Of a stretch of 64,000 nucleotides of DNA, positions 1 to 64,000 are shown piece after piece (within the stretch, counting starts at the first letter, position 1; every line of letters starts with the position of its first letter). A model generated the notes under the pieces. That model had not been told where the DNA came from, searched no databases, and saw only the letters and a list, made by a program, of their open reading frames with translations. The translations under genes and the position numbers were made by a program. The stretch lies in IMG/VR virus record IMGVR_UViG_3300035703_000008, positions 62,001 through 126,000 of that record. The stretch is one strand, 5' to 3'.

Positions 1-2
1 CT

Positions 3-164
3 GGAGAAATCCAGTACACCGACGAGATTGACCCCAGATACCATTGCGTGTGCGTGGAACAGACTCCGGACTTTGCTCCCATCCTTTTCGAAGACGTGAT
101 CAAGAGGATCGAAGCCGAAGGCGGTCAAATAGGGTTCCGCAACGGCAATGGTCCGGTGATGTAG
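3..164 (+). CDS. 3' end of a gene truncated at the window edge; probable calcineurin-like metallophosphoesterase C-terminus
   Basis: Manual translation GEIQYTDEIDPRYHCVCVEQTPDFAPILFEDVIKRIEAEGG...PVM*. The RYxCVCVEQxDFxPI tail resembles phage metallophosphoesterase C-termini. Confidence 0.5.
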   Translation, partial: GEIQYTDEIDPRYHCVCVEQTPDFAPILFEDVIKRIEAEGGQIGFRNGNGPVM

Positions 165-167
165 ATT

Positions 168-243
168 CCGACCGTAGCTCAGTGGATAGAGCATCTGCCT
201 TCTAAGCAGAGAGTCGCAGGTTCGATTCCTGCCGGTCGGGCCA
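168..243 (+). tRNA. tRNA-Arg(UCU)
   Basis: Acceptor CCGACCG/CGGTCGG, anticodon arm TCTGC-CTTCTAA-GCAGA, T-loop TTCGATT, encoded CCA. Confidence 0.96.
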
Positions 244-302
244 GTAAAAAGCATATTGCTACAAGTGCAAACAGATTTCGAGACGATGTCATATAATAAT
301 AC

Positions 303-425
303 ATGCGTTCAAAATCTGTCGTTCCTGTTGTTTTGCTCATACTCTTTGCCTTGGCTCTGATCGCTGTCGGCGAAGTCCTGGAGTGTGTGATGTTGATCAA
401 TCCCTATGAGACCTGGTGCGATTGA
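303..425 (+). CDS. small hydrophobic (single transmembrane helix) hypothetical protein, 40 aa
   Basis: Manual ORF MRSKSVVPVVLLILFALALIAVGEVLECVMLINPYETWCD* after a TATAAT box. Below the ORF-track cutoff. Confidence 0.4.
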   Translation: MRSKSVVPVVLLILFALALIAVGEVLECVMLINPYETWCD

Positions 426-450
426 TTTTGATCCACTGCCACACAAAGTT

Positions 451-456
451 TAAATA
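451..456 (+). promoter_or_regulatory. T4-like late promoter core (TAAATA) 5 nt upstream of the fpr ATG
   Basis: TAAATA-tccat-ATG. The same core recurs before many genes in the window. Confidence 0.55.
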
Positions 457-461
457 TCCAT

Positions 462-1202
462 ATGGCCACTTATACTCGTCAAACCGTTACCCATGTGCAT
501 CACTGGAGTGATCGCACCTTTACCTTTCGTTGCACACGTGATCGGTCATTCCGATTCGCTGCCGGTGAATTCGTCATGATCGGACTCGAAGTCGAGGGTC
601 GGGCCGTGCTGCGTGCCTATTCAGTGACCTCGGCGCCCTGGGAAGAAGAACTGGAGTTCCTGTCGATCAAGATCGCCGACGGCGAACTCACCAGCCGACT
701 ACAACACATACAAGTGGGCGATACCGTGTTGATCGGCGAACGTGCCACCGGTACGTTAAGGAACGAAGCTCTTGCGCCCGGGCGCGATCTCTGGATGCTG
801 GCCACTGGCACAGGACTGGCACCATTCATGAGCCTGATGCGTGACCTTGACACCATCGAGCGTTGGCAGCATCTACATGTGGTACACAGCGTGAGACATG
901 GCCAGGACTTGGCCTATCACAACCAGCTGGCGGAGGCCTTTGCCGGCGAAGACCTGCATGACTTGGTGGCCGCCAAACTGGTCTATCATCCAGTGGTCAC
1001 TGGCGAGGGTGCAGCTCGCATCGGCGATCAGCTCAAGTCAGGTCAGTTGGAGTTGGATCCTGATCAGGATCGTGTGATGCTGTGCGGCAATCTCGAGTTC
1101 AATCATGAACTGGCCGAATGGTGCCGCGGTGCAGGCATGACCGAGGGTTTGATGCGTAGGCCTGGTGGCTTCGTGCTGGAACGAGCCTTTGTGGAAAAAT
1201 AA
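462..1202 (+). CDS. fpr: ferredoxin/flavodoxin-NADP+ reductase (bacterial FPR type)
   Basis: HHWSDRTFTFRCTRD, GEFVMIGL, RAYS (FAD binding), GELTSRL, MLATGTGLAPFMS (NADP binding), MLCG and terminal ERAFVEK. Confidence 0.93.
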   Translation: MATYTRQTVTHVHHWSDRTFTFRCTRDRSFRFAAGEFVMIGLEVEGRAVLRAYSVTSAPWEEELEFLSIKIADGELTSRLQHIQVGDTVLIGERATGTLRNEALAPGRDLWMLATGTGLAPFMSLMRDLDTIERWQHLHVVHSVRHGQDLAYHNQLAEAFAGEDLHDLVAAKLVYHPVVTGEGAARIGDQLKSGQLELDPDQDRVMLCGNLEFNHELAEWCRGAGMTEGLMRRPGGFVLERAFVEK

Positions 1203-1213
1203 TAGATCTAGAT

Positions 1214-1287
1214 GCGGGTATGGTTTAATGGTAAAACGAAACCTTGCCAAGGTTTAGTTGCGAGTTCGATTCTCGCTACCCGCTCCA
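1214..1287 (+). tRNA. tRNA-Gly(GCC)
   Basis: Acceptor GCGGGTA/TACCCGC, anticodon arm AAACC-TTGCCAA-GGTTT, TTCGATT, T73 then CCA. Confidence 0.96.
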
Positions 1288-1293
1288 CGCTGG

Positions 1294-1322
1294 TTGACAT
1301 CTAAAACCCGATATTGTATACT
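1294..1322 (+). promoter_or_regulatory. sigma70-type promoter upstream of tRNA-Ser
   Basis: TTGACA-17 nt-TATACT. Confidence 0.75.
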
Positions 1323-1332
1323 AACAACAACT

Positions 1333-1423
1333 GGAGACGTGACCGAGAGGCCGAAGGTGCTCCCCTGCTAAGGGAGTATGCGCCAAAAGCGCATCGTGGG
1401 TTCGAATCCCACCGTCTCCGCCA
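1333..1423 (+). tRNA. tRNA-Ser(GCU)
   Basis: Acceptor GGAGACG/CGTCTCC, anticodon arm CTCCC-CTGCTAA-GGGAG, long variable arm, G73, CCA. Confidence 0.96.
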
Positions 1424-1427
1424 AGAC

Positions 1428-1860
1428 GTGCTGTCTAATCAACAGCTAGTGTGGTCCGCATGTCGAGAAGTGGTGTGATAGCCACAGGACCTTACCATTT
1501 GGAGCAAATGGCGCTGGCAATGCGACAATCCTCCCTGGTCGGGAAGCGGGTGGAAGGCATGCGTGATGGGATTGAGACCGCTCGGTTCTTGATGTGCTAC
1601 AATTACCGCCGCAGGGGGGAAGCACCTGTTGTCATCAGTGAAGGCGTGAGCGAAAGTATGGCCATGCCCCAACTACCAGGGGAGAGCACCACCCCGAGCT
1701 TCTGCGACTCTGTTATAGAGCGGACCTGATCCTGGCCGGTCAGGATGAGCATGCGGCGGGGGACATTGGCGTTGGATTCATAGTCCAGATAACGTTCGGG
1801 TCTTAAACACAGGGTAGTGCCTTCACCGATGACGATATCGCCACAGATATCTCGGCATAA
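1428..1860 (+). ncRNA. candidate large structured non-coding RNA (possibly GOLLD-like; unassigned)
   Basis: About 430 nt directly after tRNA-Ser with no convincing gene. Many stems: GCTGT/ACAGC, GTGGT/GCCAC, CCATTTG/CAAATGG, CAATCC/GGATTG, GCAGG/CCTGT, GCGTG/CATGC with a GAAA loop, GGGG/CCCC, CTCT/AGAG, CCTGATC/GGTCAGG, TGGAT/GTCCA, GATATC/GATATC, and long-range CCGCATG/CATGCGG. Confidence 0.5.
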
Positions 1861-1913
1861 AACGATGTCTTTGCTGTGTCTGGGTTAAATATTTTCCTAT
1901 ACGGAGTCAAATC

Positions 1914-2108
1914 ATGGATATATCCATATTACTATTATTGGCAGCAGTGGCAGTGCTTGTATTTTTGTTGAGCAAAAAACAGAACCGTCCGCAAAATCTC
2001 GATGTCAACAACGATGGCGTGCTCAATGAAAAAGATGCAGAAATATTAGATCAGAATTTGCCCAAAGATCCCGACCCCCGCGTCGAAGAATCCCGGGATC
2101 GTAGATGA
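1914..2108 (+). CDS. small membrane-anchored protein with an EF-hand/dockerin-like Ca-binding loop
   Basis: N-terminal hydrophobic helix, then DVNNDGVLNEKD. GGAG Shine-Dalgarno upstream. Confidence 0.65.
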   Translation: MDISILLLLAAVAVLVFLLSKKQNRPQNLDVNNDGVLNEKDAEILDQNLPKDPDPRVEESRDRR

Positions 2109-2494
2109 TGTTGGGCACGATGAAAAAAATCGCGTCATTGGCCTGTGTGGCATTGATATCGTGGTCATGCACCGAGGAGTCTTCTCGCACCGGTGCCGAC
2201 GGATACACATTTGGCACCAAGCAGTTTGAGAAAAAAACCGTGACTGTGGAAATAGTAGTACATCCCACACTAGAAGAACTGCAGACCGAAGCCGAAAGAA
2301 TAGGCGCTGTGCGAAGAATCAATAACCAATCTGCGAGTGTCCAGGCATTTACTCATCTTTATCCACCCAATTTTGATACTTGCACCATACACATGGTAGA
2401 TCCTTCGGTCCATTACAGTCCGGAATTCGTGGGCCACGAATTCTTACATTGCGTGTACGGTCAGTGGCACACTGACAATCACAGTCGTCAATAA
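2105..2494 (+). CDS. hypothetical secreted/lipoprotein-like protein with an HExxH zinc-peptidase motif
   Basis: Signal-like MKKIASLACVALISWSC (likely start 2120) and GHEFLHCVYG. Confidence 0.6.
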   Translation: MMLGTMKKIASLACVALISWSCTEESSRTGADGYTFGTKQFEKKTVTVEIVVHPTLEELQTEAERIGAVRRINNQSASVQAFTHLYPPNFDTCTIHMVDPSVHYSPEFVGHEFLHCVYGQWHTDNHSRQ

Positions 2495-2504
2495 ACAAGA
2501 TCCA

Positions 2505-2579
2505 GCATCGTTAGCTCAGTGGTAGAGCAGGGCCCTTACAAGGCCAAGGTCGGGAGTTCGACCCTCTCACGATGCACCA
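2505..2579 (+). tRNA. tRNA-Val(UAC)
   Basis: Acceptor GCATCGT/ACGATGC, anticodon loop CTTACAA, TTCGACC, A73, CCA. G27-A43 mismatch. Confidence 0.92.
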
Positions 2580-2594
2580 GTCATACATAAACAT

Positions 2595-3911
2595 ATGAAT
2601 CGCAAAGACACCTTCTGTATACTGCCTTTTGTGGGCATGAACGTGCATATCAATGGAGGTCTCACTCCATGCTGTTATCAAGATCGCGGACCCGATGTCA
2701 AATATCGATTCCAAGACTACCAACAATGGCGCCAAGAAGGTCTCGCAGATCTTAAACGAGATCTCCTCACCGGAGTGAGAAACAGCCAATGTCGGCGATG
2801 CTGGGACGAAGAAGATGCCGGTGCTGACAGTTACCGACAGCAACACAACAAACAATACCCCAACCATCCAGCCTGGAAGATCGACGTCACTGAGCCGGGA
2901 TGGGAAAATCTCATCTATGATTTTCGCATGCTACATCTTGAATTTGACAGTCTTTGCAATCTAAGATGCATCATGTGTCACCCCACGGTGAGCACCAGTC
3001 TCGAGACTGAATACAAGCTCAATGCCGATCGATATCAGCCCTTTACCGGAATACTAAATTTTGAAAAAATCAAGTGGACCGAGACCGAACAATTTGAAAA
3101 ACTACTGTCGGCCTTGCAAAACGTAGACACTCTCATGGTCACCGGAGGCGAGCCTCTCACCAATCCCACATTCATACGACTGCTAAAGTCATTTCCCAAT
3201 CTCGAAGAACTCAATATATCAGTGACCACTAATGCCACTGTGATCAAGGACGATGTATACGAATTACTGAGTCGGGCCAAGACCAGTTCCATCACTGTGA
3301 GCTTGGAAGGCATTGGTGCCCACAACGATTATCTGCGGCACGGCAGCGACTGGGACACCGTGGATGCCAACATACAAAAACTGGCACAATTACCTAACTG
3401 GCGATGGATACCCATCAATATAGCCACTGTTTTACAATATACCAGTCTCTGGAGCTTGTCACCATTGATCGACTACTGTATAGAACGCGGCTACAATCTC
3501 CGGATCAACCATCTGCATCACCCTGACTATCTCACATTGTCGTGCATGGAAGACAAGGAACGCAAGAAATTCGTTGCCCAGCTACGCAAGAAATTCAAGG
3601 GACTTTATATAAGTCGTAGGGAGCCACGTGGCAAACAAATCACCTATGCCATAGACACCTTACTGAACACCGAATTTAATTCCAAATCTCGAGAAAAGTT
3701 TTTTTCTTATGTTGGCATGCTAGACAGCGTGAGAGGTACCAAGTTCCATGAAATATTTGACATCAACGAAAAGAGATCCAAATGTCAAAAATCAGTATCC
3801 CCGACGTCATTGAATTCGTCAATCAGCAAGGACCCAACACCCGCGTTTATCTCGGGGCCGATTCAGAACGATTCCGCGAACGCGGAGTCTGGTGGGCCGA
3901 ATACACCGTAG
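2595..3911 (+). CDS. radical SAM protein with an N-terminal twitch/SPASM-like Cys cluster
   Basis: CNLRCIMC, TGGEP, and N-terminal FCILPF...PCC...CRRC. The C-terminal tail overlaps the next gene by 130 nt. Confidence 0.88.
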   Translation: MNRKDTFCILPFVGMNVHINGGLTPCCYQDRGPDVKYRFQDYQQWRQEGLADLKRDLLTGVRNSQCRRCWDEEDAGADSYRQQHNKQYPNHPAWKIDVTEPGWENLIYDFRMLHLEFDSLCNLRCIMCHPTVSTSLETEYKLNADRYQPFTGILNFEKIKWTETEQFEKLLSALQNVDTLMVTGGEPLTNPTFIRLLKSFPNLEELNISVTTNATVIKDDVYELLSRAKTSSITVSLEGIGAHNDYLRHGSDWDTVDANIQKLAQLPNWRWIPINIATVLQYTSLWSLSPLIDYCIERGYNLRINHLHHPDYLTLSCMEDKERKKFVAQLRKKFKGLYISRREPRGKQITYAIDTLLNTEFNSKSREKFFSYVGMLDSVRGTKFHEIFDINEKRSKCQKSVSPTSLNSSISKDPTPAFISGPIQNDSANAESGGPNTP

Positions 3912-4252
3912 TGGTAGTGATACATATCAACGGCAACAACGGCTGCCGTATTTTCGGCGAAGTCACTAGAGAACGCGACTATGATCAACGGCAGGATCGT
4001 CCCAGCATGCGTCTCATGAACGAAGTATATCGTGTCAGTGAGCTGTTCCAGAATCTCGCACCAGCCCTGACAAATCGCGAAGTGGAAGTGCATCTTGACA
4101 TCAATCCCAACGAGCTGCATGGAAGTTCTTGCGTGATACAGCAAGCCATCGGCTATATAAGAGGTACCTGCAATGTGATCCCCATGGTCAAACCGCAGGC
4201 ATTCGCGGCCAGCTATGCAGCTGACCGATTCCGCAATCTCAAAGTAGCATAA
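3782..4252 (+). CDS. RNase H-like protein (YkuK/DUF458 family)
   Basis: VYLGADS, YTVVVVIH, RLMNEV, EVHLDINP, GSS, AADR motifs. Confidence 0.8.
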   Translation: MSKISIPDVIEFVNQQGPNTRVYLGADSERFRERGVWWAEYTVVVVIHINGNNGCRIFGEVTRERDYDQRQDRPSMRLMNEVYRVSELFQNLAPALTNREVEVHLDINPNELHGSSCVIQQAIGYIRGTCNVIPMVKPQAFAASYAADRFRNLKVA

Positions 4253-4262
4253 AGGAAACATC

Positions 4263-4499
4263 GTGGCCAGAATTACCAGCGAAACCGCTGCACAGAAAGT
4301 CGGTAGCAAATATGATCTCATCCTGATCGCGTCGCGACGTGCTCGCGAACTCAGACACGGACATGCACCCATGGTCGCTGCCGAAGACGACAACGAAGTG
4401 GTCATCGCTCTCAGAGAGATCGAACAAGGTCTTGTGGGTCGCGATTATCTTCTCAAGCAACCCGATCTCAAACACGAACCAAGGAAATCACGCACATGA
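4263..4499 (+). CDS. rpoZ: RNA polymerase omega subunit homologue
   Basis: MARIT...KYDLILIASRRAREL..GHAPMV...VVIALREIEQG matches the RpoZ pattern. GTG start with AGGA Shine-Dalgarno. Confidence 0.85.
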   Translation: MARITSETAAQKVGSKYDLILIASRRARELRHGHAPMVAAEDDNEVVIALREIEQGLVGRDYLLKQPDLKHEPRKSRT

Positions 4500-4651
4500 A
4501 AGCCAACAGCCAATATCGCATGAGCAAGCAATCAAAGATCTTCTTAGGCAATGCCTGGAATCGCAGGGATCGCGAACAGTATCGCCGGGCTTTGATCCAG
4601 GCCGAATTGGACAGCAAGATTGTAGTGCGAGCCAAAATCAAAGATAATTAA
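4496..4651 (+). CDS. small basic hypothetical protein, 51 aa
   Basis: Manual ORF MKANSQYRMSKQSKIFLG...KIKDN*, ATGA-coupled to the rpoZ stop. Confidence 0.6.
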   Translation: MKANSQYRMSKQSKIFLGNAWNRRDREQYRRALIQAELDSKIVVRAKIKDN

Positions 4652-4658
4652 AAGTATT

Positions 4659-4733
4659 GCTGGATTAGCTCAGGGGTAGAGCAACCGCCTTGTAAGCGGT
4701 AGGTCGTCAGTTCGAATCCGACATCCAGCACCA
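4659..4733 (+). tRNA. tRNA-Thr(UGU)
   Basis: Acceptor GCTGGAT/ATCCAGC, anticodon arm ACCGC-CTTGTAA-GCGGT, TTCGAAT, CCA. Confidence 0.96.
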
Positions 4734-4750
4734 TCCATCGAGGTACTCTC

Positions 4751-4906
4751 ATGCCCATCAAAGGACTCAAAGAAATCCTGGAAAAGAAACGCGGTAACAC
4801 CGTGCCCGGGGAGAAAACCCCCGATGCCACGGACCGTGGTCCGGCACCCAAGTCACCAGTGCAAAGCAACAAACCCGCTCGTCGCGCTGCGGGTCGAGGT
4901 CGTTAG
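4751..4906 (+). CDS. small basic, low-complexity hypothetical protein, 51 aa
   Basis: Manual ORF MPIKGLKEILEKKRG...KPARRAAGRGR*. AGGT upstream; the stop overlaps the next GTG. Confidence 0.55.
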   Translation: MPIKGLKEILEKKRGNTVPGEKTPDATDRGPAPKSPVQSNKPARRAAGRGR

Positions 4907-5934
4907 TGAGCTATCAAGAAACCTATCAAGGCGAGATCTTCGTCAAGAGCGGTTGCTTGGATCACGAATATCATCTCCTGGAAAGCATCAGAGCCATGCT
5001 GATCAAGGCTGGTTGGATCAGCCAAGATCCACGCCGCTTGATCTGGCAACGCGATCACCGACGTGCATGGTTGGCCATAGTAGACGACATCGAGTCCATA
5101 CCCGAACATTCGCACGAAGATTTCCTGGCCACTCTGGGGCACGATGATCTAGTGATCACCGACAACTTTATCGCACGTCCTGTCCGGGCCCGTGTGATCG
5201 AGCTGCCACGATCCTGGTTTGGCATCTATGCCTATCGGCCCGAGATCACTGTCGACGAGCCTGATCGCGACTATGGATTTGCTGTGAACCGCCTGGATGC
5301 CGTGCGTGCCCAGATACTCTTGGAGATGCAGCAGTGGCGCCACCTCAGTGGTGTACAAGGCTATGTGAATTTCAACTGTGCTAGCCATGCCCTGGACCAG
5401 ACCTATCAGCAAAAACGCGAGCTATGGGCACGGGTGTGCGAAGATCTGCGCGCCTGGCATGAAGATCGCTATGATCGAGCTATTCGCGACATTGATACCT
5501 TGATACCATTCCGCAACCACGACCTCGAGCTGGAGCAGGTCATGCAACGATCTTTGCTCAATGTCATCGTTGAGACCTACAGCAGCGACTACTCAGTGAG
5601 CGTGAGTGAAAAGATATTCCGCGCTTTGGTCACACCGCGACCATGGACCGTGTTTGGCGGCATGTGGACCGTGGCCCGACTGGAACAACTGGGCTTTGAT
5701 TGCGTGAGAGACATAGTGGATCACAAAACCGATGCCATGAAAAGCACCGAAGACCGCATCAAAGAATTCGTTCGCAACTCGGCCAATCATTGGCGCAGCC
5801 TGGTGTGGTCAGAAATCAAAGATCGCTGTGAACAGGCTGCACAACACAATCAAGCAGTGCTGGCCAGCATGCGTGAGCAGTGGCCCACAGATCAGGCCCG
5901 GTTCTTGCAAGAATTACAGCCGTTGCTGGCTTAA
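4906..5934 (+). CDS. glycosyltransferase-like protein (VIVET...SEKIF family, GT10-like motif)
   Basis: LNVIVETY...VSEKIFRAL..PRPW..FG......L.QLGFD, shared with the 30061, 31157, 38780 and 43590 paralogues. Confidence 0.6.
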   Translation: MSYQETYQGEIFVKSGCLDHEYHLLESIRAMLIKAGWISQDPRRLIWQRDHRRAWLAIVDDIESIPEHSHEDFLATLGHDDLVITDNFIARPVRARVIELPRSWFGIYAYRPEITVDEPDRDYGFAVNRLDAVRAQILLEMQQWRHLSGVQGYVNFNCASHALDQTYQQKRELWARVCEDLRAWHEDRYDRAIRDIDTLIPFRNHDLELEQVMQRSLLNVIVETYSSDYSVSVSEKIFRALVTPRPWTVFGGMWTVARLEQLGFDCVRDIVDHKTDAMKSTEDRIKEFVRNSANHWRSLVWSEIKDRCEQAAQHNQAVLASMREQWPTDQARFLQELQPLLA

Positions 5935-6488
5935 AAATCCCACTGCGACCAAGTCACAGGCCGGGCGCACCAATCTCGAGTAAACTGGAATTCCGGTGGT
6001 TGTCCAGCTAGATAGTTTTTTATCATGCGAGCTCGTTGGTCTTCGTCGTGCATGTGGTGGCTGGAATCTGGGTCTACGATCTCAATCCATTCCACAGGAT
6101 CACGGAAAATGTTGGTATTGGCGGGATTGGTAACGATCTCTACAGCACGGAATCCACAATAGTATCTGAGATCTTCCATGTCTTGTATCACGATGCCCTC
6201 GGGCTCGGCCAGTTGTGCCAGCACAGGCGCATGTGTACGACCCAATACATCCAGGGCCATCATGCGTGTATCGCCCACGATCACTTGCCAGTTGGCATCA
6301 ACAAAGATGGGTTTCCTGAGTCGATCTTGCCGGAGATTTTCTACCATCCAATTCAATCGCACGAGATTGATGCGGCTGTCACCGTGATTGGTGGGTTGAT
6401 TGGCCTGGGCTAACATCTGGTCCAGGACGCGCACAGGGCGTATGCGCTGCACGTCGCAGTGTTCGATCCAACACAGTGAAATAGTCAT
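5931..6488 (-). CDS. hypothetical protein with a ParB/sulfiredoxin-like N-terminal motif
   Basis: LRKPIFVDANWQVIVGDTRMMAL resembles ParB-N PIxV...IIDGHxRxxA. Confidence 0.55.
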   Translation of the reverse strand: MTISLCWIEHCDVQRIRPVRVLDQMLAQANQPTNHGDSRINLVRLNWMVENLRQDRLRKPIFVDANWQVIVGDTRMMALDVLGRTHAPVLAQLAEPEGIVIQDMEDLRYYCGFRAVEIVTNPANTNIFRDPVEWIEIVDPDSSHHMHDEDQRARMIKNYLAGQPPEFQFTRDWCARPVTWSQWDF

Positions 6489-6516
6489 TGACAGTGTCTC
6501 TTTGATTTGTTAGAAT
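6488..6516 (+). promoter_or_regulatory. sigma70-type promoter upstream of the RNA cluster/ssrA
   Basis: TTGACA-17 nt-TAGAAT. Confidence 0.65.
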
Positions 6517-6669
6517 AGTTATACACGATGCTGTGGTGTAAATAAAGAAGACTTCGCAGGGGGATGCGCCCGGCAGCTCTGGATCTATCTGCCGGAATCG
6601 TTTGCACGGTGAGACTCCGTGAGAACAGTGGCAGTTCCTACACGCCCTGGGAGATGCCATAAATAAGGT

Positions 6670-6962
6670 TTATCGCTGTATGAAGCGCGGCGAAATCGGT
6701 TCTGGACGCGGGTTCGATTCCCGCCCGGTCCACCATAAGCATGTTCTTTGAGGTCTTGGTCGTTACCAGCGTGGCAAAAACGGCGACAGAGCATGCTTAT
6801 GATGGGCCGGACCTGGTTTCGACAGGGCAAGGAGTAGCCAAGTGGACAGCGGGGTAGGCGATGACCCTAAATCAAGCAAAACCTATAAACGCCAATGATG
6901 AGGTGTTTGCACTGGCCGCTTGAGCCATGCCGGGGTAGCTATACCTTGTTACCAAAAATAGC
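6670..6962 (+). ncRNA. ssrA: circularly permuted (two-piece) tmRNA: acceptor piece ~6670-6735, intervening segment 6736-6803, coding piece from 6804; tag ANDEVFALAA*
   Basis: The 3' tRNA-like part (GCGGG-TTCGATT-CCCGC-CCGGTCC-A-CCA, ends 6735) lies before the 5' part (GGGCCGG-ACCTGGTTTCGAC, starts 6804). G3-U70 alanyl determinant. P2 pairing ACAGCGG/TCGCTGT. pk1 GGGT/ACCC plus TAGG/CCTA. Resume codon GCC at 6891, tag stop at 6923. Confidence 0.93.
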
Positions 6963-6988
6963 AAAACCCGCTCCGGCGGGTTTTTTTT
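6963..6988 (+). terminator. rho-independent terminator after ssrA
   Basis: AAAACCCGC-TCCG-GCGGG followed by T8. Confidence 0.88.
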
Positions 6989-7061
6989 GATTTCTTCTCC
7001 TGGCAGTTAAATACATGCCAGCAGCGCCACCATCCCGGTGACGTCGGTTCAACCTCGACGC

Positions 7062-7090
7062 TTGACACATCGATGTCTTTACTGTATTGT
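7062..7090 (+). promoter_or_regulatory. candidate sigma70 promoter of the porin-MFS operon, overlapped by palindromes
   Basis: TTGACA-17 nt-TATTGT. The spacer contains the palindrome ACATCGATGT, and CTGTAT/ATACAG overlaps the -10 box. Confidence 0.5.
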
Positions 7091-7157
7091 TGATACAGAA
7101 CGCCGACCGTAGCAGTGTTCACTGCGAGCTCAAAATTCAAACTATAGGAAAACTTCA

Positions 7158-7709
7158 ATGAAGAAGATCATCGCATCTATTGTTGTATCTTTGTCTACCA
7201 TTGCGGCTCAAGCCTCGACCACCAGCGTGCTCAGCCTGGGCCAAGAAGAACTCAACTCTACTTCCAAGGCCAATCTCGCTACTGTTAGCATTTCAAAACG
7301 CCTGGAGTCGGGTGTGGAATTTTTCGCAAATGCCCATAGGATCACTCCTGTGGCAGAAAAGTCTTCGTCGGAATATCGCCCCGAACTGGGGTTGGGTTAT
7401 GCTGCACCTACACCGGCGGGGCTGGCCTATGCTCAAGCCTTTGTAGGCCAGCGTGTGCTACCCAATCGAGCCAATGCCGACTATCATGGCGTTCGTGTGG
7501 GTCTGCGCACACCCATCGCTGCAGGTTGGTTCACTGATGTATCGTATCGGTATCGCGACGCACACAGCATCGCCTGGGAAAACCATACCTATGTGGCTGG
7601 GGTGGGCCATAGTATCACCAAATCCACTGCAGTGGTAGTTGGTGTTGGGAAAACCACCGGCGATTATCAATCTAAAGGTGTACAACTGCTGTTGGTCACT
7701 CGCCACTGA
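7158..7709 (+). CDS. outer-membrane beta-barrel/porin-like protein
   Basis: Signal peptide MKKIIASIVVSLSTIAAQA and alternating amphipathic beta-strands (YRPELGLGY, VRVGLRTPI, FTDVSYRYR, HTYVAGVGH). Confidence 0.7.
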   Translation: MKKIIASIVVSLSTIAAQASTTSVLSLGQEELNSTSKANLATVSISKRLESGVEFFANAHRITPVAEKSSSEYRPELGLGYAAPTPAGLAYAQAFVGQRVLPNRANADYHGVRVGLRTPIAAGWFTDVSYRYRDAHSIAWENHTYVAGVGHSITKSTAVVVGVGKTTGDYQSKGVQLLLVTRH

Positions 7710-7721
7710 TAGGAAACGATC

Positions 7722-8960
7722 ATGGACATCAAAACTCGCGTAAATCTTTCGTCGACCATGGGAGCAACATTTGCCTGGTACGATTTTGCTATCTTTAACA
7801 TCGCTGTGGCACTGATATTCCCCCAGCTGTTTTTCACGGGCATGGGTTTTCTCATCCCTGTATTGGTGTTTGCCGTAGGTACAGTGGCTCGCCCTTTGGG
7901 CAGCTTGGTTTTTGGCTACATCGGAGATCGGCTCGGTCGAAAAACAGCTTTGATATCTACCCTGTATCTCACTGGCATCACCACTGTGGCCATTGGCCTC
8001 ATGCCCACATATCAGGACATAGGCGTGATCGCCACTGTGCTGCTGATCACGGCTCGCTTGATACAGACCGTGGCCGTGGGAGGAGAATGGGCCGCGGCCT
8101 CGACCATGATGCTGGAATACAATGTGGAAAGTACCAGGAAAGGATTTATCTCCAGTTTTATCACTTCGGGATTCGCACTGGCACACATCCTCGCTTCCTT
8201 GGTTTTCATGATAGTCACGCAGTTCGGCGATGAATTCTTTGCCACTGTTGGCTGGAGGATTCCTTTCTTACTCAGCGCCTTCATGTTGTTGATCGGTGTA
8301 TATGTGCGTCGTAAAATCCTGGAAACTCCCGAGTTTGAGCAAATGAAATCCCAGGGAACCATACAAAAAAATCCAGTGGCTGCGCTGTTCAGGGATCATC
8401 TCAGGCCCATGGTAGTGGGTGCCTTGTCTGTGAGCCTAGGGCCTGCCTGGTTTTATACCCTGATCACTGCAGGATCAGCTTATGTGCTCAGCGCTGGACT
8501 ATTGACTCGGTCCGACCTCACTCAACAGCAGTTTGCGGCATGGTGGGTGATACTGGGCATCATGTTGTTGTGTGGATGGCTGATCGACAAAGTCAAGCCC
8601 TACTACATGTTTGTGGCCACTTCGGTGTTTTCAGTCATATTGGCCTTGCCAGTGATCGGTTGGCTGCAGCAAGGGCAAATTTTGTGGGCCATGGTAGGCA
8701 CTGGGGTGATCATGACCCCGGCACTGATGACAGCTCCTTATCTTTTTTGCAAAATGTACCCGGCGCCGGTTCGACAAACCGGTAGCGGATGGACCTATGG
8801 CATAGGACTGGCATTGTCGGGACTGTTTACGGTGCTGGCACAAAAAGTGGTGGGCACCACCGGTGATATCTACTCGCTGATCTATGTGTTTGGAGTGTTG
8901 ACTGTGATCACTTTGGTTACCGGCGGACTTTACCTGAGAAAGTACAGCCAAGAATCATGA
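7722..8960 (+). CDS. MFS transporter, metabolite:H+ symporter (MHS; ShiA/ProP-like)
   Basis: GATFAWYDFAIF, ARPLGSLVFGYIGDRLGRK, GGEW, GWRIPF, ETPEF; about 12 hydrophobic segments. Confidence 0.92.
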   Translation: MDIKTRVNLSSTMGATFAWYDFAIFNIAVALIFPQLFFTGMGFLIPVLVFAVGTVARPLGSLVFGYIGDRLGRKTALISTLYLTGITTVAIGLMPTYQDIGVIATVLLITARLIQTVAVGGEWAAASTMMLEYNVESTRKGFISSFITSGFALAHILASLVFMIVTQFGDEFFATVGWRIPFLLSAFMLLIGVYVRRKILETPEFEQMKSQGTIQKNPVAALFRDHLRPMVVGALSVSLGPAWFYTLITAGSAYVLSAGLLTRSDLTQQQFAAWWVILGIMLLCGWLIDKVKPYYMFVATSVFSVILALPVIGWLQQGQILWAMVGTGVIMTPALMTAPYLFCKMYPAPVRQTGSGWTYGIGLALSGLFTVLAQKVVGTTGDIYSLIYVFGVLTVITLVTGGLYLRKYSQES

Positions 8961-10414
8961 TGCTGATAGATCTCTTACTGAATCACCCCAATGGTGATCA
9001 TATCGTATATCGTGGCACTGGTGTGGTGACCGTGAGAGATCTACAAACCATGTGCCAAAGCACTGCAAGATCTCTCAGAGACATGAATGTCGGTCCCGGG
9101 GATCGAGTGGTACTGATCGGCAATGACAGCGCTGAATGGGCTGCTACATTTTGGGCTCTTGTGCTGTTGGGAGCCCACGCTGTGATCCTACATGCAAATA
9201 TGCCGCAAGAACACGTGAACAACGTGATAAAAAAGCACCGAGTCAAACTGGTTTGCACAGATCAATCGAGATTCGACGATGTCGCTGTTTTTGACATAAA
9301 GTCAAAGGTTAAATCGAACATCGGACAGCCGATCGCACCATTTGATCATAAATCAAACACGCTGCTGAGCTGGCCTTCGTCGGGCACCAATGGCACATTC
9401 AAGCTCATCGAACATACCAATGCCAGTTTATGTGCGGCTACAATGTCTCTGGATAATTATGCATCCAGTCGCGAGGTACATCGCGGGGACGTGATTTTTT
9501 GCGGTGCCAAGATGTCGTTTGGCCTAGGATGGCTGTTCAATGTGCTGGGATGTTTGCACTTGCATATCACATCAGTGATTGGTACCGGCCTTGCAGAGTT
9601 GCGTAGTTTTTCGGCGATCGCCGAAAAACATCAGGTACAACATGTGGTAGTCACCCCTTACATATTAGACATCATACACAGAACATCCATGTGCCTTCCT
9701 GACAGTGTCAGGACTATATGTACCAGTGCGGAACCATTGCCTGATCGATTGATTGCGGACATAAAACAAAAATTTTCAATTGATGTAACAAACATCTACG
9801 GTCTTTGTGAATTGTTTATCGTGACCATGGCCGACCAAGATCGATCTTCCAACAGTGCTGGAAAGGTTGTCAACGGAGTAAATTATCGTTTGATCAGCGA
9901 TGATGGAAATGTTATCGGCCTGACTGGATGCGGAATCTTGCAGATCAAAAGTGGATCACAATTTGTTGGCTATCTCGATGACCCGGAATCTACTCGACAG
10001 GTGCTAAGAGATGGTTGGGTACATACCAACGACATGGTCGATGTGCTCGAGGACGGAGAAGTGATTTTCCTAGGGCGAGCCAATTCATGTATAAAAGTCA
10101 AAGGTCATTGGGTATCTTTGCTAGAAATCGAGCAGGCGATATCTCAGATCAGTGGTATCAATGATTGTGTGGTAGTAAAATCCACAGACTCTCAGGGATT
10201 CGATTCGATTTCAGCTTTTGTAGTCGTCGACAACAATTCTGATCTGAGATGTGTGGACACGATCAGAGATCGCCTGAGACGTGATCTAGGTAAAAAATAT
10301 CTCATGCCTTCAGACATATATCTCATCGATGAGATTCCTCGCACAGTGAATCTCAAAAAACTTCGTAATATTTCAGCCATGAATCAATGGCTAGAACAAA
10401 GGAACATGATATGA
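8957..10414 (+). CDS. AMP-forming acyl-CoA ligase (ANL adenylating enzyme), copy 1
   Basis: P-loop variant SSGTNGTFK, YGLCE, GWVHTND, GRANSCIKVKGHWVSLLEIE, IPRTVNLKKLR. ATGA-coupled to the MFS gene. Confidence 0.87.
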   Translation: MMLIDLLLNHPNGDHIVYRGTGVVTVRDLQTMCQSTARSLRDMNVGPGDRVVLIGNDSAEWAATFWALVLLGAHAVILHANMPQEHVNNVIKKHRVKLVCTDQSRFDDVAVFDIKSKVKSNIGQPIAPFDHKSNTLLSWPSSGTNGTFKLIEHTNASLCAATMSLDNYASSREVHRGDVIFCGAKMSFGLGWLFNVLGCLHLHITSVIGTGLAELRSFSAIAEKHQVQHVVVTPYILDIIHRTSMCLPDSVRTICTSAEPLPDRLIADIKQKFSIDVTNIYGLCELFIVTMADQDRSSNSAGKVVNGVNYRLISDDGNVIGLTGCGILQIKSGSQFVGYLDDPESTRQVLRDGWVHTNDMVDVLEDGEVIFLGRANSCIKVKGHWVSLLEIEQAISQISGINDCVVVKSTDSQGFDSISAFVVVDNNSDLRCVDTIRDRLRRDLGKKYLMPSDIYLIDEIPRTVNLKKLRNISAMNQWLEQRNMI

Positions 10415-11862
10415 ACTTTGCTGAATTTATTTTTGATCGGGTACGAAATCATGCTGGTGTGGCCTATTATTGCGGCGACCAGCAACTGTTGTTTCGAGAC
10501 CTCGAACCCCGAGTGAGAGAAACTGCTGGCTTCCTTGGCAGCCAGGGTGTGGATCATCACAGCACTGTGATGATCAATCTTCCCAACAGCCCCGAGTGGC
10601 CGGTGATATTTTATGCTCTTACCTTACTGGGTGCCCGGATCATGGTCACCCATGCCAATCTCGATCCGATCAGCCTCAAAACCATCGCTGCCAGGATCAA
10701 GTCCACACACATCATCGCTGTGACTGAGCGGGATCTAGGTCCGATCAATGTGTTGCTAGAACACATAACACATGACAGATCGGGATTTTTTTACAACGGC
10801 AGTCATGACTACAACGATGATGATCTGCACTTCATGATCACCACATCGGGCACCAGCGGTCGGCAGAAGATCGTCAAGCATCGCCATATTTCTTGTGTGA
10901 ATCTTTGTCGCGAGTTTGACCGTCGTGAAACCATCTATCAGGACCTCGATGAGTCGTCGGTGATCCTGTGTACAGCTAATCTAAACTTTCTCTACGGTCT
11001 TGGCACCTGTGTTTGTCTAGGTCCCAGCCAGGGTGTGCCCACCGTGATCTTCGACCAAACTCTCACTCCCAAAAATATCATCGGGTTGGCCAATCGATTC
11101 CGAGTCACACATCTGTTCAGTGGCCCAGCTGGGTACATGCTGATGACCAAGTATCCCGGAGACGACCTCCTACCCGACTCTGTCAAGTGTTGCGTGTCCG
11201 GCGGAGAGAAACTGCTGGCCAGCGTGTCCAGAGAATTTGAAAACAAGTTTGGACATCGAGTCTACGACTGCATCGGATGCAGCGAGTTGTTTTGGTTTTT
11301 TCTCGGGGAATGGTCTGGCAACATCAGATCCGGCAGCATGGGTCGGCCTTTCCCCGGGCACGATATCAAGGTGGTCAATGCCGACGGTACTCCGTGTCCG
11401 GTTGGCGAAATTGGCTACCTTGTGGTCAAGACCAACGTGATCAGTGCTGGTTATTTTGACGATGCTGAAGGCAACAGATTCAGCTTCCGCGACGGATGGT
11501 TTTGGACCAATGATCTCGTCAAGGTTGACGAGGATGGATACTTCTTTTATCTGGGCCGGCACGGACAACTGCACAAGGTGCACGGGATCTGGGTCAATCT
11601 CCTGGAAGTGGAAGACTATGTGAGTGCCTTGCCGGAAATCACCGACTGCCTGGCCAAGTTCGTGATCGACGATCGTGGACTGGTCGAAGTGGAAGCACAG
11701 GTAGTGACATCTCTGCAGGAGCCAGCAGCTGACATACGCCGTCGGCTACTGGAGATAGTTCCGCCCTGCCAGATGCCAAAATTTGTTACCTTGGTCAATG
11801 AAATACCTCGCACCATGAACGGCAAAAAAATACGTGATCTCGCTATCATCAATCAATCATGA
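10411..11862 (+). CDS. AMP-forming acyl-CoA ligase, benzoate-CoA-ligase-like, copy 2
   Basis: TTSGTSGRQK, YDCIGCSE, GSMGRPFPG, DGWFWTNDL, KVHGIWVNLLEVE, IPRTMNGKKIR. Start taken at the ATGA overlap (10411) rather than the ORF-track start 10387. Confidence 0.88.
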   Translation: MNFAEFIFDRVRNHAGVAYYCGDQQLLFRDLEPRVRETAGFLGSQGVDHHSTVMINLPNSPEWPVIFYALTLLGARIMVTHANLDPISLKTIAARIKSTHIIAVTERDLGPINVLLEHITHDRSGFFYNGSHDYNDDDLHFMITTSGTSGRQKIVKHRHISCVNLCREFDRRETIYQDLDESSVILCTANLNFLYGLGTCVCLGPSQGVPTVIFDQTLTPKNIIGLANRFRVTHLFSGPAGYMLMTKYPGDDLLPDSVKCCVSGGEKLLASVSREFENKFGHRVYDCIGCSELFWFFLGEWSGNIRSGSMGRPFPGHDIKVVNADGTPCPVGEIGYLVVKTNVISAGYFDDAEGNRFSFRDGWFWTNDLVKVDEDGYFFYLGRHGQLHKVHGIWVNLLEVEDYVSALPEITDCLAKFVIDDRGLVEVEAQVVTSLQEPAADIRRRLLEIVPPCQMPKFVTLVNEIPRTMNGKKIRDLAIINQS

Positions 11863-12590
11863 TCAAATCGCGCCCTTTGATTTTCATCGGTTCTCGATAC
11901 TACATGAACGATCTAGCCATCACAGCCGAGCTCATGGGTCTGGAAGTGCTGGGAATACTGGATCATCAGTATCACGGCAACACCGACGAAATTTCGAGCA
12001 TACCAGTGATCGGCAGCGATCACTGGTTGCTGGATCCCGAGAATCGAGAAGCACGAGTCTGGAAAAACACCTGTGATTTTTTTGTAGCCACACTGGACAC
12101 CGGTGAGCAAGAACGTGATCCAGCGAAAAATCGCACTCGACTCCGACAACAACGAATCAACATGCTCGAAGAGCTGGCACTTGGCACTGTCAATCTCATT
12201 GATCCTGAATCGCGCATCGTGCGCGATCAACGGTCGAGATTCTCACGTATCTCTCTGGGTCGCGGCATTTATGTGGCTCCGTTCGTGGACATCAATCACG
12301 AAGTAGTGATAGGCGACTTTTCCACCTTTGAGCATCAGAGCTATATCGGACATCATATCACCATCGGCAAGAACGTCACAGTATTGCCCACTGCTCGTAT
12401 ATGCCACTGCGACATCGGTGATCACGCTGTGATTGGCTACGGGTCCTGGACTAGACACGACGAACGCAAGAGTCGCTATCGTATAGGTTCTAGAAGCACA
12501 GTGTGGAGCCACACCTGTATCGATCGAAGCTGCCCCGACGATCATGTCTATACCAATGTTGGTAAGATTTTACGGAAAAGATCGGTATAG
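11859..12590 (+). CDS. NeuD/PglD-like sugar acyltransferase (left-handed beta-helix)
   Basis: N-terminal Rossmann-like LIFIGS...LEVLGILD, then hexapeptide repeats (ISLGRGIYV, VVIGDFSTF, ITIGKNVTV, CDIGDHAVIG). ATGA-coupled. Confidence 0.8.
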   Translation: MIKSRPLIFIGSRYYMNDLAITAELMGLEVLGILDHQYHGNTDEISSIPVIGSDHWLLDPENREARVWKNTCDFFVATLDTGEQERDPAKNRTRLRQQRINMLEELALGTVNLIDPESRIVRDQRSRFSRISLGRGIYVAPFVDINHEVVIGDFSTFEHQSYIGHHITIGKNVTVLPTARICHCDIGDHAVIGYGSWTRHDERKSRYRIGSRSTVWSHTCIDRSCPDDHVYTNVGKILRKRSV

Positions 12591-12591
12591 T

Positions 12592-13437
12592 CTAAAATCT
12601 TTTCCATCTCGATATCGAGTCTTGATGAGATCGATACCATGGTCCTAGTTCTTTGGCGAGAAAATCATTGTCGGAAAGGCTGTCTCGACTGAGTATCTTT
12701 CCTAAAAATTTTTTTCTGAAGTCAACGCTGTAGCATGTGCGACCCGAATACAAGGCATCGAATAACACATTGGTCAATCTTCGATGATTACTGAGACAAA
12801 GATGTCCGGTGCGTATATCACCAGCAGTGAGACCACATATGGCTTTGTCTGACCACTCCTGTCCCAGCTCCCATTGGCTGACTTGAAAAAGATAAAAATC
12901 AGTCCAGGTAAAACCTTTGATGTTGTGGTCGAATCCGCGAGAAAATTCTCTCAATGCAGAAAGACTTTCTTGAAAACATGGTATGGCCAAGACTCGGTAA
13001 TCGTGCTGTTGTGCGTGTAGTACTACATGCCCCAGCCAGTCAGCCATTGACACCGATCGCAGCTCGGGATCAAAAATATTGTATATTTTTCCAAAGTTTG
13101 CTTTGCCGTAGTGGTCTATCCACACCGAGACATCAGTCTCGCACACATCATCACGATCCAACCAAGCACGGTTGGGATTGGTCAGCACAAGTACCACTAA
13201 ATCTCCACTGGAAAAATTCGATCTCTGTTGATGCCATTGCCAACGAGAATATTCCATGGCCGACCCTGATGCCGAATAGTTTGAGTAGCTGAGCCCCAGA
13301 TATCTAGCCAGACTTGCTGGCCAAATAGGAAAATCTAATAGGTCACTGAGAGGAACCGGTGGCTTACGCTGATGCAGATGATGTCCGGGCATGTCACACC
13401 CATAACTATCACCAAAAATCCAAAGCCTGGATGTCAT
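12592..13437 (-). CDS. SGNH/GDSL-like hydrolase or acyltransferase
   Basis: WIFGDSYG, NYSASGSA, DIRTGHL (DxxxH-like). Tandem paralogue of the 13441 gene. Confidence 0.65.
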   Translation of the reverse strand: MTSRLWIFGDSYGCDMPGHHLHQRKPPVPLSDLLDFPIWPASLARYLGLSYSNYSASGSAMEYSRWQWHQQRSNFSSGDLVVLVLTNPNRAWLDRDDVCETDVSVWIDHYGKANFGKIYNIFDPELRSVSMADWLGHVVLHAQQHDYRVLAIPCFQESLSALREFSRGFDHNIKGFTWTDFYLFQVSQWELGQEWSDKAICGLTAGDIRTGHLCLSNHRRLTNVLFDALYSGRTCYSVDFRKKFLGKILSRDSLSDNDFLAKELGPWYRSHQDSISRWKRF

Positions 13438-13440
13438 GAT

Positions 13441-14274
13441 TTAGGAAATAGTCAATGCCGATTGTATACGGCGGTTGTGTCGAGTATACCAACTTCCAAG
13501 TTCGCGACAAAGAAAATCATGATCGCGTAATGTATCAGGGTTGAGTATTTCTGCCACGAAATTCTGTTTTAGATTCCAGGTCATGTTGTGTTGTTGAGCA
13601 TTTATAGCTCGGTAGATCAGGTCAGCAAGCACGCCGTGATTGGTGGCGGTAAAATGCCCGTTGCGTATGTCTCCGCCGAACATCAATGGACTTTTGTATC
13701 TCCAAGCTGGGTATAACTCCAGCACAGATAATTCGTATAAGTTGATATCAAGCCATACGCAACAACCAGGGACTTGGGTCAAGCCCTCGAACAATGTTTT
13801 TACGATGCGTTGACTCTCAATGAACGCAGGGACTATCACTAGTCGATATCCATTGTGTTGGGCATGTAATATCGCATGTCCCACCCAACCAGCGAGATTC
13901 TCGCCTTTGATGTCGGGATCAACAAGATTGAGTATGGATTTTGCGCACTGCTTGTCTAGCTGTTCTAACCAGGAGAAAGAATGCGCATTTTCCGGCTGAG
14001 CTCGATCAAACCACACACGGGATGGTTCCGTAAGGATCAATGTTACTACATCCCCGGGATTGAAGTTGGCTTTTTGTTGGTTCCACTGCCATTGGGAATA
14101 TTCAATGGCGGATCCACTAACCGAAAAATTCCTGTACTCCATGCCCAATTTACGGCATAGTAGATCTGGCCAAACAGGCAATTCCAAATCTATCAGTTGA
14201 TCACGACGACGTCCAGGGTGGTCCGAGAGATCGCACCCAAAGCTATCACCAAACACCCAAAATTTCGCTGTCAT
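13441..14274 (-). CDS. SGNH/GDSL-like hydrolase or acyltransferase
   Basis: WVFGDSFG, NFSVSGSA, DIRNGHF. Start placed at ATG 14274, 5 nt after a TAAATA box. Confidence 0.65.
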   Translation of the reverse strand: MTAKFWVFGDSFGCDLSDHPGRRRDQLIDLELPVWPDLLCRKLGMEYRNFSVSGSAIEYSQWQWNQQKANFNPGDVVTLILTEPSRVWFDRAQPENAHSFSWLEQLDKQCAKSILNLVDPDIKGENLAGWVGHAILHAQHNGYRLVIVPAFIESQRIVKTLFEGLTQVPGCCVWLDINLYELSVLELYPAWRYKSPLMFGGDIRNGHFTATNHGVLADLIYRAINAQQHNMTWNLKQNFVAEILNPDTLRDHDFLCRELGSWYTRHNRRIQSALTIS

Positions 14275-14293
14275 GACAGTATTTAACCACAGG

Positions 14294-14322
14294 TTGACCA
14301 AAAATTGTTCTTTTCGTATAAT
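14294..14322 (+). promoter_or_regulatory. early promoter 1 (GTTGACCAAWAATT family)
   Basis: TTGACC-aaaaattgttcttttcg(17)-TATAAT. Confidence 0.85.
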
Positions 14323-14354
14323 ATAGACATACTGTAACTCAAAGGAGCCACAGC

Positions 14355-14531
14355 ATGTCTAAGAAACACTTCGAACTGCTCGCCAAATACATCGACTCCA
14401 TCCTGGACCCACATGCCCGTCTCCAAGCGGCCATCGCTGTGGCGTCGGCTTGTAAGGAAGCCAACAGTCGTTTCAACTGTGATCGCTTCTTTTACGCCTG
14501 TGGCGTTGGCCCCGAGCCACAAAGTAAGTAA
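14355..14531 (+). CDS. small early hypothetical protein, 58 aa
   Basis: Manual ORF MSKKHFELLAKYIDSI...RFNCDRFFYACG...*, with an AAAGGAG Shine-Dalgarno behind early promoter 1. Confidence 0.75.
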   Translation: MSKKHFELLAKYIDSILDPHARLQAAIAVASACKEANSRFNCDRFFYACGVGPEPQSK

Positions 14532-14557
14532 CTGCTAACCTAGCAGTTCCGGGGCGG

Positions 14558-14586
14558 TTGACCAAAAATTCCCAATTTCGTATAAT
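14558..14586 (+). promoter_or_regulatory. early promoter 2
   Basis: TTGACC-aaaaattcccaatttcg(17)-TATAAT. Confidence 0.85.
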
Positions 14587-14616
14587 ATGTGTATAGTGAA
14601 CGACAAGGAGCGAACA

Positions 14617-14802
14617 GTGAGCTGGATCAAAGACGGAGAGCATATCAACGCTACCTACATGGGCCACCCGGTATCCGGTGTTGTAGAAAGTAGCCGTGTC
14701 AAGTACGGCGGCCAAGTTCAGTATACTGTGGTTCTGGACCAGCCCATTAATCTTCCATGGCGGCAGGAGTTGGTGAGCCGCGTATTAATTGACAGGGAAT
14801 AA
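14617..14802 (+). CDS. early hypothetical protein
   Basis: ORF track 14587-14802. The GTG at 14617 follows an AAGGAG Shine-Dalgarno. Confidence 0.7.
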   Translation: MSWIKDGEHINATYMGHPVSGVVESSRVKYGGQVQYTVVLDQPINLPWRQELVSRVLIDRE

Positions 14803-14804
14803 CT

Positions 14805-15179
14805 ATGAAGATCCTGATCACCACACAATATCGTGAAAACTACGGAACCCCCACAGAGCCCTACTGGAAGTTCAAGGGCAGTGAGGATTACTTCATCCTG
14901 AACGTGGATCCGCTCAAGGTGGCACCCGGGCTCTTGGTTGACCAGGTGCGTGACCAGATCGAGTACACCGACCCCATGAGCGCGGAGTACATCGTGGATT
15001 GGAGCCTAGTCGAGGACGACTACATCACCGATTACGAGCGTGACCAGCTGGAATACGAAGGCGAGATCCGCTACCCAGCCCGAGTGCTCTACCCCGCTGC
15101 GGGCATCCAAGACCCCCGGGCCTGGATGAACATGGCCGCAGATCTCGATGCCCAACACTATGGTTACCAAGGAGCCTAG
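14805..15179 (+). CDS. early hypothetical phage protein
   Basis: MKILITTQYRENYG...YWKFKG; co-oriented and tightly packed. Confidence 0.75.
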   Translation: MKILITTQYRENYGTPTEPYWKFKGSEDYFILNVDPLKVAPGLLVDQVRDQIEYTDPMSAEYIVDWSLVEDDYITDYERDQLEYEGEIRYPARVLYPAAGIQDPRAWMNMAADLDAQHYGYQGA

Positions 15180-15180
15180 C

Positions 15181-15303
15181 ATGGATGAAATGCAACAAAG
15201 ACTGGTTGTGGCCGAGTGGATACAAGAAGCCCTGGCTGTACTGACCCGCGGTGTGATTTTTTACGCTGTGCCTTTGACTCTATACTGGACCATTGTGGAG
15301 TAA
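15181..15303 (+). CDS. small membrane hypothetical protein, 40 aa
   Basis: Manual ORF MDEMQQRLVVAEW...LYWTIVE*, AGGAG upstream; fills the gap exactly. Confidence 0.5.
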   Translation: MDEMQQRLVVAEWIQEALAVLTRGVIFYAVPLTLYWTIVE

Positions 15304-15306
15304 ACC

Positions 15307-15561
15307 ATGAGCAAACTCGAATTCGTCAAACGCCCATTGGTGAGATTTGATCCAGCCAATCAAGATCATCGTCGTTATTATGCCGAATATCTCAAAACTC
15401 GCGGCTGGGGATCGTGTCCGGTGAGATTCGTATGCCCCGACGAAGTGGGCCAGAGCCTACCAGCCATGATCCACAGCCAGTTGATGACCCACTACCTCAC
15501 CCAGGAATTCCAGGATCCGGAATTGCACCAGGCCCTTGCCCGTCCCGGGGCACTGATCTAG
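15307..15561 (+). CDS. hypothetical phage protein
   Basis: 84-aa ORF in operon context (RPLVRFDPANQDHR...WGSCPVRF). Confidence 0.7.
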   Translation: MSKLEFVKRPLVRFDPANQDHRRYYAEYLKTRGWGSCPVRFVCPDEVGQSLPAMIHSQLMTHYLTQEFQDPELHQALARPGALI

Positions 15562-15590
15562 TTGACCAATAATTGCACCATCGCTATAAT
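15562..15590 (+). promoter_or_regulatory. early promoter 3 (AAA ATPase)
   Basis: TTGACC-aataattgcaccatcgc(17)-TATAAT. Confidence 0.85.
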
Positions 15591-15625
15591 TGTAGGACAG
15601 TAAACACACGAGAGGACAAAGCCCT

Positions 15626-16717
15626 ATGTCAGTAGAACATCGCACCGTAACCGCGTTTGGTGCCCGCAAAGCCATCGTCAAAGCATTCAAAGTACAACGC
15701 CCAGTATTCCTTTGGGGACCTCCTGGTATTGGTAAAAGCGAAGTGGTAGCAGACATCGCTGAGAGCATGGGCGGTCTCATGATTGACCTACGCCTAGGCC
15801 AGATGGATCCCACCGACATACGAGGTATCCCTTTCTACAATCGCGACACTGGGCGCATGGAATGGGCTCCACCTGTGGATCTGCCTGATGCCGAAATGGC
15901 CAGTCAGTATCCCATCATCGTACTGTTCATGGACGAGATGAACTCGGCGCCACCTGCAGTACAGGCCGCTGCCTATCAGCTGGTGCTCAATCGCAGGATT
16001 GGCAAGTATGTGCTGCCTGACAATGTGGTGATGATTGCCGCAGGTAATCGCGAGAGCGACAAAGGTGTCACATATCGCATGCCAACTCCCTTGGCCAATC
16101 GCTTCATCCATGTGGAGATGCGAGCAGACTTTGCCGCTTGGCAGGAATGGGCAGTGAGAAATGGTGAGCACAAGGACGTGGTTGGTTACCTCAGCTTTGC
16201 CAAGCAAGATCTCTATGATTTTGATGCCCGTAGCATCAGCCGCAGTTTCGCCACGCCACGTTCTTGGCATTTTGTCAGTGAACTGCTCAAAGACGAGGAT
16301 CTCGATGATGTCACTGCCACCGATCTCATCGCCGGTACTGTAGGCGAGGGCTTGGCTGTCAAGTTCATGGCACATCGCAAAATCTCAGGCAAGTTACCAC
16401 AGCCCGAGGACATCCTGTCCGGCAAAGAGACCGGGCTTGAAGTCAAAGAAGTTTCAGCCATGTACAGTCTGGTGATCAGCCTCTGCTACGAGCTCCAGGA
16501 CGCCTTGCAAGTGAAAAAGGTCACTGACAAAGAGTTCCATGTCATGGCTGATAATTTCTTTGCCTACATGATGAAGAACTTTGAGACTGAGATCGTTGTC
16601 ATGGGTGCCAGGATCGCACTGACCACATACAATCTGCCGTTCCAGCCCACCAAGCTCAAGAACTTTGACGAGTTCCATCAGCGTTACGGCAAGTACATCC
16701 TCCAGGCCAATAACTAA
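15626..16717 (+). CDS. MoxR-like AAA+ ATPase
   Basis: Walker A GPPGIGKS, Walker B LFMDEMN, AAGNRESD, PLANRF, TPRSW. Confidence 0.9.
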   Translation: MSVEHRTVTAFGARKAIVKAFKVQRPVFLWGPPGIGKSEVVADIAESMGGLMIDLRLGQMDPTDIRGIPFYNRDTGRMEWAPPVDLPDAEMASQYPIIVLFMDEMNSAPPAVQAAAYQLVLNRRIGKYVLPDNVVMIAAGNRESDKGVTYRMPTPLANRFIHVEMRADFAAWQEWAVRNGEHKDVVGYLSFAKQDLYDFDARSISRSFATPRSWHFVSELLKDEDLDDVTATDLIAGTVGEGLAVKFMAHRKISGKLPQPEDILSGKETGLEVKEVSAMYSLVISLCYELQDALQVKKVTDKEFHVMADNFFAYMMKNFETEIVVMGARIALTTYNLPFQPTKLKNFDEFHQRYGKYILQANN

Positions 16718-16759
16718 GGCTCCCGGGGCGGGGTCTACTCTCACAGAGGACATAGGGCT

Positions 16760-16999
16760 ATGTCAGATCCCGCCCCATCCACCCACTCGGTAAGGTACGA
16801 GTTCGTACCTTACAGTCACGAACAAGTCCGCAATCTCCTACACGAAGTAGCCCTGGATTTTGGCCCGCCAGGCGAGCGTCGGAGATGGCAGTTCGTTACC
16901 GCCGATACCCCCGATACCCAAAGCAATCTTTGGGTTGTGGACTTCCATTTTCGTGATATTCACGATGCTATGATGTTTGCCCTTAAATATCAGCGATGA
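16760..16999 (+). CDS. hypothetical protein
   Basis: 79-aa ORF, coupled to the next gene by ATGA. Confidence 0.6.
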   Translation: MSDPAPSTHSVRYEFVPYSHEQVRNLLHEVALDFGPPGERRRWQFVTADTPDTQSNLWVVDFHFRDIHDAMMFALKYQR

Positions 17000-17922
17000 A
17001 ACGATTATTTACTTTTGGATGTAGCTTCACCAGCTATCATTGGCCGACTTGGGCCGACATATTAGGCATTTCCTACGACGTTCACGAAAATTGGGGTCGC
17101 CCTGGCGGTGGAAATCATTTTATACTTTATAGTCTCGTTGAATGTATACAACGTCGTTCCATACAAAAAACCGACGATGTAATGATCATGTGGAGCACAT
17201 TGGCTAGAGAAGATCGATATCTTAATGGTCGATGGAAATTAGAGGGTAGTATTTACAACAGTTCAATGAGCCAAGAGTATATCAAAAAATACACAGACTC
17301 TGATGGGTATTTCCTCATTAATATGTCGGTGATACACGCAGCTCGTCTCATTTTGGACTCAATTGGATGTAAATATCGTTTTATGAGTATAGTGCCGTTC
17401 GATCGGGTGCTCGACGACAGTTACCAGAACAACCATTCTGACGTTTCTGCCGATTTACACCAACGTGTACAACTCCTATATGGTCATACCATGCAACTGA
17501 TTGAGCCCAGTGTCTACGAAGTGATATTTAACAGCAACTGGCATAATCGAGACCATAATGTGGTCAAATCTGTGAGAGATCGCAAAGAAAAGAGCATAGA
17601 CCAATTCCGAAAAAAATACCAGGAATGTTCCGGTCCAGATTGGCCTAGATTTGAAAACTATTTTGACGACAAATTTGCAGGTGTTGATACAAAAATATTG
17701 TCTGAAATCGATGAACATTTTGGATTCTTGGTCTGGAAACAAGGAATCAAGCTCAGAAAAAGAGATCGGCATCCTACGCCGCTCGAACATCTAGAATACA
17801 TTGAATATCTCGGTGGATTCAACATCAGTGACCAACAGCGACAGTTTGCCAAACACTGGGAAAATTGTGTTCTCAATGAGAGTGATTTAAAATTTGAAAG
17901 ATCCGTTGTAGAAAGATTTTAA
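16996..17922 (+). CDS. SGNH-like hypothetical protein (GCSF variant)
   Basis: LFTFGCSFT, NWGRPGGGN, DRHPTPLEH. Visibly AT-rich. Confidence 0.6.
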   Translation: MKRLFTFGCSFTSYHWPTWADILGISYDVHENWGRPGGGNHFILYSLVECIQRRSIQKTDDVMIMWSTLAREDRYLNGRWKLEGSIYNSSMSQEYIKKYTDSDGYFLINMSVIHAARLILDSIGCKYRFMSIVPFDRVLDDSYQNNHSDVSADLHQRVQLLYGHTMQLIEPSVYEVIFNSNWHNRDHNVVKSVRDRKEKSIDQFRKKYQECSGPDWPRFENYFDDKFAGVDTKILSEIDEHFGFLVWKQGIKLRKRDRHPTPLEHLEYIEYLGGFNISDQQRQFAKHWENCVLNESDLKFERSVVERF

Positions 17923-17923
17923 G

Positions 17924-18298
17924 ATGAGGTATCAAATAGTCAAATTGGATAAACGATTTGCGCATCACAACCAATTTGGTTACTGTATCAAGTTTTCTAA
18001 CCGCATGGCTGTGGATCACGGTCCACTGCAATTCAATGATGCGCTGAAATGGTTCATGATGACTTATGGCTGGAGTGCCGAGATTCGCGAGTATGCCAAG
18101 ATGCGTGCCTGGACCAAATCCAGCACAACTTGGATGGGCAACTACAGCCGCAACACAGCCTTGGGCATACTGGAAGAAATGCCAGATCATTGCAATCCAC
18201 ACTGGTCATGGACCAACGGCTACGATGACCTCCGCATCTATGTGGCATCAGACCGAGAACTGGCTTTTTTCCAGCTAGCTCGCCCCGTTGACCAATAA
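17924..18298 (+). CDS. hypothetical protein
   Basis: 124-aa ORF starting 1 nt after the upstream stop. Confidence 0.65.
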   Translation: MRYQIVKLDKRFAHHNQFGYCIKFSNRMAVDHGPLQFNDALKWFMMTYGWSAEIREYAKMRAWTKSSTTWMGNYSRNTALGILEEMPDHCNPHWSWTNGYDDLRIYVASDRELAFFQLARPVDQ

Positions 18299-18316
18299 TT
18301 CACGATCACATATAAT
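18288..18316 (+). promoter_or_regulatory. early promoter 4 (vWA protein)
   Basis: TTGACC-aataattcacgatcaca(17)-TATAAT, overlapping the upstream stop codon. Confidence 0.85.
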
Positions 18317-18337
18317 AATAGAATAAAGGAGCGATCT

Positions 18338-19627
18338 ATGACCACTGCCGCTAGTACACAGAACAAAGACGAAGCCAAAAAATTTGCCAATCTCATAGGT
18401 CCCATGGACCCGAAACTGGACCGTGAGGTGCGTGAGCTTTTGGTCACTGCACGTGTGGGCATGTTATTAAGGGCCAGCTTCTTTGGCAATCTGGCCACTC
18501 GCCTGCGCCTAGTCAATGCCGATGAGTGGTGTGCCACTGCAGCCACCGATGGCAGGAATTTCTACTATAACAGTCGCTTCATCAAGATGTTGCGTCCCAA
18601 AGAGATCGAGTTCTTGTTTGGACACGAGGTCTTGCATTGCGTTTATGACCACTTTGGTCGCAGGGGTGAACGGGATCCACAGCTCTGGAACATCGCCAAT
18701 GACTATTGTGTGAACTCTGATCTTAAAAAACATCGCGTAGGTGAGTTCATCACATCAGTACCTTGTCTCTATGATGCCAAATACGATGGTATGAGCAGTG
18801 AACAGGTCTACGACCATCTCTACGAGAATGCCGAAAAGATTGACATCAATGATCTTATTGATCGCATGATTGATGACCATCTGGATCAGGAAGATGAGGA
18901 CAATGATAGTGGTACCAGTTCCAGCGACGGCAAAAAAGAAGGAGCCAGTCGTCCCAAACCCATGAGCGCCGAAGAGCGTGCTCAACTCAGGGACGAGATC
19001 AAAGAAGCCGTGCTCAGTGCCGCACAGACCTGCGATGCTGGAAATCTGCCAGCGGGTGTGAAACGCATGATCCAGGATCTCACTGATCCCAAAATGGACT
19101 GGCGCGAGCTCCTGCGCATGCAACTGGAGAGCACCATCAAGAGCGATTTCACTTGGCAACGGCCCAGCCGCAAGAGCTGGCACATGGAAGCCGTGATGCC
19201 GGGCATGCGAAACAATGACATGATTGATATCGCTGTGGCCATTGACATGTCGGGATCAATTTCAGATGTACAAGGGCGTGACTTCCTCAGCGAAGTACAA
19301 GGCATCATGTCCCAGTTTGAAAGCTATCGCATCCATGTGTTTTGCTTTGACACCGAAGTCTACAACCCACAAAAGTTTGACTCCGACAATCTCGATGACA
19401 TCGCTGACTATGAACTCAAGGGCGGCGGCGGTACTGACTTTGACGCTATCTTCAACTACCTCAAGCAAGAAGAGATTGAGCCTCGACGCTTGGTGGTATT
19501 CACAGACGGCTATCCATTTGGTTCATGGGGAGATGCCAACTACTGCGACACTGTATGGGTCATACACGGCAACCCCAATCCTGATCCTCCCTTTGGTGTA
19601 TGGGTTGAATATCAGGAAAAAGCCTGA
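18338..19627 (+). CDS. DUF2201-type metallopeptidase-like plus vWA domain protein (AAA+ partner)
   Basis: TAATDGRNFYYN, HEVLH (HExxH), MIDAS-type VAIDMSGS, GGGTDF, VFTDGY. Confidence 0.88.
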   Translation: MTTAASTQNKDEAKKFANLIGPMDPKLDREVRELLVTARVGMLLRASFFGNLATRLRLVNADEWCATAATDGRNFYYNSRFIKMLRPKEIEFLFGHEVLHCVYDHFGRRGERDPQLWNIANDYCVNSDLKKHRVGEFITSVPCLYDAKYDGMSSEQVYDHLYENAEKIDINDLIDRMIDDHLDQEDEDNDSGTSSSDGKKEGASRPKPMSAEERAQLRDEIKEAVLSAAQTCDAGNLPAGVKRMIQDLTDPKMDWRELLRMQLESTIKSDFTWQRPSRKSWHMEAVMPGMRNNDMIDIAVAIDMSGSISDVQGRDFLSEVQGIMSQFESYRIHVFCFDTEVYNPQKFDSDNLDDIADYELKGGGGTDFDAIFNYLKQEEIEPRRLVVFTDGYPFGSWGDANYCDTVWVIHGNPNPDPPFGVWVEYQEKA

Positions 19628-19652
19628 TCAATTTTGCCAGAATCATCAAAAA

Positions 19653-19679
19653 CCCCCGATGATTTCCTGACATCGGGGG
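19653..19679 (-). terminator. hairpin; intrinsic terminator with its U-tract on the minus strand
   Basis: CCCCCGATG/CATCGGGGG 9-bp stem. An A5 on its left gives a U5 tail on the minus strand. Confidence 0.5.
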
Positions 19680-19704
19680 CGACCATGCATTAAATATCAA
19701 CACT

Positions 19705-19896
19705 ATGAATCTTACCATAACAGACCTGGCTGTGCTCAAAGACATCATTGATGTGGCCAGCTCCAGGGGCGCTTTCCGTGCCTCGGAAATGAAGGCTGTG
19801 GGCGAAGCCTATGAAAAACTCACCCAGTTCCTGGACTCGGTAATCCGACAAGCCGAGCAGGATGCGCAGGAAAACAAAGGAGAATCAAATGATTAA
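19705..19896 (+). CDS. small hypothetical phage protein
   Basis: MNLTITDLAVLKDIIDVASSRGAFRASEM; TAAATA box 8 nt upstream. Confidence 0.75.
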   Translation: MNLTITDLAVLKDIIDVASSRGAFRASEMKAVGEAYEKLTQFLDSVIRQAEQDAQENKGESND

Positions 19897-20587
19897 ACAC
19901 ATCGGCAAACACGGCGATCGCAAGGTGGCCATCGTATTCCGGGAAGTGCCCGGCGAAGAACACATGGCCTTGGTGGTCTACCCCGACATCCTCCCCGTGG
20001 CCATGCATGATTCCATCATGAAAGTGATCGAATCTCCAGTGGGTCAGACCGCTGAAAATCTCGGCGATGCCTTGTTCCGCAGCCTCTTGCCTGATGGTCG
20101 TCCCATGCTGCAGACCTTGCACGTGGAAGGCATGATCAAGAAGGTTCAGGCCAAGCAGGTAGTGGTCACTCCCAACGCCACTAGCCATGTGAACCTCGAC
20201 GAAATGAATGCCATCATCCGCAAGATGAAGATGGGCGAAGACGCCATCCGTGAAATGGCCGAGCTGGACAACAATCGTGGCATGACCGGTAAAGTGCGTC
20301 CCAGAGACGAGTACGGTCGTGAGATCGGTGCTCCCATCGATCAAGTCCGTGCTGGCAGTGCCGCAGTGGCTGGCAGTGATGCTGCCTTGGCTCTCGATGA
20401 TGCTGCCTTGGCACAAAACTTCCAGGCACAGGCTCAACGCATGGCTGCTGAAGCTAGATCATTGCTGGCCGAAAGCGAGCGCCTCATGAAAGAAGCTGCG
20501 GCCATGATGGGCACTACCACAGAAGCTGCCGCTCCAGCTCGCAAAACAGGTCGAACCAAACGTGTCAAGACCGCCGATGCAGCTTGA
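19889..20587 (+). CDS. hypothetical phage protein with a coiled-coil C-terminus
   Basis: MIKHIGKHGDRKVAIVFREVPGE. AAGGAG Shine-Dalgarno supports start 19889. Confidence 0.75.
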   Translation: MIKHIGKHGDRKVAIVFREVPGEEHMALVVYPDILPVAMHDSIMKVIESPVGQTAENLGDALFRSLLPDGRPMLQTLHVEGMIKKVQAKQVVVTPNATSHVNLDEMNAIIRKMKMGEDAIREMAELDNNRGMTGKVRPRDEYGREIGAPIDQVRAGSAAVAGSDAALALDDAALAQNFQAQAQRMAAEARSLLAESERLMKEAAAMMGTTTEAAAPARKTGRTKRVKTADAA

Positions 20588-20879
20588 TCACGATTTTTTG
20601 AAAAAGTGGGAAGATATCGTCAACGATGTGGAAAAAGATCATGTCCCCATCGAGTGCGTGAAAAAGGTGGTTTTCCGTCATCGTGACCGACGTCGGAAGA
20701 CCATCAACTTCCAGGCCTTGAAAAAACAGAACCTCAATCTCGACGAGATCACTTCGGCCGTGGAGAGATACATACAGGACAATGATGACTCTATCTCTAG
20801 CATGGAGTTTGTACTAGACATCGAGGCAGTGGCCGAGATACTGCAACCCGAAACCGATAAGATACTCAAAGACATTTGA
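20577..20879 (+). CDS. hypothetical phage protein
   Basis: MQLDHDFLKKWEDIVNDVEK...; start chosen at ATG 20577 within ORF 20562-20879. Confidence 0.7.
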   Translation: MQLDHDFLKKWEDIVNDVEKDHVPIECVKKVVFRHRDRRRKTINFQALKKQNLNLDEITSAVERYIQDNDDSISSMEFVLDIEAVAEILQPETDKILKDI

Positions 20880-20924
20880 TAAAATATTAAATCATCTCAA
20901 AGACATTGCTGTGTCATAGACGCT

Positions 20925-21785
20925 ATGATTAGAAAAAATATAGTAGTATCAGGATGTAGTTACACTGAAAATTCCATTTGGCCAAGACTAATTTGGCCGG
21001 ATTCTAGGATCATAAATCTAGCCCGCAGTGGTGCTGGAAACAACTACATTGCCGATTCGATCATGTATAGACGGGATCCGGCACATTCTCATATTTTTGC
21101 AGTGGATCCACAAAATCCTCCCGATTTTGTATATGTGGTCTTCAGCGGCATTAACCGCAGCGATCTTGCTGTGCCCAATTGCGAGGATACACAAGATTTT
21201 GCAATACAACATCAATTTTTCTTTTCCATCGATGATACTATCTACTTGTTTTCTGGTGGGCATCGAGGAAAATATAATCCATCATTAATAAAAAATTACA
21301 ACAATATCAAAGACCCATCTTGGCCGGAGATCTCGGGATTTCCTGACTGGGTAAAATTGCCATTGAATATTAGGACAGAATGTCTAGAAAAAAATATTTT
21401 TTCATGTGATGTCTGGACTTTGACTCAACAAATCCAAGGCGCATGGAACATACGATATTGGCCCAACGATACATTTTTACAGACCGAAACTTATAAAGCC
21501 GTGATCAGATGCCTGGACTTTCTGACATTGCACAAGATAAAGTATGCTTTCAGTTTTTTCTATGACGTTTTCAATCCCGAATACGAAACCATGAATTCCT
21601 ACGGCTGCCTGAGTCGAGATCATCCGTTATACCACAGGATTGATTGGTCAAAAATGATCAAACCTTTTCCGTTTGATCTAGCTTTGCGCCACGATCATAT
21701 ACTCCAGGATGGCTGTCATCAGAGCCAAGATGGAGAACGACTCTACGCCCAACATATCCAGGATCAATTAAGATCCATGCTCTAG
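20925..21785 (+). CDS. SGNH-like hypothetical protein (GCSY variant)
   Basis: VVSGCSYT, NLARSGAGN, DGCHQ. AT-rich. Confidence 0.6.
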   Translation: MIRKNIVVSGCSYTENSIWPRLIWPDSRIINLARSGAGNNYIADSIMYRRDPAHSHIFAVDPQNPPDFVYVVFSGINRSDLAVPNCEDTQDFAIQHQFFFSIDDTIYLFSGGHRGKYNPSLIKNYNNIKDPSWPEISGFPDWVKLPLNIRTECLEKNIFSCDVWTLTQQIQGAWNIRYWPNDTFLQTETYKAVIRCLDFLTLHKIKYAFSFFYDVFNPEYETMNSYGCLSRDHPLYHRIDWSKMIKPFPFDLALRHDHILQDGCHQSQDGERLYAQHIQDQLRSML

Positions 21786-21793
21786 GAGGTCAA

Positions 21794-22465
21794 ATGAAAG
21801 TACAACTGGTTTCGTATTCACAACCCACTGCGGAGTTCCAGAACCAAGGCATCACAGATGCACAAGAATTAGTGGCTTTTTGTGCCAGGGTCAGCAACCC
21901 CAGCAATCAATACAACGTGGAAACGTCAGAAAAACTCATCAGATATCTTGTCAAGCATCAACACTGGAGTCCACTTGAAATGGTTTCTGTGTGCCTGGAA
22001 ATCGAGACCACCCGAGACATCGCCCGGCAGATGCTGAGACATCGCAGCTTCTCGTTCCAGGAGTTCAGCCAACGCTATGCTGACCCCACACAAGATCTCG
22101 CATTTGAGATACGCGATGCTCGACTGCAAGATCCCCAAAATCGCCAGAATTCTGTGAGCTTGGATTTTTCCAATCCCGACGATCGCGAACTGGCACATCT
22201 CTGGGCAGAAAAACAACGCGAAGTGATCGGCGCAGCCCGTTCTGTATATACCTGGGCCATAACGAATGGCATCGCTCGAGAACAAGCTCGCGCAGTGTTG
22301 CCCGAAGGCAATACCGTGAGCCGTCTTTACATGAATGGCACACTGAGATCCTGGATTCACTACATCGAGCTGAGATCGGCCAATGGTACACAGCTTGAAC
22401 ACCAAGATGTGGCCCGTGCCTGTGCCCAAGTCATCACCCAGGTGTTTCCCATGACAGGTGAATAG
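21794..22465 (+). CDS. thyX: FAD-dependent thymidylate synthase
   Basis: ARVS, HWSPLEM, ThyX motif RHRSFSFQEFSQRY, ARAVLP, TLRSWIHYIELR, EH. AGGAGG Shine-Dalgarno. Confidence 0.96.
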   Translation: MKVQLVSYSQPTAEFQNQGITDAQELVAFCARVSNPSNQYNVETSEKLIRYLVKHQHWSPLEMVSVCLEIETTRDIARQMLRHRSFSFQEFSQRYADPTQDLAFEIRDARLQDPQNRQNSVSLDFSNPDDRELAHLWAEKQREVIGAARSVYTWAITNGIAREQARAVLPEGNTVSRLYMNGTLRSWIHYIELRSANGTQLEHQDVARACAQVITQVFPMTGE

Positions 22466-22717
22466 TTGATCAAGATACAGTTCCATTCGTTTGGCATGGG
22501 CGATGTCGAGGACCCGGAGCTCTATGCTGCCCATCCCATACGGGAATGGCAGAACACCGAACATGGTCAATGGGTCATGGAACACGGTCGTGACCTCACG
22601 TTCCACACGCAGGTAGACCACAACTCCATGGGCTACCGCGTTTTCATCACAGGATATCTACAAGAAGACATCCATGCCACAGAATATTTCCTAAGATGGC
22701 CCAAGGTAAAATACTAG
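22466..22717 (+). CDS. hypothetical phage protein
   Basis: 83-aa ORF (FGMGDVEDPELYAA...GQWVMEH) between thyX and the epimerase. Confidence 0.65.
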   Translation: MIKIQFHSFGMGDVEDPELYAAHPIREWQNTEHGQWVMEHGRDLTFHTQVDHNSMGYRVFITGYLQEDIHATEYFLRWPKVKY

Positions 22718-23670
22718 TCACCGGTGGACTTGGTTTCATCGGACACAATATAGTAGCACAGCTACAGGCTCTGGGTCATGCAATGGTCATCGTCGATGCT
22801 GTGTCAGACTATGGCATCATACCAAGAGATGAGCTAGAAGGTCTGGTAAGAGAACGAGCACGTCTCATCGATCAGACTGATCTCTATCTCACTGACATCA
22901 CAGATCCCGGCCTGGATCACATCTTCCAAGACCACGACATTGCCACAGTGATCCACTTGGCCAGTTTTCCCCGACAAAAAGTGGTTAATCGAGATCCAGT
23001 GTCGGGCAGTCGCGTCATGAGTGAAGGCCTGCTCAATCTCCTGGAACTCAGTGTTGCCCATCATGTTGATCGATTCGTGTATGTAAGTTCCAGCATGGTC
23101 TATGGTGAATTCACTGATGACACCACCGAAGACCATCCATGTGCTCCACAAGGACAATACGGGATCATGAAGCTGGCTGGAGAATGGCTCACACGCGACT
23201 ACACCCAACGCCGTGGCATGTCGCATGTGATCGTGCGTCCCAGTGCTGTGTACGGAGCCAGAGACGTGGAAGATCGCGTGGTCAGCCAGTTCATGATGGC
23301 TGCACATCGCGGCGAAACTCTACGAGTGCGTGGTGCCGGCGAGTGCCTAGATTTCACTGATGTGAGAGACACTGCACGCGGTATCGTTCTCGCTGCTGTC
23401 ACCCCTGCTGCTGCCAACAACACTTACAATATCACTCGTGGACGCGGTCGTAGCTTGCAGGAAGCCGCAGAGATCGCTGTAAAAATCTCAGGATCGGGCA
23501 CTATCGATGTTCTGGATCGCGATCCTTTGTTCCCCAGTCGGGGTGCATTAAATATAGATCGAGCCCGGAGAGATCTTAGCTTTGAACCCACTATAGACAT
23601 CGAGCAAGGCTTTGAAGACTACTACCGCTGGATTACGGATCCCATTCGCAGGTCTACCTCGTCAGTATAA
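22696..23670 (+). CDS. NAD-dependent nucleotide-sugar epimerase/dehydratase (extended SDR)
   Basis: ILVTGGLGFIG, HLAS, SSSMVYG, catalytic YGIMK (YxxxK), VRPSAVYG. Confidence 0.92.
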   Translation: MAQGKILVTGGLGFIGHNIVAQLQALGHAMVIVDAVSDYGIIPRDELEGLVRERARLIDQTDLYLTDITDPGLDHIFQDHDIATVIHLASFPRQKVVNRDPVSGSRVMSEGLLNLLELSVAHHVDRFVYVSSSMVYGEFTDDTTEDHPCAPQGQYGIMKLAGEWLTRDYTQRRGMSHVIVRPSAVYGARDVEDRVVSQFMMAAHRGETLRVRGAGECLDFTDVRDTARGIVLAAVTPAAANNTYNITRGRGRSLQEAAEIAVKISGSGTIDVLDRDPLFPSRGALNIDRARRDLSFEPTIDIEQGFEDYYRWITDPIRRSTSSV

Positions 23671-24739
23671 TACCCTGAGGTCAGAGATCCTTGACATCAC
23701 TGACCAGGTGTTGAGGTCAGGTCAAGTGATGTCTGGCAACTACACTGCCGAGTTCGAGCATTGGCTGGCACGCAAGAATAGATCAAAATTCGCGATCACG
23801 TGTCATTCTGGAACACAGGCCTTGGAGATCATCGCCGAGTTTTATCGTCAGCACTGGCCCTGCGATCCAGGACACACTCCCACGGTGGTCATGCCCAGCA
23901 TTTCTTATGTGGCCACTGCCAATGCATTTGTTCGAGCTAGATGGGATATAAGATTCGCTGATGTTGATGCCCATGGCATGCTTTCACTCAAGGACGTGCC
24001 CAACGATTCTCTCACACACTGGAATGCCATCTGCTTGGTGGGCTTGTATGGCCAGAGTGTGTATCAGTATTCAGACACACAGTTTTGGAAAAGTGTGCGA
24101 TACAAAAATCAAATCGTGATCGAGGATGGCGCCCAACATTGGCTCAGTGCCGGATCTTCGCGCATAGGGCATGCCACTGCCATAAGTTTTGATCCTACCA
24201 AAAATCTCGGCAACTACGGAAACGGTGGGGCGGTAGTCACCGACGACGAGGATCTAGCTACATTTGCACGAGCTTGGTGCGCGAATGGCAAGCCATATTA
24301 TCGCCAACCGGGCACCAACAGTAGGATGAGCGAAATAGATTGTGCCCAGATGTTGGTAAAAGTCAATCACTTGGACCAATGGCAGGTCCGTCGCCGGCAT
24401 ATCACTGAATACTGGTATAGTCGGCTGGCAGGAAAACGACAGGTGCGTAGTCTTGCAGATCTATCCAACATGGATACCCACTGTTTCCATAAATTTGTGA
24501 TTGATGCTGATCACAGGAATGACCTGCAAAGACATCTAAAAGAACACGGAATAGAAACTCGTGTACACTATGACCAGGCCTTGTTTGAACATGCTGGACT
24601 GAGTCAATTCATCAACCCCGGTGTGCTAAGTTCAGCGGCTTCGTTGTGTCGTCGTGTACTGAGCTTGCCACTCTACCCCGAACTCACGGATCTAGAAGTA
24701 GACTACATCATCGACCAGGTGATAGATTTCTCTTCATAA
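23612..24739 (+). CDS. DegT/DnrJ/EryC1/StrS-family PLP-dependent sugar aminotransferase
   Basis: SGTQAL, VATANA, IEDGAQ, SFDPTKNLGNYGNGG (PLP lysine), GTNSRMSE, VLSLPLYPEL. Confidence 0.93.
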   Translation: MKTTTAGLRIPFAGLPRQYNTLRSEILDITDQVLRSGQVMSGNYTAEFEHWLARKNRSKFAITCHSGTQALEIIAEFYRQHWPCDPGHTPTVVMPSISYVATANAFVRARWDIRFADVDAHGMLSLKDVPNDSLTHWNAICLVGLYGQSVYQYSDTQFWKSVRYKNQIVIEDGAQHWLSAGSSRIGHATAISFDPTKNLGNYGNGGAVVTDDEDLATFARAWCANGKPYYRQPGTNSRMSEIDCAQMLVKVNHLDQWQVRRRHITEYWYSRLAGKRQVRSLADLSNMDTHCFHKFVIDADHRNDLQRHLKEHGIETRVHYDQALFEHAGLSQFINPGVLSSAASLCRRVLSLPLYPELTDLEVDYIIDQVIDFSS

Positions 24740-27700
24740 ATGCATAGCTGGCCAACCAGGCCCACTCGTAGCTTTTCCTGAGCTGTTCAAAATCCCCACC
24801 GACTTCTTCGTAGTAGGCCACGGCATCTTCGGCTCCCCACACTGACCATTCGCCGTAGGGTCCTTCTCCACCAGTGAGCCAGGCACGGAGACGATATTCG
24901 TTTTCTACGTCAGGCAGACTGGCTCGTAGTTTGATCGCTTCGCGGAAGGCCGTGCGCCACGCAGTCCAGGCATCGGTGTTGTAGCGAGCCACACCCGACA
25001 TGATGGGCACTACTTCGTGTGCATCGTCTAGTGTGAAGTCCAAGCCACGACCGGGATTGGCCAACACCAGGTTCTTGTTGTAGGCGATCATGGCCTGGTG
25101 TCCATAGATCAAGCGATTCACAGGATTCCTAGCATGGAAGATGTAGTGCTTGGGCTGTTGCATGCGATCCGGCTGCCATGACCAGTCAAAGTCTGGATTC
25201 ACATCCAACTTGGCAAACACAGCAAAGAACCAAGGCGTTTCACTGGCTCGAGCAGCGGCATGATAAGCAGCAGCACGGCCCGGCACTCGATCCACTCGCA
25301 CCAAGCGGTTGGGTTGGCCTTGTTTGCGCAACATCAGGCTGCCCCAGTTTCGGTCAGCTTGGGGTTCTCCATTGGAGATGTAGACGATGTCCAAGGGCTG
25401 GCCTTTTAGTGTGTCGCGATGGCTGCGATCGATGTGGGGATAATCGTACATCTGTGTTCGAATGTAAGGTACAGCATTCTTGGGCACCACCACTACGCCA
25501 GCACCGGGATCCATGGGAATGATGGTCTTGGTCTTTTCTCTCCAGAGACTCACTGTGGGCATCTTGGCGTTGCCCACATCTCTGTTGGCGAACACGGCCA
25601 AGGGTCCCGAGAACGTGCTCGAGATCACTGTGTCCACATGCGTGTCCTGATCATTGCGGATCACTGGCATGGGCCAACGCGGTACTCTCTGATCTTCGCA
25701 GTAGTTCACGGTCTCAAACCAATCTAGCAGTTCCAGTTCGTTGATCTTGTCTCTCAACGCCCGCACAGGCACATAGAATGTGTCACCGAATTTCTGTTCC
25801 GCACTGGGGAACACGTGCAGCATGTCACGTTGCCAGGCTTCGGGTTGCCACGAGAAATCAAATCTCGAATAGTCGCATACACTGCCCGTCACCCATATGT
25901 GTTCGGCTTCGACGTCGGCGATCAAGCGTTTTAGAGTGTCAAGATAATTATCAAAGTATCTCGCGGTCTTGACCACGCGATAGCGACCCTGCAGGAACTC
26001 AATGGTCTTTGGTGCTTCGGCATTGCCAAAATCTATCACATAGATGTCCGAGGCATCGGCAGGTGCTACCACTTGTTGATCCTGCACAAAATTAAGATTG
26101 GGAAACTCTTCTATGCCCGCAGCCCACTTGGCGTGCCGCTCGAACTCCCAGCGATTGATCAGGAATGTGTCCGACCATTTGTTCCACTGGCTACCAAACA
26201 CGTGAGTCATGAAGCTCTGCCAGGGCTGTGCGTGCCAAGCGAAATCAAAGTCTGAGTAGTCGTTTTCGCTGCCTATGACCCAGAATCTCATGCTCTTGGT
26301 CTTGGTGAGACAGCGTTGTATGGTGTCCATCACAGAATTTACATAACGCACTTTTTGTATGTGAGGATACTGTTCGCGAAGGCGTTCAAACCTCGACGCG
26401 CTCATGGCATTGCTGCGATCCATGTAAAAAATATCCAATACACGCACCACGGATTGAGGCTGTTCTTGGATGATCTGTGGAGGATCGCCGGCAAACTTGA
26501 GATCTTGGGCTCCGGGCACAGTGTAGGTGAGTCCCACTGATGCTTGATATTCTGTACCGAAGTGGTAGATATAAGGCGGCTCTTGTGGGTCGGGTATCCA
26601 TGAATAGTCGATGACATCGGCATCTACTTCTTCGGGCACTGACCATCGCGCGCGATCAGGCAAGATGCGGGCCAGTGGTTCGGTCATGAACTTGCGCTCA
26701 GTGGCACCTGGCACATGATATTCAATGGTGCTCATCTGTGTGGCAGGCCACCACTGGTTGCCAAACACATAGATGTAAGGCGGTGAGCCAGGATCGGGCC
26801 GCCAGGAACGATCAAACTCGAACACATGATCAGTAGTCACTTGCCAACACTGATCGGTGGCAACAAGACGTGCCTGCGGTTCAGACATGAATTTGCGTTC
26901 TGTTGCCCCAGGAACGCGATATTCTACCGTGGGCATGATCTCTGCAGGCCACCACTGATTGCCGAACACATAGATGTAAGCGGGCGATCCAGGATCGGGT
27001 TCCCACGAGTAGTCAAACTCGCAGTCATAATGCGTGACGAACTCGTTGGGTCTGGCTGCGCGTCGTGCTCGCGGTTCCGACATGTACTTGATCTCTGTGG
27101 CTCCAGTCACACGATACTGCAAGGCCGGACGTTGTTCAGGTGTGAGCCATTGGTTACCAAACACATAGACGTAGGCGGGATCTGTGGGATTTGGGCGCCA
27201 CGAATAATCAAACTCTTCGATGTCATCCAACTGCTCCCAGGCCGAGACATCCTGTGCTAGAGTGGCCACCGGTTCTGCCATGTACTTGATCTCAGTGCCA
27301 CCTGTGTTGTATACCACAGTGGGTTCCAGCACAGCAGGGTTCCACTGGTTGCCAAACACATAGGTCATGGGAGGATCAAAGGGATTGGGTTCCCACGAGT
27401 AATCAAAGTCGCTGACAGCGAGATTGTGGCCAAACAACGCAGGCTGCGGCAGTCTGCGTGTGCGTGTGTCCATGTACTTGACTTCGGTGGCACCCGGTAC
27501 CGTATATCGCACACTGGCTTTGTATTCAGCCGGGTTCCACTGGTTGCCCCACACATAGATGTAGGCCGGATCCCGAGGATTGGGTCGCCAGGTCCAGTCC
27601 CAATCCTCTTCGGCTATGGGTTCGAGGATTTCCCAGTGATCGCGCGATTCTGACAACTGCGCTCGCGGTTCATCCACGAACTTTTCTTGAGTCGCTCCAG

Positions 27701-30062
27701 CCACACGATAACGAACAGTGGGCATGACAGTACCAGGATAATGCTGATTACCAAAAACATAGATGTAGGGTTCCTCTGTGGTGTCAGGATGCCAGCTAAA
27801 ATCAAAATCGGTGATAGATTCTAACACCTCCCAGTGATGATCCTGGGAGGCCTTCCTTTGATGCACAATGTCAACAAACTTGCGTTCTTGGGCTCCAGGA
27901 ACCACATAGCAGGCTCCGCCGTTTCTCTGCCACTGGGTGGCAAACTCATAGATGTAGGCAGGGTCGCCCGGATCGGGACACCAGGTATAGTCCACGGTGC
28001 TGTCGTCAATGACATCGGGCGTGACCCAGTTTTCGAGGTTGGGCAGCAGCCTAGGACCTCCGGTCATGTACTTGCGCTCAGTGGCGCCCGGTACACGATA
28101 TTCCAGGGTGGGCATCTTTTCTGCAGGCCAGTGTTGATTGCCCCACACATAGATATAGGCCGGATCTCGGGGGTGTGGTCTCCATGACCAATCAAACGAT
28201 GCATCGTCGATGCTGTGCAATCTGTGCCAATTGATCTGGCTGGCCGACAATGTGGCACGTGGAGACTCGTGGTATTTGCGTTCTTCCGCGCCGGGCATGT
28301 GGAATACGGGTCCACCTTCGTCGTACCATTGCGTGCCGAACTCGTGGGTGTAGAGCGGATCAAGTGGGTTAGGATGCCAGGTGTAGTCAAACCCCACAAT
28401 GTTGTCGGGCACGGACCACAACGACAAGTCCTTGATTGATCTCACCCGGGGAGATTCCAGCAACTTGACCTCTCCGGCTCCGGGTACTGTGTACGTGACG
28501 CCACTGGCTGGTTGATGCTGGCTGGGGAAGTGATAGATGTAGGCAGGTTCTAGGGGATTGGGATGCCAGGTATAATCCACACTATCGGCATTGATCCAAG
28601 CTGGCACCGACCATGGCTCACGATCTCGAGCATGTGCTACTACCTGGAAGGCGTCTACGAGCTTGATCTCTGTGGCCCCAGGTACAGTGTACGTGACACC
28701 ACTCACTGGTTGATGTTGATCTGGGAAGTGGTAGATGTAGGGCGGATCAAGTGGATTGGGATGCCAGGTGTAGTCAACGCCAGTGACTTCAGCAGGTACG
28801 TTCCATGCGGTATGTTCAACCCGAGTGGTCCTGACTTGGAAAGCATCCACCATCTTGATCTCTGTAGCCCCAGGTACTGTATAGGTAACGCCACTAATGG
28901 GTTGGTGTTGATCCGGGAAGTGATAGATGTAGGGCGGATCTAGTGGGTTTGGGTGCCAAGTATAGTCAACATTGTCTACAAATTCAGGCACCGTCCAGTA
29001 TTCGCGATTTTCTTTGATTGCCTTGGCTTGGAAGGCATCCACCATCTTGATCTCTGTAGCCCCAGGTACTGTGTAGGTAACGCCACTTACCGGTTGATGT
29101 TGATCCGGGAAGTGATAGATGTAGGGTGGGTCAAGTGGGTTTGGGTGCCAGGTGTAATCAATACCTACTACTCCATCGGGCACTGACCAGTTTGTGTTGT
29201 CTGTTTTTTTAGTGGTTACTTGGAAAGCATCTGTGAGCTTGATCTCCGTGGCACCAGCGACCGTATAGGTAACGCCACTTACCGGTTGATGTTGATCCGG
29301 GAAGTGATAGATGTAGGGTGGGTCAAGTGGGTTTGGGTGCCAGGTGTAATCAATACCTACTACTCCATCGGGCACTGACCAGTTTGTGTTGTCTGTTTTT
29401 TTAGTGGTTACTTGGAAAGCATCCGTGAGCTTGATCTCTGTGGCACCAGGCACTGTATAGGTAACGCCACTCACTGGCTGGTGTTGATCTGGAAAGTGAT
29501 AGATGTAGGGCGGATCCAGTGGGTTTGGATGCCAGGTGTAGTCGACGCCGGTGATGTGTTGTGGCACCATCCAATTGGTAGGATCAGGTCTGCGTTGTGC
29601 TCGTTGATCGTGTACCAGTTTCGTGCCAGCAGTGCCGGGATACACGGGCCCGCCTGCACTCTGCCACTGTGTACCAAAATGATATTCATAGTCGGGTTCA
29701 GCGAAATCTGGATGCCAAGAGTAATCGAACCCAGTAGTGCCACGTGTGTTGAGCCACACAGACTCGTCGGCACGTCGTGTTATGCGTCGATCCTGATGAT
29801 AGTTGGTGTCAGTGTAGCCTGATTTGGGCACTAGGTATGTGCCTGAGTCTCGCTGCCATTGGCTGGGCCATGCATGACGTTGATGGCTTTGCCAAGGCAC
29901 CGGCTCCCAAAGCCAATCCCACCCTTGATAGTCCGATAAGTAGTTTACGATCCAGAAATATCGAGTGCGACTCAGTTCGCAGGCTTCTTGGATCGATGCT
30001 GCAGATCGTTCATGCGGGAAAAGTCCCGGCTTCTTACCACTGATATAGAAAACATCAAACAT
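24708..30062 (-). CDS. 1784-aa multidomain protein: 17 tandem ~64-aa repeats flanked by glycosyltransferase-like domains
   Basis: Repeat core D(Y/F)xWxPxPxDPxYxYxF(G/P)xQ. The C-terminal domain (LDIVYISNGE...AYHAAA...WRTAFREAIKL) resembles the 46116 protein. Confidence 0.85.
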   Translation of the reverse strand: MFDVFYISGKKPGLFPHERSAASIQEACELSRTRYFWIVNYLSDYQGWDWLWEPVPWQSHQRHAWPSQWQRDSGTYLVPKSGYTDTNYHQDRRITRRADESVWLNTRGTTGFDYSWHPDFAEPDYEYHFGTQWQSAGGPVYPGTAGTKLVHDQRAQRRPDPTNWMVPQHITGVDYTWHPNPLDPPYIYHFPDQHQPVSGVTYTVPGATEIKLTDAFQVTTKKTDNTNWSVPDGVVGIDYTWHPNPLDPPYIYHFPDQHQPVSGVTYTVAGATEIKLTDAFQVTTKKTDNTNWSVPDGVVGIDYTWHPNPLDPPYIYHFPDQHQPVSGVTYTVPGATEIKMVDAFQAKAIKENREYWTVPEFVDNVDYTWHPNPLDPPYIYHFPDQHQPISGVTYTVPGATEIKMVDAFQVRTTRVEHTAWNVPAEVTGVDYTWHPNPLDPPYIYHFPDQHQPVSGVTYTVPGATEIKLVDAFQVVAHARDREPWSVPAWINADSVDYTWHPNPLEPAYIYHFPSQHQPASGVTYTVPGAGEVKLLESPRVRSIKDLSLWSVPDNIVGFDYTWHPNPLDPLYTHEFGTQWYDEGGPVFHMPGAEERKYHESPRATLSASQINWHRLHSIDDASFDWSWRPHPRDPAYIYVWGNQHWPAEKMPTLEYRVPGATERKYMTGGPRLLPNLENWVTPDVIDDSTVDYTWCPDPGDPAYIYEFATQWQRNGGACYVVPGAQERKFVDIVHQRKASQDHHWEVLESITDFDFSWHPDTTEEPYIYVFGNQHYPGTVMPTVRYRVAGATQEKFVDEPRAQLSESRDHWEILEPIAEEDWDWTWRPNPRDPAYIYVWGNQWNPAEYKASVRYTVPGATEVKYMDTRTRRLPQPALFGHNLAVSDFDYSWEPNPFDPPMTYVFGNQWNPAVLEPTVVYNTGGTEIKYMAEPVATLAQDVSAWEQLDDIEEFDYSWRPNPTDPAYVYVFGNQWLTPEQRPALQYRVTGATEIKYMSEPRARRAARPNEFVTHYDCEFDYSWEPDPGSPAYIYVFGNQWWPAEIMPTVEYRVPGATERKFMSEPQARLVATDQCWQVTTDHVFEFDRSWRPDPGSPPYIYVFGNQWWPATQMSTIEYHVPGATERKFMTEPLARILPDRARWSVPEEVDADVIDYSWIPDPQEPPYIYHFGTEYQASVGLTYTVPGAQDLKFAGDPPQIIQEQPQSVVRVLDIFYMDRSNAMSASRFERLREQYPHIQKVRYVNSVMDTIQRCLTKTKSMRFWVIGSENDYSDFDFAWHAQPWQSFMTHVFGSQWNKWSDTFLINRWEFERHAKWAAGIEEFPNLNFVQDQQVVAPADASDIYVIDFGNAEAPKTIEFLQGRYRVVKTARYFDNYLDTLKRLIADVEAEHIWVTGSVCDYSRFDFSWQPEAWQRDMLHVFPSAEQKFGDTFYVPVRALRDKINELELLDWFETVNYCEDQRVPRWPMPVIRNDQDTHVDTVISSTFSGPLAVFANRDVGNAKMPTVSLWREKTKTIIPMDPGAGVVVVPKNAVPYIRTQMYDYPHIDRSHRDTLKGQPLDIVYISNGEPQADRNWGSLMLRKQGQPNRLVRVDRVPGRAAAYHAAARASETPWFFAVFAKLDVNPDFDWSWQPDRMQQPKHYIFHARNPVNRLIYGHQAMIAYNKNLVLANPGRGLDFTLDDAHEVVPIMSGVARYNTDAWTAWRTAFREAIKLRASLPDVENEYRLRAWLTGGEGPYGEWSVWGAEDAVAYYEEVGGDFEQLRKSYEWAWLASYAFMKRNLSPGR
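26520..29740 (-). repeat. in-frame tandem repeat array (~192-nt period, 17 units)
   Basis: 17 occurrences of the repeat core counted in the translation. Units at 29081 and 29273 are identical over roughly 150 nt. Confidence 0.85.
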
Positions 30063-31173
30063 GATTAGGATAGATGAGCTTTATAACAATACCTTTTGGC
30101 CTTACATCACCAAGAACATTCCCTTGACCCGACTGTTTTTCTGCGATCCGCCGGGGAGGAGCGACCCTGATGCGTTGTTTAACTTCGGCAGTGATACCAT
30201 AGAGTCTAATTATATATTCTTACATGACCAAGAGCCAATACATCTGGACATACATCGGCCCTTGTTTGATGATGTTGTTCGCCGGAATCTCGATCTCAAC
30301 AACGGACAAGGTGCCCGACATCGGGCCATAGTCACCAGCGAGTGGAACAGTGAATTCGTTGATCAAGTATGTAGCCAATATGACTGGAGCCACTACTATT
30401 ATTTCTGGCACGGATGGGCTGCATTGGATTGGTATCGTGGATATCACCGAACATTCCTGATGACTCCACCCGAAGATCGCGAGATACGCCGGAGCTTTAT
30501 CAGTCCCAATCGCATCATCGGCGGCAAGCGTGATCACCGTGTGCTGCTGCTGTATCATATCTTCAAGAACGGCGTCCGTAATGCCTGGGTCAGTTGCCCC
30601 GAAACATGTCCCTACGAAAACGTGCCTATCTCCGACATCGGTGCTCGATTCAGCGATCGTTACCAAGACATCGAACAGGTATTCAAAGATGCTCCTGTAC
30701 CTTTGCATTTCCCCGGAGAGACCGATCATCCCATGCACTCTTGCTGGTTGAGCTTGTTTGATCAAGTGGATGAGACCTTGGCCTATGTGGTGACAGAAAC
30801 TGTGTTTTTTGGGCGCAGAAATCACATCACAGAAAAAACATTCAAGCCCATCTGTCAGCAGCTACCATTCGTGCTGGCATCAACCGCAGGCAGCCTCGAG
30901 TATCTACGACGCTATGGTTTCCAGACATTTTCATCGATCTGGGACGAGAGCTACGACGAAGAAACCAACGATCTACTGCGCATAGAAAAGATCGCTGCTC
31001 TTCTCCGAGATCTCGATGCGATGACGCCGCGCGAACTCAATCAAATGTATCAGGCCGTCATGCCCATAGTAAAACACAACTATGAGCATTTCTACGGCGG
31101 TGGGTTTGAACGATTGCTCTGGCCCGAACTCACTGGTATGCTAGACAGGATCACCAATGATTTTCGAGTTTGA
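30061..31173 (+). CDS. glycosyltransferase-like protein (TEKTFKP family)
   Basis: VVTETVFF...HITEKTFKPI...PF...L.YLRRYGFQTF..IWDESYD. Confidence 0.65.
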   Translation: MIRIDELYNNTFWPYITKNIPLTRLFFCDPPGRSDPDALFNFGSDTIESNYIFLHDQEPIHLDIHRPLFDDVVRRNLDLNNGQGARHRAIVTSEWNSEFVDQVCSQYDWSHYYYFWHGWAALDWYRGYHRTFLMTPPEDREIRRSFISPNRIIGGKRDHRVLLLYHIFKNGVRNAWVSCPETCPYENVPISDIGARFSDRYQDIEQVFKDAPVPLHFPGETDHPMHSCWLSLFDQVDETLAYVVTETVFFGRRNHITEKTFKPICQQLPFVLASTAGSLEYLRRYGFQTFSSIWDESYDEETNDLLRIEKIAALLRDLDAMTPRELNQMYQAVMPIVKHNYEHFYGGGFERLLWPELTGMLDRITNDFRV

Positions 31174-32317
31174 TCGTTACTCGCAAGACAAACCCTATCC
31201 CAATCTCGCACGGCATCGCGCCGAAGCCTACACCCCCGAGTGGCGCAGGTTCAGCCATCATTGGCCGTTTTCAGAACCGCCCATGCTGATCGAATACATG
31301 CAAGACGAAGGCTTGGATTGGCGCAGCTCGGGACCCAGGGTGTTGTTGGTGGCCGTGAGTTTCTTTGATTTCAGCATACGATGGTTTGATCTCGTACCCG
31401 ATGAGCATCTCCGTGATCTACGCAAGGGCGATCTACATCTGTGTTTTTTCTACAGCGAAGGCGACAATCCTGCGGTGATACGCCGGCATCTCGAACAACA
31501 ATGTGAGGCTGCTGGCGTGAGCACAGATCAACTGATGTTGATCACTGCCAACTCAGCTGCTGACCTCTTGCCCAACTCGGCCTGGTTTGCCGACGACGAG
31601 CTCTTGTTCCGCAAAAGAAATCGTCGGCAGCCAGCCTTGCCTTATCACGAGCAGCCACGCCGTAGGATGTTTACAGCTCTGGTTCGCACACACAAATGGT
31701 GGAGAGCCACTGTGATGGCTGACCTATGGCGTCGAGACTATCATCAACTCGGTTACTTCAGTTACAATCCCGATGTAGCCGTAGGCGAACCTGAATCGGA
31801 AAATCCCATCGAAGTAGATCGCTGGGCAGGATTGAGATCAGCCACACACGAATTTTTGAAACAGAGATTCCAGGCCGACTCGCTCACAGCCGACGAGCAC
31901 AACGATCATCATCTCTTGGTGGCCGATCATTTCCAAGACAGCTATCTCAACATCGTGATAGAAACACACATGGATGTGGATCAAAGCGGAGGAGTGTTCC
32001 TCACCGAAAAAACATTCAAACCCATCAAGCACGCACAACCATTCGTGATATTTGGTGCCGCACACAGCCTAGCACGACTGAGAGACCTCGGATATCGGAC
32101 CTTTGACTCTGTGATTGATCCCAGCTATGACAGCATCGACAACACCACCGAACGCTATGAATGCTTGATGTATCTCTTGGATGAGATGCTGAGTCGTGGG
32201 CCCGAATACATGCATCGTCAGCTCCGGGCCTGTCGTACAGACCTCGAGCACAACCAGCAGCATTTTTTGTCAGACAAGAAACAGCGTTTAAATAACTTAC
32301 TAGGAAAATTCAAATGA
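31157..32317 (+). CDS. glycosyltransferase-like protein (TEKTFKP family)
   Basis: LNIVIETH...FLTEKTFKPIKHAQPF...LRDLGYRTFD.VIDPSYD. Confidence 0.65.
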   Translation: MIFEFDRYSQDKPYPNLARHRAEAYTPEWRRFSHHWPFSEPPMLIEYMQDEGLDWRSSGPRVLLVAVSFFDFSIRWFDLVPDEHLRDLRKGDLHLCFFYSEGDNPAVIRRHLEQQCEAAGVSTDQLMLITANSAADLLPNSAWFADDELLFRKRNRRQPALPYHEQPRRRMFTALVRTHKWWRATVMADLWRRDYHQLGYFSYNPDVAVGEPESENPIEVDRWAGLRSATHEFLKQRFQADSLTADEHNDHHLLVADHFQDSYLNIVIETHMDVDQSGGVFLTEKTFKPIKHAQPFVIFGAAHSLARLRDLGYRTFDSVIDPSYDSIDNTTERYECLMYLLDEMLSRGPEYMHRQLRACRTDLEHNQQHFLSDKKQRLNNLLGKFK

Positions 32318-33339
32318 AAAGAGTAAACTCATACACCAGCTGGCAACCCTTGGAAGAAGTCATCGTGGGCCGTGCCTATAGCCCCGACTATTTTGACTTC
32401 ATCGACGATGCCCAGGTCAGGAATCAACTGCAACAGATCCTGGCCGAGACCGAAGAAGATCTCAACAATCTTGCTCGTACCATCCAAGAATACGGAGCTG
32501 TAGTACAACGTCCTGATCTTCCCAGCAAGGACCAGTTCGTATGGTTCCAGACCGAAGGCGGTGGCGCACCACTTCCACCACTCACTCCTCGGGACTGGCA
32601 GATCACGCTAGGCGACAAGCTGTTGCGTGTGCTCAACATGAAAGAGCTGGATTCGATCTGTGCCCAGTACGGAGATCAAGTGATAAACCCGCATCGCAGC
32701 GAGTGGGACGAAGACTGCATACTCAACGGTGCATCAGCATCGTGCATCGTGCGTGTGGGCCGTGACGTGTTCTTTGACAATTCAGACTTCCTGCGCCCTG
32801 ATCAGACCCGTTGGATCGTTGACAATGTTCTAGGTCCCGAGTACCGCATACACGAAGCTGTCACCGACGGGCACGGCGATGCTGTGTTTGCCATCCTCAA
32901 GCCCGGTGTTCTCTTGAGTTCCAAGCATGATGTGAATCTAGACTTGGCACGCGACTTTCCGGGATGGGATGTATGCAAGATCTGGGATAGCTCGATCTGG
33001 GCAGCCATGGAAGTGGGCAAGTTCAAGTACGAAGAGTCACCAGGTGCATGGTATGTGCAAGGTCAGACACCCACAGCCGAGTTTACCAAGTTCGTGGATA
33101 CCTATCTCAACAAGTGGACCGGGTTCGTGGCAGAAACAGTGTTTGATGTCAACTGCTTGGTTCTCGACGAGTCTAACGTGATATTCTCGGCCTACAACAA
33201 AGAAGTGTTTGCCTACTGCGAAAAGCACGGTATCAACCCCATCATCTCAGAACTGCGTCACAGTTATTTCTGGGACGGCGGTATATCTTGTTGCACACAA
33301 GACATACACCGACGTGGTGGTCTTGAAACTTATCTTTAA
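32314..33339 (+). CDS. amidinotransferase (glycine/inosamine-phosphate amidinotransferase family)
   Basis: VNSYTSWQPLEEVIVGR, PRD, DGHGD (catalytic His), FDVNCL, DGGISCCT (catalytic Cys). Confidence 0.85.
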   Translation: MKRVNSYTSWQPLEEVIVGRAYSPDYFDFIDDAQVRNQLQQILAETEEDLNNLARTIQEYGAVVQRPDLPSKDQFVWFQTEGGGAPLPPLTPRDWQITLGDKLLRVLNMKELDSICAQYGDQVINPHRSEWDEDCILNGASASCIVRVGRDVFFDNSDFLRPDQTRWIVDNVLGPEYRIHEAVTDGHGDAVFAILKPGVLLSSKHDVNLDLARDFPGWDVCKIWDSSIWAAMEVGKFKYEESPGAWYVQGQTPTAEFTKFVDTYLNKWTGFVAETVFDVNCLVLDESNVIFSAYNKEVFAYCEKHGINPIISELRHSYFWDGGISCCTQDIHRRGGLETYL

Positions 33340-34112
33340 CGAGTACCAAACCCGGGGTCTGGATACCGAACACAGTTGGGATTTACGATCTGGAATCCTG
33401 ACAGATCTATTTCCTGTACTCCGGGACGATAATCTTCAATGTCGTTTATTATTGTTTTGGCCAACGCCAGGTTGTTCTCAGCTCCAAAATGATTGTAGCG
33501 GTTTTCGTCTACAGAAATAGCCGATCTGATTTCATCATCGGTACCAGTTCTCTCTCCCACAGAAATCTGCACCAACGGTGTGGTATAGATCACACAGTCA
33601 TCGCCGAGATAATGTTGTATTTGTTGTGTTTCCGTAAAACAATGGAAGTGTATCACAGGAATGCCCGGAAACATCGACGACAATTCTCGAAACCATTGTA
33701 TCATTGCCCATTGGTGGAAATTCCCGTCCCAGAGATGGGTATAATAAAATTTTCTTGCCTTGACTACGTCTGGGTCACTGGGTCTCACTGCTAAATCATC
33801 GTGACGAACCATAAGGTCATTGGTATCGTGACTGATCAACATCCTCCCCCAATCAGTGTGCATACATACCACTGCTTTCAATCTCGATCGATCCTGTGGA
33901 TTTCGATCGAGATGGCTGGTCATATGATGTCGGCTATACCACCAACCTTTGCCAGCAAAACCAAATAGTAACTGATCAGCATCAAAGTGGTCGCAGATCA
34001 GGTCCTGATAAGAGGGGTAGTCCTTGGAATAAAGCTGGTCCTTGTGCCAGCAAGCCCGTCCAGTATTAGAGAAACTGTCTCCAAAAAATAATATAGCCGG
34101 TTTTACGAGCAT
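33336..34112 (-). CDS. SGNH/GDSL-like hydrolase or acyltransferase
   Basis: LFFGDSFS, GFAGKGWW, NHFGAENN. Confidence 0.6.
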   Translation of the reverse strand: MLVKPAILFFGDSFSNTGRACWHKDQLYSKDYPSYQDLICDHFDADQLLFGFAGKGWWYSRHHMTSHLDRNPQDRSRLKAVVCMHTDWGRMLISHDTNDLMVRHDDLAVRPSDPDVVKARKFYYTHLWDGNFHQWAMIQWFRELSSMFPGIPVIHFHCFTETQQIQHYLGDDCVIYTTPLVQISVGERTGTDDEIRSAISVDENRYNHFGAENNLALAKTIINDIEDYRPGVQEIDLSGFQIVNPNCVRYPDPGFGTR

Positions 34113-35584
34113 ACTTTTACACCATACCGCTCCTGGAATCGATCAGCATCTGCACGATCATTGACCATGGGCTCTCCCCGGATATTGAGACTGGTGTTGA
34201 GCAGCATGGGACATCCTGTCAGCAAGAACCAGGCTTCCAATAGCTGTCTGATACCCGATCCATCAGCGGGCACGGTCTGCACTCGGGCTGTGTTGTCTAC
34301 ATGGCATATGGCCGGGAAACTGGCAGGATCTCGAACTCGTGCCACGATCTGCATGTAAGGACTGGAGGTCCACTTGTCAGGCATGTCAAAGTAGTCGTTG
34401 ACATGCTCTTCTAGGATCACTGGAGCAAAGGGACGGAACTTTTGTCTGCGCTTGATCTCATTGACACGATCTTTGATGTCAGGACCGCGTGGGTCAGCCA
34501 AGAGACTGCGATTGCCCAAGGCCCTGGGACCAAACTCAGCGCGACCGCTGGCCACTCCCACGATCTTATTGATCACTAGTTCGTCCAACAGAGGTTTCAC
34601 AGGATAGGCACCGGGTATGAGTCGTCCAAGGAAAGCGTCGCGCCAGTTGAGTTGCTTTCCATAACTGAGAGCCGCAGCACCGAGACTGCTACCAGCATCA
34701 CCGGGATTGGGCATGATCCATATGCGATCAAATACTTCGCCCAGTCTGCGATTGGCTACGCAGTTGAGAGCCACTCCGCCCATGTAAACGAGATTGGGAC
34801 TATTGGTGATGCGTCGAGCATGCTGCATCACGCTCATGATCAAGCGTTCAGTGATGTGCTGTGCGCAGGCTGCCACATGCACGTCTTCCATGTCATAGAC
34901 CACGTTGTCGGGCATGCCGATATGGAAATTGTGTTGTAGCTCGATGCGATCTAGATCAGCCACTACCTTGCGTTCTACAGCCTGATAGTCCTGGTAGCTG
35001 CCCCAGGCAGCCATGCCCATGGTGATGTATTCCTCGTCCATGGGACGGAGACCCACATGTTTGGTCACGGCCGAGTAAAACAATCCGATCGAATGCGGAT
35101 AACCTTGGCGCCACAAACGTAGGTACTGTGCGCGGCCTTGGCTGTCATACCAGGCTTGGTAGATCGAAATAGTGTCCATCTCACCGATGGCATCAATCAC
35201 CACCACGGCCGCGAATTCAAACGGAGATGTCTGGAATCCTGCAGCAGCATGGCTGAGATGGTGGCTGTGTCCTTGTATTCGTGCTGGACGTTGGAGCCAA
35301 TCGCCGAGATGTTTTTTTACTGCGCTCTTGACTGTCCAGGCACCAAACTCTCGTTGACCAGACCATAGTTGCTGGAGATTGTGCATCCACGGACGTTCGT
35401 AGAACGCGATGGTGTCAATGTCATAGTCGCAGCATTCACGCAAGAGATCAGGATGTATCTCTGCATCGTTCTTGCGTTTGCTGTATCTTTCGCTGTGTCC
35501 GGCGAATTCGATGTCACCATCGCTGTTGATCACGCTCACAGCAGCGTCATGGAAACCGGCACTGATTCCTAGATAGTGTTTCAT
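34103..35584 (-). CDS. O-carbamoyltransferase (NodU/CmcH/TobZ family)
   Basis: LGISAGFHDAA, ERYSKRK, HHLSHAA, GGVALNC, GDAG, GRAEFGPRALGNRSLLADP, RPFAP, LLNTSLN. Confidence 0.93.
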   Translation of the reverse strand: MKHYLGISAGFHDAAVSVINSDGDIEFAGHSERYSKRKNDAEIHPDLLRECCDYDIDTIAFYERPWMHNLQQLWSGQREFGAWTVKSAVKKHLGDWLQRPARIQGHSHHLSHAAAGFQTSPFEFAAVVVIDAIGEMDTISIYQAWYDSQGRAQYLRLWRQGYPHSIGLFYSAVTKHVGLRPMDEEYITMGMAAWGSYQDYQAVERKVVADLDRIELQHNFHIGMPDNVVYDMEDVHVAACAQHITERLIMSVMQHARRITNSPNLVYMGGVALNCVANRRLGEVFDRIWIMPNPGDAGSSLGAAALSYGKQLNWRDAFLGRLIPGAYPVKPLLDELVINKIVGVASGRAEFGPRALGNRSLLADPRGPDIKDRVNEIKRRQKFRPFAPVILEEHVNDYFDMPDKWTSSPYMQIVARVRDPASFPAICHVDNTARVQTVPADGSGIRQLLEAWFLLTGCPMLLNTSLNIRGEPMVNDRADADRFQERYGVKVCS

Positions 35585-35682
35585 TTGTAGATAAATGGAT
35601 CTCTTTTGCGCAGCTCTTTGAGCTTTTTACGATAACGTATTTCTAGCTTGATCTTGTTGATGAGATTGATTAACCATTTCAT
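35581..35682 (-). CDS. small basic protein, 33 aa, coupled to the carbamoyltransferase
   Basis: MKWLINLINKIKLEIRYRKKLKELRKRDPFIYK*, with an ATGA overlap. Confidence 0.65.
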   Translation of the reverse strand: MKWLINLINKIKLEIRYRKKLKELRKRDPFIYK

Positions 35683-35704
35683 GGCAGTTTCCTTGTAAAA
35701 TCTG

Positions 35705-36423
35705 TCAACTGGTGCGGCGCACCAGAGGAGTATACGATCCCGATCGTTGTTTCTGTTCCATGTCGGGATCATAGTAGGGCACAGCCGTAAAAGTCACTGT
35801 GCCTTTTTCGAGATGTCGATCACGACGCACAGCTAACACAGTCTCGAGATTATAGTAATTATACGCAGTATCGATGGGCTGTGTCCATTTCAGGGCTGAT
35901 CCTATGCAGGAACCATGCTGTATGTCATAGTTGGGCTCGACCATGCCGGCAAATTCCTGCCAATCGGTGTTCCAGTCCATGAGATAGGGCAAGATCAGCA
36001 GGCGCCAACCTGGTGCCATGCGAGCGCGCCATGGCCAATGCAGCAATCTAATCGATATCGCCAGGGACTGGTATCTACATTACCGTCGGGCTCGGTCCAT
36101 TGAGCATCTTCGATACGTTCGGCCCAAGGAGTACCGTGCAACATGTCAGGATGCAGTCGACCTCGGCTGAAATAGGTGTCGTAGCCGGTTATGGTTTCAG
36201 GCAAAGGTATGGTATAGCCCAGATGTGCTAGACCACGGAATCCCAAGCAGTGTCGTATGGTCCGATCATCGGACATGTCAATGGGTCGGTAGGCTCGCAG
36301 ATCCTTGAACCACCTCGGCAAATGATTGATCATAGGCGAGGGCGGAGGGCAATCCAGGTACTGTATGTCAGGATCTGTACAGTACTCCCAGGTCAGATAA
36401 TCATTTACTTGTAAATCCATCAT
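35705..36423 (-). pseudogene. hypothetical gene split by a single-base frameshift near 36050 (pseudogene or sequence error)
   Basis: The 5' part (MMDLQVNDY...SPWRYRL, ATGA-coupled start 36423) continues sensibly only in the neighbouring frame (LHWPWRARMAPGWRLLILPY...). Confidence 0.6.
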
Positions 36424-37562
36424 CGTGCGATAATTTTTACTTGTTGTTCTCGATAGTCGGGATCGCTCCAGTGGTAATCGTACTCGCAACGAGCATCGCT
36501 GGTGGTCACTGACCACACATCGAGGTGATTGTCTAACATGGTCCAAATACGGCCGGCATCCGACGTACCAAAGCTACGATCGAGATCTACCTGTCCCACT
36601 TGTGGATGTCCGATAGTGAGACTCTTGTCTTCGGGGTCAAATCCATTGTCGCGAAGCCATCCACGGAAATCATCGAGACGATCTCGCTGCCACGGGAACT
36701 CGCCGGGATCCTTGCCCCACTCAATGTCAAAGTCAGCCGCAGCTTCGGTCTGGCTACGAAGGGTGGTGCTTACCAGTTCGCCGAGTCGGCTGTCGCGTCC
36801 TTCGTCGTTGAACACTTCCCAGTGGTGCTTGCCCACGGCCTTGTTCACGCCCACGAACACTCCGCCCAGGCTGCGATTGATAGTATCAACTCCGAACAGT
36901 TCGTAGTCTTCCTCATCGAGCACAAACCTCGGTGCATGCAACCAGCACATCAGTGTGCTGGGACGTTGCCATTCAGGAGCTTCGATCTCCTTGCGCCAGC
37001 TCAGGGCCCAGGATTCGAACTCGTGACACAAGAGATTCAGTTGTCTGATGTGCCAGCGCGTGGCTGGATCTGCTTTCAAGAAAAACTCGCTCATGGATCC
37101 ACTCACACCTTGAAGGTCTTCAAAGTATCTGTGCAGCCAATTGAATCGATCGTGGATGATATTGCGTCCCACATTGCGACCTGGCTCTGTGGGTTTATCG
37201 GTGATCACTGTCGACATGGTGAAATGATCGTCGATGTGATATCCAATGTTGGCAGCGTTGATGGCAGCGATACTGGCATTGACTTGATCCAGGATGTACC
37301 ATCCGTTGCGCTCGTGGTTAGTGAAACCAAAAAAGCAGTAGTTCTTTTCGAGATGCCGCTGATCGTCGAGAACATTGTTTAGAGCTGCCAGCCATTTGCG
37401 ACTGAGGCTGTTATCATAGACATCCACGTAGGTTTTAAGTAGATCGCCGGTGCGATGATCTCGCAATTCAAGCTCGACTACATCAAGCAGGTATTTTTTT
37501 CCACCAATCATATATTTCCTTGTCATTTTCTTCAAGTATGCGTTCAAGTGTGAAAGTGTCAT
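36420..37562 (-). CDS. hypothetical protein in the radical SAM cluster (start uncertain)
   Basis: 380-aa ORF. The true start is probably near 37490-37525, at the stop of the upstream radical SAM gene. Confidence 0.7.
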   Translation of the reverse strand: MTLSHLNAYLKKMTRKYMIGGKKYLLDVVELELRDHRTGDLLKTYVDVYDNSLSRKWLAALNNVLDDQRHLEKNYCFFGFTNHERNGWYILDQVNASIAAINAANIGYHIDDHFTMSTVITDKPTEPGRNVGRNIIHDRFNWLHRYFEDLQGVSGSMSEFFLKADPATRWHIRQLNLLCHEFESWALSWRKEIEAPEWQRPSTLMCWLHAPRFVLDEEDYELFGVDTINRSLGGVFVGVNKAVGKHHWEVFNDEGRDSRLGELVSTTLRSQTEAAADFDIEWGKDPGEFPWQRDRLDDFRGWLRDNGFDPEDKSLTIGHPQVGQVDLDRSFGTSDAGRIWTMLDNHLDVWSVTTSDARCEYDYHWSDPDYREQQVKIIAR

Positions 37563-38793
37563 TGCGTATATGCTCGAGCTTCAATACACGTTGTTTGCCT
37601 CGAGTCAAGGCTGCTTGCCATTCCCCGGGCCATTGTTGTTCGAATGTGGGACGATTCTTGAGCTGCAGCAAAACATCTTTGAGAGCACCATTGGGCATGC
37701 CCGCGGTAAGTGTGTCTACCCTGGCATCCAATAGCTCACGAGGTAAAGCCAAAGGACTCATGACGATGTCGGGCGTAAAAGAAAATATCACTTTGGCCAG
37801 GATTTCCACGCCCATCTCCTGTGCCAAGGACTGTATGCGATCCACTTCAAACAAGCCCGGCAATGTGAGGGTAAAGTCGATCCTCATTTGCCGCGGATGC
37901 TGCGCGATGTCTCGACCTTGTTGGAAATGCTGTCGCCATTGCTGGTAGTCCAATCCTGTGCGGATGTATTCTCCAATCGCTCCAGTTCCATCCAGACTCG
38001 CGCAGATTTGCCAGTCTCGGATATGCCGGAGTATATCACTATAAAGGTTGACACCACGGTAATCAACCCTACTAAGATTAGTATTATATCTTGCATAGAC
38101 ACGCGGTCCATCTCCCAGTTCTACTATCCGCTGCATGTAGCGCCAGTGTTGTTCGTACATGAGGGGCTCACCACCCACCCAGTAGATCTCCTCCACACGG
38201 TGTTGCTCCACAGCTTCGGCGAATTCTCGCTCGATCTGCTCGTCCTGGAATCTGGTGATCTCTCGTTTGACTTCGGGGCGCATCCAGGTATTCTTGGGAT
38301 TGGCCCAGTCGATCATGTCGTGCTGTCTCTGTTCAGTTTCCCAGGCCGAGCTCAGCATGTCGCCGCAGGTCCTGCACTTGAAGTTGCAGAGATTTGAGAA
38401 TCTATAATCCCAGCTCACGGGCTGCATGCTGGTGCGCCCGTCAGCGTCGGTGGTTGCCCAGATGTCGTCGTACTTGTGCCGGAAAAGATGCCAGAAATAA
38501 GTGCGGTAGACATCAGTATTTAACAAACGATTGTTACAAACGTCGCACTCAGGCAAGGTTTCTCCGGCCATCATCCTACGACGCACTGATCGCATGTGCT
38601 CTGAATTCCAGTGCTGATCCAGGGTCAAAGGAATGTAGCGACCAGTGCCTGCGGCTGTGTCGATGTACTGCTGGAAGTTTTGGGCAGGCTCGCGACTGGC
38701 GCAGCACATCCTGCGTTCGGTCTGTGGACTCAGATAAGTGTGAGTCCACGGTGCCATGCACAGGGTATCGGGTCGTTGATCAGGAGGTAGCAT
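37483..38793 (-). CDS. radical SAM protein with an N-terminal twitch-like cluster
   Basis: CNFKCRTC, VGGEP; N-terminal LCMAPW...MCC...CDVC. Confidence 0.9.
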   Translation of the reverse strand: MLPPDQRPDTLCMAPWTHTYLSPQTERRMCCASREPAQNFQQYIDTAAGTGRYIPLTLDQHWNSEHMRSVRRRMMAGETLPECDVCNNRLLNTDVYRTYFWHLFRHKYDDIWATTDADGRTSMQPVSWDYRFSNLCNFKCRTCGDMLSSAWETEQRQHDMIDWANPKNTWMRPEVKREITRFQDEQIEREFAEAVEQHRVEEIYWVGGEPLMYEQHWRYMQRIVELGDGPRVYARYNTNLSRVDYRGVNLYSDILRHIRDWQICASLDGTGAIGEYIRTGLDYQQWRQHFQQGRDIAQHPRQMRIDFTLTLPGLFEVDRIQSLAQEMGVEILAKVIFSFTPDIVMSPLALPRELLDARVDTLTAGMPNGALKDVLLQLKNRPTFEQQWPGEWQAALTRGKQRVLKLEHIRNDTFTLERILEENDKEIYDWWKKIPA

Positions 38794-39760
38794 ATTCTAG
38801 TACCGGGCGTATTACACGATCAAAGTATCTTCCCATTACAAAATCATGGTTCCAAAAATGTTGTCGATTATGTTCGATCCTGTCCAGGGTCTCCCGATCG
38901 TATCCGCGATCAAGGTCGATTACATCCAAGTTACTCAACATGAGTTTTACACGATCGTACATGTCATTTATTTTATCGTAGCTCTCATCAAATATATTGT
39001 CGAATGTGACAAATCCCAGCGACTTGATATACTCCAAGGTGCCAGGGCAGGCTTGGATCAAAAACGGATGACAATAAGCGATGGGCTTAAAAGTTTTTTC
39101 AGTGATCCATGGACCAGCGCCGATGTAGGTCTCTGATACCACTGAACAAAAGGTCTTGTTATACCAGTCCCACTTTACGTACCTATCATTGAAATAGTGA
39201 AAAAGAGTTTCATGGTCCACGTCCCCAGGTAGAAAGATATTTTCGTCGTTGAAACTCCAGATCATGCGATCCAACCAAGGACCGGCTAGTTCTTTTAACA
39301 TACGCCGATGAAAACGAGTCTTTCGAATCGGCATCAATGCTAATTTTTCAAGTTGAAGGTCCCAGACTCTCAGATTTTCATAATGCTGATTATTCACATA
39401 CTCATTGTACCAAAAATACTCTTGGCATTCTAAAATATACCACCCGTCTTGGACGGCCTCACCGATGTTGTAGTTGAGAGCGATAGAATCGTCGTCGTCG
39501 CGGGGAGCTAGCCACGACGGTATCTCCCAGAGATTATCGAGAATCACCCGGTGACCATTGCTTCTTAGTTCTTTGAGTATGGGAGTCGGGCCATGTATGA
39601 TGCTAGAAATAAAAACTGTGTTTTTTTTATCGTAATGCCGGTTGGCATCATAAATCTCGATATTGAAATACTGCTGCCAGATTTTCCTGTGATGATCAAC
39701 GATCATCGACGGAGCCGGGTACTCCATTTCTCGAAACCAGATCAACTTGGGCTTGGTCAT
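38780..39760 (-). CDS. glycosyltransferase-like protein (TEKTFKP family)
   Basis: SVVSETY...WITEKTFKPIAYCHPF...YIKSLGFVTFDNIFDESYD. AT-rich. Confidence 0.65.
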   Translation of the reverse strand: MTKPKLIWFREMEYPAPSMIVDHHRKIWQQYFNIEIYDANRHYDKKNTVFISSIIHGPTPILKELRSNGHRVILDNLWEIPSWLAPRDDDDSIALNYNIGEAVQDGWYILECQEYFWYNEYVNNQHYENLRVWDLQLEKLALMPIRKTRFHRRMLKELAGPWLDRMIWSFNDENIFLPGDVDHETLFHYFNDRYVKWDWYNKTFCSVVSETYIGAGPWITEKTFKPIAYCHPFLIQACPGTLEYIKSLGFVTFDNIFDESYDKINDMYDRVKLMLSNLDVIDLDRGYDRETLDRIEHNRQHFWNHDFVMGRYFDRVIRPVLEYATS

Positions 39761-40983
39761 CTACTGGGACCCGAGTACTCAATCGCTGCAGCCAATTCAG
39801 GATGATGATCGCAGAGATTTTGTTGGCGCTTCCAGTCAAGGTCTTCTACCTTCATCCTCAAGATGCTGCCATCGAGGCTGACACCACGCTCAATGAATTC
39901 AATCACTCGATCAAATTCAGCACGATGTCTGGCAGTGACCTGTGCCGATTTCAAGCGATCGATCACTGCTGATTTAGCAGCATCAGGCAGGGTGCCCACT
40001 GAAAAGTAGTAGGCTTCGTGCATCATATTCCAATACACAAAGTCGAAACCTTGCTGGTCAATCCAGTTGGCCAATCCTTCGAGATACATAACGTTAAAAA
40101 CATTTATAGTACTACAGACCTGTAGCTGTATGCGGCCAGGATGTCGAGATCTGAGATCCCGGAATCGCTGCAGATTTTCTTGCACCTCAGACCAAACAGC
40201 GTTGGTTCTTTGATATTCAAATCTCTCATCAAGGTCATCGATGCTGAATGCGATCTCTACTGTCTTGAAATGCCGCCAGATCTCTTCGGCTTCCTCAGGC
40301 CACTGAGTGCCGTTGGTGTTGTAGTGTATTTCTACGTTGCCGGCAATGCCACGCTCAACGATGCCACGCAAGAGTTGGAAGTGCTCGCGGATCATGAAAG
40401 GTTCACCACCGGTGAATTCGATGTAGCGGATCTGATCGATGATGGTGTCGATCTGGCTCCAGAACGTTTCGTTTTCCTTGGGCCAGGCACCCTTCTTCAG
40501 CATGGTGTAGTGGAAACTCTTTTTCTTGGTTTCTTCGTCGCGACTCACATATGTGAGCTCTTCCACGGCGAATGTACTGGAACTCCAGGACCCACAAATC
40601 CTGCATTTGAGATTGCAGATGTTGCCCAGCTTGAGATCAAGGAACATGAGAGGTTTGGCATCCACAGTCCACTCTTCGTCGGGGATCATGTGCTTGAGTC
40701 GATCCAAGGTATGCATGCGTTTGCTGGTACGGCCAGCACGTTCTTCGTTCCAGCACTTGCGGCAGGTGCGTGGCTTTTTGGCATCAAGGAACTCTTGGCG
40801 CAGCTGGATCATGTATCGACTCTGCTGTACTTGTCCGAGATCGGCTGTGCTGAGTTCAAACTTTTCTCCGGCATCGTCCACGATCTCTTCTTCGGCCAAG
40901 CAGCAAGGACGTACGGTACCGATCGGTGATGTTTCTAGGCTCACCCATGGTAGTACACAAAATTTGTCGTGTGGTATTTTCAT
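39757..40983 (-). CDS. radical SAM protein with an N-terminal twitch-like cluster
   Basis: CNLKCRIC, TGGEP; FCVLPW...PCC...CRKC. Confidence 0.9.
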   Translation of the reverse strand: MKIPHDKFCVLPWVSLETSPIGTVRPCCLAEEEIVDDAGEKFELSTADLGQVQQSRYMIQLRQEFLDAKKPRTCRKCWNEERAGRTSKRMHTLDRLKHMIPDEEWTVDAKPLMFLDLKLGNICNLKCRICGSWSSSTFAVEELTYVSRDEETKKKSFHYTMLKKGAWPKENETFWSQIDTIIDQIRYIEFTGGEPFMIREHFQLLRGIVERGIAGNVEIHYNTNGTQWPEEAEEIWRHFKTVEIAFSIDDLDERFEYQRTNAVWSEVQENLQRFRDLRSRHPGRIQLQVCSTINVFNVMYLEGLANWIDQQGFDFVYWNMMHEAYYFSVGTLPDAAKSAVIDRLKSAQVTARHRAEFDRVIEFIERGVSLDGSILRMKVEDLDWKRQQNLCDHHPELAAAIEYSGPSR

Positions 40984-42269
40984 CTCAGTGCCTCAAGTTC
41001 GGGGATGACATCTAGTAGGTTTTCGTTACGGATAGCATCCAGTTGCGCTGTTTTCTGCCAGAACTTTGGAATAAGAGCGGAGTTATCGGTGGCGTTCATA
41101 AATGCGATAGCTGATTCAAACCCCACTGTGGCTCTCTGCAAAGGATCTTGTGGGCGCAACCAATCAAGATGCTGATTAAATCTTTCAGTGAGTTTGATCT
41201 TGTAGTCAGGTGTGGCTATGTCGATTCGATAGTATTCAGGATCCTGCAGGATGTTTACATTGAGATCCTGCGGACGCAGCAGGCCTTTTTCGACCCAGTC
41301 TCTGTGGAACTCTGGCAGATGCCAGGCATTCATGATCGACAGCGTGGGAGAAATATAGAAGTCAACATCAGGACAGGTGTCCATCATCCTGCGACGATTT
41401 TCTTCGACCACGTTCCAACGGGTGCCTTTACGGATGTATTCTCCGCGAGCGCCCGAGTCATCGAGGCTGGCACCCACGGCCACTGATTTGAATTTTTTCC
41501 AATAATCAAACACGTAGCGATCTTTGAGTTTGACTTGTGTAAAGTTAGTATTGTAGATCAACCGTACATCAAATCTCCCACGCCGTTCCAGTTCGTCGAG
41601 GATGCGATAATGCTCGTCCATCATGAGAGGCTCGCCGCCGGCAAAATAGATCTGTTCCACATAGTCTAGATGCCCAGTCAGTTGTTCCCAGATATCAGTT
41701 TCGTGTCTCCCAGCATAGTTCAGGACTTTGTTGTTTTTGGCCCAATCACCGCCGGCCAGCTGTGCTTGATCCTGGAACCAAGAACTGGAAAAGATGTGCC
41801 CACAGCTACGGCAACTGAGATTGCAGAGATTGGAAAATCTCACGTCCCAGTAGGTCATCTTGAAATCTTCGTAGTGTCCGTCTCTGGCAGTGCGATCGGT
41901 GCGATCGATGTGATGTCCATGATGCTTGTTGGCGCTCTGGCGTCCACTGAAGAACCCTGATTTTTCTTGTTCGTAGCAGCGAGTACAATATGGATTCTTT
42001 CGTCCGTCCAACATGTCTCGGCGCAACTGTTTCATCTTATCGGAGTTCCAGATCTCTTGCATGCTGTTGTCTCGACAACTGCCCATGGGTCCAGCACGCA
42101 TCTCGGCATGGCAGCAAGGCCATGCTTCGCCGGTGGGATAGGCATGCATGTGGATCCAAGGATACATGCAGAAAGTTTTTGACTCACTGAGCAAAAATCG
42201 CTTGTGATCGCTGATGTCGTCGAGCTTGATCTTGATAGGATCAGCTGAATTGTAGTTGTATTGAGTCAT
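40980..42269 (-). CDS. radical SAM protein with an N-terminal twitch-like cluster
   Basis: CNLSCRSC, AGGEP; FCMYPW...PCC...CTRC. Confidence 0.9.
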   Translation of the reverse strand: MTQYNYNSADPIKIKLDDISDHKRFLLSESKTFCMYPWIHMHAYPTGEAWPCCHAEMRAGPMGSCRDNSMQEIWNSDKMKQLRRDMLDGRKNPYCTRCYEQEKSGFFSGRQSANKHHGHHIDRTDRTARDGHYEDFKMTYWDVRFSNLCNLSCRSCGHIFSSSWFQDQAQLAGGDWAKNNKVLNYAGRHETDIWEQLTGHLDYVEQIYFAGGEPLMMDEHYRILDELERRGRFDVRLIYNTNFTQVKLKDRYVFDYWKKFKSVAVGASLDDSGARGEYIRKGTRWNVVEENRRRMMDTCPDVDFYISPTLSIMNAWHLPEFHRDWVEKGLLRPQDLNVNILQDPEYYRIDIATPDYKIKLTERFNQHLDWLRPQDPLQRATVGFESAIAFMNATDNSALIPKFWQKTAQLDAIRNENLLDVIPELEALR

Positions 42270-43599
42270 ACCAATCTTTCAGTCGTGGAAAAGTCGCGGC
42301 AAAGTCTTTGCCGCGACGTTGATCATACTGTTGATAAAACAAGCGAAAATCGTTGTGCAGTTTAGACATCTCGAATGCATCAGAATGCGGAGTCTTGACC
42401 ACATCAAGGTAGTCAACTAGTCTCTGTAAATGATTGATCTCGTGCTCGTGCATGTAATCACAACCTTTGTGGCGCACCATAAATTCAGCGAGACGATCCT
42501 TGTAATAGCTGCGCAATTCATCGGGCAGCACCAATGGCGATTGGAAGCTAGGGAACCGCAGGATGTTTAAGGTAAAGTTCACACGTTCGCGGCCGTACTG
42601 CTTTTTGAATTCGATCACTTGTTCGAGATACTCAGGCAAGCTGTCTAGACACAGGGCATTGATGGTACACATACTGTGTACGGCACGTATGTGATCGTGC
42701 TCTAGTAATTCTCGCATGTTGCCTAGCCAAACATTATAATCGATACCGTCTCGTATGTATTCGCTTTGTGCACCAACCGCTTCGTTGCTGGTATAGATTT
42801 CCACATGAGACAACCCAGCTACGCTGTCCAGGAACTCTAGGAGCCTTTCCTTTTCCAAGGCGAGGTTAGAGTTGATGGCCAATTTCGTCGAGCAGCGACC
42901 TTGATTCTCCTTGAACCAGTCAAGTAACTGCCACATATAGCCGGACATGAGCGGTTCGCCGCCGGTGATGCGTAGTTCTTCGAGCGTACGGTGTAGGTCT
43001 GATTCCCACCACTCAAAGAACGCGCGGATATATGGATTATCCTCACCAAAGCGATATAACTGGGCACTATCATGAGTGTGAGTAAAATGGTTTCGACCAT
43101 CAGATACCAGTCCCCGATAAGGACCGGAATTCTTAATATCCTTAACCCATGTACTAGAAAAAGCAGGATTACAGTAAGAGCAAGCCAGTTGGCAAGTGCG
43201 ATCAAAGGCAATTTCCAGCGTGCGGAGATTGACATCCACGCTTGGATCAAGTTGGCTTGCATGATGTAGAGTCTGGATCGGGTAGATTCGGCTTTTATAT
43301 ACGCGATCTGATATTGCGTCCCGCCCCATGTCTTCAATCTTCCAGCAATACTCGCAACCAGGTGGTCTTCGACCCGCTTGCATGTCAGCTCGATCTTGTT
43401 TTTTAGCTGGTGTATTGTGGAGAGCACGTGGATTGATCTGGACATCTTCTATACTTATTTTGTGTGCGGGAGGATGGTGGCAGCTGGTGGTCATACCGGA
43501 GCCGAGCCAAATGGTGGCATTGTACCATTTGGCGCCACAAAAACTGTCGGATATGGTGTCTAGCACCTGTTGTCGGAATTCTAGATCGTTCATTGGCAA
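42241..43599 (-). CDS. radical SAM protein with an N-terminal Cys/His cluster
   Basis: CQLACSYC, TGGEP; FCGAKW...SCHH...CEYC. Confidence 0.9.
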   Translation of the reverse strand: MPMNDLEFRQQVLDTISDSFCGAKWYNATIWLGSGMTTSCHHPPAHKISIEDVQINPRALHNTPAKKQDRADMQAGRRPPGCEYCWKIEDMGRDAISDRVYKSRIYPIQTLHHASQLDPSVDVNLRTLEIAFDRTCQLACSYCNPAFSSTWVKDIKNSGPYRGLVSDGRNHFTHTHDSAQLYRFGEDNPYIRAFFEWWESDLHRTLEELRITGGEPLMSGYMWQLLDWFKENQGRCSTKLAINSNLALEKERLLEFLDSVAGLSHVEIYTSNEAVGAQSEYIRDGIDYNVWLGNMRELLEHDHIRAVHSMCTINALCLDSLPEYLEQVIEFKKQYGRERVNFTLNILRFPSFQSPLVLPDELRSYYKDRLAEFMVRHKGCDYMHEHEINHLQRLVDYLDVVKTPHSDAFEMSKLHNDFRLFYQQYDQRRGKDFAATFPRLKDWYDSIQLQFS

Positions 43600-44756
43600 T
43601 GGGGTTGGGTAAACTTCTGTAGTCGATCGGGAAACTCGGCCTGAATCTGTGGCACGAGTGCATTCAAGTGTTGCTGATTGTATTTACACACCTCTCGACA
43701 AGCATCAAGGAAAGCCGAGAGGTCTTGGCGACAAAGATCCTCGACAATGTCGGTGATGCGTTCAACTCGTGCCTGATTGTCGTCGATGAGATCAAAACTT
43801 TCATCAATGACATGGTTGAATGTACGGAATCCTAGATCCTGCATGTCGCGATAAAAGCCTCGGTTGGCCACTGCTATCCAAGGGTGTGCCATGGCCAAGG
43901 GCTTGGCTATTTTCTCGGTGCGGAAACTATAGGGATAATCAAACACTGTTTCTGTGATCAAACTGAAATAGGTATCGATATAGGGTTCAGGACGGAGATA
44001 GATTTCGCCCCAGTCATCACCAAATAGATGGAACTTGACAAACTGAACTCCTTGAGGCACGGGTTCAGCTAGTTTAGCACGATATGTGTCAACTTCATAG
44101 TTTTCTGGCAAATACTGTACGGGACGATCCTCTAGCATGAGATTGCGCCCGTCTTGTTCCAGTCGAAGAATGCGACTGTTAAATCCTTTTCCTTCGAGAC
44201 AACTCCATAGACTCTGATCCAGCAGTCCCGAACTACGGAATCGTTCCATGAGATACTTGCGATGTGGTCGTGCCCGACCATTCAGGAACAGGAACTTGTA
44301 GGGCTTGATCTTTTTCTTGAAGATTTCACCTGACAACAAAAATGCCGAATGATTTTCGTGATATTTTAGGACTTGGGCCAGGAATGCATCATAACGTAGA
44401 CATGTGTAACCGGGTTCCATGTCTCCGCCGCCGATTACCAGTATGTGTCCTGCTAGTATGAGATCTTCCAGGCCCATCATGCGCATCTGCCAACGAAAGG
44501 TTTCTGATCCCTCGGCTGGATTGCTGATGATTACCAATGATCCTGGTCGTTGGGCTAGATCTCGCACCTTGGATGTGTTTTCTTTGCACTGCTGTCGTCC
44601 AATGAGATAGATGCTGTTGTCTACTGGTTCATGGGAAGAGAAATCCCAGAATTCGATGTCGGCTAGATGCGCTATCAGCTCGTAGACTTCGCAGTGAGTA
44701 TCGATGATGAGTTTACGACCGTTGAGCATGTGCTCTGCACTCCTCCCACCAGGCAC
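43590..44756 (-). CDS. glycosyltransferase-like protein (TEKxxKP family)
   Basis: FSLITETVF...RTEKIAKPLAMAHPW...DLGFRTFNHVIDESFD. Start probably at MLNGRK. Confidence 0.65.
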   Translation of the reverse strand: MPGGRSAEHMLNGRKLIIDTHCEVYELIAHLADIEFWDFSSHEPVDNSIYLIGRQQCKENTSKVRDLAQRPGSLVIISNPAEGSETFRWQMRMMGLEDLILAGHILVIGGGDMEPGYTCLRYDAFLAQVLKYHENHSAFLLSGEIFKKKIKPYKFLFLNGRARPHRKYLMERFRSSGLLDQSLWSCLEGKGFNSRILRLEQDGRNLMLEDRPVQYLPENYEVDTYRAKLAEPVPQGVQFVKFHLFGDDWGEIYLRPEPYIDTYFSLITETVFDYPYSFRTEKIAKPLAMAHPWIAVANRGFYRDMQDLGFRTFNHVIDESFDLIDDNQARVERITDIVEDLCRQDLSAFLDACREVCKYNQQHLNALVPQIQAEFPDRLQKFTQPHCQ

Positions 44757-46122
44757 GCATCTCAGGGAACGTGGCTAGAAAATTGGTGCCACGACGGCGA
44801 TCATGTTCGTTGAAAAATCTATAGAAGTCGGCCCGGGCCACAATGTTGTCTTGTTCTTGGCCTCGACGCATCCAAGCAAGATCCCGATCCAGACGCTGGC
44901 ATTCGTAGTCTTTGAAGCCCTGAAAACGTGTGGCTTCGGTTTCTTGGTTGGTCAGCATCCAGTCACGTATACGCTCCACCCGGGCGGCATAGCTCTCGGG
45001 CAGGATCTGCAGGCTCTGCCAGGCAGGTTGTCGCAGTACAGGTGTGTCAAACCAAACTCGCTGATAGGTCTTGCTGTGACGTCGGCGTAGATTCAGGATC
45101 TCGGCCAGGAATCGATCCAGGCTGGTCACTGATAGATTGTTCATGGTGATGATGAATGTGAGGCTGCTGCGATATGGAACTTGTTCAAGGAACTGTTCCA
45201 CTCGGCTCCACATGAGATCAAAGTCCAGACCATGCCGCATGTATTCAGCCTGTGATCCCCAGCCATCCACGCTGACATATTGCATGTAGTGTTCTACACG
45301 ATCCTGTTCGGTGATGCGTTTGACATAGTCGAGATATCGATCAAACAGTTTCTGCTCCACTGAGAAATTGGATGTGACATTGAGATGCAGTCGGGGATTG
45401 AGATGTTCCAACACATAATCAAACACACGATAGGTGTTGCGGTCCATCAATGGCTCGCCGCCGGTCATGCGGAAGTGTTCCAGTTCAGGATACAGGTCCG
45501 GCCACCAGCGCCAGAATGCTTCCACATATGGATTGTGTTCTCGATGTGGGATAGGTCTGCGTTCGCCTTCGAAATGAGTGAGTTGGTTGTGCGGCACACT
45601 GGTAGGGTAAGCACCTTCGCGCTGTATCTCGTCCATCCAACTGCTGGAGAATTGCGGGCTACAATAGCTGCACCGGAGATTACATGCCGAGTTGAAATTG
45701 ACTTCTACATAACTGGGTGTGGCATCTTGGTCCCAGGGCGCCGACATGATGGCATGGAAATCTCGTGCTGCCCAGGGCTCGCCAGATCTGTAATGACGAT
45801 CACTGAGCTTGCCATTGTCCTCCATGTTCCAGCAGTATTGACATTCTGGGGGACGTTGACCTTGTTTCATCATCAGACGCTGTTGCTTTTTATGGGCAGT
45901 GTTATGGATACCACTGGCGCTGCGACCGATATCCTCGAGAGTGATGCGATGCAAGGGAGGGTGATAGCAACTGTTGGTATGCCCTGTGGTGAGATGCAGG
46001 CTGACCTGTTTCCATTTGGCCAAGCACATGGCGTCGCCGAGGTCCTCCTTCATCTGCTCAGCGGAACTCAGAAACTTGCTCTTTCCTTCTTGTGTGACTT
46101 CGTCACCTTTGTTGTTTACCAA
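44713..46122 (-). CDS. radical SAM protein with an N-terminal Cys/His cluster
   Basis: CNLRCSYC, TGGEP; MCLAKW...SCYH...CQYC. Confidence 0.9.
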   Translation of the reverse strand: MVNNKGDEVTQEGKSKFLSSAEQMKEDLGDAMCLAKWKQVSLHLTTGHTNSCYHPPLHRITLEDIGRSASGIHNTAHKKQQRLMMKQGQRPPECQYCWNMEDNGKLSDRHYRSGEPWAARDFHAIMSAPWDQDATPSYVEVNFNSACNLRCSYCSPQFSSSWMDEIQREGAYPTSVPHNQLTHFEGERRPIPHREHNPYVEAFWRWWPDLYPELEHFRMTGGEPLMDRNTYRVFDYVLEHLNPRLHLNVTSNFSVEQKLFDRYLDYVKRITEQDRVEHYMQYVSVDGWGSQAEYMRHGLDFDLMWSRVEQFLEQVPYRSSLTFIITMNNLSVTSLDRFLAEILNLRRRHSKTYQRVWFDTPVLRQPAWQSLQILPESYAARVERIRDWMLTNQETEATRFQGFKDYECQRLDRDLAWMRRGQEQDNIVARADFYRFFNEHDRRRGTNFLATFPEMRAWWEECRAHAQRS

Positions 46123-47039
46123 CCTTCTTGTCTCCGGATCACATCAATCTCACGCACCATGATGCCTTGGTTATGCCAGTTACCACGATAGTGATGTTTG
46201 AAGAAACGGCTCTGGTCGGGATTCAGGGTGCATACTGGAAGATCCAACTGTGTTCGTAGAGCATTGGCATAGGTCTCGGCGGCTTCGTATGGGTCCACAT
46301 ACTGTTCTACCTCCCAGAGTTTTTCCAGGGCATCAAACCATTGCACTTCTCGATAGTCCCAGTCCGTGAGCATGGTCATGTATGTGCCCATCCTGGCGCC
46401 CATTATGGCCCAGATACCATGTTCGACGTCGTCTCCTACATTGTGCCACACTGTGAGATTGTCGAGATTCCTGTGATGTACACGATCGCGGAATTCGCTG
46501 AGACTGGGTCTTGCACCTTTGTTGAGGCACATCTTGACACCTTCACGGAAACCCGCACGCCAGGCATGCTTGGCGGATCCGTTGGGATGGGTAGTAGAAT
46601 AACAATCATGCATGGGCCAATACAAGGGATCGAAACAAAATTCGACCACTGTCTCGTCCCTGCCATCAGTGTTTTCATGTGTTTTCATACCAAGCACAAA
46701 CTCGCGTGTCCACGAACTCATACCACCGTTACCGTACATGAGTCCATTGATCTCATTCCTGGCTCGCCAACGGAACACAGCCTGTTCCCATTCTCGGGTA
46801 GGCATGTCCAAGATCAGGTTAAAGAACTCAGGGTCAGGCATGTTGTCGCCATCGATGAGTATGAATCGTTCGGTGTCCGAAGCTTCGGCTGCGGCCTTGT
46901 GTGCAGCATCTGAGCCCTTGACTCCATCTACACGTTTGGCCCAAGGTACCATGTTGCGTATTCGAACCCAGAATTCTTCTTTCTGCGGTTCGTCGTAGCT
47001 GAGATAGATACAATCAAGATCGGCTACATCAATTTTCAT
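46116..47039 (-). CDS. GT-A-like glycosyltransferase
   Basis: DCIYLSYDEP, RVDGVKGSDAAHKAAA, FILIDGDN (DxD), YGNGG, AWRAGFREGVKM. Confidence 0.65.
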   Translation of the reverse strand: MKIDVADLDCIYLSYDEPQKEEFWVRIRNMVPWAKRVDGVKGSDAAHKAAAEASDTERFILIDGDNMPDPEFFNLILDMPTREWEQAVFRWRARNEINGLMYGNGGMSSWTREFVLGMKTHENTDGRDETVVEFCFDPLYWPMHDCYSTTHPNGSAKHAWRAGFREGVKMCLNKGARPSLSEFRDRVHHRNLDNLTVWHNVGDDVEHGIWAIMGARMGTYMTMLTDWDYREVQWFDALEKLWEVEQYVDPYEAAETYANALRTQLDLPVCTLNPDQSRFFKHHYRGNWHNQGIMVREIDVIRRQEGW

Positions 47040-47454
47040 AGGTTTTCTTCCATTTCGTATGAGCAGTGACAGGATCTACTACAACGCTGACATCCCTCGG
47101 GTGGCACGGTGTGCCCGAATCTCTGGGTCTCAATTTTCCCACCCCAGTGCCAGTGTCTAACAATACCAGTCGACCATCTACCACACGCACATTCCTGGAG
47201 CTTTGTGCATAAGTGGCCTGGTCGATGTCTATGTAATTACCGGGCAGATCTTCTTGGCTGTAGAATAAAGGATTGCCTTGATCATCATAGTATAAGCGAT
47301 AAAGAATCGGCTGTGCTTCTTGGCCTTGGGTAAGACGCGCTACCTCGGCCCAGAAATCTTCGGCTTCGCTCATGTCCAATCCTTGTGATAGTAGTGTACC
47401 AGCCCCCACTGTGCCACAGTATTGATCCTTAGACCTGGCTGTGTTTTTTCCCAC
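47029..47454 (-). CDS. hypothetical protein
   Basis: ORF in operon context. The true start is probably near MSEAEDF (47373). Confidence 0.6.
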   Translation of the reverse strand: MGKNTARSKDQYCGTVGAGTLLSQGLDMSEAEDFWAEVARLTQGQEAQPILYRLYYDDQGNPLFYSQEDLPGNYIDIDQATYAQSSRNVRVVDGRLVLLDTGTGVGKLRPRDSGTPCHPRDVSVVVDPVTAHTKWKKTYEN

Positions 47455-48104
47455 ACCAGTTCTTGACGCCAGTCATCAGTGGCTGTGCCGATGATGTTCT
47501 TTTTCATGTGTACTATGCGTGGAGTCACTGATGCAGGTAAGGTCACTGTTTCAGGACCAAGTATCTGTGCAGCCATGGCATAAACCACGTCTGTGGTGGG
47601 TTCATTTTCGGGCATGATCAGCATGCTGCGAAACTTGGACCAGTTGTCAAAGATCGATCTCACCGTGGCAAAAAATTGCTGTGCAGTGCGACTCAGCCTC
47701 CAGTAGGTCACAGCATTGTAGACATCGGGCAACCCATTGGCGTCAAACACCCGTCGATACCTGCGGTCTTTGCCGACTTGATCATAGTAGTCGCGGCAGC
47801 CTTGGCTGATGACCACATCCCGGTGTTCAAACAAGGCCCAGAGATGATCTATGGCACTGGCACACCACATGTCGGCTTCCAGCTTGATGGTCTGTCGATA
47901 GGGAGAAATCTCGAACATCTGCCAGTCATTGGCGAATCCGCCTTGATCACCGTGGGGAAGTTGATCCCGGGTGACTATGGTTATGTCGGCCGCGGGATGC
48001 CATTCGCGTATGGTGCGTGCCAGTTGTTCAGCGCAGGCCACATAGTCGCAGTCATCGGTGTTGATGGCCGGTATCAGATAGCCACGTTCAGCTCGTACTG
48101 GCAA
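47370..48104 (-). CDS. nucleotide-diphospho-sugar transferase-like (GT-A) protein
   Basis: RGYLIPAIN...DYVACA...SPYRQTIKLEADM; paralogue of 48088. Confidence 0.6.
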   Translation of the reverse strand: MPVRAERGYLIPAINTDDCDYVACAEQLARTIREWHPAADITIVTRDQLPHGDQGGFANDWQMFEISPYRQTIKLEADMWCASAIDHLWALFEHRDVVISQGCRDYYDQVGKDRRYRRVFDANGLPDVYNAVTYWRLSRTAQQFFATVRSIFDNWSKFRSMLIMPENEPTTDVVYAMAAQILGPETVTLPASVTPRIVHMKKNIIGTATDDWRQELVWEKTQPGLRINTVAQWGLVHYYHKDWT

Positions 48105-48951
48105 TGATGTCTCCTAGATGTTTTTTGCCCATGGCATGGAAATCATGATCGGCGATGTCAACCCATCGGGCGCGTCCGTCTTGAGCTCGATAGTCTACTC
48201 GGAAATGATCGTCACTGATCTGGCTCAGTCGGGAATCCGGCATTACCGATGCTAGATCCCAGGCTATGGCATTCTGGTTTCCTGTGTGGCCCGACAGTAT
48301 ATTGAGCGCGATGCTGAGAGCATGATCGTTGCGATAGGTACGACTGTTGATACCGTAGAGATCTTTGTAATGTACCCAATTTTCTTTGACCATGTTCATG
48401 ACACCAAAAACGTGATCAGCCACTGCTCCTTTGCGGAACATCATCACTGTGGCCCAAGACATGGGCATGCGAACACGTCCAAAATAATTGAGATCTTCGT
48501 GACCGGGCCTGGCAGCCACATCATAGGCCCAGCGATGGCAGAGAAAGTCTTCGCTGCTGTCTAACAACAGTCTCAATCGATCGCTGGCCACTACATAGTC
48601 AGCGTCTAAGACCAGGGTCTGTCGCCAGGGAGTGAACAAGTTGGCATCACAACGATTGTGATTGTACCAGGTCACAGAAGCGTCGAGATCTTCGAAGTAT
48701 CTACGAGTATCGTGTTCATAACGCTCGATGTCCAAGACTCGATCAAACATCTTCATGCCGCGAGTACTAGCATCAGTGACCACACATACTGGGATATCTA
48801 GATGTCGATGTATGCGTTCAGCGCTCCATGCAGCCATCCGTAGATAATCAATGCCTTCGTTGTTGATGGCGAAGATTAGAGCACCAACACTCATCGCTTT
48901 TTCTGCGCTTCCTGGTGCTCCAACAGCCAAGCTGTCATCTGCTCTTGCCAT
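48088..48951 (-). CDS. nucleotide-diphospho-sugar transferase-like (GT-A) protein
   Basis: GALIFAINN..IDY...PVCVVTD...TPWRQTLVLDADY (DxD), RNDHALSIA. Start probably at MSVGAL (48894). Confidence 0.65.
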   Translation of the reverse strand: MARADDSLAVGAPGSAEKAMSVGALIFAINNEGIDYLRMAAWSAERIHRHLDIPVCVVTDASTRGMKMFDRVLDIERYEHDTRRYFEDLDASVTWYNHNRCDANLFTPWRQTLVLDADYVVASDRLRLLLDSSEDFLCHRWAYDVAARPGHEDLNYFGRVRMPMSWATVMMFRKGAVADHVFGVMNMVKENWVHYKDLYGINSRTYRNDHALSIALNILSGHTGNQNAIAWDLASVMPDSRLSQISDDHFRVDYRAQDGRARWVDIADHDFHAMGKKHLGDIIASTS

Positions 48952-49196
48952 CTCTGTTGGCTCATGGCCATGAGCTGTTCTACTTCTACCCGCACAGGAT
49001 TGTCATAGAGATCCAGGATCACTGCCTGCGGCTCGACACAGGTCTTGAGCAGGATCTGCAATTCCGGTCCGGCTCGCCACATGCCTCCAGCATAGGCAAA
49101 CAGCATTTTGGCGAGATATTTTTCTTTGAGCACACGTTTTTGAGCCTCGTGGTCAAAACGGGCGCGAGCATTTTCTACTAGTTGATCAGTATTCAT
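48891..49196 (-). CDS. hypothetical protein
   Basis: 101-aa ORF, first gene after the tail-gene terminator. Confidence 0.7.
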   Translation of the reverse strand: MNTDQLVENARARFDHEAQKRVLKEKYLAKMLFAYAGGMWRAGPELQILLKTCVEPQAVILDLYDNPVRVEVEQLMAMSQQRWQEQMTAWLLEHQEAQKKR

Positions 49197-49228
49197 GAGT
49201 TGATTTTACAGCAAAAAAAGATAAAAGT

Positions 49229-49250
49229 AAAGGGCCACTAGGGCCCTTTT
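49229..49250. terminator. bidirectional intrinsic terminator
   Basis: AAAGGGCC-ACTAG-GGCCCTTT with T-rich tails on both strands. Confidence 0.7.
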
Positions 49251-49270
49251 GGTAAAACGTCAGTGTGCGA

Positions 49271-50263
49271 TTAGGCCACTGTGGCAGCGATAGTGGGTGT
49301 GCCCCAGGAAGCGCTGGTGAGATATGTGCTTGAAGGTGGGAAATAAGTGACCACTGTGGCCGGGGCTGTACCAAAACTCGAGAACGGAGATGTGGTAGCT
49401 GTACCGCCCGAAATAGCGTCAGTGGAACCTGCTCCCGAACCGCCCGGATCTACCCATGTGGTAGTAAGGATCAGCTGTGTGCCATCTGCGCTCTTGCGAG
49501 CAGCGATAGCGATGTACTGTGTGGTATAGGGAGGAGTATCTGCGTACTGCTGGTAAATCGTTACATTGCTGGTGGTGAGATCGTACCAACCTGTGGTTGT
49601 GGCCAGGGTGCTGGGAGTACCAGTACCACCAGTCTTGGTAGTACCTGTGTAAGTGGTCCCGCCAATGGTTTGTGTGAGGCTTCCACCGGTGATGAAAATA
49701 TCTCCACACAGTGTGTTGGCCAGATCGTTCCACTCGTCGTCGGCTTCAGTACCAGTGGATGTCTTGCTGAACTCGACCTTGATGCGTCCGCCAGCATTGA
49801 AAAAATAGCGTGCGGCATCTGTGCTGGCAAATGTCACTGTGTGTGTGAATGTGATGGTCCATGCACTGGATCCCGACCCTGTGCCTGTGGTCTTGCTGGT
49901 AGTGCCCGAAAATGTAGTGACCTGTGTGCCATTGGCCGCAGCATTACCGCGGTTGTTGGTGACATTGGTAAGGTCTGTGTTGAGTGCGTTAAGGATCGAG
50001 ATCGTATCGCCAGCCACTGGAGCGACACGAGCTGTGATCGAAGTTCCTTGATGGTTGGCCATGGCACTGATGGTGTTGACCAGGCTGGCCCATTGTGTAG
50101 CTGTCACTGTTCCAGCTGCAGATACAGTAGCCAAAGCACTTTGACCGTATCCTTTGTCTGCACTTCCTGTTGACCAAACGTCGTTTACGTTGGCACCAGA
50201 TGTAGTGCTCACAAATCCATTATAGTCTGTTGCTTGTATCAGTCCGCCCGATGTATACGTCAT
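49271..50263 (-). CDS. virion structural protein (tail fibre/baseplate-associated, Thr/Gly-rich)
   Basis: MTYTSGGLIQATDYN...ARYFFNAGGRI; T/G/S-rich beta composition; in the tail module. Confidence 0.65.
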   Translation of the reverse strand: MTYTSGGLIQATDYNGFVSTTSGANVNDVWSTGSADKGYGQSALATVSAAGTVTATQWASLVNTISAMANHQGTSITARVAPVAGDTISILNALNTDLTNVTNNRGNAAANGTQVTTFSGTTSKTTGTGSGSSAWTITFTHTVTFASTDAARYFFNAGGRIKVEFSKTSTGTEADDEWNDLANTLCGDIFITGGSLTQTIGGTTYTGTTKTGGTGTPSTLATTTGWYDLTTSNVTIYQQYADTPPYTTQYIAIAARKSADGTQLILTTTWVDPGGSGAGSTDAISGGTATTSPFSSFGTAPATVVTYFPPSSTYLTSASWGTPTIAATVA

Positions 50264-50272
50264 TTTCTGTCC

Positions 50273-51808
50273 TTATTTTGTTGCCACGATGGCTTCGACC
50301 ATGCCTTCAGAGGTCGAATTTTTGTCTTCAAGTGCTCGGCCTATAACATTAAATGCTGTGGCCTCACCTGGTCTAGCAGATCGGGCAAAACCGTCACCGG
50401 CACTGACCAATCTGTCTCCTTTTTTCACTGATCCTACTACTCGAACTGGTACCCGTCCTGTCATTGCGATAGGGGGATGTGTTTCATCTGTACCAGCCGC
50501 CGAGTTCATAAGATAGGCTGCTCTTGTACTTATTACACCAAACACATTTTCGCTGAGTTCGCTCTGTGCTTTGGTGATTTCTGCTACGCCGCCGAGCTCA
50601 ACTACAGTGCCCGGTGCATACTCTTGATCGGCTGCAAAACGCTCGGCTACGTCAGCGTACTGTGCCGAAGTGGCTTTGGCGAATACTGTATTGAAATAAC
50701 CGGTACTGGATCCCACGTTGCCCACGCCGTTGGCATTGTTATTAATGATACCAGCCAGGGCCACGTTACCTCCTACTGTGAGCTGATTCACTGACTTATT
50801 AAAGGCCAAACCGCTGGTGGCATTGAGAACACCGTTGTCGTTGAACTGTACCTGTGTGTTGGATCCAGCTGGTGTGACGTTGCCAGAAATGCTGCCACCG
50901 CTGAGTGTGAGGTTACCAGCGATGGAGACATTGGTTGGGAAAGTGACCACACTGGTGTCGCCACGCACTGACATGATGGTAGTGGATACACCACCGTCAT
51001 TGACTTGTACGAATAGGTTGCCGTCCTGGGTGGCATTGCGGATATACACATCGCTGCCTGTGACAGAAATACGAGCATCGCTGTCAACACCAACACTGAG
51101 ACCCGAATCATTGACGATTCCCAGGGTGCCGCTTGTGGTATCATTGGATGTGGAGCTTAAAAATCCTGTACTGTCTACACCATCCAATGTTTGTGCATCA
51201 GTGGAAGTGCCGCGGAATAGAGCATTTGTGATCGTGGTGCTCAGCTGGATACCTGGACCGATAGTGGTAAAACCCGAGATACCAGTTTGTGGAGTGAATG
51301 TGGCATCTTTGGATACGATGGCAACGACATCATCTTCAACAAACAGTTTTACTACCACATGATCTACCGAAAGATTGTCTGTTACAGTGTCTACAACAGC
51401 ACCTGATGTGCCTTGGCCCGAAGTTGATGCAGGGCCCACCAGGATCCATGCTGCACCTGTGTAAACTTTGAGCTGTGCGTTTACGGAGTCATACCAGAGA
51501 TCACCAGCCACGTTTGATGTTGGTGCGGTTGAACTAGCTGTGGCTGCGGATATCACCTTGAAGGTGCTTCCGTTGAATACCTTCATCACGCCACCGGCCT
51601 TGTCCCACCATAGCTGACCTACCAGCGGCGCGCCGGGTGGAGTGGTATTGGAACCATTTTCCAAAAGGTGGATAAAGTTTTCATCCAGGAACTCACCGTA
51701 GCCGGCGTAGTTTTTGCCCACCAATACCATGCTAGAGCTGGTATTAATGGTGCCATCAGCGATGGTAGCAAATATACTACCATCGGTTAAGTTAATCGTG
51801 TATGCCAT
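50273..51808 (-). CDS. tail fibre protein with a C-terminal intramolecular-chaperone-like (peptidase G2/S74-type) domain
   Basis: N-terminal LVGKNYAGYGEFLDENFIHLLEN...GQLWWD; C-terminal YADVAERF...PGTVV...GVIST...GRVPVRVVGSVKKGDRLVS. Confidence 0.75.
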   Translation of the reverse strand: MAYTINLTDGSIFATIADGTINTSSSMVLVGKNYAGYGEFLDENFIHLLENGSNTTPPGAPLVGQLWWDKAGGVMKVFNGSTFKVISAATASSTAPTSNVAGDLWYDSVNAQLKVYTGAAWILVGPASTSGQGTSGAVVDTVTDNLSVDHVVVKLFVEDDVVAIVSKDATFTPQTGISGFTTIGPGIQLSTTITNALFRGTSTDAQTLDGVDSTGFLSSTSNDTTSGTLGIVNDSGLSVGVDSDARISVTGSDVYIRNATQDGNLFVQVNDGGVSTTIMSVRGDTSVVTFPTNVSIAGNLTLSGGSISGNVTPAGSNTQVQFNDNGVLNATSGLAFNKSVNQLTVGGNVALAGIINNNANGVGNVGSSTGYFNTVFAKATSAQYADVAERFAADQEYAPGTVVELGGVAEITKAQSELSENVFGVISTRAAYLMNSAAGTDETHPPIAMTGRVPVRVVGSVKKGDRLVSAGDGFARSARPGEATAFNVIGRALEDKNSTSEGMVEAIVATK

Positions 51809-51831
51809 CTGTGGTTACTCCGTCCTGTCAG

Positions 51832-51839
51832 TATTTATA
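51832..51839 (-). promoter_or_regulatory. T4-type late promoter TATAAATA upstream of the tail fibre gene
   Basis: Perfect TATAAATA on the minus strand. A second CATAAATA lies at 51857-51864. Confidence 0.75.
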
Positions 51840-51859
51840 GCGGAATTCTGTACGCATAT

Positions 51860-52465
51860 TTATGCGGCACTCAAGTTAGTCAGTGTTTGAATACGCACTG
51901 TATAGTCAATCTGTATCTGTCGATTCAAGCTCTTTTGAACTGGGTGGAAGATCACGTGTGTGATCAACATGAGATCTGAACTGGATCCCTCCCAGCTCTT
52001 GAGTCCTAGTTCATCAAACACGTAATCGCCATTGAAATTGGTGCTGTTGTCAAAGGCCTGTTGCCCGGGTGGTTCACCGTAATCAAGCAAACAGCTGACC
52101 AGTACATCAGTATACACCCGACCCGAGGTATGCAATACCGTGAGTTTGTTTCGCGTAGGATCTGTGTTGGCCGGGCTGTTATCGTCCACAACTTTGCTGT
52201 AGGTTTGATTGTAGAGATCTGCGTTCTGTCCCGTGGTGTTAGGGGGCAGATATGTGATCACTCCTGTGGGATCTACACTGCTGCCGCCATTTCCAAAGGC
52301 CATGGCATAGACGAATCCCAGGTTCTTATTGGCCAAGGTCTGTGCCAATGCTATACTCATGTTTTCATAATGGATAGCATTTTTCTTTTCAACAAAAACT
52401 TCGCCCGAGTTGGGATCATAGATCTTGAGTCGGCCTTCGATCTGGGCAGGTCCTAGATCCATCAT
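51860..52465 (-). CDS. virion structural protein (baseplate/tail-associated, putative)
   Basis: GRLKIYDP...KNAIHYENMS...MAFGNGG...FDELGL...HPVQKSLNRQIQIDYTVRI; in the tail module. Confidence 0.65.
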   Translation of the reverse strand: MMDLGPAQIEGRLKIYDPNSGEVFVEKKNAIHYENMSIALAQTLANKNLGFVYAMAFGNGGSSVDPTGVITYLPPNTTGQNADLYNQTYSKVVDDNSPANTDPTRNKLTVLHTSGRVYTDVLVSCLLDYGEPPGQQAFDNSTNFNGDYVFDELGLKSWEGSSSDLMLITHVIFHPVQKSLNRQIQIDYTVRIQTLTNLSAA

Positions 52466-52614
52466 GCTCGTTTCTCCACGTAGACTTCTTTGGTGTTAGG
52501 GTCAAAAATCTTCACGAATCCGTCGATCTGCAAGGTGCCGGTTTCATTGGGACGTGCGGGCACAGGTTGCGATGCTTTTTCGTTGAGAGGTTGTGTTTCT
52601 TTCTTTTCTTCCAT
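52462..52614 (-). CDS. small protein, 50 aa, homologous to the N-terminus of the next gene
   Basis: Manual ORF MEEKKETQP...TLQIDGFVKIFDPNTKEVYVEKRA*. TAAATA 4 nt upstream; ATGA-coupled downstream. Confidence 0.7.
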   Translation of the reverse strand: MEEKKETQPLNEKASQPVPARPNETGTLQIDGFVKIFDPNTKEVYVEKRA

Positions 52615-52631
52615 ACCTTATTTACCAGTGT

Positions 52632-55600
52632 TTAATCGCCTCTTATAAACCTAGCAGCCACAGTGTCGGTTTCCTGGAGAGGAACACCATCAGAAGCTGT
52701 GCCCGGACCGGGTTGGTACCAACTGAGTCCACGACGAACTTGTATGCTGACCTGGTATCCATTGGTGGGCGGCTGCGAGAACTGTATGGTCACGGGATCT
52801 CCGTCCGTGATCACATAGCCGCCTACTTGTAAAATACCGCCTACATAGACTTGTACGCTGTCATCAAGCTCGGTACTGTCTACACCCAACACAGAAATTT
52901 CTGTGGCTTCAAATATGGTGGTTCGTCCGTCGGCCAAGAAGTTCTGGGCCACGATGCGATCCTGATATTCAGCTGGTAACATGTTTCCGACGCCAATGTC
53001 ATACACGGCAGCGCCCGCTGCGTGTGCTGCTACCCCTGTGCCTGCAGTACCGCGACGTAATCCTGTCAAGGTATTGGTGGCCAGATCACGCGATCTATAA
53101 GTGATACGTTCGCCGTCTATGGTGACCATTCCAAAGAATCCCTCGGCCAGATTTGGCTGTGGAAACTTGCTGGCGTCCTGCACTGAGATCACTGTGCTGT
53201 CAGTGGTCATGGCCTGGGTCAATATGCTGCTGGTGCTTTCTGTGATACGGTAAGTGGTCTGCTGGCCACGCATGTCCTGGAATATACGGAATTCAATGCT
53301 GCCAGGTACTGTGCTATTGGTCATAGTGGTAATAGCCACCACATCCGCGGCGTTGATTATCTCGCCTAGGATAGTGACCGTAGTACCAGTGACTGTGAAT
53401 CCCACTTCTGGGAACAAGAACTCGCCGTTGAGAGTCACGGTCATCCTGCTGGTGTCAGTGATGACGCGGCCGATGTTGAAGTTGTTGGTCTGAACCGACA
53501 GGCCCACGCCAAAATCATAGGGATCGTAGTCATAGCTGCCTGTGGTTCCTGGAGAAGAAGCCGAATCAAATCCCACATCTACTGTGATGCCTTCTGTGGT
53601 GGGTCCCACGAATACCTGTGTGAGCAAGCCTTGTTGTGCTGTGTCATTGAATGTGGTTATGCTCAATGTATCGCCGGGGATGGGAACCAGACCGCCCGAT
53701 GATCTCCACTGCATGAAATTGCCCGAAATAACATACTGTGCCGCGGTCCATACACTGATTACGATGCGGCTACCTGCAGGTGGCATCTGTAAAAACATGA
53801 TAGATCTTGGTGAGCTGCCATCCCAGGGAACCAACTCCCAGTCCACAAAGAGTTGTTGCTGTTGATCATCAACATATACATATACATCATTTTCAGTCAC
53901 AGCTGATTGATCATAATCTCCGCTGTAGGGCAAATAATACTCAAGGCTGCTGCCATCTGCGATCTCTTCGCTGCTTTCGGGCGGTCTTGCACGCACGCCG
54001 TTTTTCTCTACGATGGCATTCACAGCATTGGTGCCTTGCATGCTGTTAAACAAGGTAAAGGTGTAAGGACCGCCACCGTAACCCATGACCTGCTGCTGCG
54101 GAGTGCTCCAGTCGTTGAGTGTGTTGGTACCAAATGCTATCACAGTGACCCAGTCACTGCTGGTCCACTCGTCGTCAAATACCACTCGTGAGCTTACAGT
54201 GTCGTTGACTTGGGCTGTGAAATCTGTGTACCTAGCACCGTTGACAAACACCAAGAACTGGGTGGTCACAGAATCAATCACCAATGGTACCGGGACTATC
54301 ACGGTATCGCCTATGTCTTCGCCCGAGAAAGATCTACGATAGAGCTGGCTGCCACCACCCACACTGTAGGCCATGATCACCAGCACATCCCCGGTAACAG
54401 CACCTGAATTCACAGTCACTGACAAGTTGCCCCAATCCACTGTGAATTGGCGGCCTATGGCCAGCTCTGTACCTTGTGTGCGGTTGAACACACGTACCAC
54501 CACTGTGTAGTCAAGGATGCCATCAAAGCTGTAACTAGATCCCGATACGGTAAACACATAGTTGATGGCCTGCGATGTAAACCCATGCCCATCCAACTCC
54601 CAGTCTGATCCCGGAGTAGTCAACACGCGGATATCGAGCGTGTCAAATATAGCACCGGGTACCAGTTCTTCAGGAGCATGACTGCTATAGGTGTCAACAA
54701 ATGCACCGCCGTCAACGTCGATGGCTGCTGGGCCTACACCAAGATAGGGATCTACAAACTCGCTTTCGTAGATAGCGTCCAAGAGATTTTCATCATATGT
54801 GGGCAAGCCTTCAGGACCGTAGTCGATGTTGTCAAACGGCAAGGTATCAAAACCAGCGCCGCCGATGTAGCGATCAGCACACCATTGCGAAGGAGTGAAT
54901 GTTTCGGGCTCCCTTGGTACTACCACATAGGTACCGGTGTCTTCGTCGTAGGCGTAAAGTGTGGCCAGTTGTACATCGCGATAGCCTTCTACGTACAACG
55001 GATCCTGGCTGGCTGCTGGATCAAACAAGGGATTCACATAGCTGCCACTGTCAAAGCCGGGATTGAAATTAAAGCCCAATCCAAATACTTGTACGCCCGG
55101 GTAATCTACTCCGGATATCAAGAGAGCGAGATCCAGTCCAGGTTCATTGGCAGTGGGAGTATAAAATCCCATGGTACGGTCTACGCCACTGAGCGCAGAT
55201 GCTGGAACCAAAGTCCACTCATCGGGGTCAAATGTGATGGACTCCACGGCTGTGCTGTCGTCGGCCGAGGCTGCCCACACACGGTCGTCGTAGCGAACCA
55301 TCTCGCCATTGGCATAATCTCGCCCGGGCTGCCATTCCTGGATGGTGCTGGAATACTGATAACGGTCATACTTGATGGTGGTCGTGATTGATCGTACCAG
55401 ACCGTTGCCCATGTTGGCCACGGCCTGTGCTCGTGTGCCAAGATAGTTTAGTATAGTGGTACCATACACAATGTTGCCGGAGGCGGTGCTGGTGGGCGGC
55501 ACACTTTCAAACATGCCAGATTCGGCCACGCTGTAGACCAAGCCGCCGGGAGCTTCATAGATCTGGCCGGCAAATGCTTCGATGCTGGGCTGCCAAACAC

Positions 55601-58600
55601 GCGCTGCTGGGAGACCGCCATCAAGCACGAGCATGGCAGTGGTGGTTCTAGGCTGTCCAGGATTGACCACTGTGATGCCAGTGACCTGTCCTTGGCTGTT
55701 GATCGTAGCTGTGAGCACAGCCGTATCGTCATCTTCGACGATCACTGTGGGAGCCACGATGTAGCCTGATCCAGCACGAGCTATGGTCACGCTTTCAATG
55801 GTCAAGAGATAGTTTTGATACCACTGGCTGTAAGGCCATTCGGTCCAGATCGCAGCAGTGTCAGGGTAGCTGCTGGTAGTGCTCAAGGTGTTGGTGTTGT
55901 CCAACACCGGGCTCACAAACAGATTTTCACTGGCGTTCCAGAATGCTGGGAGATCGAAATCGTTGACACTGCCTTGGTAAACATCTTGGCCCTGATATAT
56001 GAGATTGAACTCGCGTATCTGCACATGATAGGGTTTGACTTCGCGGATGTAGTCTAGCACAAAGTCTTGATTGTCCTGACGATAGACCTGGAAAGGCACC
56101 AATTCACGTATGGTGTGGTCCACGTCTACTAGACTGGTCTTGACCAGCCATGTGGGAGCGATCTGTTCCGTGAGTATAAAGTTGAACATCAAGATCAAGA
56201 GACGATTGCGTTCAATGGCCAGCTCGTCGATGAATATCTCTTGATTGAGAGCCTGTATGATCTTGCGTGTTTCGATGCTGGGTTCTTTGTCAAAATATTG
56301 TGCATCAAAAACTTCAACGTCAAACCCAAATCTGCCGATGCTATAGTCCCAGATGCTGGCGGAAATTTCTATGGTTCCGCTTTCTAGAGCCACTCGATCC
56401 CAGCCAGTCGCTGTGCGCTGGTAGATTTCCCATTTGTTCTGTGCATTGGCCGTGACTTTGACTGCGCTGCCCACTGGTACTGTGAGAGTTTCCAGCAGCG
56501 AATCGTTGGCCACTTCTGTGACTGGACGTGTGAGAGGATTGAAGCCGGGTTGGTACCAGTTCACATAACTCCAATACAGCTTGGTGTCATAGTTTTGTAC
56601 TCGTATCAAAGCCAGCTCACGCTCGCCAAACAAGGATCCCGACACCACTTGATAGATGGTCCACAGTCCGTTGTTGGTGGCGTCACTGGCCACGAGATAG
56701 CGATAGCCCAAGGATACCTGTGCGAGATCCTGGAATGCCAGTTCTTCATAGTTGGCAAGACGCTTGTCCCAGGCGCCACTGCCAGGCGTGGGTTCGGGTT
56801 CCTCGCTGTTGAGCAAGGGAGACCTACGGGTTTCGGCCAAGGGGAACTGTGCCATCACACGATTGGCACGTTCGAGGTAGTTTTCCAGGGCCAGGAATCT
56901 GTTTATAAACATGCTCTGGCGCGGCCTCACTGCTACGCCATACTTTTCGCTGGGCGTCAAGAAAGGATCAGGCACAGCGCGACCCTGTGCATCTGATCCA
57001 GCGAGGCTGTCTGTGAGCTTCTGATACAAACTATCTACCAAGAAGCTGTCAGGGCGATTCTCGGCCACCAGCTGATATTCTAGGTGTACTGCATTTTCAG
57101 TGCGTTCGAGATCGTATTCCACGTGCAGCACTGTGTCTTCGGCGCTGATATATTGTAAGCCGTTATAGATGGCCACTGTGCTGGCATTGATGGGAACCAC
57201 ATAGCTGATTCCGCTGCTGCGCGGAGATTCGATGTAGCGAGCCAATGTTTCGATACTGAGTGTTTTTCCGGCCGCGGTATCAACTGTGGTGATACCGGAT
57301 ACCCAGAAGAAGTAGTTGGTGATAAAAAATCCCTGTTCGTTGACTTCGCTGGTCACTGTGTAGCTGAAGTCGCTGAGAGGTTCTCCTGGTCCGGTGTACT
57401 CCACAGGTGGGACTGGACTGCGCACCCATTGATAGATGTCTATGCTGCTGCCTGGGAAGGTCTGTCCCCATCTGCGGCTGGCATAAACTATGTCGTCCTG
57501 GTTGGGATCAATGAATCTCACATTGTTGGTATTCCACCAGATCTGACCCACGCGTTCTTGCGCCCACTTGACACCGTAGTTGTTGATATCTCCTACATTG
57601 TAGGCTGCAGGGTCCACGGCTCCGATGAAATCGAGATTCTGACGGACTGCGCCCAACACTGTGCCCTGGAGAGGATCAAAATAGTCAAAATACTGGCGCG
57701 CATTGCCTTGCACTCGATCGTACATGAACACTGTGTTGAGCAGGCTGATATCCACCACCGGCTGCTGGGATCTCACCACTTGCCAGGCCGGACTCAGTGT
57801 GGGATTCACAAACTGCCCAACTCGTCCAAAGTCGGCTGCGGCGCTGTCACCGCGGTCTTGGCTGGGTGCACCAACCAAAAGCACACCGGTGGTGAGATTG
57901 AGACTGGCTCCAAACTGCTCGAGTTCAGAAACACCCTCGTCATAGATCTCTTGACCAAACACAAATCTTCCGGGATTGTTTACTGTAGAGTTGGTACTGG
58001 GCAGGAAGTCGTATTCGTACACAGCACCACTCTGTGTGACCGGGTCAGAGAATACCGTAGACTTGGCATCAAATCGAGTGGTTCCCGCATCAAAGGTAGT
58101 GGGACGAATAGTGCTGCCGTTGGGCGCGCCAATTACCACTCCCAGTGAGGTCGAACTCAGTGCGATACTGGATCCAAAATAAGCATCGTCCTGTGCCACA
58201 GGAGCAGTGATGGTCTGTTGATACACATAGATGTCAAAACCCACGCTGTCAAACAACGTGCCCGAACCCGGCAAAACCTGTATCTTGTCGGCTGCAGGAG
58301 CCGTGGCCGAGTTCTTGATGCTGACCGTGATCCGTCCAGCAGCCACTCGTATCACTGAGCCCGCAGCCGGTGCTGCAGAGAATGTGATCTGCTTGGTGGT
58401 GTTGTTGTAGGTGTATCCCGAAGTTTGTATCACATCATTGATGTAGACCACCGTGGTATACGAACTGGCGCTGCTGTAGATTGACCCGATGTCAAACACT
58501 CGAGTAGCACCGTCGCCCGCGATTTCTAGATCCGGACCATACACGACATCAACGTTGGGTAGATCTCCGGCTGTGATAGCTGCTTGTATGTCTCGAGCGA

Positions 58601-61600
58601 ATGATTCAGCCCAGCCTGTGGGTTTCCAGTAAACAGCATCATCCAAGGTGATACCGATGGGCACATCTATGCGTGCCAGGAAAATATCACCGCTGCTGAT
58701 TACGAATGTGCCTGACAACCAGGTCTGACCGCTGCTCCATGCTGCCGGTGCGGTGAGGGTCACAAACACATCGTTGATACGTACAGCTTCTCCAACTTCG
58801 GCAGCGAGATTGGGATTGGCAATGGTGCTGGTAATGGTGCCATACACACGAGCTTGATTCTGCCAATACTCCACTTGTCCGGCCTGCGGTGCTGTGGTGG
58901 TCTGTCGTGGTGCGCCAACAAAGAAGCTGCAGCTATTGGTACACTGCTCTACGGCTGTGCCAAACACAGCATCTTTGCTGGGGGTCTGGCTGGTGAGATT
59001 CTGCAGCAGCGAGAACTGATTGGTACTGATCTCAATCTCGTCGCCCACTGTGAGTTGGACCTGCGGGAGCAGAGTCACGGTGCTGCCACTCACAGTATAA
59101 TCACCGTTGATGAAATAATCAGCATCGCTCAGTCGATTGCCATTTAGGAACACAAATACTGGGCCTTGCGGCGCGACGGTTGTGGTATAGCTGCGAACGT
59201 CTGTGCTGATCACAGCAAATCGTTGTACGCTGCGATCAAAGATGTAGCTGCGTCCAGCTTGAGTGAATGTGTCGACTGTGGAGTTGGGAGAACCTATCAT
59301 GATGGTGCGACCTTCGCCGCTGACATTGATGCTGCTGCCAAATCGATCGGCAGCACCCACGCCTGACACCGTGATGGTGTCAACATAATCCCAGTAGGTA
59401 CGATTCACTACCTGGATTACTGCACCCAAGGGCGGACTGGCCACAAACGTGATCTCTCCCAGCCCACTATCGTAGGTATAGTCAATGAAAGGTCGATAAA
59501 ATGCTTCGTTGACTTTGACCGAGAATGAAAAGATGTCAGATACGTTGTAGAGGTACGACGAAAGATCAAAAGTCAGAGTAGATGTAGACCCTGTGCCTGA
59601 TACTTTTTCAATGGCAGTAATGGCGTTTGGACTCACAAAAAACACTAGAGTACCAGCAGTCAGCGTAGGAGTGTCAATGATAAATTGCGTCTGGCTAGGA
59701 ACTGACAATATCGTTGTACCAGGCACAAAAGTGCCCGATCCTGACAGATAATGAAGAGTTTGTCCAGGCACCAACCCATCAGTGCTGGAAATGTTAATAG
59801 TGGTAGATCCGGCGCTGACGATAGTGGAATAGTTTGGTCCTGTTTGCAACACACGCAATACCAGATCGTTGGCCGGTGTGGATCCGCCCAATAATGTCCC
59901 AGGTATGGTCACAGTTTCAAGATAAGAGTATCCCGATCCACTGTCCTGGAGTGTTGGAGAATATTCGCCTCGAGCGACATTCACATAGAAAGATGCGCCC
60001 GACCCAGCAATCGAAGATCCAGTCACACCCGAATAGTTCTGCACATCAAGTTGATATGAACTGCGTCGAGCGATGACTAGGACCAGACCCGGAGCTGGTG
60101 TATTCGTAAGGATCACCACATTGTTGATTATAGAATAGTCAACTCCGGGAGCGAGTATCGCATTAGCGAGAGTCACGCTGATCTGTGTGTCAAATGCGGT
60201 ATCGTAGACTATGAGACCAGCAAAAGAATACTGTGTTTCCCCACGTTCAGTGATGTAGGTGACCACTTGTTCTTCGAGGTCCTGGCGTGCATAAGCAAAC
60301 ACTTTGTTGTCACCGGGGCTGCCCACATACATCCAAAGTTCGTCCTGGCTGATGCCCACAGATCGACCAAAGTCGCCGGTGCCCGAAAAATCGTTTTCAG
60401 GATTGACCAGCAGCTGGCGCTGCTCGTAGTTGTTGGCGCTGTTGTCGCGATAGATGGCTACTGCATAACCTTTGCCGCTGTAACTGTCTGCAGCGCCGGC
60501 CACTGCCCAGTTTTCACTGCCGATCTCTACGGCATTACCAAAGCCGGCCACACCGGCCACACGCAGGCTCTGTATGTCCTGGTCCTGCACATAACGATTG
60601 TTGCTCTCTTTGACGAACGTGTAGACACCACCACGACCTTGATCGTAGCCAGGAGCACCGACCAGGGCTGCTAGATTGCGATTGCTTTGTGTGACAGCAG
60701 CACCAAATCGTTGATCAGCGCTCTCATCCGATGGCTCCAGGCTAGTGGTCAGCGAGTAAGGATCGGTTTTTTCCAGCACTGCCCAGCGATCTTCGCCGGT
60801 GTTGTCGACCCATACCCGAGCACCAGCCACGAGACTGCGTGCATAAGGAAGATTCACGATGTCTGATGGTTGTGCTACACGTGCTGATTCCAACACGAAC
60901 GCCACGCCTTCGCCGGTGTAGGCAGCTTGAGTGCCAACAAATACGAAATCGACGATCACGGTTGTGAGTGAGGGCACTGCACGCACTTGATAGACACCGT
61001 TCACAGCATCATTGAAGAATCGTATAATGATCTGATCGTTCACTGACAGGCCGTGTTGTGCATCAAACTGCACCAGGGCACGATTGTTGAGATTGTTAGA
61101 GACCGTGGTCACTACGCCAGGAACACGCTCACAACGATAGATATTCCAATCATAGGAGTTGACTTTGGCTACCCATACAGTGGTGCCCACGCCGATGTCG
61201 TTGAGATCGTCGTTGAGGCTGCCGAGATCTTCAAAGTTGAACACAGTGTAGTCAACATCGTCGAGCTTGACATAACCTGCTGTGGGCAGTCCCACGTCAG
61301 TGACCGGAATGGTGGTCGTGGGCAGGAAATCTGGACTGTTGAGTTTGTAAGTGCTCTTCCAAACATTGCCGAACTGCACGGTCTGGTCGGCCTGGCTGGA
61401 TTGGCCTGGTGTGATCACTTGTATCAAAGCAGGGTCACTGCGCAGGCGTGCTTCGTTGAGCAAGAGCTCAACGTAGTTTCTGTTGGCAGTGGCGCCATAC
61501 TGGCTGCGCAGGATCGACCAGTATTCGTAGACATCGTACTCGGCGGTTTCTTTGCCAAGGTCAGCATAGGTAAACAGTTCAGCACTGCGTTTGGTACCTT

Positions 61601-64000
61601 TGCTGCCTAGGAAACTCTGATAGAGTCCTACCTGGCTCACATCGTCGAGGTTCAATGCCTGCATGTACTCTCTTGGACGGAATCCAATCAAGCCATAGGC
61701 AAAGAGATCTATCTCTTGCTCGAGGTTGGCGCTGTAGACGCTGTAGGAGTTGGACAATTCGTCGCTGACTGCGGCAGCGTTGGGCAAGAGACCTTTTTGT
61801 ATCTCGTCGTAGTCGCTCTTGATCCACAGCGTGTAGTCAAACTGTTGGCTGGGCTGTATGATAGTGGATGCAGACCAGTACTCGTTCTTGAACAGCACGA
61901 TCTCGCCTTTGGCATACTTACGGCTGGGCACCCACTCCTGGATGTTGTCTTGATTGAGCACGAATCCTGGAGCATTCACTGTACCGTTCCAGTCACCGCT
62001 GAGCCAGCCTGATACCAGCACGCGACCTTGGCGACTGCCCGTGGCAGGATCATAGATGAGATCAGCAAAGATGCTGACATCATCCAGCACTATCATGTGT
62101 TCGTAGTTGGTGAATCTCAGTTCGATGTAGTTGATAGTGTCTGATGTCAACGATGTCACGCGGAAAGTGTTGTCGAGACGATCGATCACGAGATTGCTCT
62201 GTGACAGAGTGAGACGATTTTGATTGAGTATGAGATTTTCTGGCGTGGGTGTGGCAATGCTTTCGGCCACAGCAAAGGGTCTCGTCACTGTGAGACGAGT
62301 GGCACTGGGGTTGAGATTGATCAAGGATCCCTCGCTCCAGCCTTGCTGGCTCCAGTACAGGAATTCCTGTGCCATCTGATTCCAGTTCAGCACATAGCCG
62401 TTTTCTTGATTTTCAAACTCCAGACCTTGCAGAGTCAACAGCTGACCGTAGCTGAGCAGGAAATCACAGACCGCGGTTTCATTGGTAAACACATAGCCGT
62501 AAGGCACACGCACCACCGTATCGGTGTAGGTGGTGGGCACACGCACCTGTTGATTGCCCACTGTGATCTGCCGTGTGGGTCCGGCCACTTGGCTGACAAG
62601 GATTTCAAAATAGGGTCGCGTGGTGCTGTATCCCAACACTGCCCAACCTGTGTCGGTCTTTTGCACGATCACCGAACTGTAGGTCACCCGCTCAAATGCT
62701 TGATTTTTGTACAACAGCAGCTGATAACTTTCGTCGGGCAGGAGCAGGCTGGTGTTGAGACTGTTGGGCGTAGATCTTTCAGTGTAGATCTTGAGATATT
62801 TCTTGTCAGTGAACGCTGCGGTTCTCCAACACAATCTCACTCCGGTATTGGCCAGCACAGTTTCGAGATCGCTGGTGCTGTTGCTGCCGGTCTGGCGATT
62901 GTAGTCGATGATCCAGTTCATGAAGCTGGCCTTGCTGACACCGTTGCCATACAAGGGTGCTAGATTCTTGGCGTCAAGGCGGTATCTACGATCCCACAGC
63001 CACTGGCCGAGATCAGGTTCAAACTGATAACGATCTCGGTCGGCAAACAAGGAAAAGAACTTGGCCGGTTTGGTGAGAGCCAGCAGCCGCATGATCGAGA
63101 ATGGGTAGGAGCTGCTGGATCTCCACGAGCTTTCTACTGGGCCACCGTCACCAAATGTCCAGGATCTGCGCATGGTTTCAAGGCTGTAGTTGCCTACCAC
63201 TGAATTCAGCGGGCTCAGTAAGTTTCCTTCCGAGTCCGACGGAATAACATCAGTGAGACCGGGTCTGGCGTATCTGGGCAGATAGTAGATTCCTGCAGGA
63301 TCACGCACCAGTCCTTGCTCGAGGTCATCCCAGAGCACCAAGTTGCCCGAAGTATAAGGAGCGGGTCCATATTGATTCTGCCACCAGTCGGGCTCTTCGC
63401 TGAATCCCAGCATTTCCCAGGGAGTGACATTGGGTCTTTCAGTGTCGTAGAAATAGAGATAGATACCACGCCATGCGCCTGGCATGAGCTCACCGCTGAT
63501 GCGATCTGAGCTCTGGCTGTAGTTCCAGGTAAACTCATTGGTGGCCACATAGTTCTGTGTGGTGTAGTCCAGCTTGTTCCAGCCCACCCAGCTGAGGAAA
63601 TCTGTGCTCAACATCTGATTGATTTCTTCCAGGGTATAATCCGTGTCACGAAAACGCCCGGGTATCACTTCAGATTCCACGAGCGGAACCGGAGTGGCCA
63701 CTTTGAGGTTGTCAAAGATGCGTGTTTCAAACTCCAACAATATCTGATCACGCACATCACCAAATGCGCGAGTTATTGATCCGTCGTGGCCTTGTATTAC
63801 CATCACTGATCCCGTGGATGTCTTGTCCAGGAACATTTGTGGACGGAATGCGGGATATAGGCCCATCTTGGTGGGTGTGTTGGGAACAAAACTACCGTAA
63901 GTGGTGGCATATTCACGTATGACGATGACATCGCCCACAGTCAAAGGCACAGTTACCGTGAGATTGGGTGCATCCACGGCCACTTCATACTCGTAACCTT
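52632..64000 (-). CDS. giant virion structural protein (baseplate wedge/receptor-binding-like), 5'-truncated, >3780 aa
   Basis: Open frame to the window edge. FG-GAP-like propeller repeats (FGAAV, FGNAV, FGRSVGIS, FGSSINVS, FGSSIALS, FGASLNL, xVGAP), CBM5/12-like WxxxxxYxxGxxV motifs, and T/S/V/G-rich composition. Confidence 0.8.
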   Translation of the reverse strand, partial: GYEYEVAVDAPNLTVTVPLTVGDVIVIREYATTYGSFVPNTPTKMGLYPAFRPQMFLDKTSTGSVMVIQGHDGSITRAFGDVRDQILLEFETRIFDNLKVATPVPLVESEVIPGRFRDTDYTLEEINQMLSTDFLSWVGWNKLDYTTQNYVATNEFTWNYSQSSDRISGELMPGAWRGIYLYFYDTERPNVTPWEMLGFSEEPDWWQNQYGPAPYTSGNLVLWDDLEQGLVRDPAGIYYLPRYARPGLTDVIPSDSEGNLLSPLNSVVGNYSLETMRRSWTFGDGGPVESSWRSSSSYPFSIMRLLALTKPAKFFSLFADRDRYQFEPDLGQWLWDRRYRLDAKNLAPLYGNGVSKASFMNWIIDYNRQTGSNSTSDLETVLANTGVRLCWRTAAFTDKKYLKIYTERSTPNSLNTSLLLPDESYQLLLYKNQAFERVTYSSVIVQKTDTGWAVLGYSTTRPYFEILVSQVAGPTRQITVGNQQVRVPTTYTDTVVRVPYGYVFTNETAVCDFLLSYGQLLTLQGLEFENQENGYVLNWNQMAQEFLYWSQQGWSEGSLINLNPSATRLTVTRPFAVAESIATPTPENLILNQNRLTLSQSNLVIDRLDNTFRVTSLTSDTINYIELRFTNYEHMIVLDDVSIFADLIYDPATGSRQGRVLVSGWLSGDWNGTVNAPGFVLNQDNIQEWVPSRKYAKGEIVLFKNEYWSASTIIQPSQQFDYTLWIKSDYDEIQKGLLPNAAAVSDELSNSYSVYSANLEQEIDLFAYGLIGFRPREYMQALNLDDVSQVGLYQSFLGSKGTKRSAELFTYADLGKETAEYDVYEYWSILRSQYGATANRNYVELLLNEARLRSDPALIQVITPGQSSQADQTVQFGNVWKSTYKLNSPDFLPTTTIPVTDVGLPTAGYVKLDDVDYTVFNFEDLGSLNDDLNDIGVGTTVWVAKVNSYDWNIYRCERVPGVVTTVSNNLNNRALVQFDAQHGLSVNDQIIIRFFNDAVNGVYQVRAVPSLTTVIVDFVFVGTQAAYTGEGVAFVLESARVAQPSDIVNLPYARSLVAGARVWVDNTGEDRWAVLEKTDPYSLTTSLEPSDESADQRFGAAVTQSNRNLAALVGAPGYDQGRGGVYTFVKESNNRYVQDQDIQSLRVAGVAGFGNAVEIGSENWAVAGAADSYSGKGYAVAIYRDNSANNYEQRQLLVNPENDFSGTGDFGRSVGISQDELWMYVGSPGDNKVFAYARQDLEEQVVTYITERGETQYSFAGLIVYDTAFDTQISVTLANAILAPGVDYSIINNVVILTNTPAPGLVLVIARRSSYQLDVQNYSGVTGSSIAGSGASFYVNVARGEYSPTLQDSGSGYSYLETVTIPGTLLGGSTPANDLVLRVLQTGPNYSTIVSAGSTTINISSTDGLVPGQTLHYLSGSGTFVPGTTILSVPSQTQFIIDTPTLTAGTLVFFVSPNAITAIEKVSGTGSTSTLTFDLSSYLYNVSDIFSFSVKVNEAFYRPFIDYTYDSGLGEITFVASPPLGAVIQVVNRTYWDYVDTITVSGVGAADRFGSSINVSGEGRTIMIGSPNSTVDTFTQAGRSYIFDRSVQRFAVISTDVRSYTTTVAPQGPVFVFLNGNRLSDADYFINGDYTVSGSTVTLLPQVQLTVGDEIEISTNQFSLLQNLTSQTPSKDAVFGTAVEQCTNSCSFFVGAPRQTTTAPQAGQVEYWQNQARVYGTITSTIANPNLAAEVGEAVRINDVFVTLTAPAAWSSGQTWLSGTFVISSGDIFLARIDVPIGITLDDAVYWKPTGWAESFARDIQAAITAGDLPNVDVVYGPDLEIAGDGATRVFDIGSIYSSASSYTTVVYINDVIQTSGYTYNNTTKQITFSAAPAAGSVIRVAAGRITVSIKNSATAPAADKIQVLPGSGTLFDSVGFDIYVYQQTITAPVAQDDAYFGSSIALSSTSLGVVIGAPNGSTIRPTTFDAGTTRFDAKSTVFSDPVTQSGAVYEYDFLPSTNSTVNNPGRFVFGQEIYDEGVSELEQFGASLNLTTGVLLVGAPSQDRGDSAAADFGRVGQFVNPTLSPAWQVVRSQQPVVDISLLNTVFMYDRVQGNARQYFDYFDPLQGTVLGAVRQNLDFIGAVDPAAYNVGDINNYGVKWAQERVGQIWWNTNNVRFIDPNQDDIVYASRRWGQTFPGSSIDIYQWVRSPVPPVEYTGPGEPLSDFSYTVTSEVNEQGFFITNYFFWVSGITTVDTAAGKTLSIETLARYIESPRSSGISYVVPINASTVAIYNGLQYISAEDTVLHVEYDLERTENAVHLEYQLVAENRPDSFLVDSLYQKLTDSLAGSDAQGRAVPDPFLTPSEKYGVAVRPRQSMFINRFLALENYLERANRVMAQFPLAETRRSPLLNSEEPEPTPGSGAWDKRLANYEELAFQDLAQVSLGYRYLVASDATNNGLWTIYQVVSGSLFGERELALIRVQNYDTKLYWSYVNWYQPGFNPLTRPVTEVANDSLLETLTVPVGSAVKVTANAQNKWEIYQRTATGWDRVALESGTIEISASIWDYSIGRFGFDVEVFDAQYFDKEPSIETRKIIQALNQEIFIDELAIERNRLLILMFNFILTEQIAPTWLVKTSLVDVDHTIRELVPFQVYRQDNQDFVLDYIREVKPYHVQIREFNLIYQGQDVYQGSVNDFDLPAFWNASENLFVSPVLDNTNTLSTTSSYPDTAAIWTEWPYSQWYQNYLLTIESVTIARAGSGYIVAPTVIVEDDDTAVLTATINSQGQVTGITVVNPGQPRTTTAMLVLDGGLPAARVWQPSIEAFAGQIYEAPGGLVYSVAESGMFESVPPTSTASGNIVYGTTILNYLGTRAQAVANMGNGLVRSITTTIKYDRYQYSSTIQEWQPGRDYANGEMVRYDDRVWAASADDSTAVESITFDPDEWTLVPASALSGVDRTMGFYTPTANEPGLDLALLISGVDYPGVQVFGLGFNFNPGFDSGSYVNPLFDPAASQDPLYVEGYRDVQLATLYAYDEDTGTYVVVPREPETFTPSQWCADRYIGGAGFDTLPFDNIDYGPEGLPTYDENLLDAIYESEFVDPYLGVGPAAIDVDGGAFVDTYSSHAPEELVPGAIFDTLDIRVLTTPGSDWELDGHGFTSQAINYVFTVSGSSYSFDGILDYTVVVRVFNRTQGTELAIGRQFTVDWGNLSVTVNSGAVTGDVLVIMAYSVGGGSQLYRRSFSGEDIGDTVIVPVPLVIDSVTTQFLVFVNGARYTDFTAQVNDTVSSRVVFDDEWTSSDWVTVIAFGTNTLNDWSTPQQQVMGYGGGPYTFTLFNSMQGTNAVNAIVEKNGVRARPPESSEEIADGSSLEYYLPYSGDYDQSAVTENDVYVYVDDQQQQLFVDWELVPWDGSSPRSIMFLQMPPAGSRIVISVWTAAQYVISGNFMQWRSSGGLVPIPGDTLSITTFNDTAQQGLLTQVFVGPTTEGITVDVGFDSASSPGTTGSYDYDPYDFGVGLSVQTNNFNIGRVITDTSRMTVTLNGEFLFPEVGFTVTGTTVTILGEIINAADVVAITTMTNSTVPGSIEFRIFQDMRGQQTTYRITESTSSILTQAMTTDSTVISVQDASKFPQPNLAEGFFGMVTIDGERITYRSRDLATNTLTGLRRGTAGTGVAAHAAGAAVYDIGVGNMLPAEYQDRIVAQNFLADGRTTIFEATEISVLGVDSTELDDSVQVYVGGILQVGGYVITDGDPVTIQFSQPPTNGYQVSIQVRRGLSWYQPGPGTASDGVPLQETDTVAARFIRGD

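What the first reader, a model, noticed from the sequence alone, without database searches (positions are those of the whole stretch)
23612..35584. Aminoglycoside-like tailoring enzyme set: aminotransferase, amidinotransferase and carbamoyltransferase
Seen: intact catalytic motifs (SFDPTKNLG, DGHGD...GGISCC, HHLSHAA...GRAEFGPRALG). Established: the same families tailor aminocyclitols and amino sugars in streptomycin (StsC, StrB1) and tobramycin (TobZ) biosynthesis, and the twitch-type radical SAM BtrN oxidises an aminocyclitol. Inference: the phage may make a guanidino-, carbamoyl- and amino-substituted sugar (cationic surface decoration or a small molecule). A phage amidinotransferase in a glycan context stands out most.
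Basis: partly seen in the sequence, partly recalled or inferred. Interest (0 to 1): 0.72.

Follow-up and report, generated by a model that had tools for sequence, protein, structure and literature searches.

The report
Jumbo-phage glycan island with amidinotransferase
A widespread group of giant freshwater phages carries a conserved ~24-kb block of sugar-building and sugar-decorating genes. One of them is an arginine-type amidinotransferase from a large, uncharacterised, virus-only enzyme family, so the phage probably makes an unusual decorated glycan whose structure and target are unknown.

Summary
The window encodes a DegT aminotransferase with its PLP lysine, a NodU/TobZ-type O-carbamoyltransferase, and a true relative of AGAT/StrB1 amidinotransferases.

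- The unannotated genes between them are two GT-B glycosyltransferases and a multi-domain GT-A glycosyltransferase carrying a hypervariable 64-residue repeat array.
- Two more GT-B paralogues and five N-twitch radical-SAM genes follow on the other strand.
- The block is syntenic in 54-55 of 55 related ~340-kb lake-phage contigs. The amidinotransferase is its most conserved gene (median 84% identity).

"Aminoglycoside-like" is only an analogy:
- No cyclitol synthase is encoded.
- The amidinotransferase sits in a separate virus-only family (707 clusters at 50% identity), outside the StrB1/AGAT clade.
- It keeps the catalytic Cys, the His and both guanidinium-binding Asp, but not the triad Asp.

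DNA carbamoylation or glycosylation is unlikely, because no hydroxymethylase was found in near-complete relatives.

Best reading: a virus-encoded glycan assembly and tailoring island. The amidino acceptor (sugar amine or small amine) and the glycan's target are unproven.

The parts
21794..22465 (+). ThyX flavin-dependent thymidylate synthase. It is a frequent neighbour of the island, not necessarily part of it.
   Evidence: PF02511 E=1e-42. Present in 48/55 full-flank related loci. It also lies near amidinotransferase homologues in the divergent loci L008, L018 and L144.
22696..23670 (+). Extended SDR of the GalE/epimerase type, acting on a nucleotide sugar.
   Evidence: PF01370 E=2e-42. Best PDB hits are UDP-glucose 4-epimerase and UDP-glucuronate 4-epimerase. 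The sequence shows GxxGxxG, 'SSSMVYG' and YxxxK, but not the Asp-Glu pair of 4,6-dehydratases (that last point rests on my own knowledge of RmlB). Present in 54/55 loci.
23612..24739 (+). DegT/DnrJ/EryC1-family PLP-dependent sugar aminotransferase. The start codon is uncertain.
   Evidence: PF01041 E=6.6e-58. The PLP lysine is in 'SFDPTKNLG'. PDB neighbours are QdtB, DesV, WbpE and NtdA. Present in 54/55 loci.
24708..30062 (-). 1784-aa multi-domain GT-A glycosyltransferase. An N-terminal small domain is followed by ~15-20 tandem ~64-aa 'D[YF]xWxPxPxDPxYIY' repeats and a C-terminal core with tandem GT-A domains.
   Evidence: No Pfam hit. AF2 model of the last 655 aa has pLDDT 78. Foldseek: mimivirus R699 6e-7, human LH3, K4CP chondroitin polymerase and heparosan synthase. 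VIA: Z 10.9 for B4GALNT1, 8.8 for PBCV-1 A64R. Repeats are listed. Homologues range from 530 to 2047 aa. Present in 55/55 loci.
28641..29543 (.). DNA-level tandem repeat (192-bp period, 4.7 copies, 82% matches) inside the GT-A gene. This is the youngest part of the repeat array.
   Evidence: Tandem Repeats Finder.
30061..31173 (+). GT-B fold glycosyltransferase 'GTa', with an invariant TEKTFKP motif.
   Evidence: No Pfam, PHROG or PDB sequence hit. AF2 model pLDDT 88, pTM 0.88. All top-50 Foldseek hits are GT-B enzymes. VIA Z: 11.3 T4 beta-glucosyltransferase, 10.4 T4 alpha-glucosyltransferase, 9.8 alpha-1,3-fucosyltransferase. The ESM Atlas lead is GT10. Present in 55/55 loci.
31157..32317 (+). 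GT-B glycosyltransferase 'GTb', a paralogue of GTa. Its stop overlaps the amidinotransferase start by 4 nt.
   Evidence: Aligns with GTa with an invariant T-E-K-T-F-K block. Present in 55/55 loci. The overlap with the amidinotransferase is also seen in L001 and L003.
32314..33339 (+). Amidinotransferase of a virus-specific family (Cys326 nucleophile, His187, Asp94 and Asp189).
   Evidence: PDB; family size; residues; tree. Present in 55/55 loci at median 84% identity, the highest in the island.
33336..34112 (-). Putative SGNH/GDSL-type esterase or acyltransferase. It is a variable member of the island.
   Evidence: N-terminal 'FFGDSFSN' and C-terminal 'D..RYNHFG' motifs, read from the sequence. 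No Pfam, NCBIfam or PHROG hit. Detectable in only 10/55 loci. The assignment is inference.
34103..35584 (-). ATP/carbamoyl-phosphate-dependent O-carbamoyltransferase (NodU/CmcH/TobZ/NovN family; phage 'Nol-like').
   Evidence: Pfam N and C domains, PDB hits, phrog_1601 E=1.5e-94. Present in 55/55 loci at median 63% identity.
35581..35682 (-). Small basic 33-aa ORF (MKWLINLINK...), also called at the same position in relatives.
   Evidence: 33-aa genes are called at the same place in L001-L004. Function unknown.
36420..37562 (-). Conserved 380-aa protein of unknown function.
   Evidence: Present in 55/55 loci at median 61% identity. No Pfam, PHROG or Atlas lead.
37483..38793 (-). N-terminal-twitch radical SAM enzyme.
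   Evidence: NF033640 E=1e-83. CNFKCRTC motif.
38780..39760 (-). GT-B paralogue (TEKTFKP motif).
   Evidence: BLASTP against GTa E=1e-19, 34% identity over the C-terminal half. Motif shown.
39757..40983 (-). N-terminal-twitch radical SAM enzyme.
   Evidence: NF033640 E=4e-97.
40980..42269 (-). N-terminal-twitch radical SAM enzyme.
   Evidence: NF033640 E=5e-125.
42241..43599 (-). Radical SAM paralogue that Pfam misses.
   Evidence: CQLACSYC motif. 32% identity, E=4e-80, to the 44713-46122 radical SAM. phrog_1802 radical SAM. 49% identical homologue 2 kb from the carbamoyltransferase in Ralstonia phage RsoM2USA.
43590..44756 (-). GT-B paralogue (RTEKIAKP motif).
   Evidence: BLASTP against GTb E=3e-15.
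44713..46122 (-). N-terminal-twitch radical SAM enzyme.
   Evidence: NF033640 E=1e-93.

Best explanation
The region is the core of a conserved, virus-encoded glycan assembly and tailoring island in a clade of ~340-kb freshwater jumbo phages.

Shown:
- It encodes a nucleotide-sugar SDR and a DegT aminotransferase.
- It encodes four paralogous GT-B glycosyltransferases and one multi-GT-A glycosyltransferase with a hypervariable repeat array.
- It encodes an O-carbamoyltransferase, an amidinotransferase and five N-twitch radical-SAM enzymes in this block (a sixth lies at 2595-3911).
- The genes are kept together across the clade.

Inferred mechanism:
- The SDR, perhaps with a radical-SAM oxidoreductase, and DegT convert a host nucleotide sugar into an amino sugar.
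- The amidinotransferase takes the amidino group of L-arginine onto Cys326, releasing ornithine, and passes it to a primary amine. The most likely acceptor is the sugar amine, which would give a guanidino sugar.
- The carbamoyltransferase makes carbamoyl-AMP from carbamoyl phosphate and ATP and O-carbamoylates a sugar hydroxyl.
- The radical-SAM enzymes perform further redox, epimerisation, deoxygenation or methylation-type tailoring.
- The glycosyltransferases assemble the product on an acceptor.

The acceptor is unknown. The island lies directly downstream of tail-fibre and baseplate genes on the same strand, so virion fibre or capsid proteins are the leading candidate. Host envelope glycans are the alternative.
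For: - Enzyme identities.
- Glycosyltransferase folds for the previously unannotated ORFs.
- Synteny: epimerase 54, DegT 54, GT-A 55, GTa 55, GTb 55, amidinotransferase 55, carbamoyltransferase 55 and radical SAMs 55 of 55 full-flank IMG/VR loci. The same order is seen in ENA and JGI lake contigs.
- GTb and the amidinotransferase overlap by 4-13 nt in the window, L001 and L003.
- The same partners recur around divergent family members (about 30-40% identity). Of 41 such loci, 15 have N-twitch radical SAMs, 14 have TEK-type GT-B genes and 5 have the carbamoyltransferase.
- L009 has two GT-B paralogues, UDP-glucose dehydrogenase and a short DegT immediately upstream of the amidinotransferase.
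- In cyanophage S-SCSM2R a StrB1-type amidinotransferase from the other clade sits among six glycosyltransferases, a short DegT and a radical SAM. This is an independent recurrence of the same association.
- Tail-fibre-like genes lie at 50273-51808 and 52632-63998, and a baseplate-like gene at 51860-52465, on the same strand.
Against: - No product, acceptor or activity has been observed.
- The amidinotransferase lacks the AGAT Asp254 equivalent (Ser141), so its chemistry may differ.
- It is far more conserved (84%) than DegT (54%), the epimerase (56%) or the GTs (42-54%). That fits an enzyme working on an invariant small metabolite at least as well as one working on a lineage-specific sugar.
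- Distant family members lie in non-glycan contexts.
- No sugar nucleotidylyltransferase or 4,6-dehydratase-type keto-sugar generator was found in the island, so the route to DegT's keto substrate is unexplained.
- Adjacency to the fibre genes is weak evidence for the acceptor.
Confidence: 0.45

Rival explanations
1. The amidinotransferase is an auxiliary metabolic enzyme acting on a small non-sugar amine (glycine, lysine, or a polyamine as in HsvA). It would make guanidino compounds such as amidino-polyamines. Its place inside the glycan island would not reflect a shared pathway.
For: - It is the most conserved gene in the island: 84% against 42-72% for its neighbours.
- It is more conserved than a baseplate-like core protein: 83-91% (L088, L042, L069, L040) against 75-80% in the same four genomes.
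- A distant member overlaps an AdoMet-decarboxylase gene beside RNR, MazG and ThyX (L008).
- Others sit near TctA transporters.
- HsvA is among the nearest solved relatives. That it is a polyamine amidinotransferase is my own knowledge.
- The S-SCSM2R homologue ORF266, in the same viral family, was detected in the virion proteome (PMC12801897).
Against: - It overlaps GTb in the window and in L001-L004, and the GTa-GTb-amidinotransferase order is kept in every full-flank clade locus.
- Over half of the divergent loci (22/41) carry radical SAM, GT-B or carbamoyltransferase partners.
- AGAT's carboxylate-binding Arg322 position is not conserved in the family (reading of the alignment), which argues against glycine as the acceptor.
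Confidence: 0.25
2. The island hypermodifies phage DNA. The GT-B enzymes would glycosylate, and the carbamoyltransferase would carbamoylate, hydroxymethyl-pyrimidines, as in T4 glucosyl-hmC and 5-carbamoyloxymethylcytosine.
For: - A phage NodU/TobZ-type carbamoyltransferase has been shown to make 5-carbamoyloxymethylcytosine (PMC8670742).
- The two best structural matches of GTa are the T4 DNA beta- and alpha-glucosyltransferases (Z 11.3 and 10.4).
- ThyX is adjacent in 48/55 loci.
Against: - No ThyA-like hydroxymethylase (PF00303) is present in this record or in five 97-100% complete relatives. The published system depends on that co-occurrence. In that paper, carbamoyltransferases on unmodified contigs were instead flanked by unrelated genes such as glycosyltransferases.
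- No TGT/DpdA.
- Tet_JBP was not found, but the control for that search was silent.
- The Z gradient from T4 BGT to generic GT-B enzymes is shallow (11.3 to 9.8).
- Five glycosyltransferases, including tandem GT-A domains of the polymerase or protein-glycosylating type, are more than DNA glycosylation usually needs.
Confidence: 0.08
3. The genes make a diffusible aminoglycoside-like small molecule (an antibiotic or signal) during infection, as the first reader's analogy and the S-SCSM2R paper's 'antibiotic synthesis genes' suggest.
For: - Family-level parallels exist with StsC/BtrS, StrB1, TobZ and BtrN.
- DegT's best PDB hit is named glutamine--scyllo-inositol transaminase.
- An MFS transporter and two adenylating enzymes lie upstream in this genome.
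Against: - No DOIS/DHQS-type or inositol-phosphate synthase in five genomes.
- The amidinotransferase is outside the StrB1 clade.
- The one upstream gene tested (the adenylating enzyme at 8957-10414) is absent from four near-complete relatives, so that block looks accessory rather than part of the conserved island.
- Five glycosyltransferases, one with polymerase-like tandem GT-A domains, point to a polymer or glycoconjugate.
Confidence: 0.07
4. The protein is not a transferase. Having lost the triad Asp, the viral family acts as a hydrolase (deiminase/DDAH-like) or as a non-catalytic binder of guanidino compounds.
For: - The AGAT Asp254 column is Asp in 7/7 cellular homologues but variable in the viral family. 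It is Ser141 in the window.
- Some sources auto-name relatives 'N-dimethylarginine dimethylaminohydrolase'.
Against: - The family profile hits only true amidinotransferases in PDB (1e-33 to 4e-31) and no ADI, DDAH or agmatine deiminase at E<=1.
- Cys326 and Asp189 are invariant (53/53) and His187 and Asp94 nearly so (52/53).
- A family-specific, nearly invariant Asp321 (FWDGG, where cellular enzymes have Gly) could take over the missing acid's role. This is inference.
Confidence: 0.1

Closest known systems
L-arginine:glycine amidinotransferase (AGAT) and L-arginine:inosamine-phosphate amidinotransferase StrB1, with HsvA, SxtG and CyrA-type enzymes
   Same: - Full-length homology (profile E 1e-33 to 4e-31).
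- The same N-terminal 'SYxEWxPLxEVIVG' and C-terminal 'GGxxHC..D..R.G.L..Y' blocks.
- Catalytic Cys, His and the two guanidinium-binding Asp are conserved.
   Different: - A separate clade, split from cellular enzymes by a 100% SH-aLRT branch.
- No Pfam PF02274 hit.
- The triad Asp254 position is not conserved.
- A family-specific FWDGG motif with Asp321.
- The AGAT Arg322 position is not conserved.
- Members come almost only from viral contigs or MAG contigs.
Virus-encoded glycosylation machineries: chlorovirus PBCV-1 (A64R and others), mimivirus fibril glycans (R699, plus an L136 DegT-type viosamine pathway recalled from my own knowledge), mycobacteriophage virion glycosylation
   Same: - The virus carries its own nucleotide-sugar tailoring enzymes (SDR, DegT) and several GT-A and GT-B glycosyltransferases clustered near structural genes.
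- The GT-A core matches mimivirus R699 (Foldseek 6e-7) and PBCV-1 A64R (Z 8.8).
   Different: - Here the island adds an amidinotransferase, an O-carbamoyltransferase and a battery of N-twitch radical-SAM enzymes.
- No glycan or glycoprotein has been observed.
- The host is bacterial.
Cyanophage S-SCSM2R 'antibiotic synthesis genes' (ORF305 DegT-like, ORF306 radical SAM, ORF309 inosamine amidinotransferase) and ORF266 'glycine amidinotransferase' (PMC12801897)
   Same: - A phage amidinotransferase lies beside glycosyltransferases, a DegT-like protein and a radical SAM.
- ORF266 belongs to the same viral family as the window's enzyme (29% identity; tree) and lies next to KdsA/KdsB.
   Different: - ORF309 is of the cellular StrB1 type.
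- Its neighbourhood has 2OG-Fe(II) oxygenases rather than an N-twitch radical-SAM battery, and no adjacent carbamoyltransferase.
- Function is unknown there too.
Phage 5-hydroxymethylcytosine carbamoyltransferase (PMC8670742)
   Same: Same NodU/TobZ-type two-domain carbamoyltransferase family, encoded by a phage.
   Different: That enzyme co-occurs with a ThyA-like dCMP hydroxymethylase, dCMP deaminase and a MazG-like gene. None of these flanks the gene here, and PF00303 is absent from complete relatives.
Aminoglycoside tailoring set (StsC/BtrS, StrB1, TobZ, BtrN)
   Same: The same four enzyme superfamilies occur together.
   Different: - No cyclitol-forming enzyme.
- The twitch domain is N-terminal (NF033640). 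In BtrN it is C-terminal (my own knowledge).
- The amidinotransferase is not a StrB1 orthologue.
- Multiple glycosyltransferases of polymer or protein-glycosylating type are present.

Membership tests
Amidinotransferase (AGAT/StrB1 branch of the guanidino-group-modifying superfamily) | Full-length sequence homology to characterised amidinotransferases, and not to deiminases or DDAH | tested here: met
   phmmer: AGAT 6.5e-16, StrB1 4.3e-14. Family profile: SxtG 1.3e-33, AGAT 4.8e-33, HsvA 1e-32, StrB1 3.9e-31, with no ADI, DDAH or AgD at E<=1.
Amidinotransferase (AGAT/StrB1 branch of the guanidino-group-modifying superfamily) | Catalytic Cys (AGAT C407) and His (H303) | tested here: met
   C326 is invariant (53/53) and H187 is present in 52/53 of the viral family. 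Both align with C407 and H303.
Amidinotransferase (AGAT/StrB1 branch of the guanidino-group-modifying superfamily) | Third triad residue Asp (AGAT D254, StrB1 D179) | tested here: not met
   The column is Asp in 7/7 cellular homologues. In the viral family it is S11/D7/N7/A5/E4/P3 and others. It is Ser141 in the window.
Amidinotransferase (AGAT/StrB1 branch of the guanidino-group-modifying superfamily) | Guanidinium-binding Asp pair (AGAT D170, D305) | tested here: met
   D94 (PRD motif) in 52/53 and D189 in 53/53.
Amidinotransferase (AGAT/StrB1 branch of the guanidino-group-modifying superfamily) | Placement inside the StrB1 or AGAT orthologous clade (needed to infer the acceptor) | tested here: not met
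   IQ-TREE: 53 viral-family rows are separated from 7 StrB1/GATM-like rows by a 100% SH-aLRT branch. The tree is unrooted, the cellular references carry only PGAP-assigned names, and no ADI outgroup was available.
Amidinotransferase (AGAT/StrB1 branch of the guanidino-group-modifying superfamily) | Arg-dependent amidino transfer with ornithine release | not testable with these tools
   Needs an enzyme assay.
NodU/CmcH/TobZ O-carbamoyltransferase | Kae1-like N domain plus YrdC-like C domain above Pfam cut-offs, with the metal-binding HxxxH motif | tested here: met
   PF02543 114.9 bits (cut-off 24) and PF16861 171.8 bits (cut-off 27). 'HHLSHAA' is present. NovN, GdmN and TobZ hits.
NodU/CmcH/TobZ O-carbamoyltransferase | Orthology to NodU itself | tested here: not met
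   NF041651 scores 132 bits against a cut-off of 1000.
DegT/DnrJ/EryC1 sugar aminotransferase | Pfam domain above cut-off and the PLP-binding lysine | tested here: met
   197 bits against a cut-off of 19.8. The Lys is in 'SFDPTK'. No NCBIfam equivalog cut-off is reached, so the sugar and ring position are undetermined.
Aminoglycoside/aminocyclitol biosynthetic cluster | Carbocycle-forming enzyme (DOIS/DHQS-type or myo-inositol-1-phosphate synthase) | tested here: not met
   PF01761 and PF01658 are absent from G000 and four 97-100% complete relatives, and the controls rang.
Phage 5hmC-carbamoyl or glucosyl-hmC DNA hypermodification system | ThyA-like pyrimidine hydroxymethylase in the genome | tested here: not met
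   PF00303 is absent from G000 and five near-complete relatives, and the controls rang in 10/14. Tet_JBP was also not found, but its control was silent, so that search is inconclusive.
N-terminal-twitch radical SAM (NF033640) | Score above the curated cut-off and a CxxxCxxC motif | tested here: met
   Five window proteins score 273-418 bits against a cut-off of 170. The motifs of the four inside the island, and of the sixth paralogue, are; that paralogue was found by BLASTP.
GT-B glycosyltransferase | Two-Rossmann-domain GT-B fold | tested here: met
   Model pLDDT 88. The top 50 Foldseek hits are all GT-B. VIA gives Z 8-11.3 over 230-300 aligned residues.
GT-B glycosyltransferase | Assignment to a CAZy family (for example GT10) | tested here: inconclusive
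   No Pfam hit. The Atlas GT10 lead scores 0.79. FucT Z values are 8.6-9.8, not above other GT-B enzymes.
GT-A glycosyltransferase (multi-domain) | GT-A fold domains | tested here: met
   Model residues 208-337 and 426-567 match GT-A enzymes at Z 8-10.9. Foldseek gives E 6e-7 to 1e-5 for the two-GT-A-domain proteins R699, LH3 and K4CP. DxD and catalytic residues were not examined.

The most novel reading that the evidence does not exclude
The virus-only amidinotransferase family guanidinylates amino sugars. Together with an O-carbamoyltransferase and a battery of N-twitch radical-SAM sugar-tailoring enzymes, jumbo phages would then build a cationic, guanidino- and carbamoyl-bearing glycan on their virions. 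That would be a glycan chemistry not described in any organism, made by one of the most abundant freshwater jumbo-phage clades.
Probability: 0.3. Interest if true: 0.82.

Novelty: new variant of a known kind. Interest (0 to 1): 0.62.

Why it matters
Virus-encoded glycosylation is well known in giant eukaryotic viruses and has recently been shown in mycobacteriophages. Its chemistry in environmental jumbo phages is unexplored.

- This island is a core, strongly conserved feature of a very abundant lake-phage clade. At least 586 IMG/VR stretches and 1693 protein clusters at 90% identity match the amidinotransferase.
- It links three enzyme sets with no known function in phages: a virus-only amidinotransferase family of about 700 clusters at 50% identity, the 'Nol-like' carbamoyltransferases common in cyanophages and pelagiphages, and the N-twitch radical-SAM family.
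- Solving one member's substrate would annotate thousands of viral genes.
- It could reveal new sugar chemistry relevant to host recognition, virion stability or immune and defence evasion.

Tried and rejected
- Megablast of 30000-36000 against the phage collection gave no match.
- Pfam and NCBIfam on the amidinotransferase gave nothing. A PF02274 search of the genome does not even detect it, so Pfam-based surveys miss this family.
- The 52-sequence alignment was too diverse for a genome-contig scan. A 12-sequence one found only MAG contigs.
- The first IMG/VR scan returned only close relatives. Distant ones needed separate queries.
- GTa gave no PDB sequence hits and no phage tblastn hits.
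- ESM Atlas gave nothing for the 380-aa protein.
- Literature searches for jumbo phage/radical SAM/glycosyltransferase, for twitch radical SAM in phages, and for cyanophage carbamoyltransferase function found nothing relevant.
- I considered the deazaguanine DNA-modification route, because a PTPS/QueD-like gene and a possible QueE lie elsewhere in the genome. No TGT/DpdA was found, and no such genes are seen next to amidinotransferase homologues.
- I considered the upstream MFS/adenylating/acyltransferase block as part of the pathway. The adenylating enzyme is absent from four complete relatives, so the block is accessory.
- I did not fold the amidinotransferase. The tools return no coordinates, so active-site geometry could not be read.
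- I did not compare with the published 5hmC carbamoyltransferase sequence, because that would have required pasting a long sequence.
- No alternative genetic code was needed.

Full report
**What the sequence is.** The window is bases 62001-126000 of a single 208,932-bp IMG/VR virus record. The record is linear and about 60% complete by CheckV. It is a tailed jumbo phage. A baseplate-like protein at 51860-52465(-) is 52% identical to Agrobacterium phage Atu_ph07 and 44% identical to Rak2-like phages. Tail-fibre-like proteins lie at 50273-51808 and 52632-63998, the latter more than 3,783 aa with FG-GAP repeats. Close relatives are abundant in lake metagenomes from ENA and JGI, on contigs up to 350 kb. 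Five related IMG/VR records of 337-349 kb are 97-100% complete, and two have terminal repeats.

**Checking the observation.** All three enzymes and all the quoted motifs are present.
- DegT (23612-24739): PF01041 E=6.6e-58, with the PLP lysine in 'SFDPTKNLG'.
- Carbamoyltransferase (34103-35584): both Pfam domains, 'HHLSHAA' and 'GRAEFGPRALG', and PDB relatives NovN, GdmN and TobZ.
- Amidinotransferase (32314-33339): invisible to Pfam and NCBIfam. phmmer nevertheless finds AGAT, StrB1, HsvA and SxtG. A profile of 52 family members hits exactly these four at E 1e-33 to 4e-31 and hits no deiminase or DDAH.
- Active-site residues: Cys326, His187, Asp189 and Asp94 align with AGAT C407, H303, D305 and D170. 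Cys326 and Asp189 are invariant (53/53) and His187 and Asp94 nearly so (52/53).
- One exception: the AGAT Asp254 position is Asp in 7/7 cellular homologues but variable in this family, and is Ser141 here. A family-specific Asp321 (FWDGG, where cellular enzymes have Gly) is nearly invariant.

**What lies between and around these genes.**
- GTa (30061-31173) was modelled with an alignment of 45 homologues (pLDDT 88). It is a GT-B glycosyltransferase: all top Foldseek hits are GT-B, and VIA gives Z 11.3 and 10.4 for the T4 beta- and alpha-glucosyltransferases and 9.8 for fucosyltransferase and GT4 enzymes.
- GTb (31157-32317) is its paralogue, with an invariant TEKTFK block.
- The 1784-aa minus-strand protein (24708-30062) has a conserved core of tandem GT-A domains (model pLDDT 78). 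Foldseek matches mimivirus R699 (6e-7), human LH3, K4CP chondroitin polymerase and heparosan synthase. VIA gives Z 10.9 for B4GALNT1 and 8.8 for PBCV-1 A64R.
- The same protein carries an array of ~64-aa repeats. Its length varies from 530 to 2047 aa among relatives, and its youngest part is still a 192-bp DNA tandem repeat.
- Beyond the carbamoyltransferase, the minus strand continues with a conserved 380-aa unknown, then radical SAM, GT-B paralogue, radical SAM, radical SAM, radical SAM paralogue, GT-B paralogue, radical SAM. The assignments are NF033640 at E 1e-83 to 5e-125, CxxxCxxC motifs, and BLASTP values of 1e-19, 3e-15 and 4e-80.

In total the island runs from about 22.7 to 46.1 kb. 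It holds one SDR, one DegT, five glycosyltransferases, one amidinotransferase, one carbamoyltransferase, five radical SAMs and a variable SGNH-like gene.

**Conservation.** I compared 55 related IMG/VR loci that had full 10-kb flanks.

| Gene | Loci with it (of 55) | Median identity |
|---|---|---|
| Epimerase | 54 | 56% |
| DegT | 54 | 54% |
| GT-A protein | 55 | 46% |
| GTa | 55 | 54% |
| GTb | 55 | 42% |
| Amidinotransferase | 55 | 84% |
| Carbamoyltransferase | 55 | 63% |
| 380-aa unknown | 55 | 61% |
| Radical SAMs (five) | 55 | 31-72% |
| SGNH-like gene | 10 | 31% |

- The amidinotransferase is the most conserved gene in the island.
- In four complete genomes it is 83-91% identical (L088, L042, L069, L040), against 75-80% for the baseplate-like core protein.
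- GTb and the amidinotransferase overlap by 4-13 nt in the window and in relatives.

**The amidinotransferase family.**
- It has 1693 clusters at 90% identity and 707 clusters at 50% identity with E<=1e-3, of which 153 reach E<=1e-30.
- Members come from viral contigs or from MAG contigs that look viral. A scan of 185,579 species genomes found only 11 MAG contigs and no isolate.
- In a maximum-likelihood tree, 53 family rows (including cyanophage S-SCSM2R ORF266) are split from 7 StrB1/GATM-like rows by a 100% SH-aLRT branch. The 7 rows are six plasmid-borne cellular genes plus S-SCSM2R ORF309.
- The acceptor therefore cannot be inferred by orthology.

**Context of divergent family members (about 30-40% identity).**
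- Of 41 such loci, 15 carry N-twitch radical SAMs (up to eight), 14 carry TEK-type GT-B genes and 5 carry the carbamoyltransferase. 22 carry at least one of these.
- L009 has two GT-B paralogues, UDP-glucose dehydrogenase and a short DegT directly upstream of the amidinotransferase.
- L018 and L144 combine ThyX, the carbamoyltransferase and the amidinotransferase.
- Marine virus AG-345-D19 has the amidinotransferase and the carbamoyltransferase on one 8-kb contig.
- In S-SCSM2R the StrB1-type ORF309 lies among six glycosyltransferases, a short DegT and a radical SAM. The association with glycan genes has therefore arisen with both amidinotransferase clades.
- Other members sit in non-glycan settings: overlapping an AdoMet-decarboxylase gene beside RNR, MazG and ThyX (L008), or near TctA transporters.

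**Rivals tested.**
- DNA hypermodification. A phage carbamoyltransferase makes 5-carbamoyloxymethylcytosine, but it does so together with a ThyA-like hydroxymethylase (PMC8670742). PF00303 is absent here and in five near-complete relatives. TGT/DpdA is also absent. The Tet_JBP search was empty, but its control was silent.
- Aminoglycoside or aminocyclitol product. No DHQS/DOIS-type or inositol-phosphate synthase is present.
- Small-molecule export. Of the upstream MFS, adenylating and LbH genes, the one tested, the adenylating enzyme at 8957-10414, is missing from four complete relatives, so that block looks accessory.
- Hydrolase instead of transferase. This is made less likely by the exclusive PDB profile hits, but the missing triad Asp keeps it open.

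**Most likely mechanism (inference).**
- Host nucleotide sugars are the starting point, since no nucleotidylyltransferase is encoded.
- The SDR, possibly with radical-SAM enzymes, and DegT turn them into amino sugars.
- The amidinotransferase moves the amidino group of arginine through an S-amidino-Cys326 intermediate onto a primary amine.
- The carbamoyltransferase O-carbamoylates through carbamoyl-AMP.
- The five glycosyltransferases then assemble the glycan.
- The acceptor is unknown. The fibre and baseplate genes lie upstream on the same strand, and virion glycosylation has viral precedents (my own knowledge: PBCV-1, mimivirus, mycobacteriophages). Virion proteins are therefore the leading candidate.
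- I put about 0.75 on 'glycan assembly/tailoring island', about 0.4 on 'the amidino acceptor is the sugar amine', and 0.45 on the combined statement.

**Novelty and verdict.** Virus-encoded glycosylation and phage 'Nol-like' carbamoyltransferases are known. Phage amidinotransferases have been annotated before without a function (PMC12801897). Three things are new here:
- a large virus-only amidinotransferase family with an altered triad;
- its tight, conserved embedding among glycosyltransferases, a carbamoyltransferase and an N-twitch radical-SAM battery in an abundant jumbo-phage clade;
- the identification of the intervening 'hypothetical' genes as glycosyltransferases.

I class this as a new variant of a known kind, with interest 0.62.

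Noticed in passing
window 24708-30062 (-); homologues in L021-L100: The multi-GT-A protein carries ~64-aa 'D[YF]xWxPxPxDPxYIYxFGxQ' repeats. Their number is hypervariable between related phages (protein length 530-2047 aa). The motif resembles a segment found once in each GT-A-like domain of the same protein. The function of the array is unknown.
   Followed up: partly
window 7722-12590 (+): MFS transporter, two AMP-binding (adenylating) enzymes and a hexapeptide-repeat acyltransferase lie in a row. The adenylating enzyme has no homologue in four near-complete relatives, so this looks like a strain-specific accessory cassette.
   Followed up: partly
window 462-1202 (+) and 2595-3911 (+): A ferredoxin-NADP-reductase-like FAD/NAD oxidoreductase and a further N-twitch radical SAM. 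The reductase could supply electrons to the many radical-SAM enzymes.
   Followed up: no
G000:C1:20001-40000 (L122), outside the window: A second sugar and radical-SAM region. It holds two more N-twitch radical SAMs, a second SDR epimerase/dehydratase, a short (193-aa) DegT-like protein, a PTPS/QueD-like protein and a phage S-adenosylmethionine synthetase (MetK). A possible QueE-like ORF at 37691-38584 got no Pfam hit.
   Followed up: partly
window 52632-63998 (-): A giant ORF (>3,783 aa) that runs off the window end. It has FG-GAP repeats and weak T7-tail-fibre and CBM5/12 signals, so it is probably a giant fibre or adhesin.
   Followed up: no
window 15626-16717 and 18338-19627 (+): A MoxR-type AAA+ ATPase and a DUF2201 metallopeptidase-like/VWA protein, paired as in MoxR-VWA systems, just upstream of ThyX.
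   Followed up: no
L010 (NZ_JBBAKG010000003.1, 148-kb contig): A contig binned into a Haliscomenobacter MAG encodes an 84%-identical amidinotransferase. It is either a mis-binned phage contig or a hint to the host (Saprospiraceae).
   Followed up: no
L096/L128 and L051/L138 (same IMG/VR contigs): Some clade members carry a second, divergent amidinotransferase paralogue 14-25 kb from the first, embedded in the radical-SAM/GT-B battery. L102, L103 and L142 have tandem paralogues. G000's 209 kb has only one.
   Followed up: partly
L113 (Ralstonia phage RsoM2USA, 123-128 kb): This cultured 344-kb jumbo phage has a full-length carbamoyltransferase (43% identity) 2 kb from a homologue of the 42241-43599 radical SAM (49% identity). 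All the genes there are annotated 'hypothetical'. It is a tractable system for that pair.
   Followed up: partly
window 35581-35682 (-): A conserved 33-aa, strongly basic ORF (MKWLINLINKIKLEIRYRKKLKELRKRDPFIYK) lies between the carbamoyltransferase and the 380-aa unknown. In L001 and L002 a DUF1289 small Fe-S protein lies beside it.
   Followed up: no
window 32314-33339, residue 321: The viral amidinotransferase family has a nearly invariant Asp in 'FWDGGxHC', where cellular enzymes have Gly ('GGGFHC'). It may compensate for the lost triad Asp.
   Followed up: partly

What the first reader, a model, noticed from the sequence alone, without database searches (positions are those of the whole stretch)
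24708..30062. 1784-aa protein with 17 Trp/Pro/Tyr-rich 64-aa repeats between GT-like domains
Seen: an N-terminal domain (FDVFY...YFWIV...WDWLWEP...QRHAW), 17 repeats of D(Y/F)xWxPxPxDPxYxYxFxxQ...VxYxVPGATExK, two further internal domains with the same DFDFxWxP...HVF segment, and a C-terminal domain like the 46116 GT-A protein. The repeat core looks like an amplified sub-element of the GT-like domain itself. Inference: a processive scaffold, glycan-length ruler or multivalent sugar-binding polymerase. I do not recognise the repeat as a named family.
Basis: partly seen in the sequence, partly recalled or inferred. Interest (0 to 1): 0.7.

Follow-up and report, generated by a model that had tools for sequence, protein, structure and literature searches.

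The report
Jumbo-phage glycosyltransferase-like protein with amplified repeats
A 1784-residue protein of an uncultured jumbo phage carries four glycosyltransferase-fold domains and 17 copies of a new 64-residue beta-rich repeat that is an amplified half of its own small domain. It sits in a conserved sugar-modification gene cluster, its repeat number changes quickly between related phages, and its biochemical role is untested.

Summary
Window 24708-30062 (-) is one intact ORF of 1784 aa. It has an N-terminal mini-domain, 17 tandem repeats of 61-68 aa (signature F-D-[FY]-[ST]-W-x-P...Y-I-Y-x-F-G-x-Q...P-G-A-T-E-x-K-Y), two compact internal domains and a larger C-terminal domain.

AlphaFold models (pLDDT 91) and fold searches place all four non-repeat domains in the GT-A / nucleotide-diphospho-sugar-transferase fold. 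The repeats are all-beta and match no known fold or family.

The family is viral and unnamed, with 153 clusters among 1.84 billion representatives. Copy number runs from 7 to 33, with 8, 13, 15 and 17 copies among relatives 71-93% identical. An exact four-repeat (768-nt) deletion is seen in another metagenome.

In 52 IMG/VR loci the gene lies within 10 kb of a carbamoyltransferase (49), an epimerase/dehydratase (42), a DegT aminotransferase (42) and radical SAM enzymes.

One caveat matters. The C-terminal domain has an invariant Ala-Lys-Leu where its standalone paralogues have DxD. Catalysis is therefore either non-canonical or lost.

The ruler, scaffold and lectin ideas remain untested. This is a new variant of a known kind, of moderate interest.

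The parts
24708..30062 (-). Whole ORF, 1784 aa plus stop (P0001)
   Evidence: Full-length homologues share the MFDVFY start and the conserved C-terminal end.
29751..30062 (-). N-terminal mini GT-A-like domain, aa 1-104. A short alpha/beta half (aa 1-46) is followed by a repeat-like half (aa 47-104).
   Evidence: AF2 model pLDDT >90. VIA Z 5-6.9 to GT-A and nucleotidyltransferase chains over residues 1-98. hhalign NT~I1 98.7%, NT~I2 98.9%, NT~REP 95.7%.
26451..29732 (-). Array of 17 tandem WxP repeats, aa 111-1204, all-beta, acidic (net charge -73, pI 4.8). The last unit runs into the first strand of the next domain.
28395..29549 (-). Younger sub-block, repeats 2-7 (aa 172-556), 64-90% identical in DNA. 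The 42-aa cores are nearly identical in protein.
   Evidence: TRF period 192, 4.7 copies. Identity matrix. Among repeats 2-6, core pN/pS 0.08 at pS 0.54 against 0.51 for the linker.
28788..29555 (-). 768 nt (exactly four repeats) absent from a ~94%-identical contig of an unrelated metagenome run
   Evidence: joint 28787>29556 in run X3, 255 nt on the shorter side, depth 15.4
26058..26450 (-). Internal compact GT-A-like domain I1, aa 1205-1335, with few conserved polar residues
   Evidence: Model residues 10-144, VIA Z 9.4. hhalign I1~I2 99.9%, I1~REP 98.4%. Conservation list.
25665..26057 (-). Internal compact GT-A-like domain I2, aa 1336-1466. Conserved C-D-Y (D1397), F-D-F (D1402), H1416 and G-D-T-F.
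   Evidence: Model residues 142-272, VIA Z 9.9-10.2 to MobA-like chains (2e8b, 1e5k); HddC 6jq8 at Z 8.9..
25416..25664 (-). Linker / N-terminal extension of the C-terminal domain, aa 1467-1549
   Evidence: B4GALNT1 and PcManGT alignments begin at model residues 278 and 325
24711..25415 (-). C-terminal full-size GT-A/GT2-like domain with a five-helix tail, aa 1550-1784. It is the best candidate for the functional site. Invariant residues: D1558, E1566, K1618, D1632, Q1635, K1638, N1646, Y-G-H 1653-1655, N1662, D1675, T1677, R1703, R1707, E1708, K1711, R1724.
25206..25214 (-). A1617-K1618-L1619, at the position of the DxD motif of the standalone paralogues. Ala and Lys are invariant in the family.
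46116..47039 (-). 307-aa standalone paralogue of the C-terminal domain, with an I-D-G-D-N DxD motif
22696..24739 (+). NAD-dependent epimerase/dehydratase (22696-23670) and DegT/DnrJ/EryC1 aminotransferase (23612-24739), convergent with the 3' end of the ORF
   Evidence: Found within 10 kb of the homologue in 42 of 52 IMG/VR loci each.
34103..35584 (-). NodU/CmcH-type carbamoyltransferase, the most constant neighbour of the family
   Evidence: 49 of 52 loci. Directly upstream of homologues only 38-39% identical.
37483..46122 (-). Run of radical SAM / SPASM-twitch enzymes and unknown ORFs belonging to the same conserved module

Best explanation
P0001 is the large glycosyltransferase-like component of a conserved sugar-modification module of a clade of uncultured aquatic and subsurface jumbo phages. 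Its C-terminal GT-A/GT2-like domain (aa 1550-1784) is the working site. It most likely binds a modified nucleotide-sugar made by the neighbouring dehydratase/epimerase, aminotransferase, carbamoyltransferase and radical SAM enzymes, and transfers the sugar to an unknown acceptor. It would do this without the usual DxD-bound metal, with the invariant Lys1618 standing in for the cation and Asp1675 a candidate base. The N-terminal mini-domain, the 17 repeats and the two compact domains I1 and I2 are probably non-catalytic derivatives of the same fold. The repeats are an amplified copy of the second, beta-rich half of the compact domain. They probably form an ordered, acidic, elongated stalk whose length changes by in-frame gain and loss of whole units. 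Shown: the architecture, the folds, the origin of the repeat, the copy-number variation and the gene linkage. Inferred: donor binding, metal independence, transfer, the rod shape and the acceptor.
For: Fold: the C-region model has pLDDT 90.9 and pTM 0.81. Foldseek matches K4CP, LH3, Mimivirus R699, ArnC and WrtF at E 1e-5 to 1e-3. VIA Z is 8-10 for each of the three domains, and the top rows are nearly all GT-A or NDP-sugar transferases. BFVD hits other than family members are viral GTs.
Conservation: 16 invariant polar residues lie in the C-terminal domain. About half of them (D1558, E1566, N1646, Y-G, R1703, R1707, E1708, K1711) are shared with DxD-bearing paralogues.
Context: carbamoyltransferase in 49 of 52 loci, epimerase in 42, DegT in 42, radical SAM in about 40. 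Relatives down to 38% identity, in a different gene order, keep carbamoyltransferase, DegT and radical SAM genes beside the homologue and add a UDP-Glc dehydrogenase. A 71%-identical relative keeps the window's own gene order.
No canonical GT2 (PF00535) occurs in the 209 kb held.
Repeat origin: hhalign REP~I1 98.4%, REP~NT 95.7%, I1~I2 99.9%, I1~CT 93%.
Ordered array: the model of aa 1-365 has pLDDT 91.1 and pTM 0.74, with four short main strands (plus two 2-residue bridges) per unit.
Constraint on the repeats: core pN/pS is 0.08 at pS 0.54. D3, W6, P8, Y17, Y31 and K40 are 95-100% conserved over 2213 repeats.
Length variation: 7-33 copies, r = 0.98 with protein length. A 4-unit deletion occurs in a natural relative.
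Against: No sequence-level match to any GT family, Pfam, NCBIfam, PHROG or PDB entry, even with profiles. The link to GTs rests on fold alone, at middling scores.
The DxD motif is absent from the C-terminal domain, which is also what a pseudoenzyme would show.
The same fold is shared by sugar nucleotidyltransferases (MobA, IspD and GDP-mannose pyrophosphorylase are among the best hits for I1 and I2).
No acceptor, donor or activity is known for any family member.
The rod-like shape is inferred from secondary structure and pTM, because model coordinates could not be inspected.
Confidence: 0.45

Rival explanations
1. Pseudo-glycosyltransferase scaffold. All four GT-like domains are catalytically dead. 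The protein is a non-enzymatic adaptor or stalk that binds the glycan or a nucleotide-sugar, or organises the pathway enzymes. The 307-aa DxD-bearing paralogue, or another enzyme, does the chemistry.
For: DxD is replaced by A-K-L in the C-terminal domain, while the standalone paralogues keep (I/V)-D-G-D. I1 has almost no conserved polar residues. Degenerate accessory GT-A domains are known in LH3, which is among the top structural hits (the nature of the LH3 accessory domain is from my own knowledge).
Against: Sixteen invariant polar residues remain in the C-terminal domain, including a Lys exactly at the lost metal site. That pattern fits a changed active site better than a decayed one. The 307-aa paralogue lies within 10 kb in only 9 of 52 loci, and it occurs without the repeat protein in RsoM2USA.
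Confidence: 0.25
2. Virion-associated fibre or decoration protein. The repeat array is a structural shaft exposed on the particle, with length variation driven by host or environmental interaction. The GT-like domains act as glycan-binding or glycan-modifying tips.
For: Copy number turns over fast between close relatives. The repeat cores are constrained at every residue, as expected for an interaction surface. The repeats weakly resemble beads-on-a-string surface repeats such as InlB B-repeat or 'bacterial repeat domain' models (E 8e-3 to 0.4, probability 0.12 or less). Tail-fibre-like genes lie 20 kb away.
Against: The gene is embedded among cytoplasmic biosynthetic enzymes rather than structural genes, and that linkage is conserved. 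There is no PHROG structural match. No trimerisation or attachment domain was recognised. No proteomic data exist.
Confidence: 0.12
3. DNA-modifying glycosyltransferase. The module builds an unusual sugar that is attached to phage DNA bases to evade restriction.
For: Phage GTs commonly glycosylate DNA (reviewed in PMC12619734, which cites Pyle et al. 2024). ThyX lies next to the cluster in this genome.
Against: No ThyA-type dNMP hydroxymethylase is found in the 209 kb held, although the record is only about 60% complete. ThyX is linked in only 8 of 52 loci. The repeat array is strongly acidic (net -73, pI 4.8), which is unsuited to DNA binding.
Confidence: 0.06

Closest known systems
Multi-domain GT-A enzymes with tandem GT-A domains: E. 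coli K4 chondroitin polymerase K4CP (2z86/2z87) and human lysyl hydroxylase LH3 (6fxk)
   Same: Best Foldseek matches of the C-region (E 1.6e-5 to 1e-4). Several GT-A-type domains sit in one chain. In LH3 one of them is a degenerate accessory domain (own knowledge).
   Different: No sequence similarity (7-11% identity over the structural alignments). TM-scores are low for the whole chain. K4CP has a DxD in each domain and this protein has none. Neither K4CP nor LH3 has a repeat array.
Viral GT-A glycosyltransferases: Mimivirus R699 and R655, chlorovirus PBCV-1 A064R domain 1 (2p6w), mycobacteriophage Che8 GT
   Same: Same fold. All are virus-encoded. They sit in virus-encoded pathways that make unusual amino sugars for virion glycans (own knowledge for Mimivirus and PBCV-1; Freeman et al. 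2023 as cited in PMC12619734 for mycobacteriophages).
   Different: No detectable sequence relation. Those enzymes keep canonical metal-binding motifs and have no WxP repeats. The acceptor here is unknown.
The 307-aa standalone family (window 46116-47039; Ralstonia phage RsoM2USA_348 and _350)
   Same: True homologues of the C-terminal domain (E 4e-11; alignment A4), sharing D, E, N, Y-G, R..F-R-E..K and W.
   Different: They keep DxD and lack the WxP loop, the repeats and the compact domains. They are themselves uncharacterised (annotated as hypothetical).
Metal-independent GT-A enzymes such as GT14 core-2 GlcNAc-transferase (own knowledge, not tested here)
   Same: A GT-A fold without DxD, in which basic side chains take over the role of the metal. 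This is the model proposed for the invariant Lys1618.
   Different: No homology was shown. The role of Lys1618 is an inference from alignment position only.
Length-determining spacers in polysaccharide synthesis, e.g. the WbdD coiled-coil ruler of E. coli O9a (own knowledge)
   Same: A catalytic domain is joined to an extended module of variable length.
   Different: The WbdD spacer is a coiled coil acting at a membrane with a polymerase partner. Here the spacer is a beta-repeat array, no membrane anchor is predicted, and no polymer is known.
InlB B-repeat / 'bacterial repeat domain' arrays
   Same: Tandem beta-rich units of about 65-70 aa. They are the only named models that align to the repeat region.
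   Different: Not significant (probability 0.02-0.12, TM 0.11 or less). No Pfam hit. The repeat here is demonstrably derived from a GT-A-like domain.

Membership tests
GT-A fold / nucleotide-diphospho-sugar transferase superfamily | Alpha/beta/alpha Rossmann-like fold with the characteristic mixed central sheet | tested here: met
   AF2 pLDDT 91. Foldseek PDB E 1.6e-5 and below with probability 0.9-0.99. VIA Z 8-10 for I1, I2 and the C-terminal domain and 5-7 for the N-terminal domain, with the top rows nearly all from this superfamily.
GT-A fold / nucleotide-diphospho-sugar transferase superfamily | DxD (or variant) metal-binding motif at the end of the fourth strand | tested here: not met
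   The C-terminal domain has an invariant A-K-L where the paralogues have (I/V)-D-G-D. The compact domains and the N-terminal domain have a single Asp there (C-D-Y, N-D-Y or S-D-Y).
GT-A fold / nucleotide-diphospho-sugar transferase superfamily | Sequence membership in a curated GT family (Pfam, NCBIfam, CAZy-type models) | tested here: not met
   No Pfam, NCBIfam or PHROG hit for the protein or for 31 aligned members. No PDB sequence hit with a profile.
GT-A fold / nucleotide-diphospho-sugar transferase superfamily | Binding of a nucleotide-sugar and glycosyl transfer | not testable with these tools
   Needs biochemistry.
Processive membrane GT2 synthases (BcsA, hyaluronan and chitin synthases) | Transmembrane channel plus D, DxD, (T)ED and QxxRW motifs | tested here: not met
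   The fold aligns at Z 8.8-9.3 over 170-212 residues. However, the maximum 19-residue hydropathy is 0.96, so there is no membrane segment. DxD is absent. The conserved W-R-T-A-F-R-E helix is not a QxxRW match by sequence, and its structural equivalence could not be checked.
Bifunctional tandem GT-A polymerases (K4CP, heparosan and chondroitin synthases) | Two catalytically complete GT-A domains, each with DxD | tested here: not met
   Structural hit only. I1 and I2 are about 130-aa compact versions, and no domain has DxD.
Any named repeat family (Pfam repeats; InlB B-repeat/Flg_new) | Significant profile or fold match of the 64-aa unit | tested here: not met
   Pfam: none. PDB Foldseek best E is 0.55, on the N-terminal domain only. 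VIA: no repeat-region hit in the top 50. AFDB 'bacterial repeat' models have probability 0.12 or less. The repeat profile finds only this family among 1.84e9 representatives.

The most novel reading that the evidence does not exclude
The repeat array is a length-tunable rigid spacer, in effect a molecular ruler or reach-extender, built by amplifying half of an enzyme domain. It sets how far the C-terminal metal-independent transferase acts from the N-terminal cap. Gain or loss of repeats would then retune the size or placement of a phage-made glycan on the virion or host envelope. This would be a new way for phages to diversify a surface glycan without changing the enzymes.
Probability: 0.12. 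Interest if true: 0.8.

Novelty: new variant of a known kind. Interest (0 to 1): 0.55.

Why it matters
There are three reasons.

1. It defines an unnamed, purely viral protein family and a new repeat domain. The repeat has a traceable origin, which is unusual: it is the beta-rich second half of a compact GT-A-like domain, amplified up to about 33 times.

2. It marks a conserved gene module in uncultured jumbo phages from lakes, groundwater, peat and the sea. The module comprises a dehydratase/epimerase, an aminotransferase, a carbamoyltransferase, several radical SAM enzymes and GT-like proteins. It probably makes and installs an elaborate amino sugar. The product and its target are unknown and could bear on host recognition or on evasion of defence.

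3. The invariant Lys at the lost DxD site gives a sharp, testable hypothesis about metal-independent GT-A chemistry.

If the protein is only a decayed scaffold, interest falls to that of an odd structural repeat.

Tried and rejected
- Pfam, PHROGs and NCBIfam on the protein and on the aligned family found nothing usable. The only hits were chance ones (BLTP1_N, LAG1-DNAbind, iSirtuin) far below their cut-offs.
- PDB sequence searches with the single protein and with a profile found nothing.
- tblastn against 50,697 GenBank phages found only Ralstonia phage RsoM2USA, matching the C-terminal domain alone, in proteins annotated as hypothetical.
- Megablast of the neighbourhood against phages gave no match.
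- Cluster look-up of ten NCBI-sourced homologues returned only 'hypothetical protein'.
- The atlas feature search returned only unnamed viral clusters.
- Literature searches found no description of this family. PMC12619734 describes another aquatic jumbo-phage lineage with GT genes but does not mention these repeats.
- Complex prediction of the C-region with the 307-aa DxD paralogue returned 'no answer' (score 0.01). This is no evidence either way.
- The promoter and terminator scan gave no more sites than chance.
- The genome search on the homologue's contig failed because the record is not held.
- The idea that the repeats bind DNA was rejected because of the array's net charge of -73.
- The idea that the near-identity of repeats 2-6 is merely recent duplication or gene conversion was rejected, because synonymous divergence among them is high (pS 0.54) while the cores stay identical. 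Only repeats 2 and 3 are truly recent (90% DNA identity).

Full report
**What is there**

The window belongs to an IMG/VR virus record of 208,932 bases, estimated at about 60% complete. The record carries tRNAs, a tmRNA and a tail-fibre-like ORF of more than 3,783 aa, so it is a jumbo phage. Its probable source is a subsurface metagenome, and relatives occur in peat and other metagenomes.

Window 24708-30062 on the minus strand is a single intact ORF of 1784 aa. It has no hydrophobic segment: the maximum 19-residue hydropathy is 0.96.

- The motif D[YF]xWxPxP recurs 17 times between aa 113 and 1152, at spacings of 61-68 residues.
- Tandem Repeats Finder sees the youngest part as a 192-nt period.
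- A profile built from the 17 units (alignment A3) scores each unit at 1e-26 to 1e-33.
- In a six-frame search of the whole 209-kb record, that profile hits nothing outside this ORF.
- There are two unit subtypes: a short one (HFPDQHQP-SGVTYTV or FGTQW..GGP) and a long one with a three-residue insert (VFGNQWWPAE.MPTVEYRV).
- The array is rich in Pro, Tyr and Trp and is strongly acidic, with net charge -73 and pI 4.8.

**Domain structure**

Two AlphaFold2 models were built on alignments of natural homologues. Both are confident:
- aa 1195-1784: pLDDT 90.9, pTM 0.81
- aa 1-365: pLDDT 91.1, pTM 0.74

The C-terminal region contains:
- two compact alpha/beta domains of about 130 aa, I1 (aa 1205-1335) and I2 (aa 1336-1466)
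- a linker
- a full-size domain with a five-helix tail (aa 1550-1784)

Foldseek against the PDB gives chondroitin polymerase K4CP, lysyl hydroxylase LH3, Mimivirus R699, ArnC, WrtF and other GT-A enzymes at E 1.6e-5 to 1e-3.

An independent exhaustive alignment (VIA) gives Z 8-10 separately for I1, I2 and the C-terminal domain. The first 50 rows are nearly all GT-A glycosyltransferases or sugar nucleotidyltransferases of the same superfold.

The N-terminal 98 residues give the same list at Z 5-6.9. BFVD returns two family members annotated 'uncharacterized, uncultured Caudovirales phage', followed by viral glycosyltransferases.

These scores are middling and show the fold, not the function. 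They are nevertheless consistent across four domains and three search methods.

**The repeats and where they came from**

Each unit is modelled with four short main beta-strands (plus two 2-residue bridges), at high confidence. The region matches nothing significant in the PDB by Foldseek or VIA. It has only a faint resemblance to InlB-type 'bacterial repeat' models in AFDB, at probability 0.12 or less. Pfam and PHROGs have no model for it.

The repeat profile also picks up one weaker site in each flanking domain, always just after the strand that would carry DxD: aa 47-104, 1271-1295, 1401-1424 and 1624-1642.

Profile-profile comparison settles the relationship:

| Pair | hhalign probability | Note |
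|---|---|---|
| I1 ~ I2 | 99.9% | |
| N-domain ~ I1 | 98.7% | |
| N-domain ~ I2 | 98.9% | |
| I1 ~ C-domain | 93% | nucleotide-binding half |
| Repeat ~ I1 | 98.4% | I1 positions 68-132 |
| Repeat ~ N-domain | 95.7% | |

The compact domain is therefore an alpha/beta half followed by a repeat-like half, and the array is 17 further copies of that second half.

**The family**

More than 948 metagenomic proteins of 1147-2988 aa share the architecture: an N-terminal cap, repeats, and a conserved C-region of about 590 aa that is 44-95% identical. None has a name.

The repeat profile, searched against 1.84 billion cluster representatives, finds only 153 clusters. Nearly all those listed show the same domains, as whole proteins or fragments (one, P0381, matched none of the domain profiles), with the shortest complete-looking members at about 480 aa.

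Among 107 full-length homologues the copy number is 7-33, with a median of 21, and correlates with protein length at r = 0.98. Relatives 71-93% identical have 8, 13, 15 and 17 copies; the 8-copy one, 71% identical, keeps the window's gene order.

A contig from a different study, about 94% identical, lacks window 28788-29555. That is exactly 768 nt, or four units.

Repeats 2-7 form a younger block with 64-90% DNA identity. The other repeats share 28-63% protein identity.

Within repeats 2-6 of that block, the 42-residue core is almost identical in protein although synonymous sites have diverged (pS 0.54, pN/pS 0.08). The 22-residue linker is much freer (pN/pS 0.51). The cores are therefore under strong purifying selection at essentially every residue.

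Over 2213 repeats of the family, D3, W6, P8, Y17, Y31 and K40 are 95-100% conserved.

**Context**

In the window the ORF is flanked by:
- ThyX, an NAD-dependent epimerase/dehydratase and a DegT aminotransferase on one side
- on the other side, several unknown ORFs, a carbamoyltransferase, five radical SAM / SPASM-twitch enzymes and a 307-aa paralogue of the C-terminal domain

In 52 IMG/VR loci with at least 19 kb around the homologue, the following lie within 10 kb:

| Neighbour | Loci out of 52 |
|---|---|
| Carbamoyltransferase | 49 |
| Epimerase/dehydratase | 42 |
| DegT aminotransferase | 42 |
| Radical SAM paralogues | about 40 |

Relatives only 38-39% identical, with a different gene order, still keep the carbamoyltransferase directly upstream. 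They also carry DegT, a B12-radical SAM enzyme and a UDP-glucose dehydrogenase. Even a 476-aa short form sits next to a UDP-glucose dehydrogenase-family gene.

No canonical GT2 is present in the 209 kb held.

**The catalytic question**

The C-terminal domain aligns with the 307-aa protein (E 4e-11) and with two RsoM2USA proteins. Those standalone proteins carry (I/V)-D-G-D-(N/T) at the DxD position. Every member of the repeat-protein family has Ala-Lys-Leu there (A1617-K1618-L1619), with Ala and Lys invariant.

Many other polar residues stay invariant: D1558, E1566, D1632, Q1635, K1638, N1646, Y-G-H 1653-1655, N1662, D1675, T1677, R1703, R1707, E1708, K1711 and R1724. About half of them are shared with the DxD paralogues.

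I read this as a remodelled site rather than a decayed one. A Lys replacing the metal is known in metal-independent GT-A enzymes (my own knowledge, not tested here). The pseudoenzyme reading cannot be excluded.

I1 has almost no conserved polar residues. I2 keeps C-D-Y, F-D-F, His and G-D-T-F.

**Most likely mechanism and rivals**

| Explanation | Confidence |
|---|---|
| Glycosyltransferase-like enzyme of a phage sugar pathway. The C-terminal domain binds and probably transfers a modified sugar without a DxD metal. The repeats form an ordered acidic stalk of adjustable length. | 0.45 |
| Fully non-catalytic scaffold or glycan binder | 0.25 |
| Virion fibre or decoration protein | 0.12 |
| DNA-glycosylating enzyme | 0.06 |

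The DNA-glycosylation reading is disfavoured for three reasons. The array is acidic. No ThyA-type hydroxymethylase is found in the held sequence. ThyX is linked in only 8 of 52 loci.

Nothing here tests them. A processive membrane synthase is unlikely, because there is no membrane segment and the motif set is absent.

**Comparison and novelty**

It works like a multi-domain GT-A protein with degenerate accessory domains, as in LH3 and K4CP. By the usual criteria it is not a member of any curated GT family: the fold criterion is met, the DxD criterion is not met, and there is no family-level sequence match.

The repeat is a new domain family of traceable origin. I rate the finding as a new variant of a known kind, with interest 0.55.

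**Limits**

- Model coordinates could not be inspected, so the rod shape and the pocket geometry are inferences.
- The copy number in the youngest block depends on a short-read assembly, and contigs of the probable source run break there.
- The complex prediction with the 307-aa paralogue gave no answer.

Noticed in passing
window 46116-47039 (-): The 307-aa DxD-bearing GT-A-like paralogue is very widespread and very conserved. All 8000 scored candidates were hits, and the top 120 clusters are 77-97% identical. It has no Pfam, NCBIfam or PHROG model. Ralstonia phage RsoM2USA carries two copies (RsoM2USA_348 and _350). It is an abundant, unnamed phage enzyme family in its own right.
   Followed up: partly
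window 37483-46122 (-): Five tandem radical SAM paralogues have the SPASM/twitch domain at the N-terminus, ahead of the radical SAM core. One matches NF033640 N_Twi_rSAM at 4e-90. They are interleaved with unknown ORFs and co-conserved with the repeat protein in about 40 of 52 loci.
   Followed up: partly
window 52632-63998 (-) and 50273-51808 (-): An ORF of more than 3,783 aa runs off the window. It has FG-GAP repeats and weak T7-tail-fibre-N and DUF2460 signals. Beside it is a 511-aa protein with a Peptidase_G2 intramolecular-chaperone cleavage domain. These are probable tail-fibre or host-recognition genes, adjacent to the sugar island.
   Followed up: no
window 168-7014 (+): Five tRNA genes (Arg-tct, Gly-gcc, Ser-gct, Val-tac, Thr-tgt) and a tmRNA with tag peptide ANDEVFALAA. 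The tag may hint at the host lineage.
   Followed up: no
window 28788-29555; run X3 contig: A relative about 94% identical, from an unrelated study, has an in-frame deletion of exactly four repeats (768 nt). In the probable source run, the contigs break within 28872-29394 and word depth rises two- to four-fold, as expected for near-identical repeats.
   Followed up: yes
window 30061-33339 (+), 33336-34112 (-), 36420-37562 (-): Several ORFs next to the repeat protein have no family match. The 370-, 386- and 380-aa ones are co-conserved with it (35, 31 and 38 of 52 loci). The 370-aa protein has only a weak atlas lead to GT10 fucosyltransferases (score 0.79). Its listed start codon overlaps the start of the repeat-protein gene on the other strand, and in relative L015 the two genes are 35 nt apart.
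   Followed up: partly
loci (L006; contig of P0015): Distant relatives, on contigs of 240-358 kb, carry the repeat protein near porin-like, PstS-like phosphate-binding, AhpC and MoxR-AAA/DUF2201 genes. This suggests aquatic phages with many auxiliary host-like genes.
   Followed up: no
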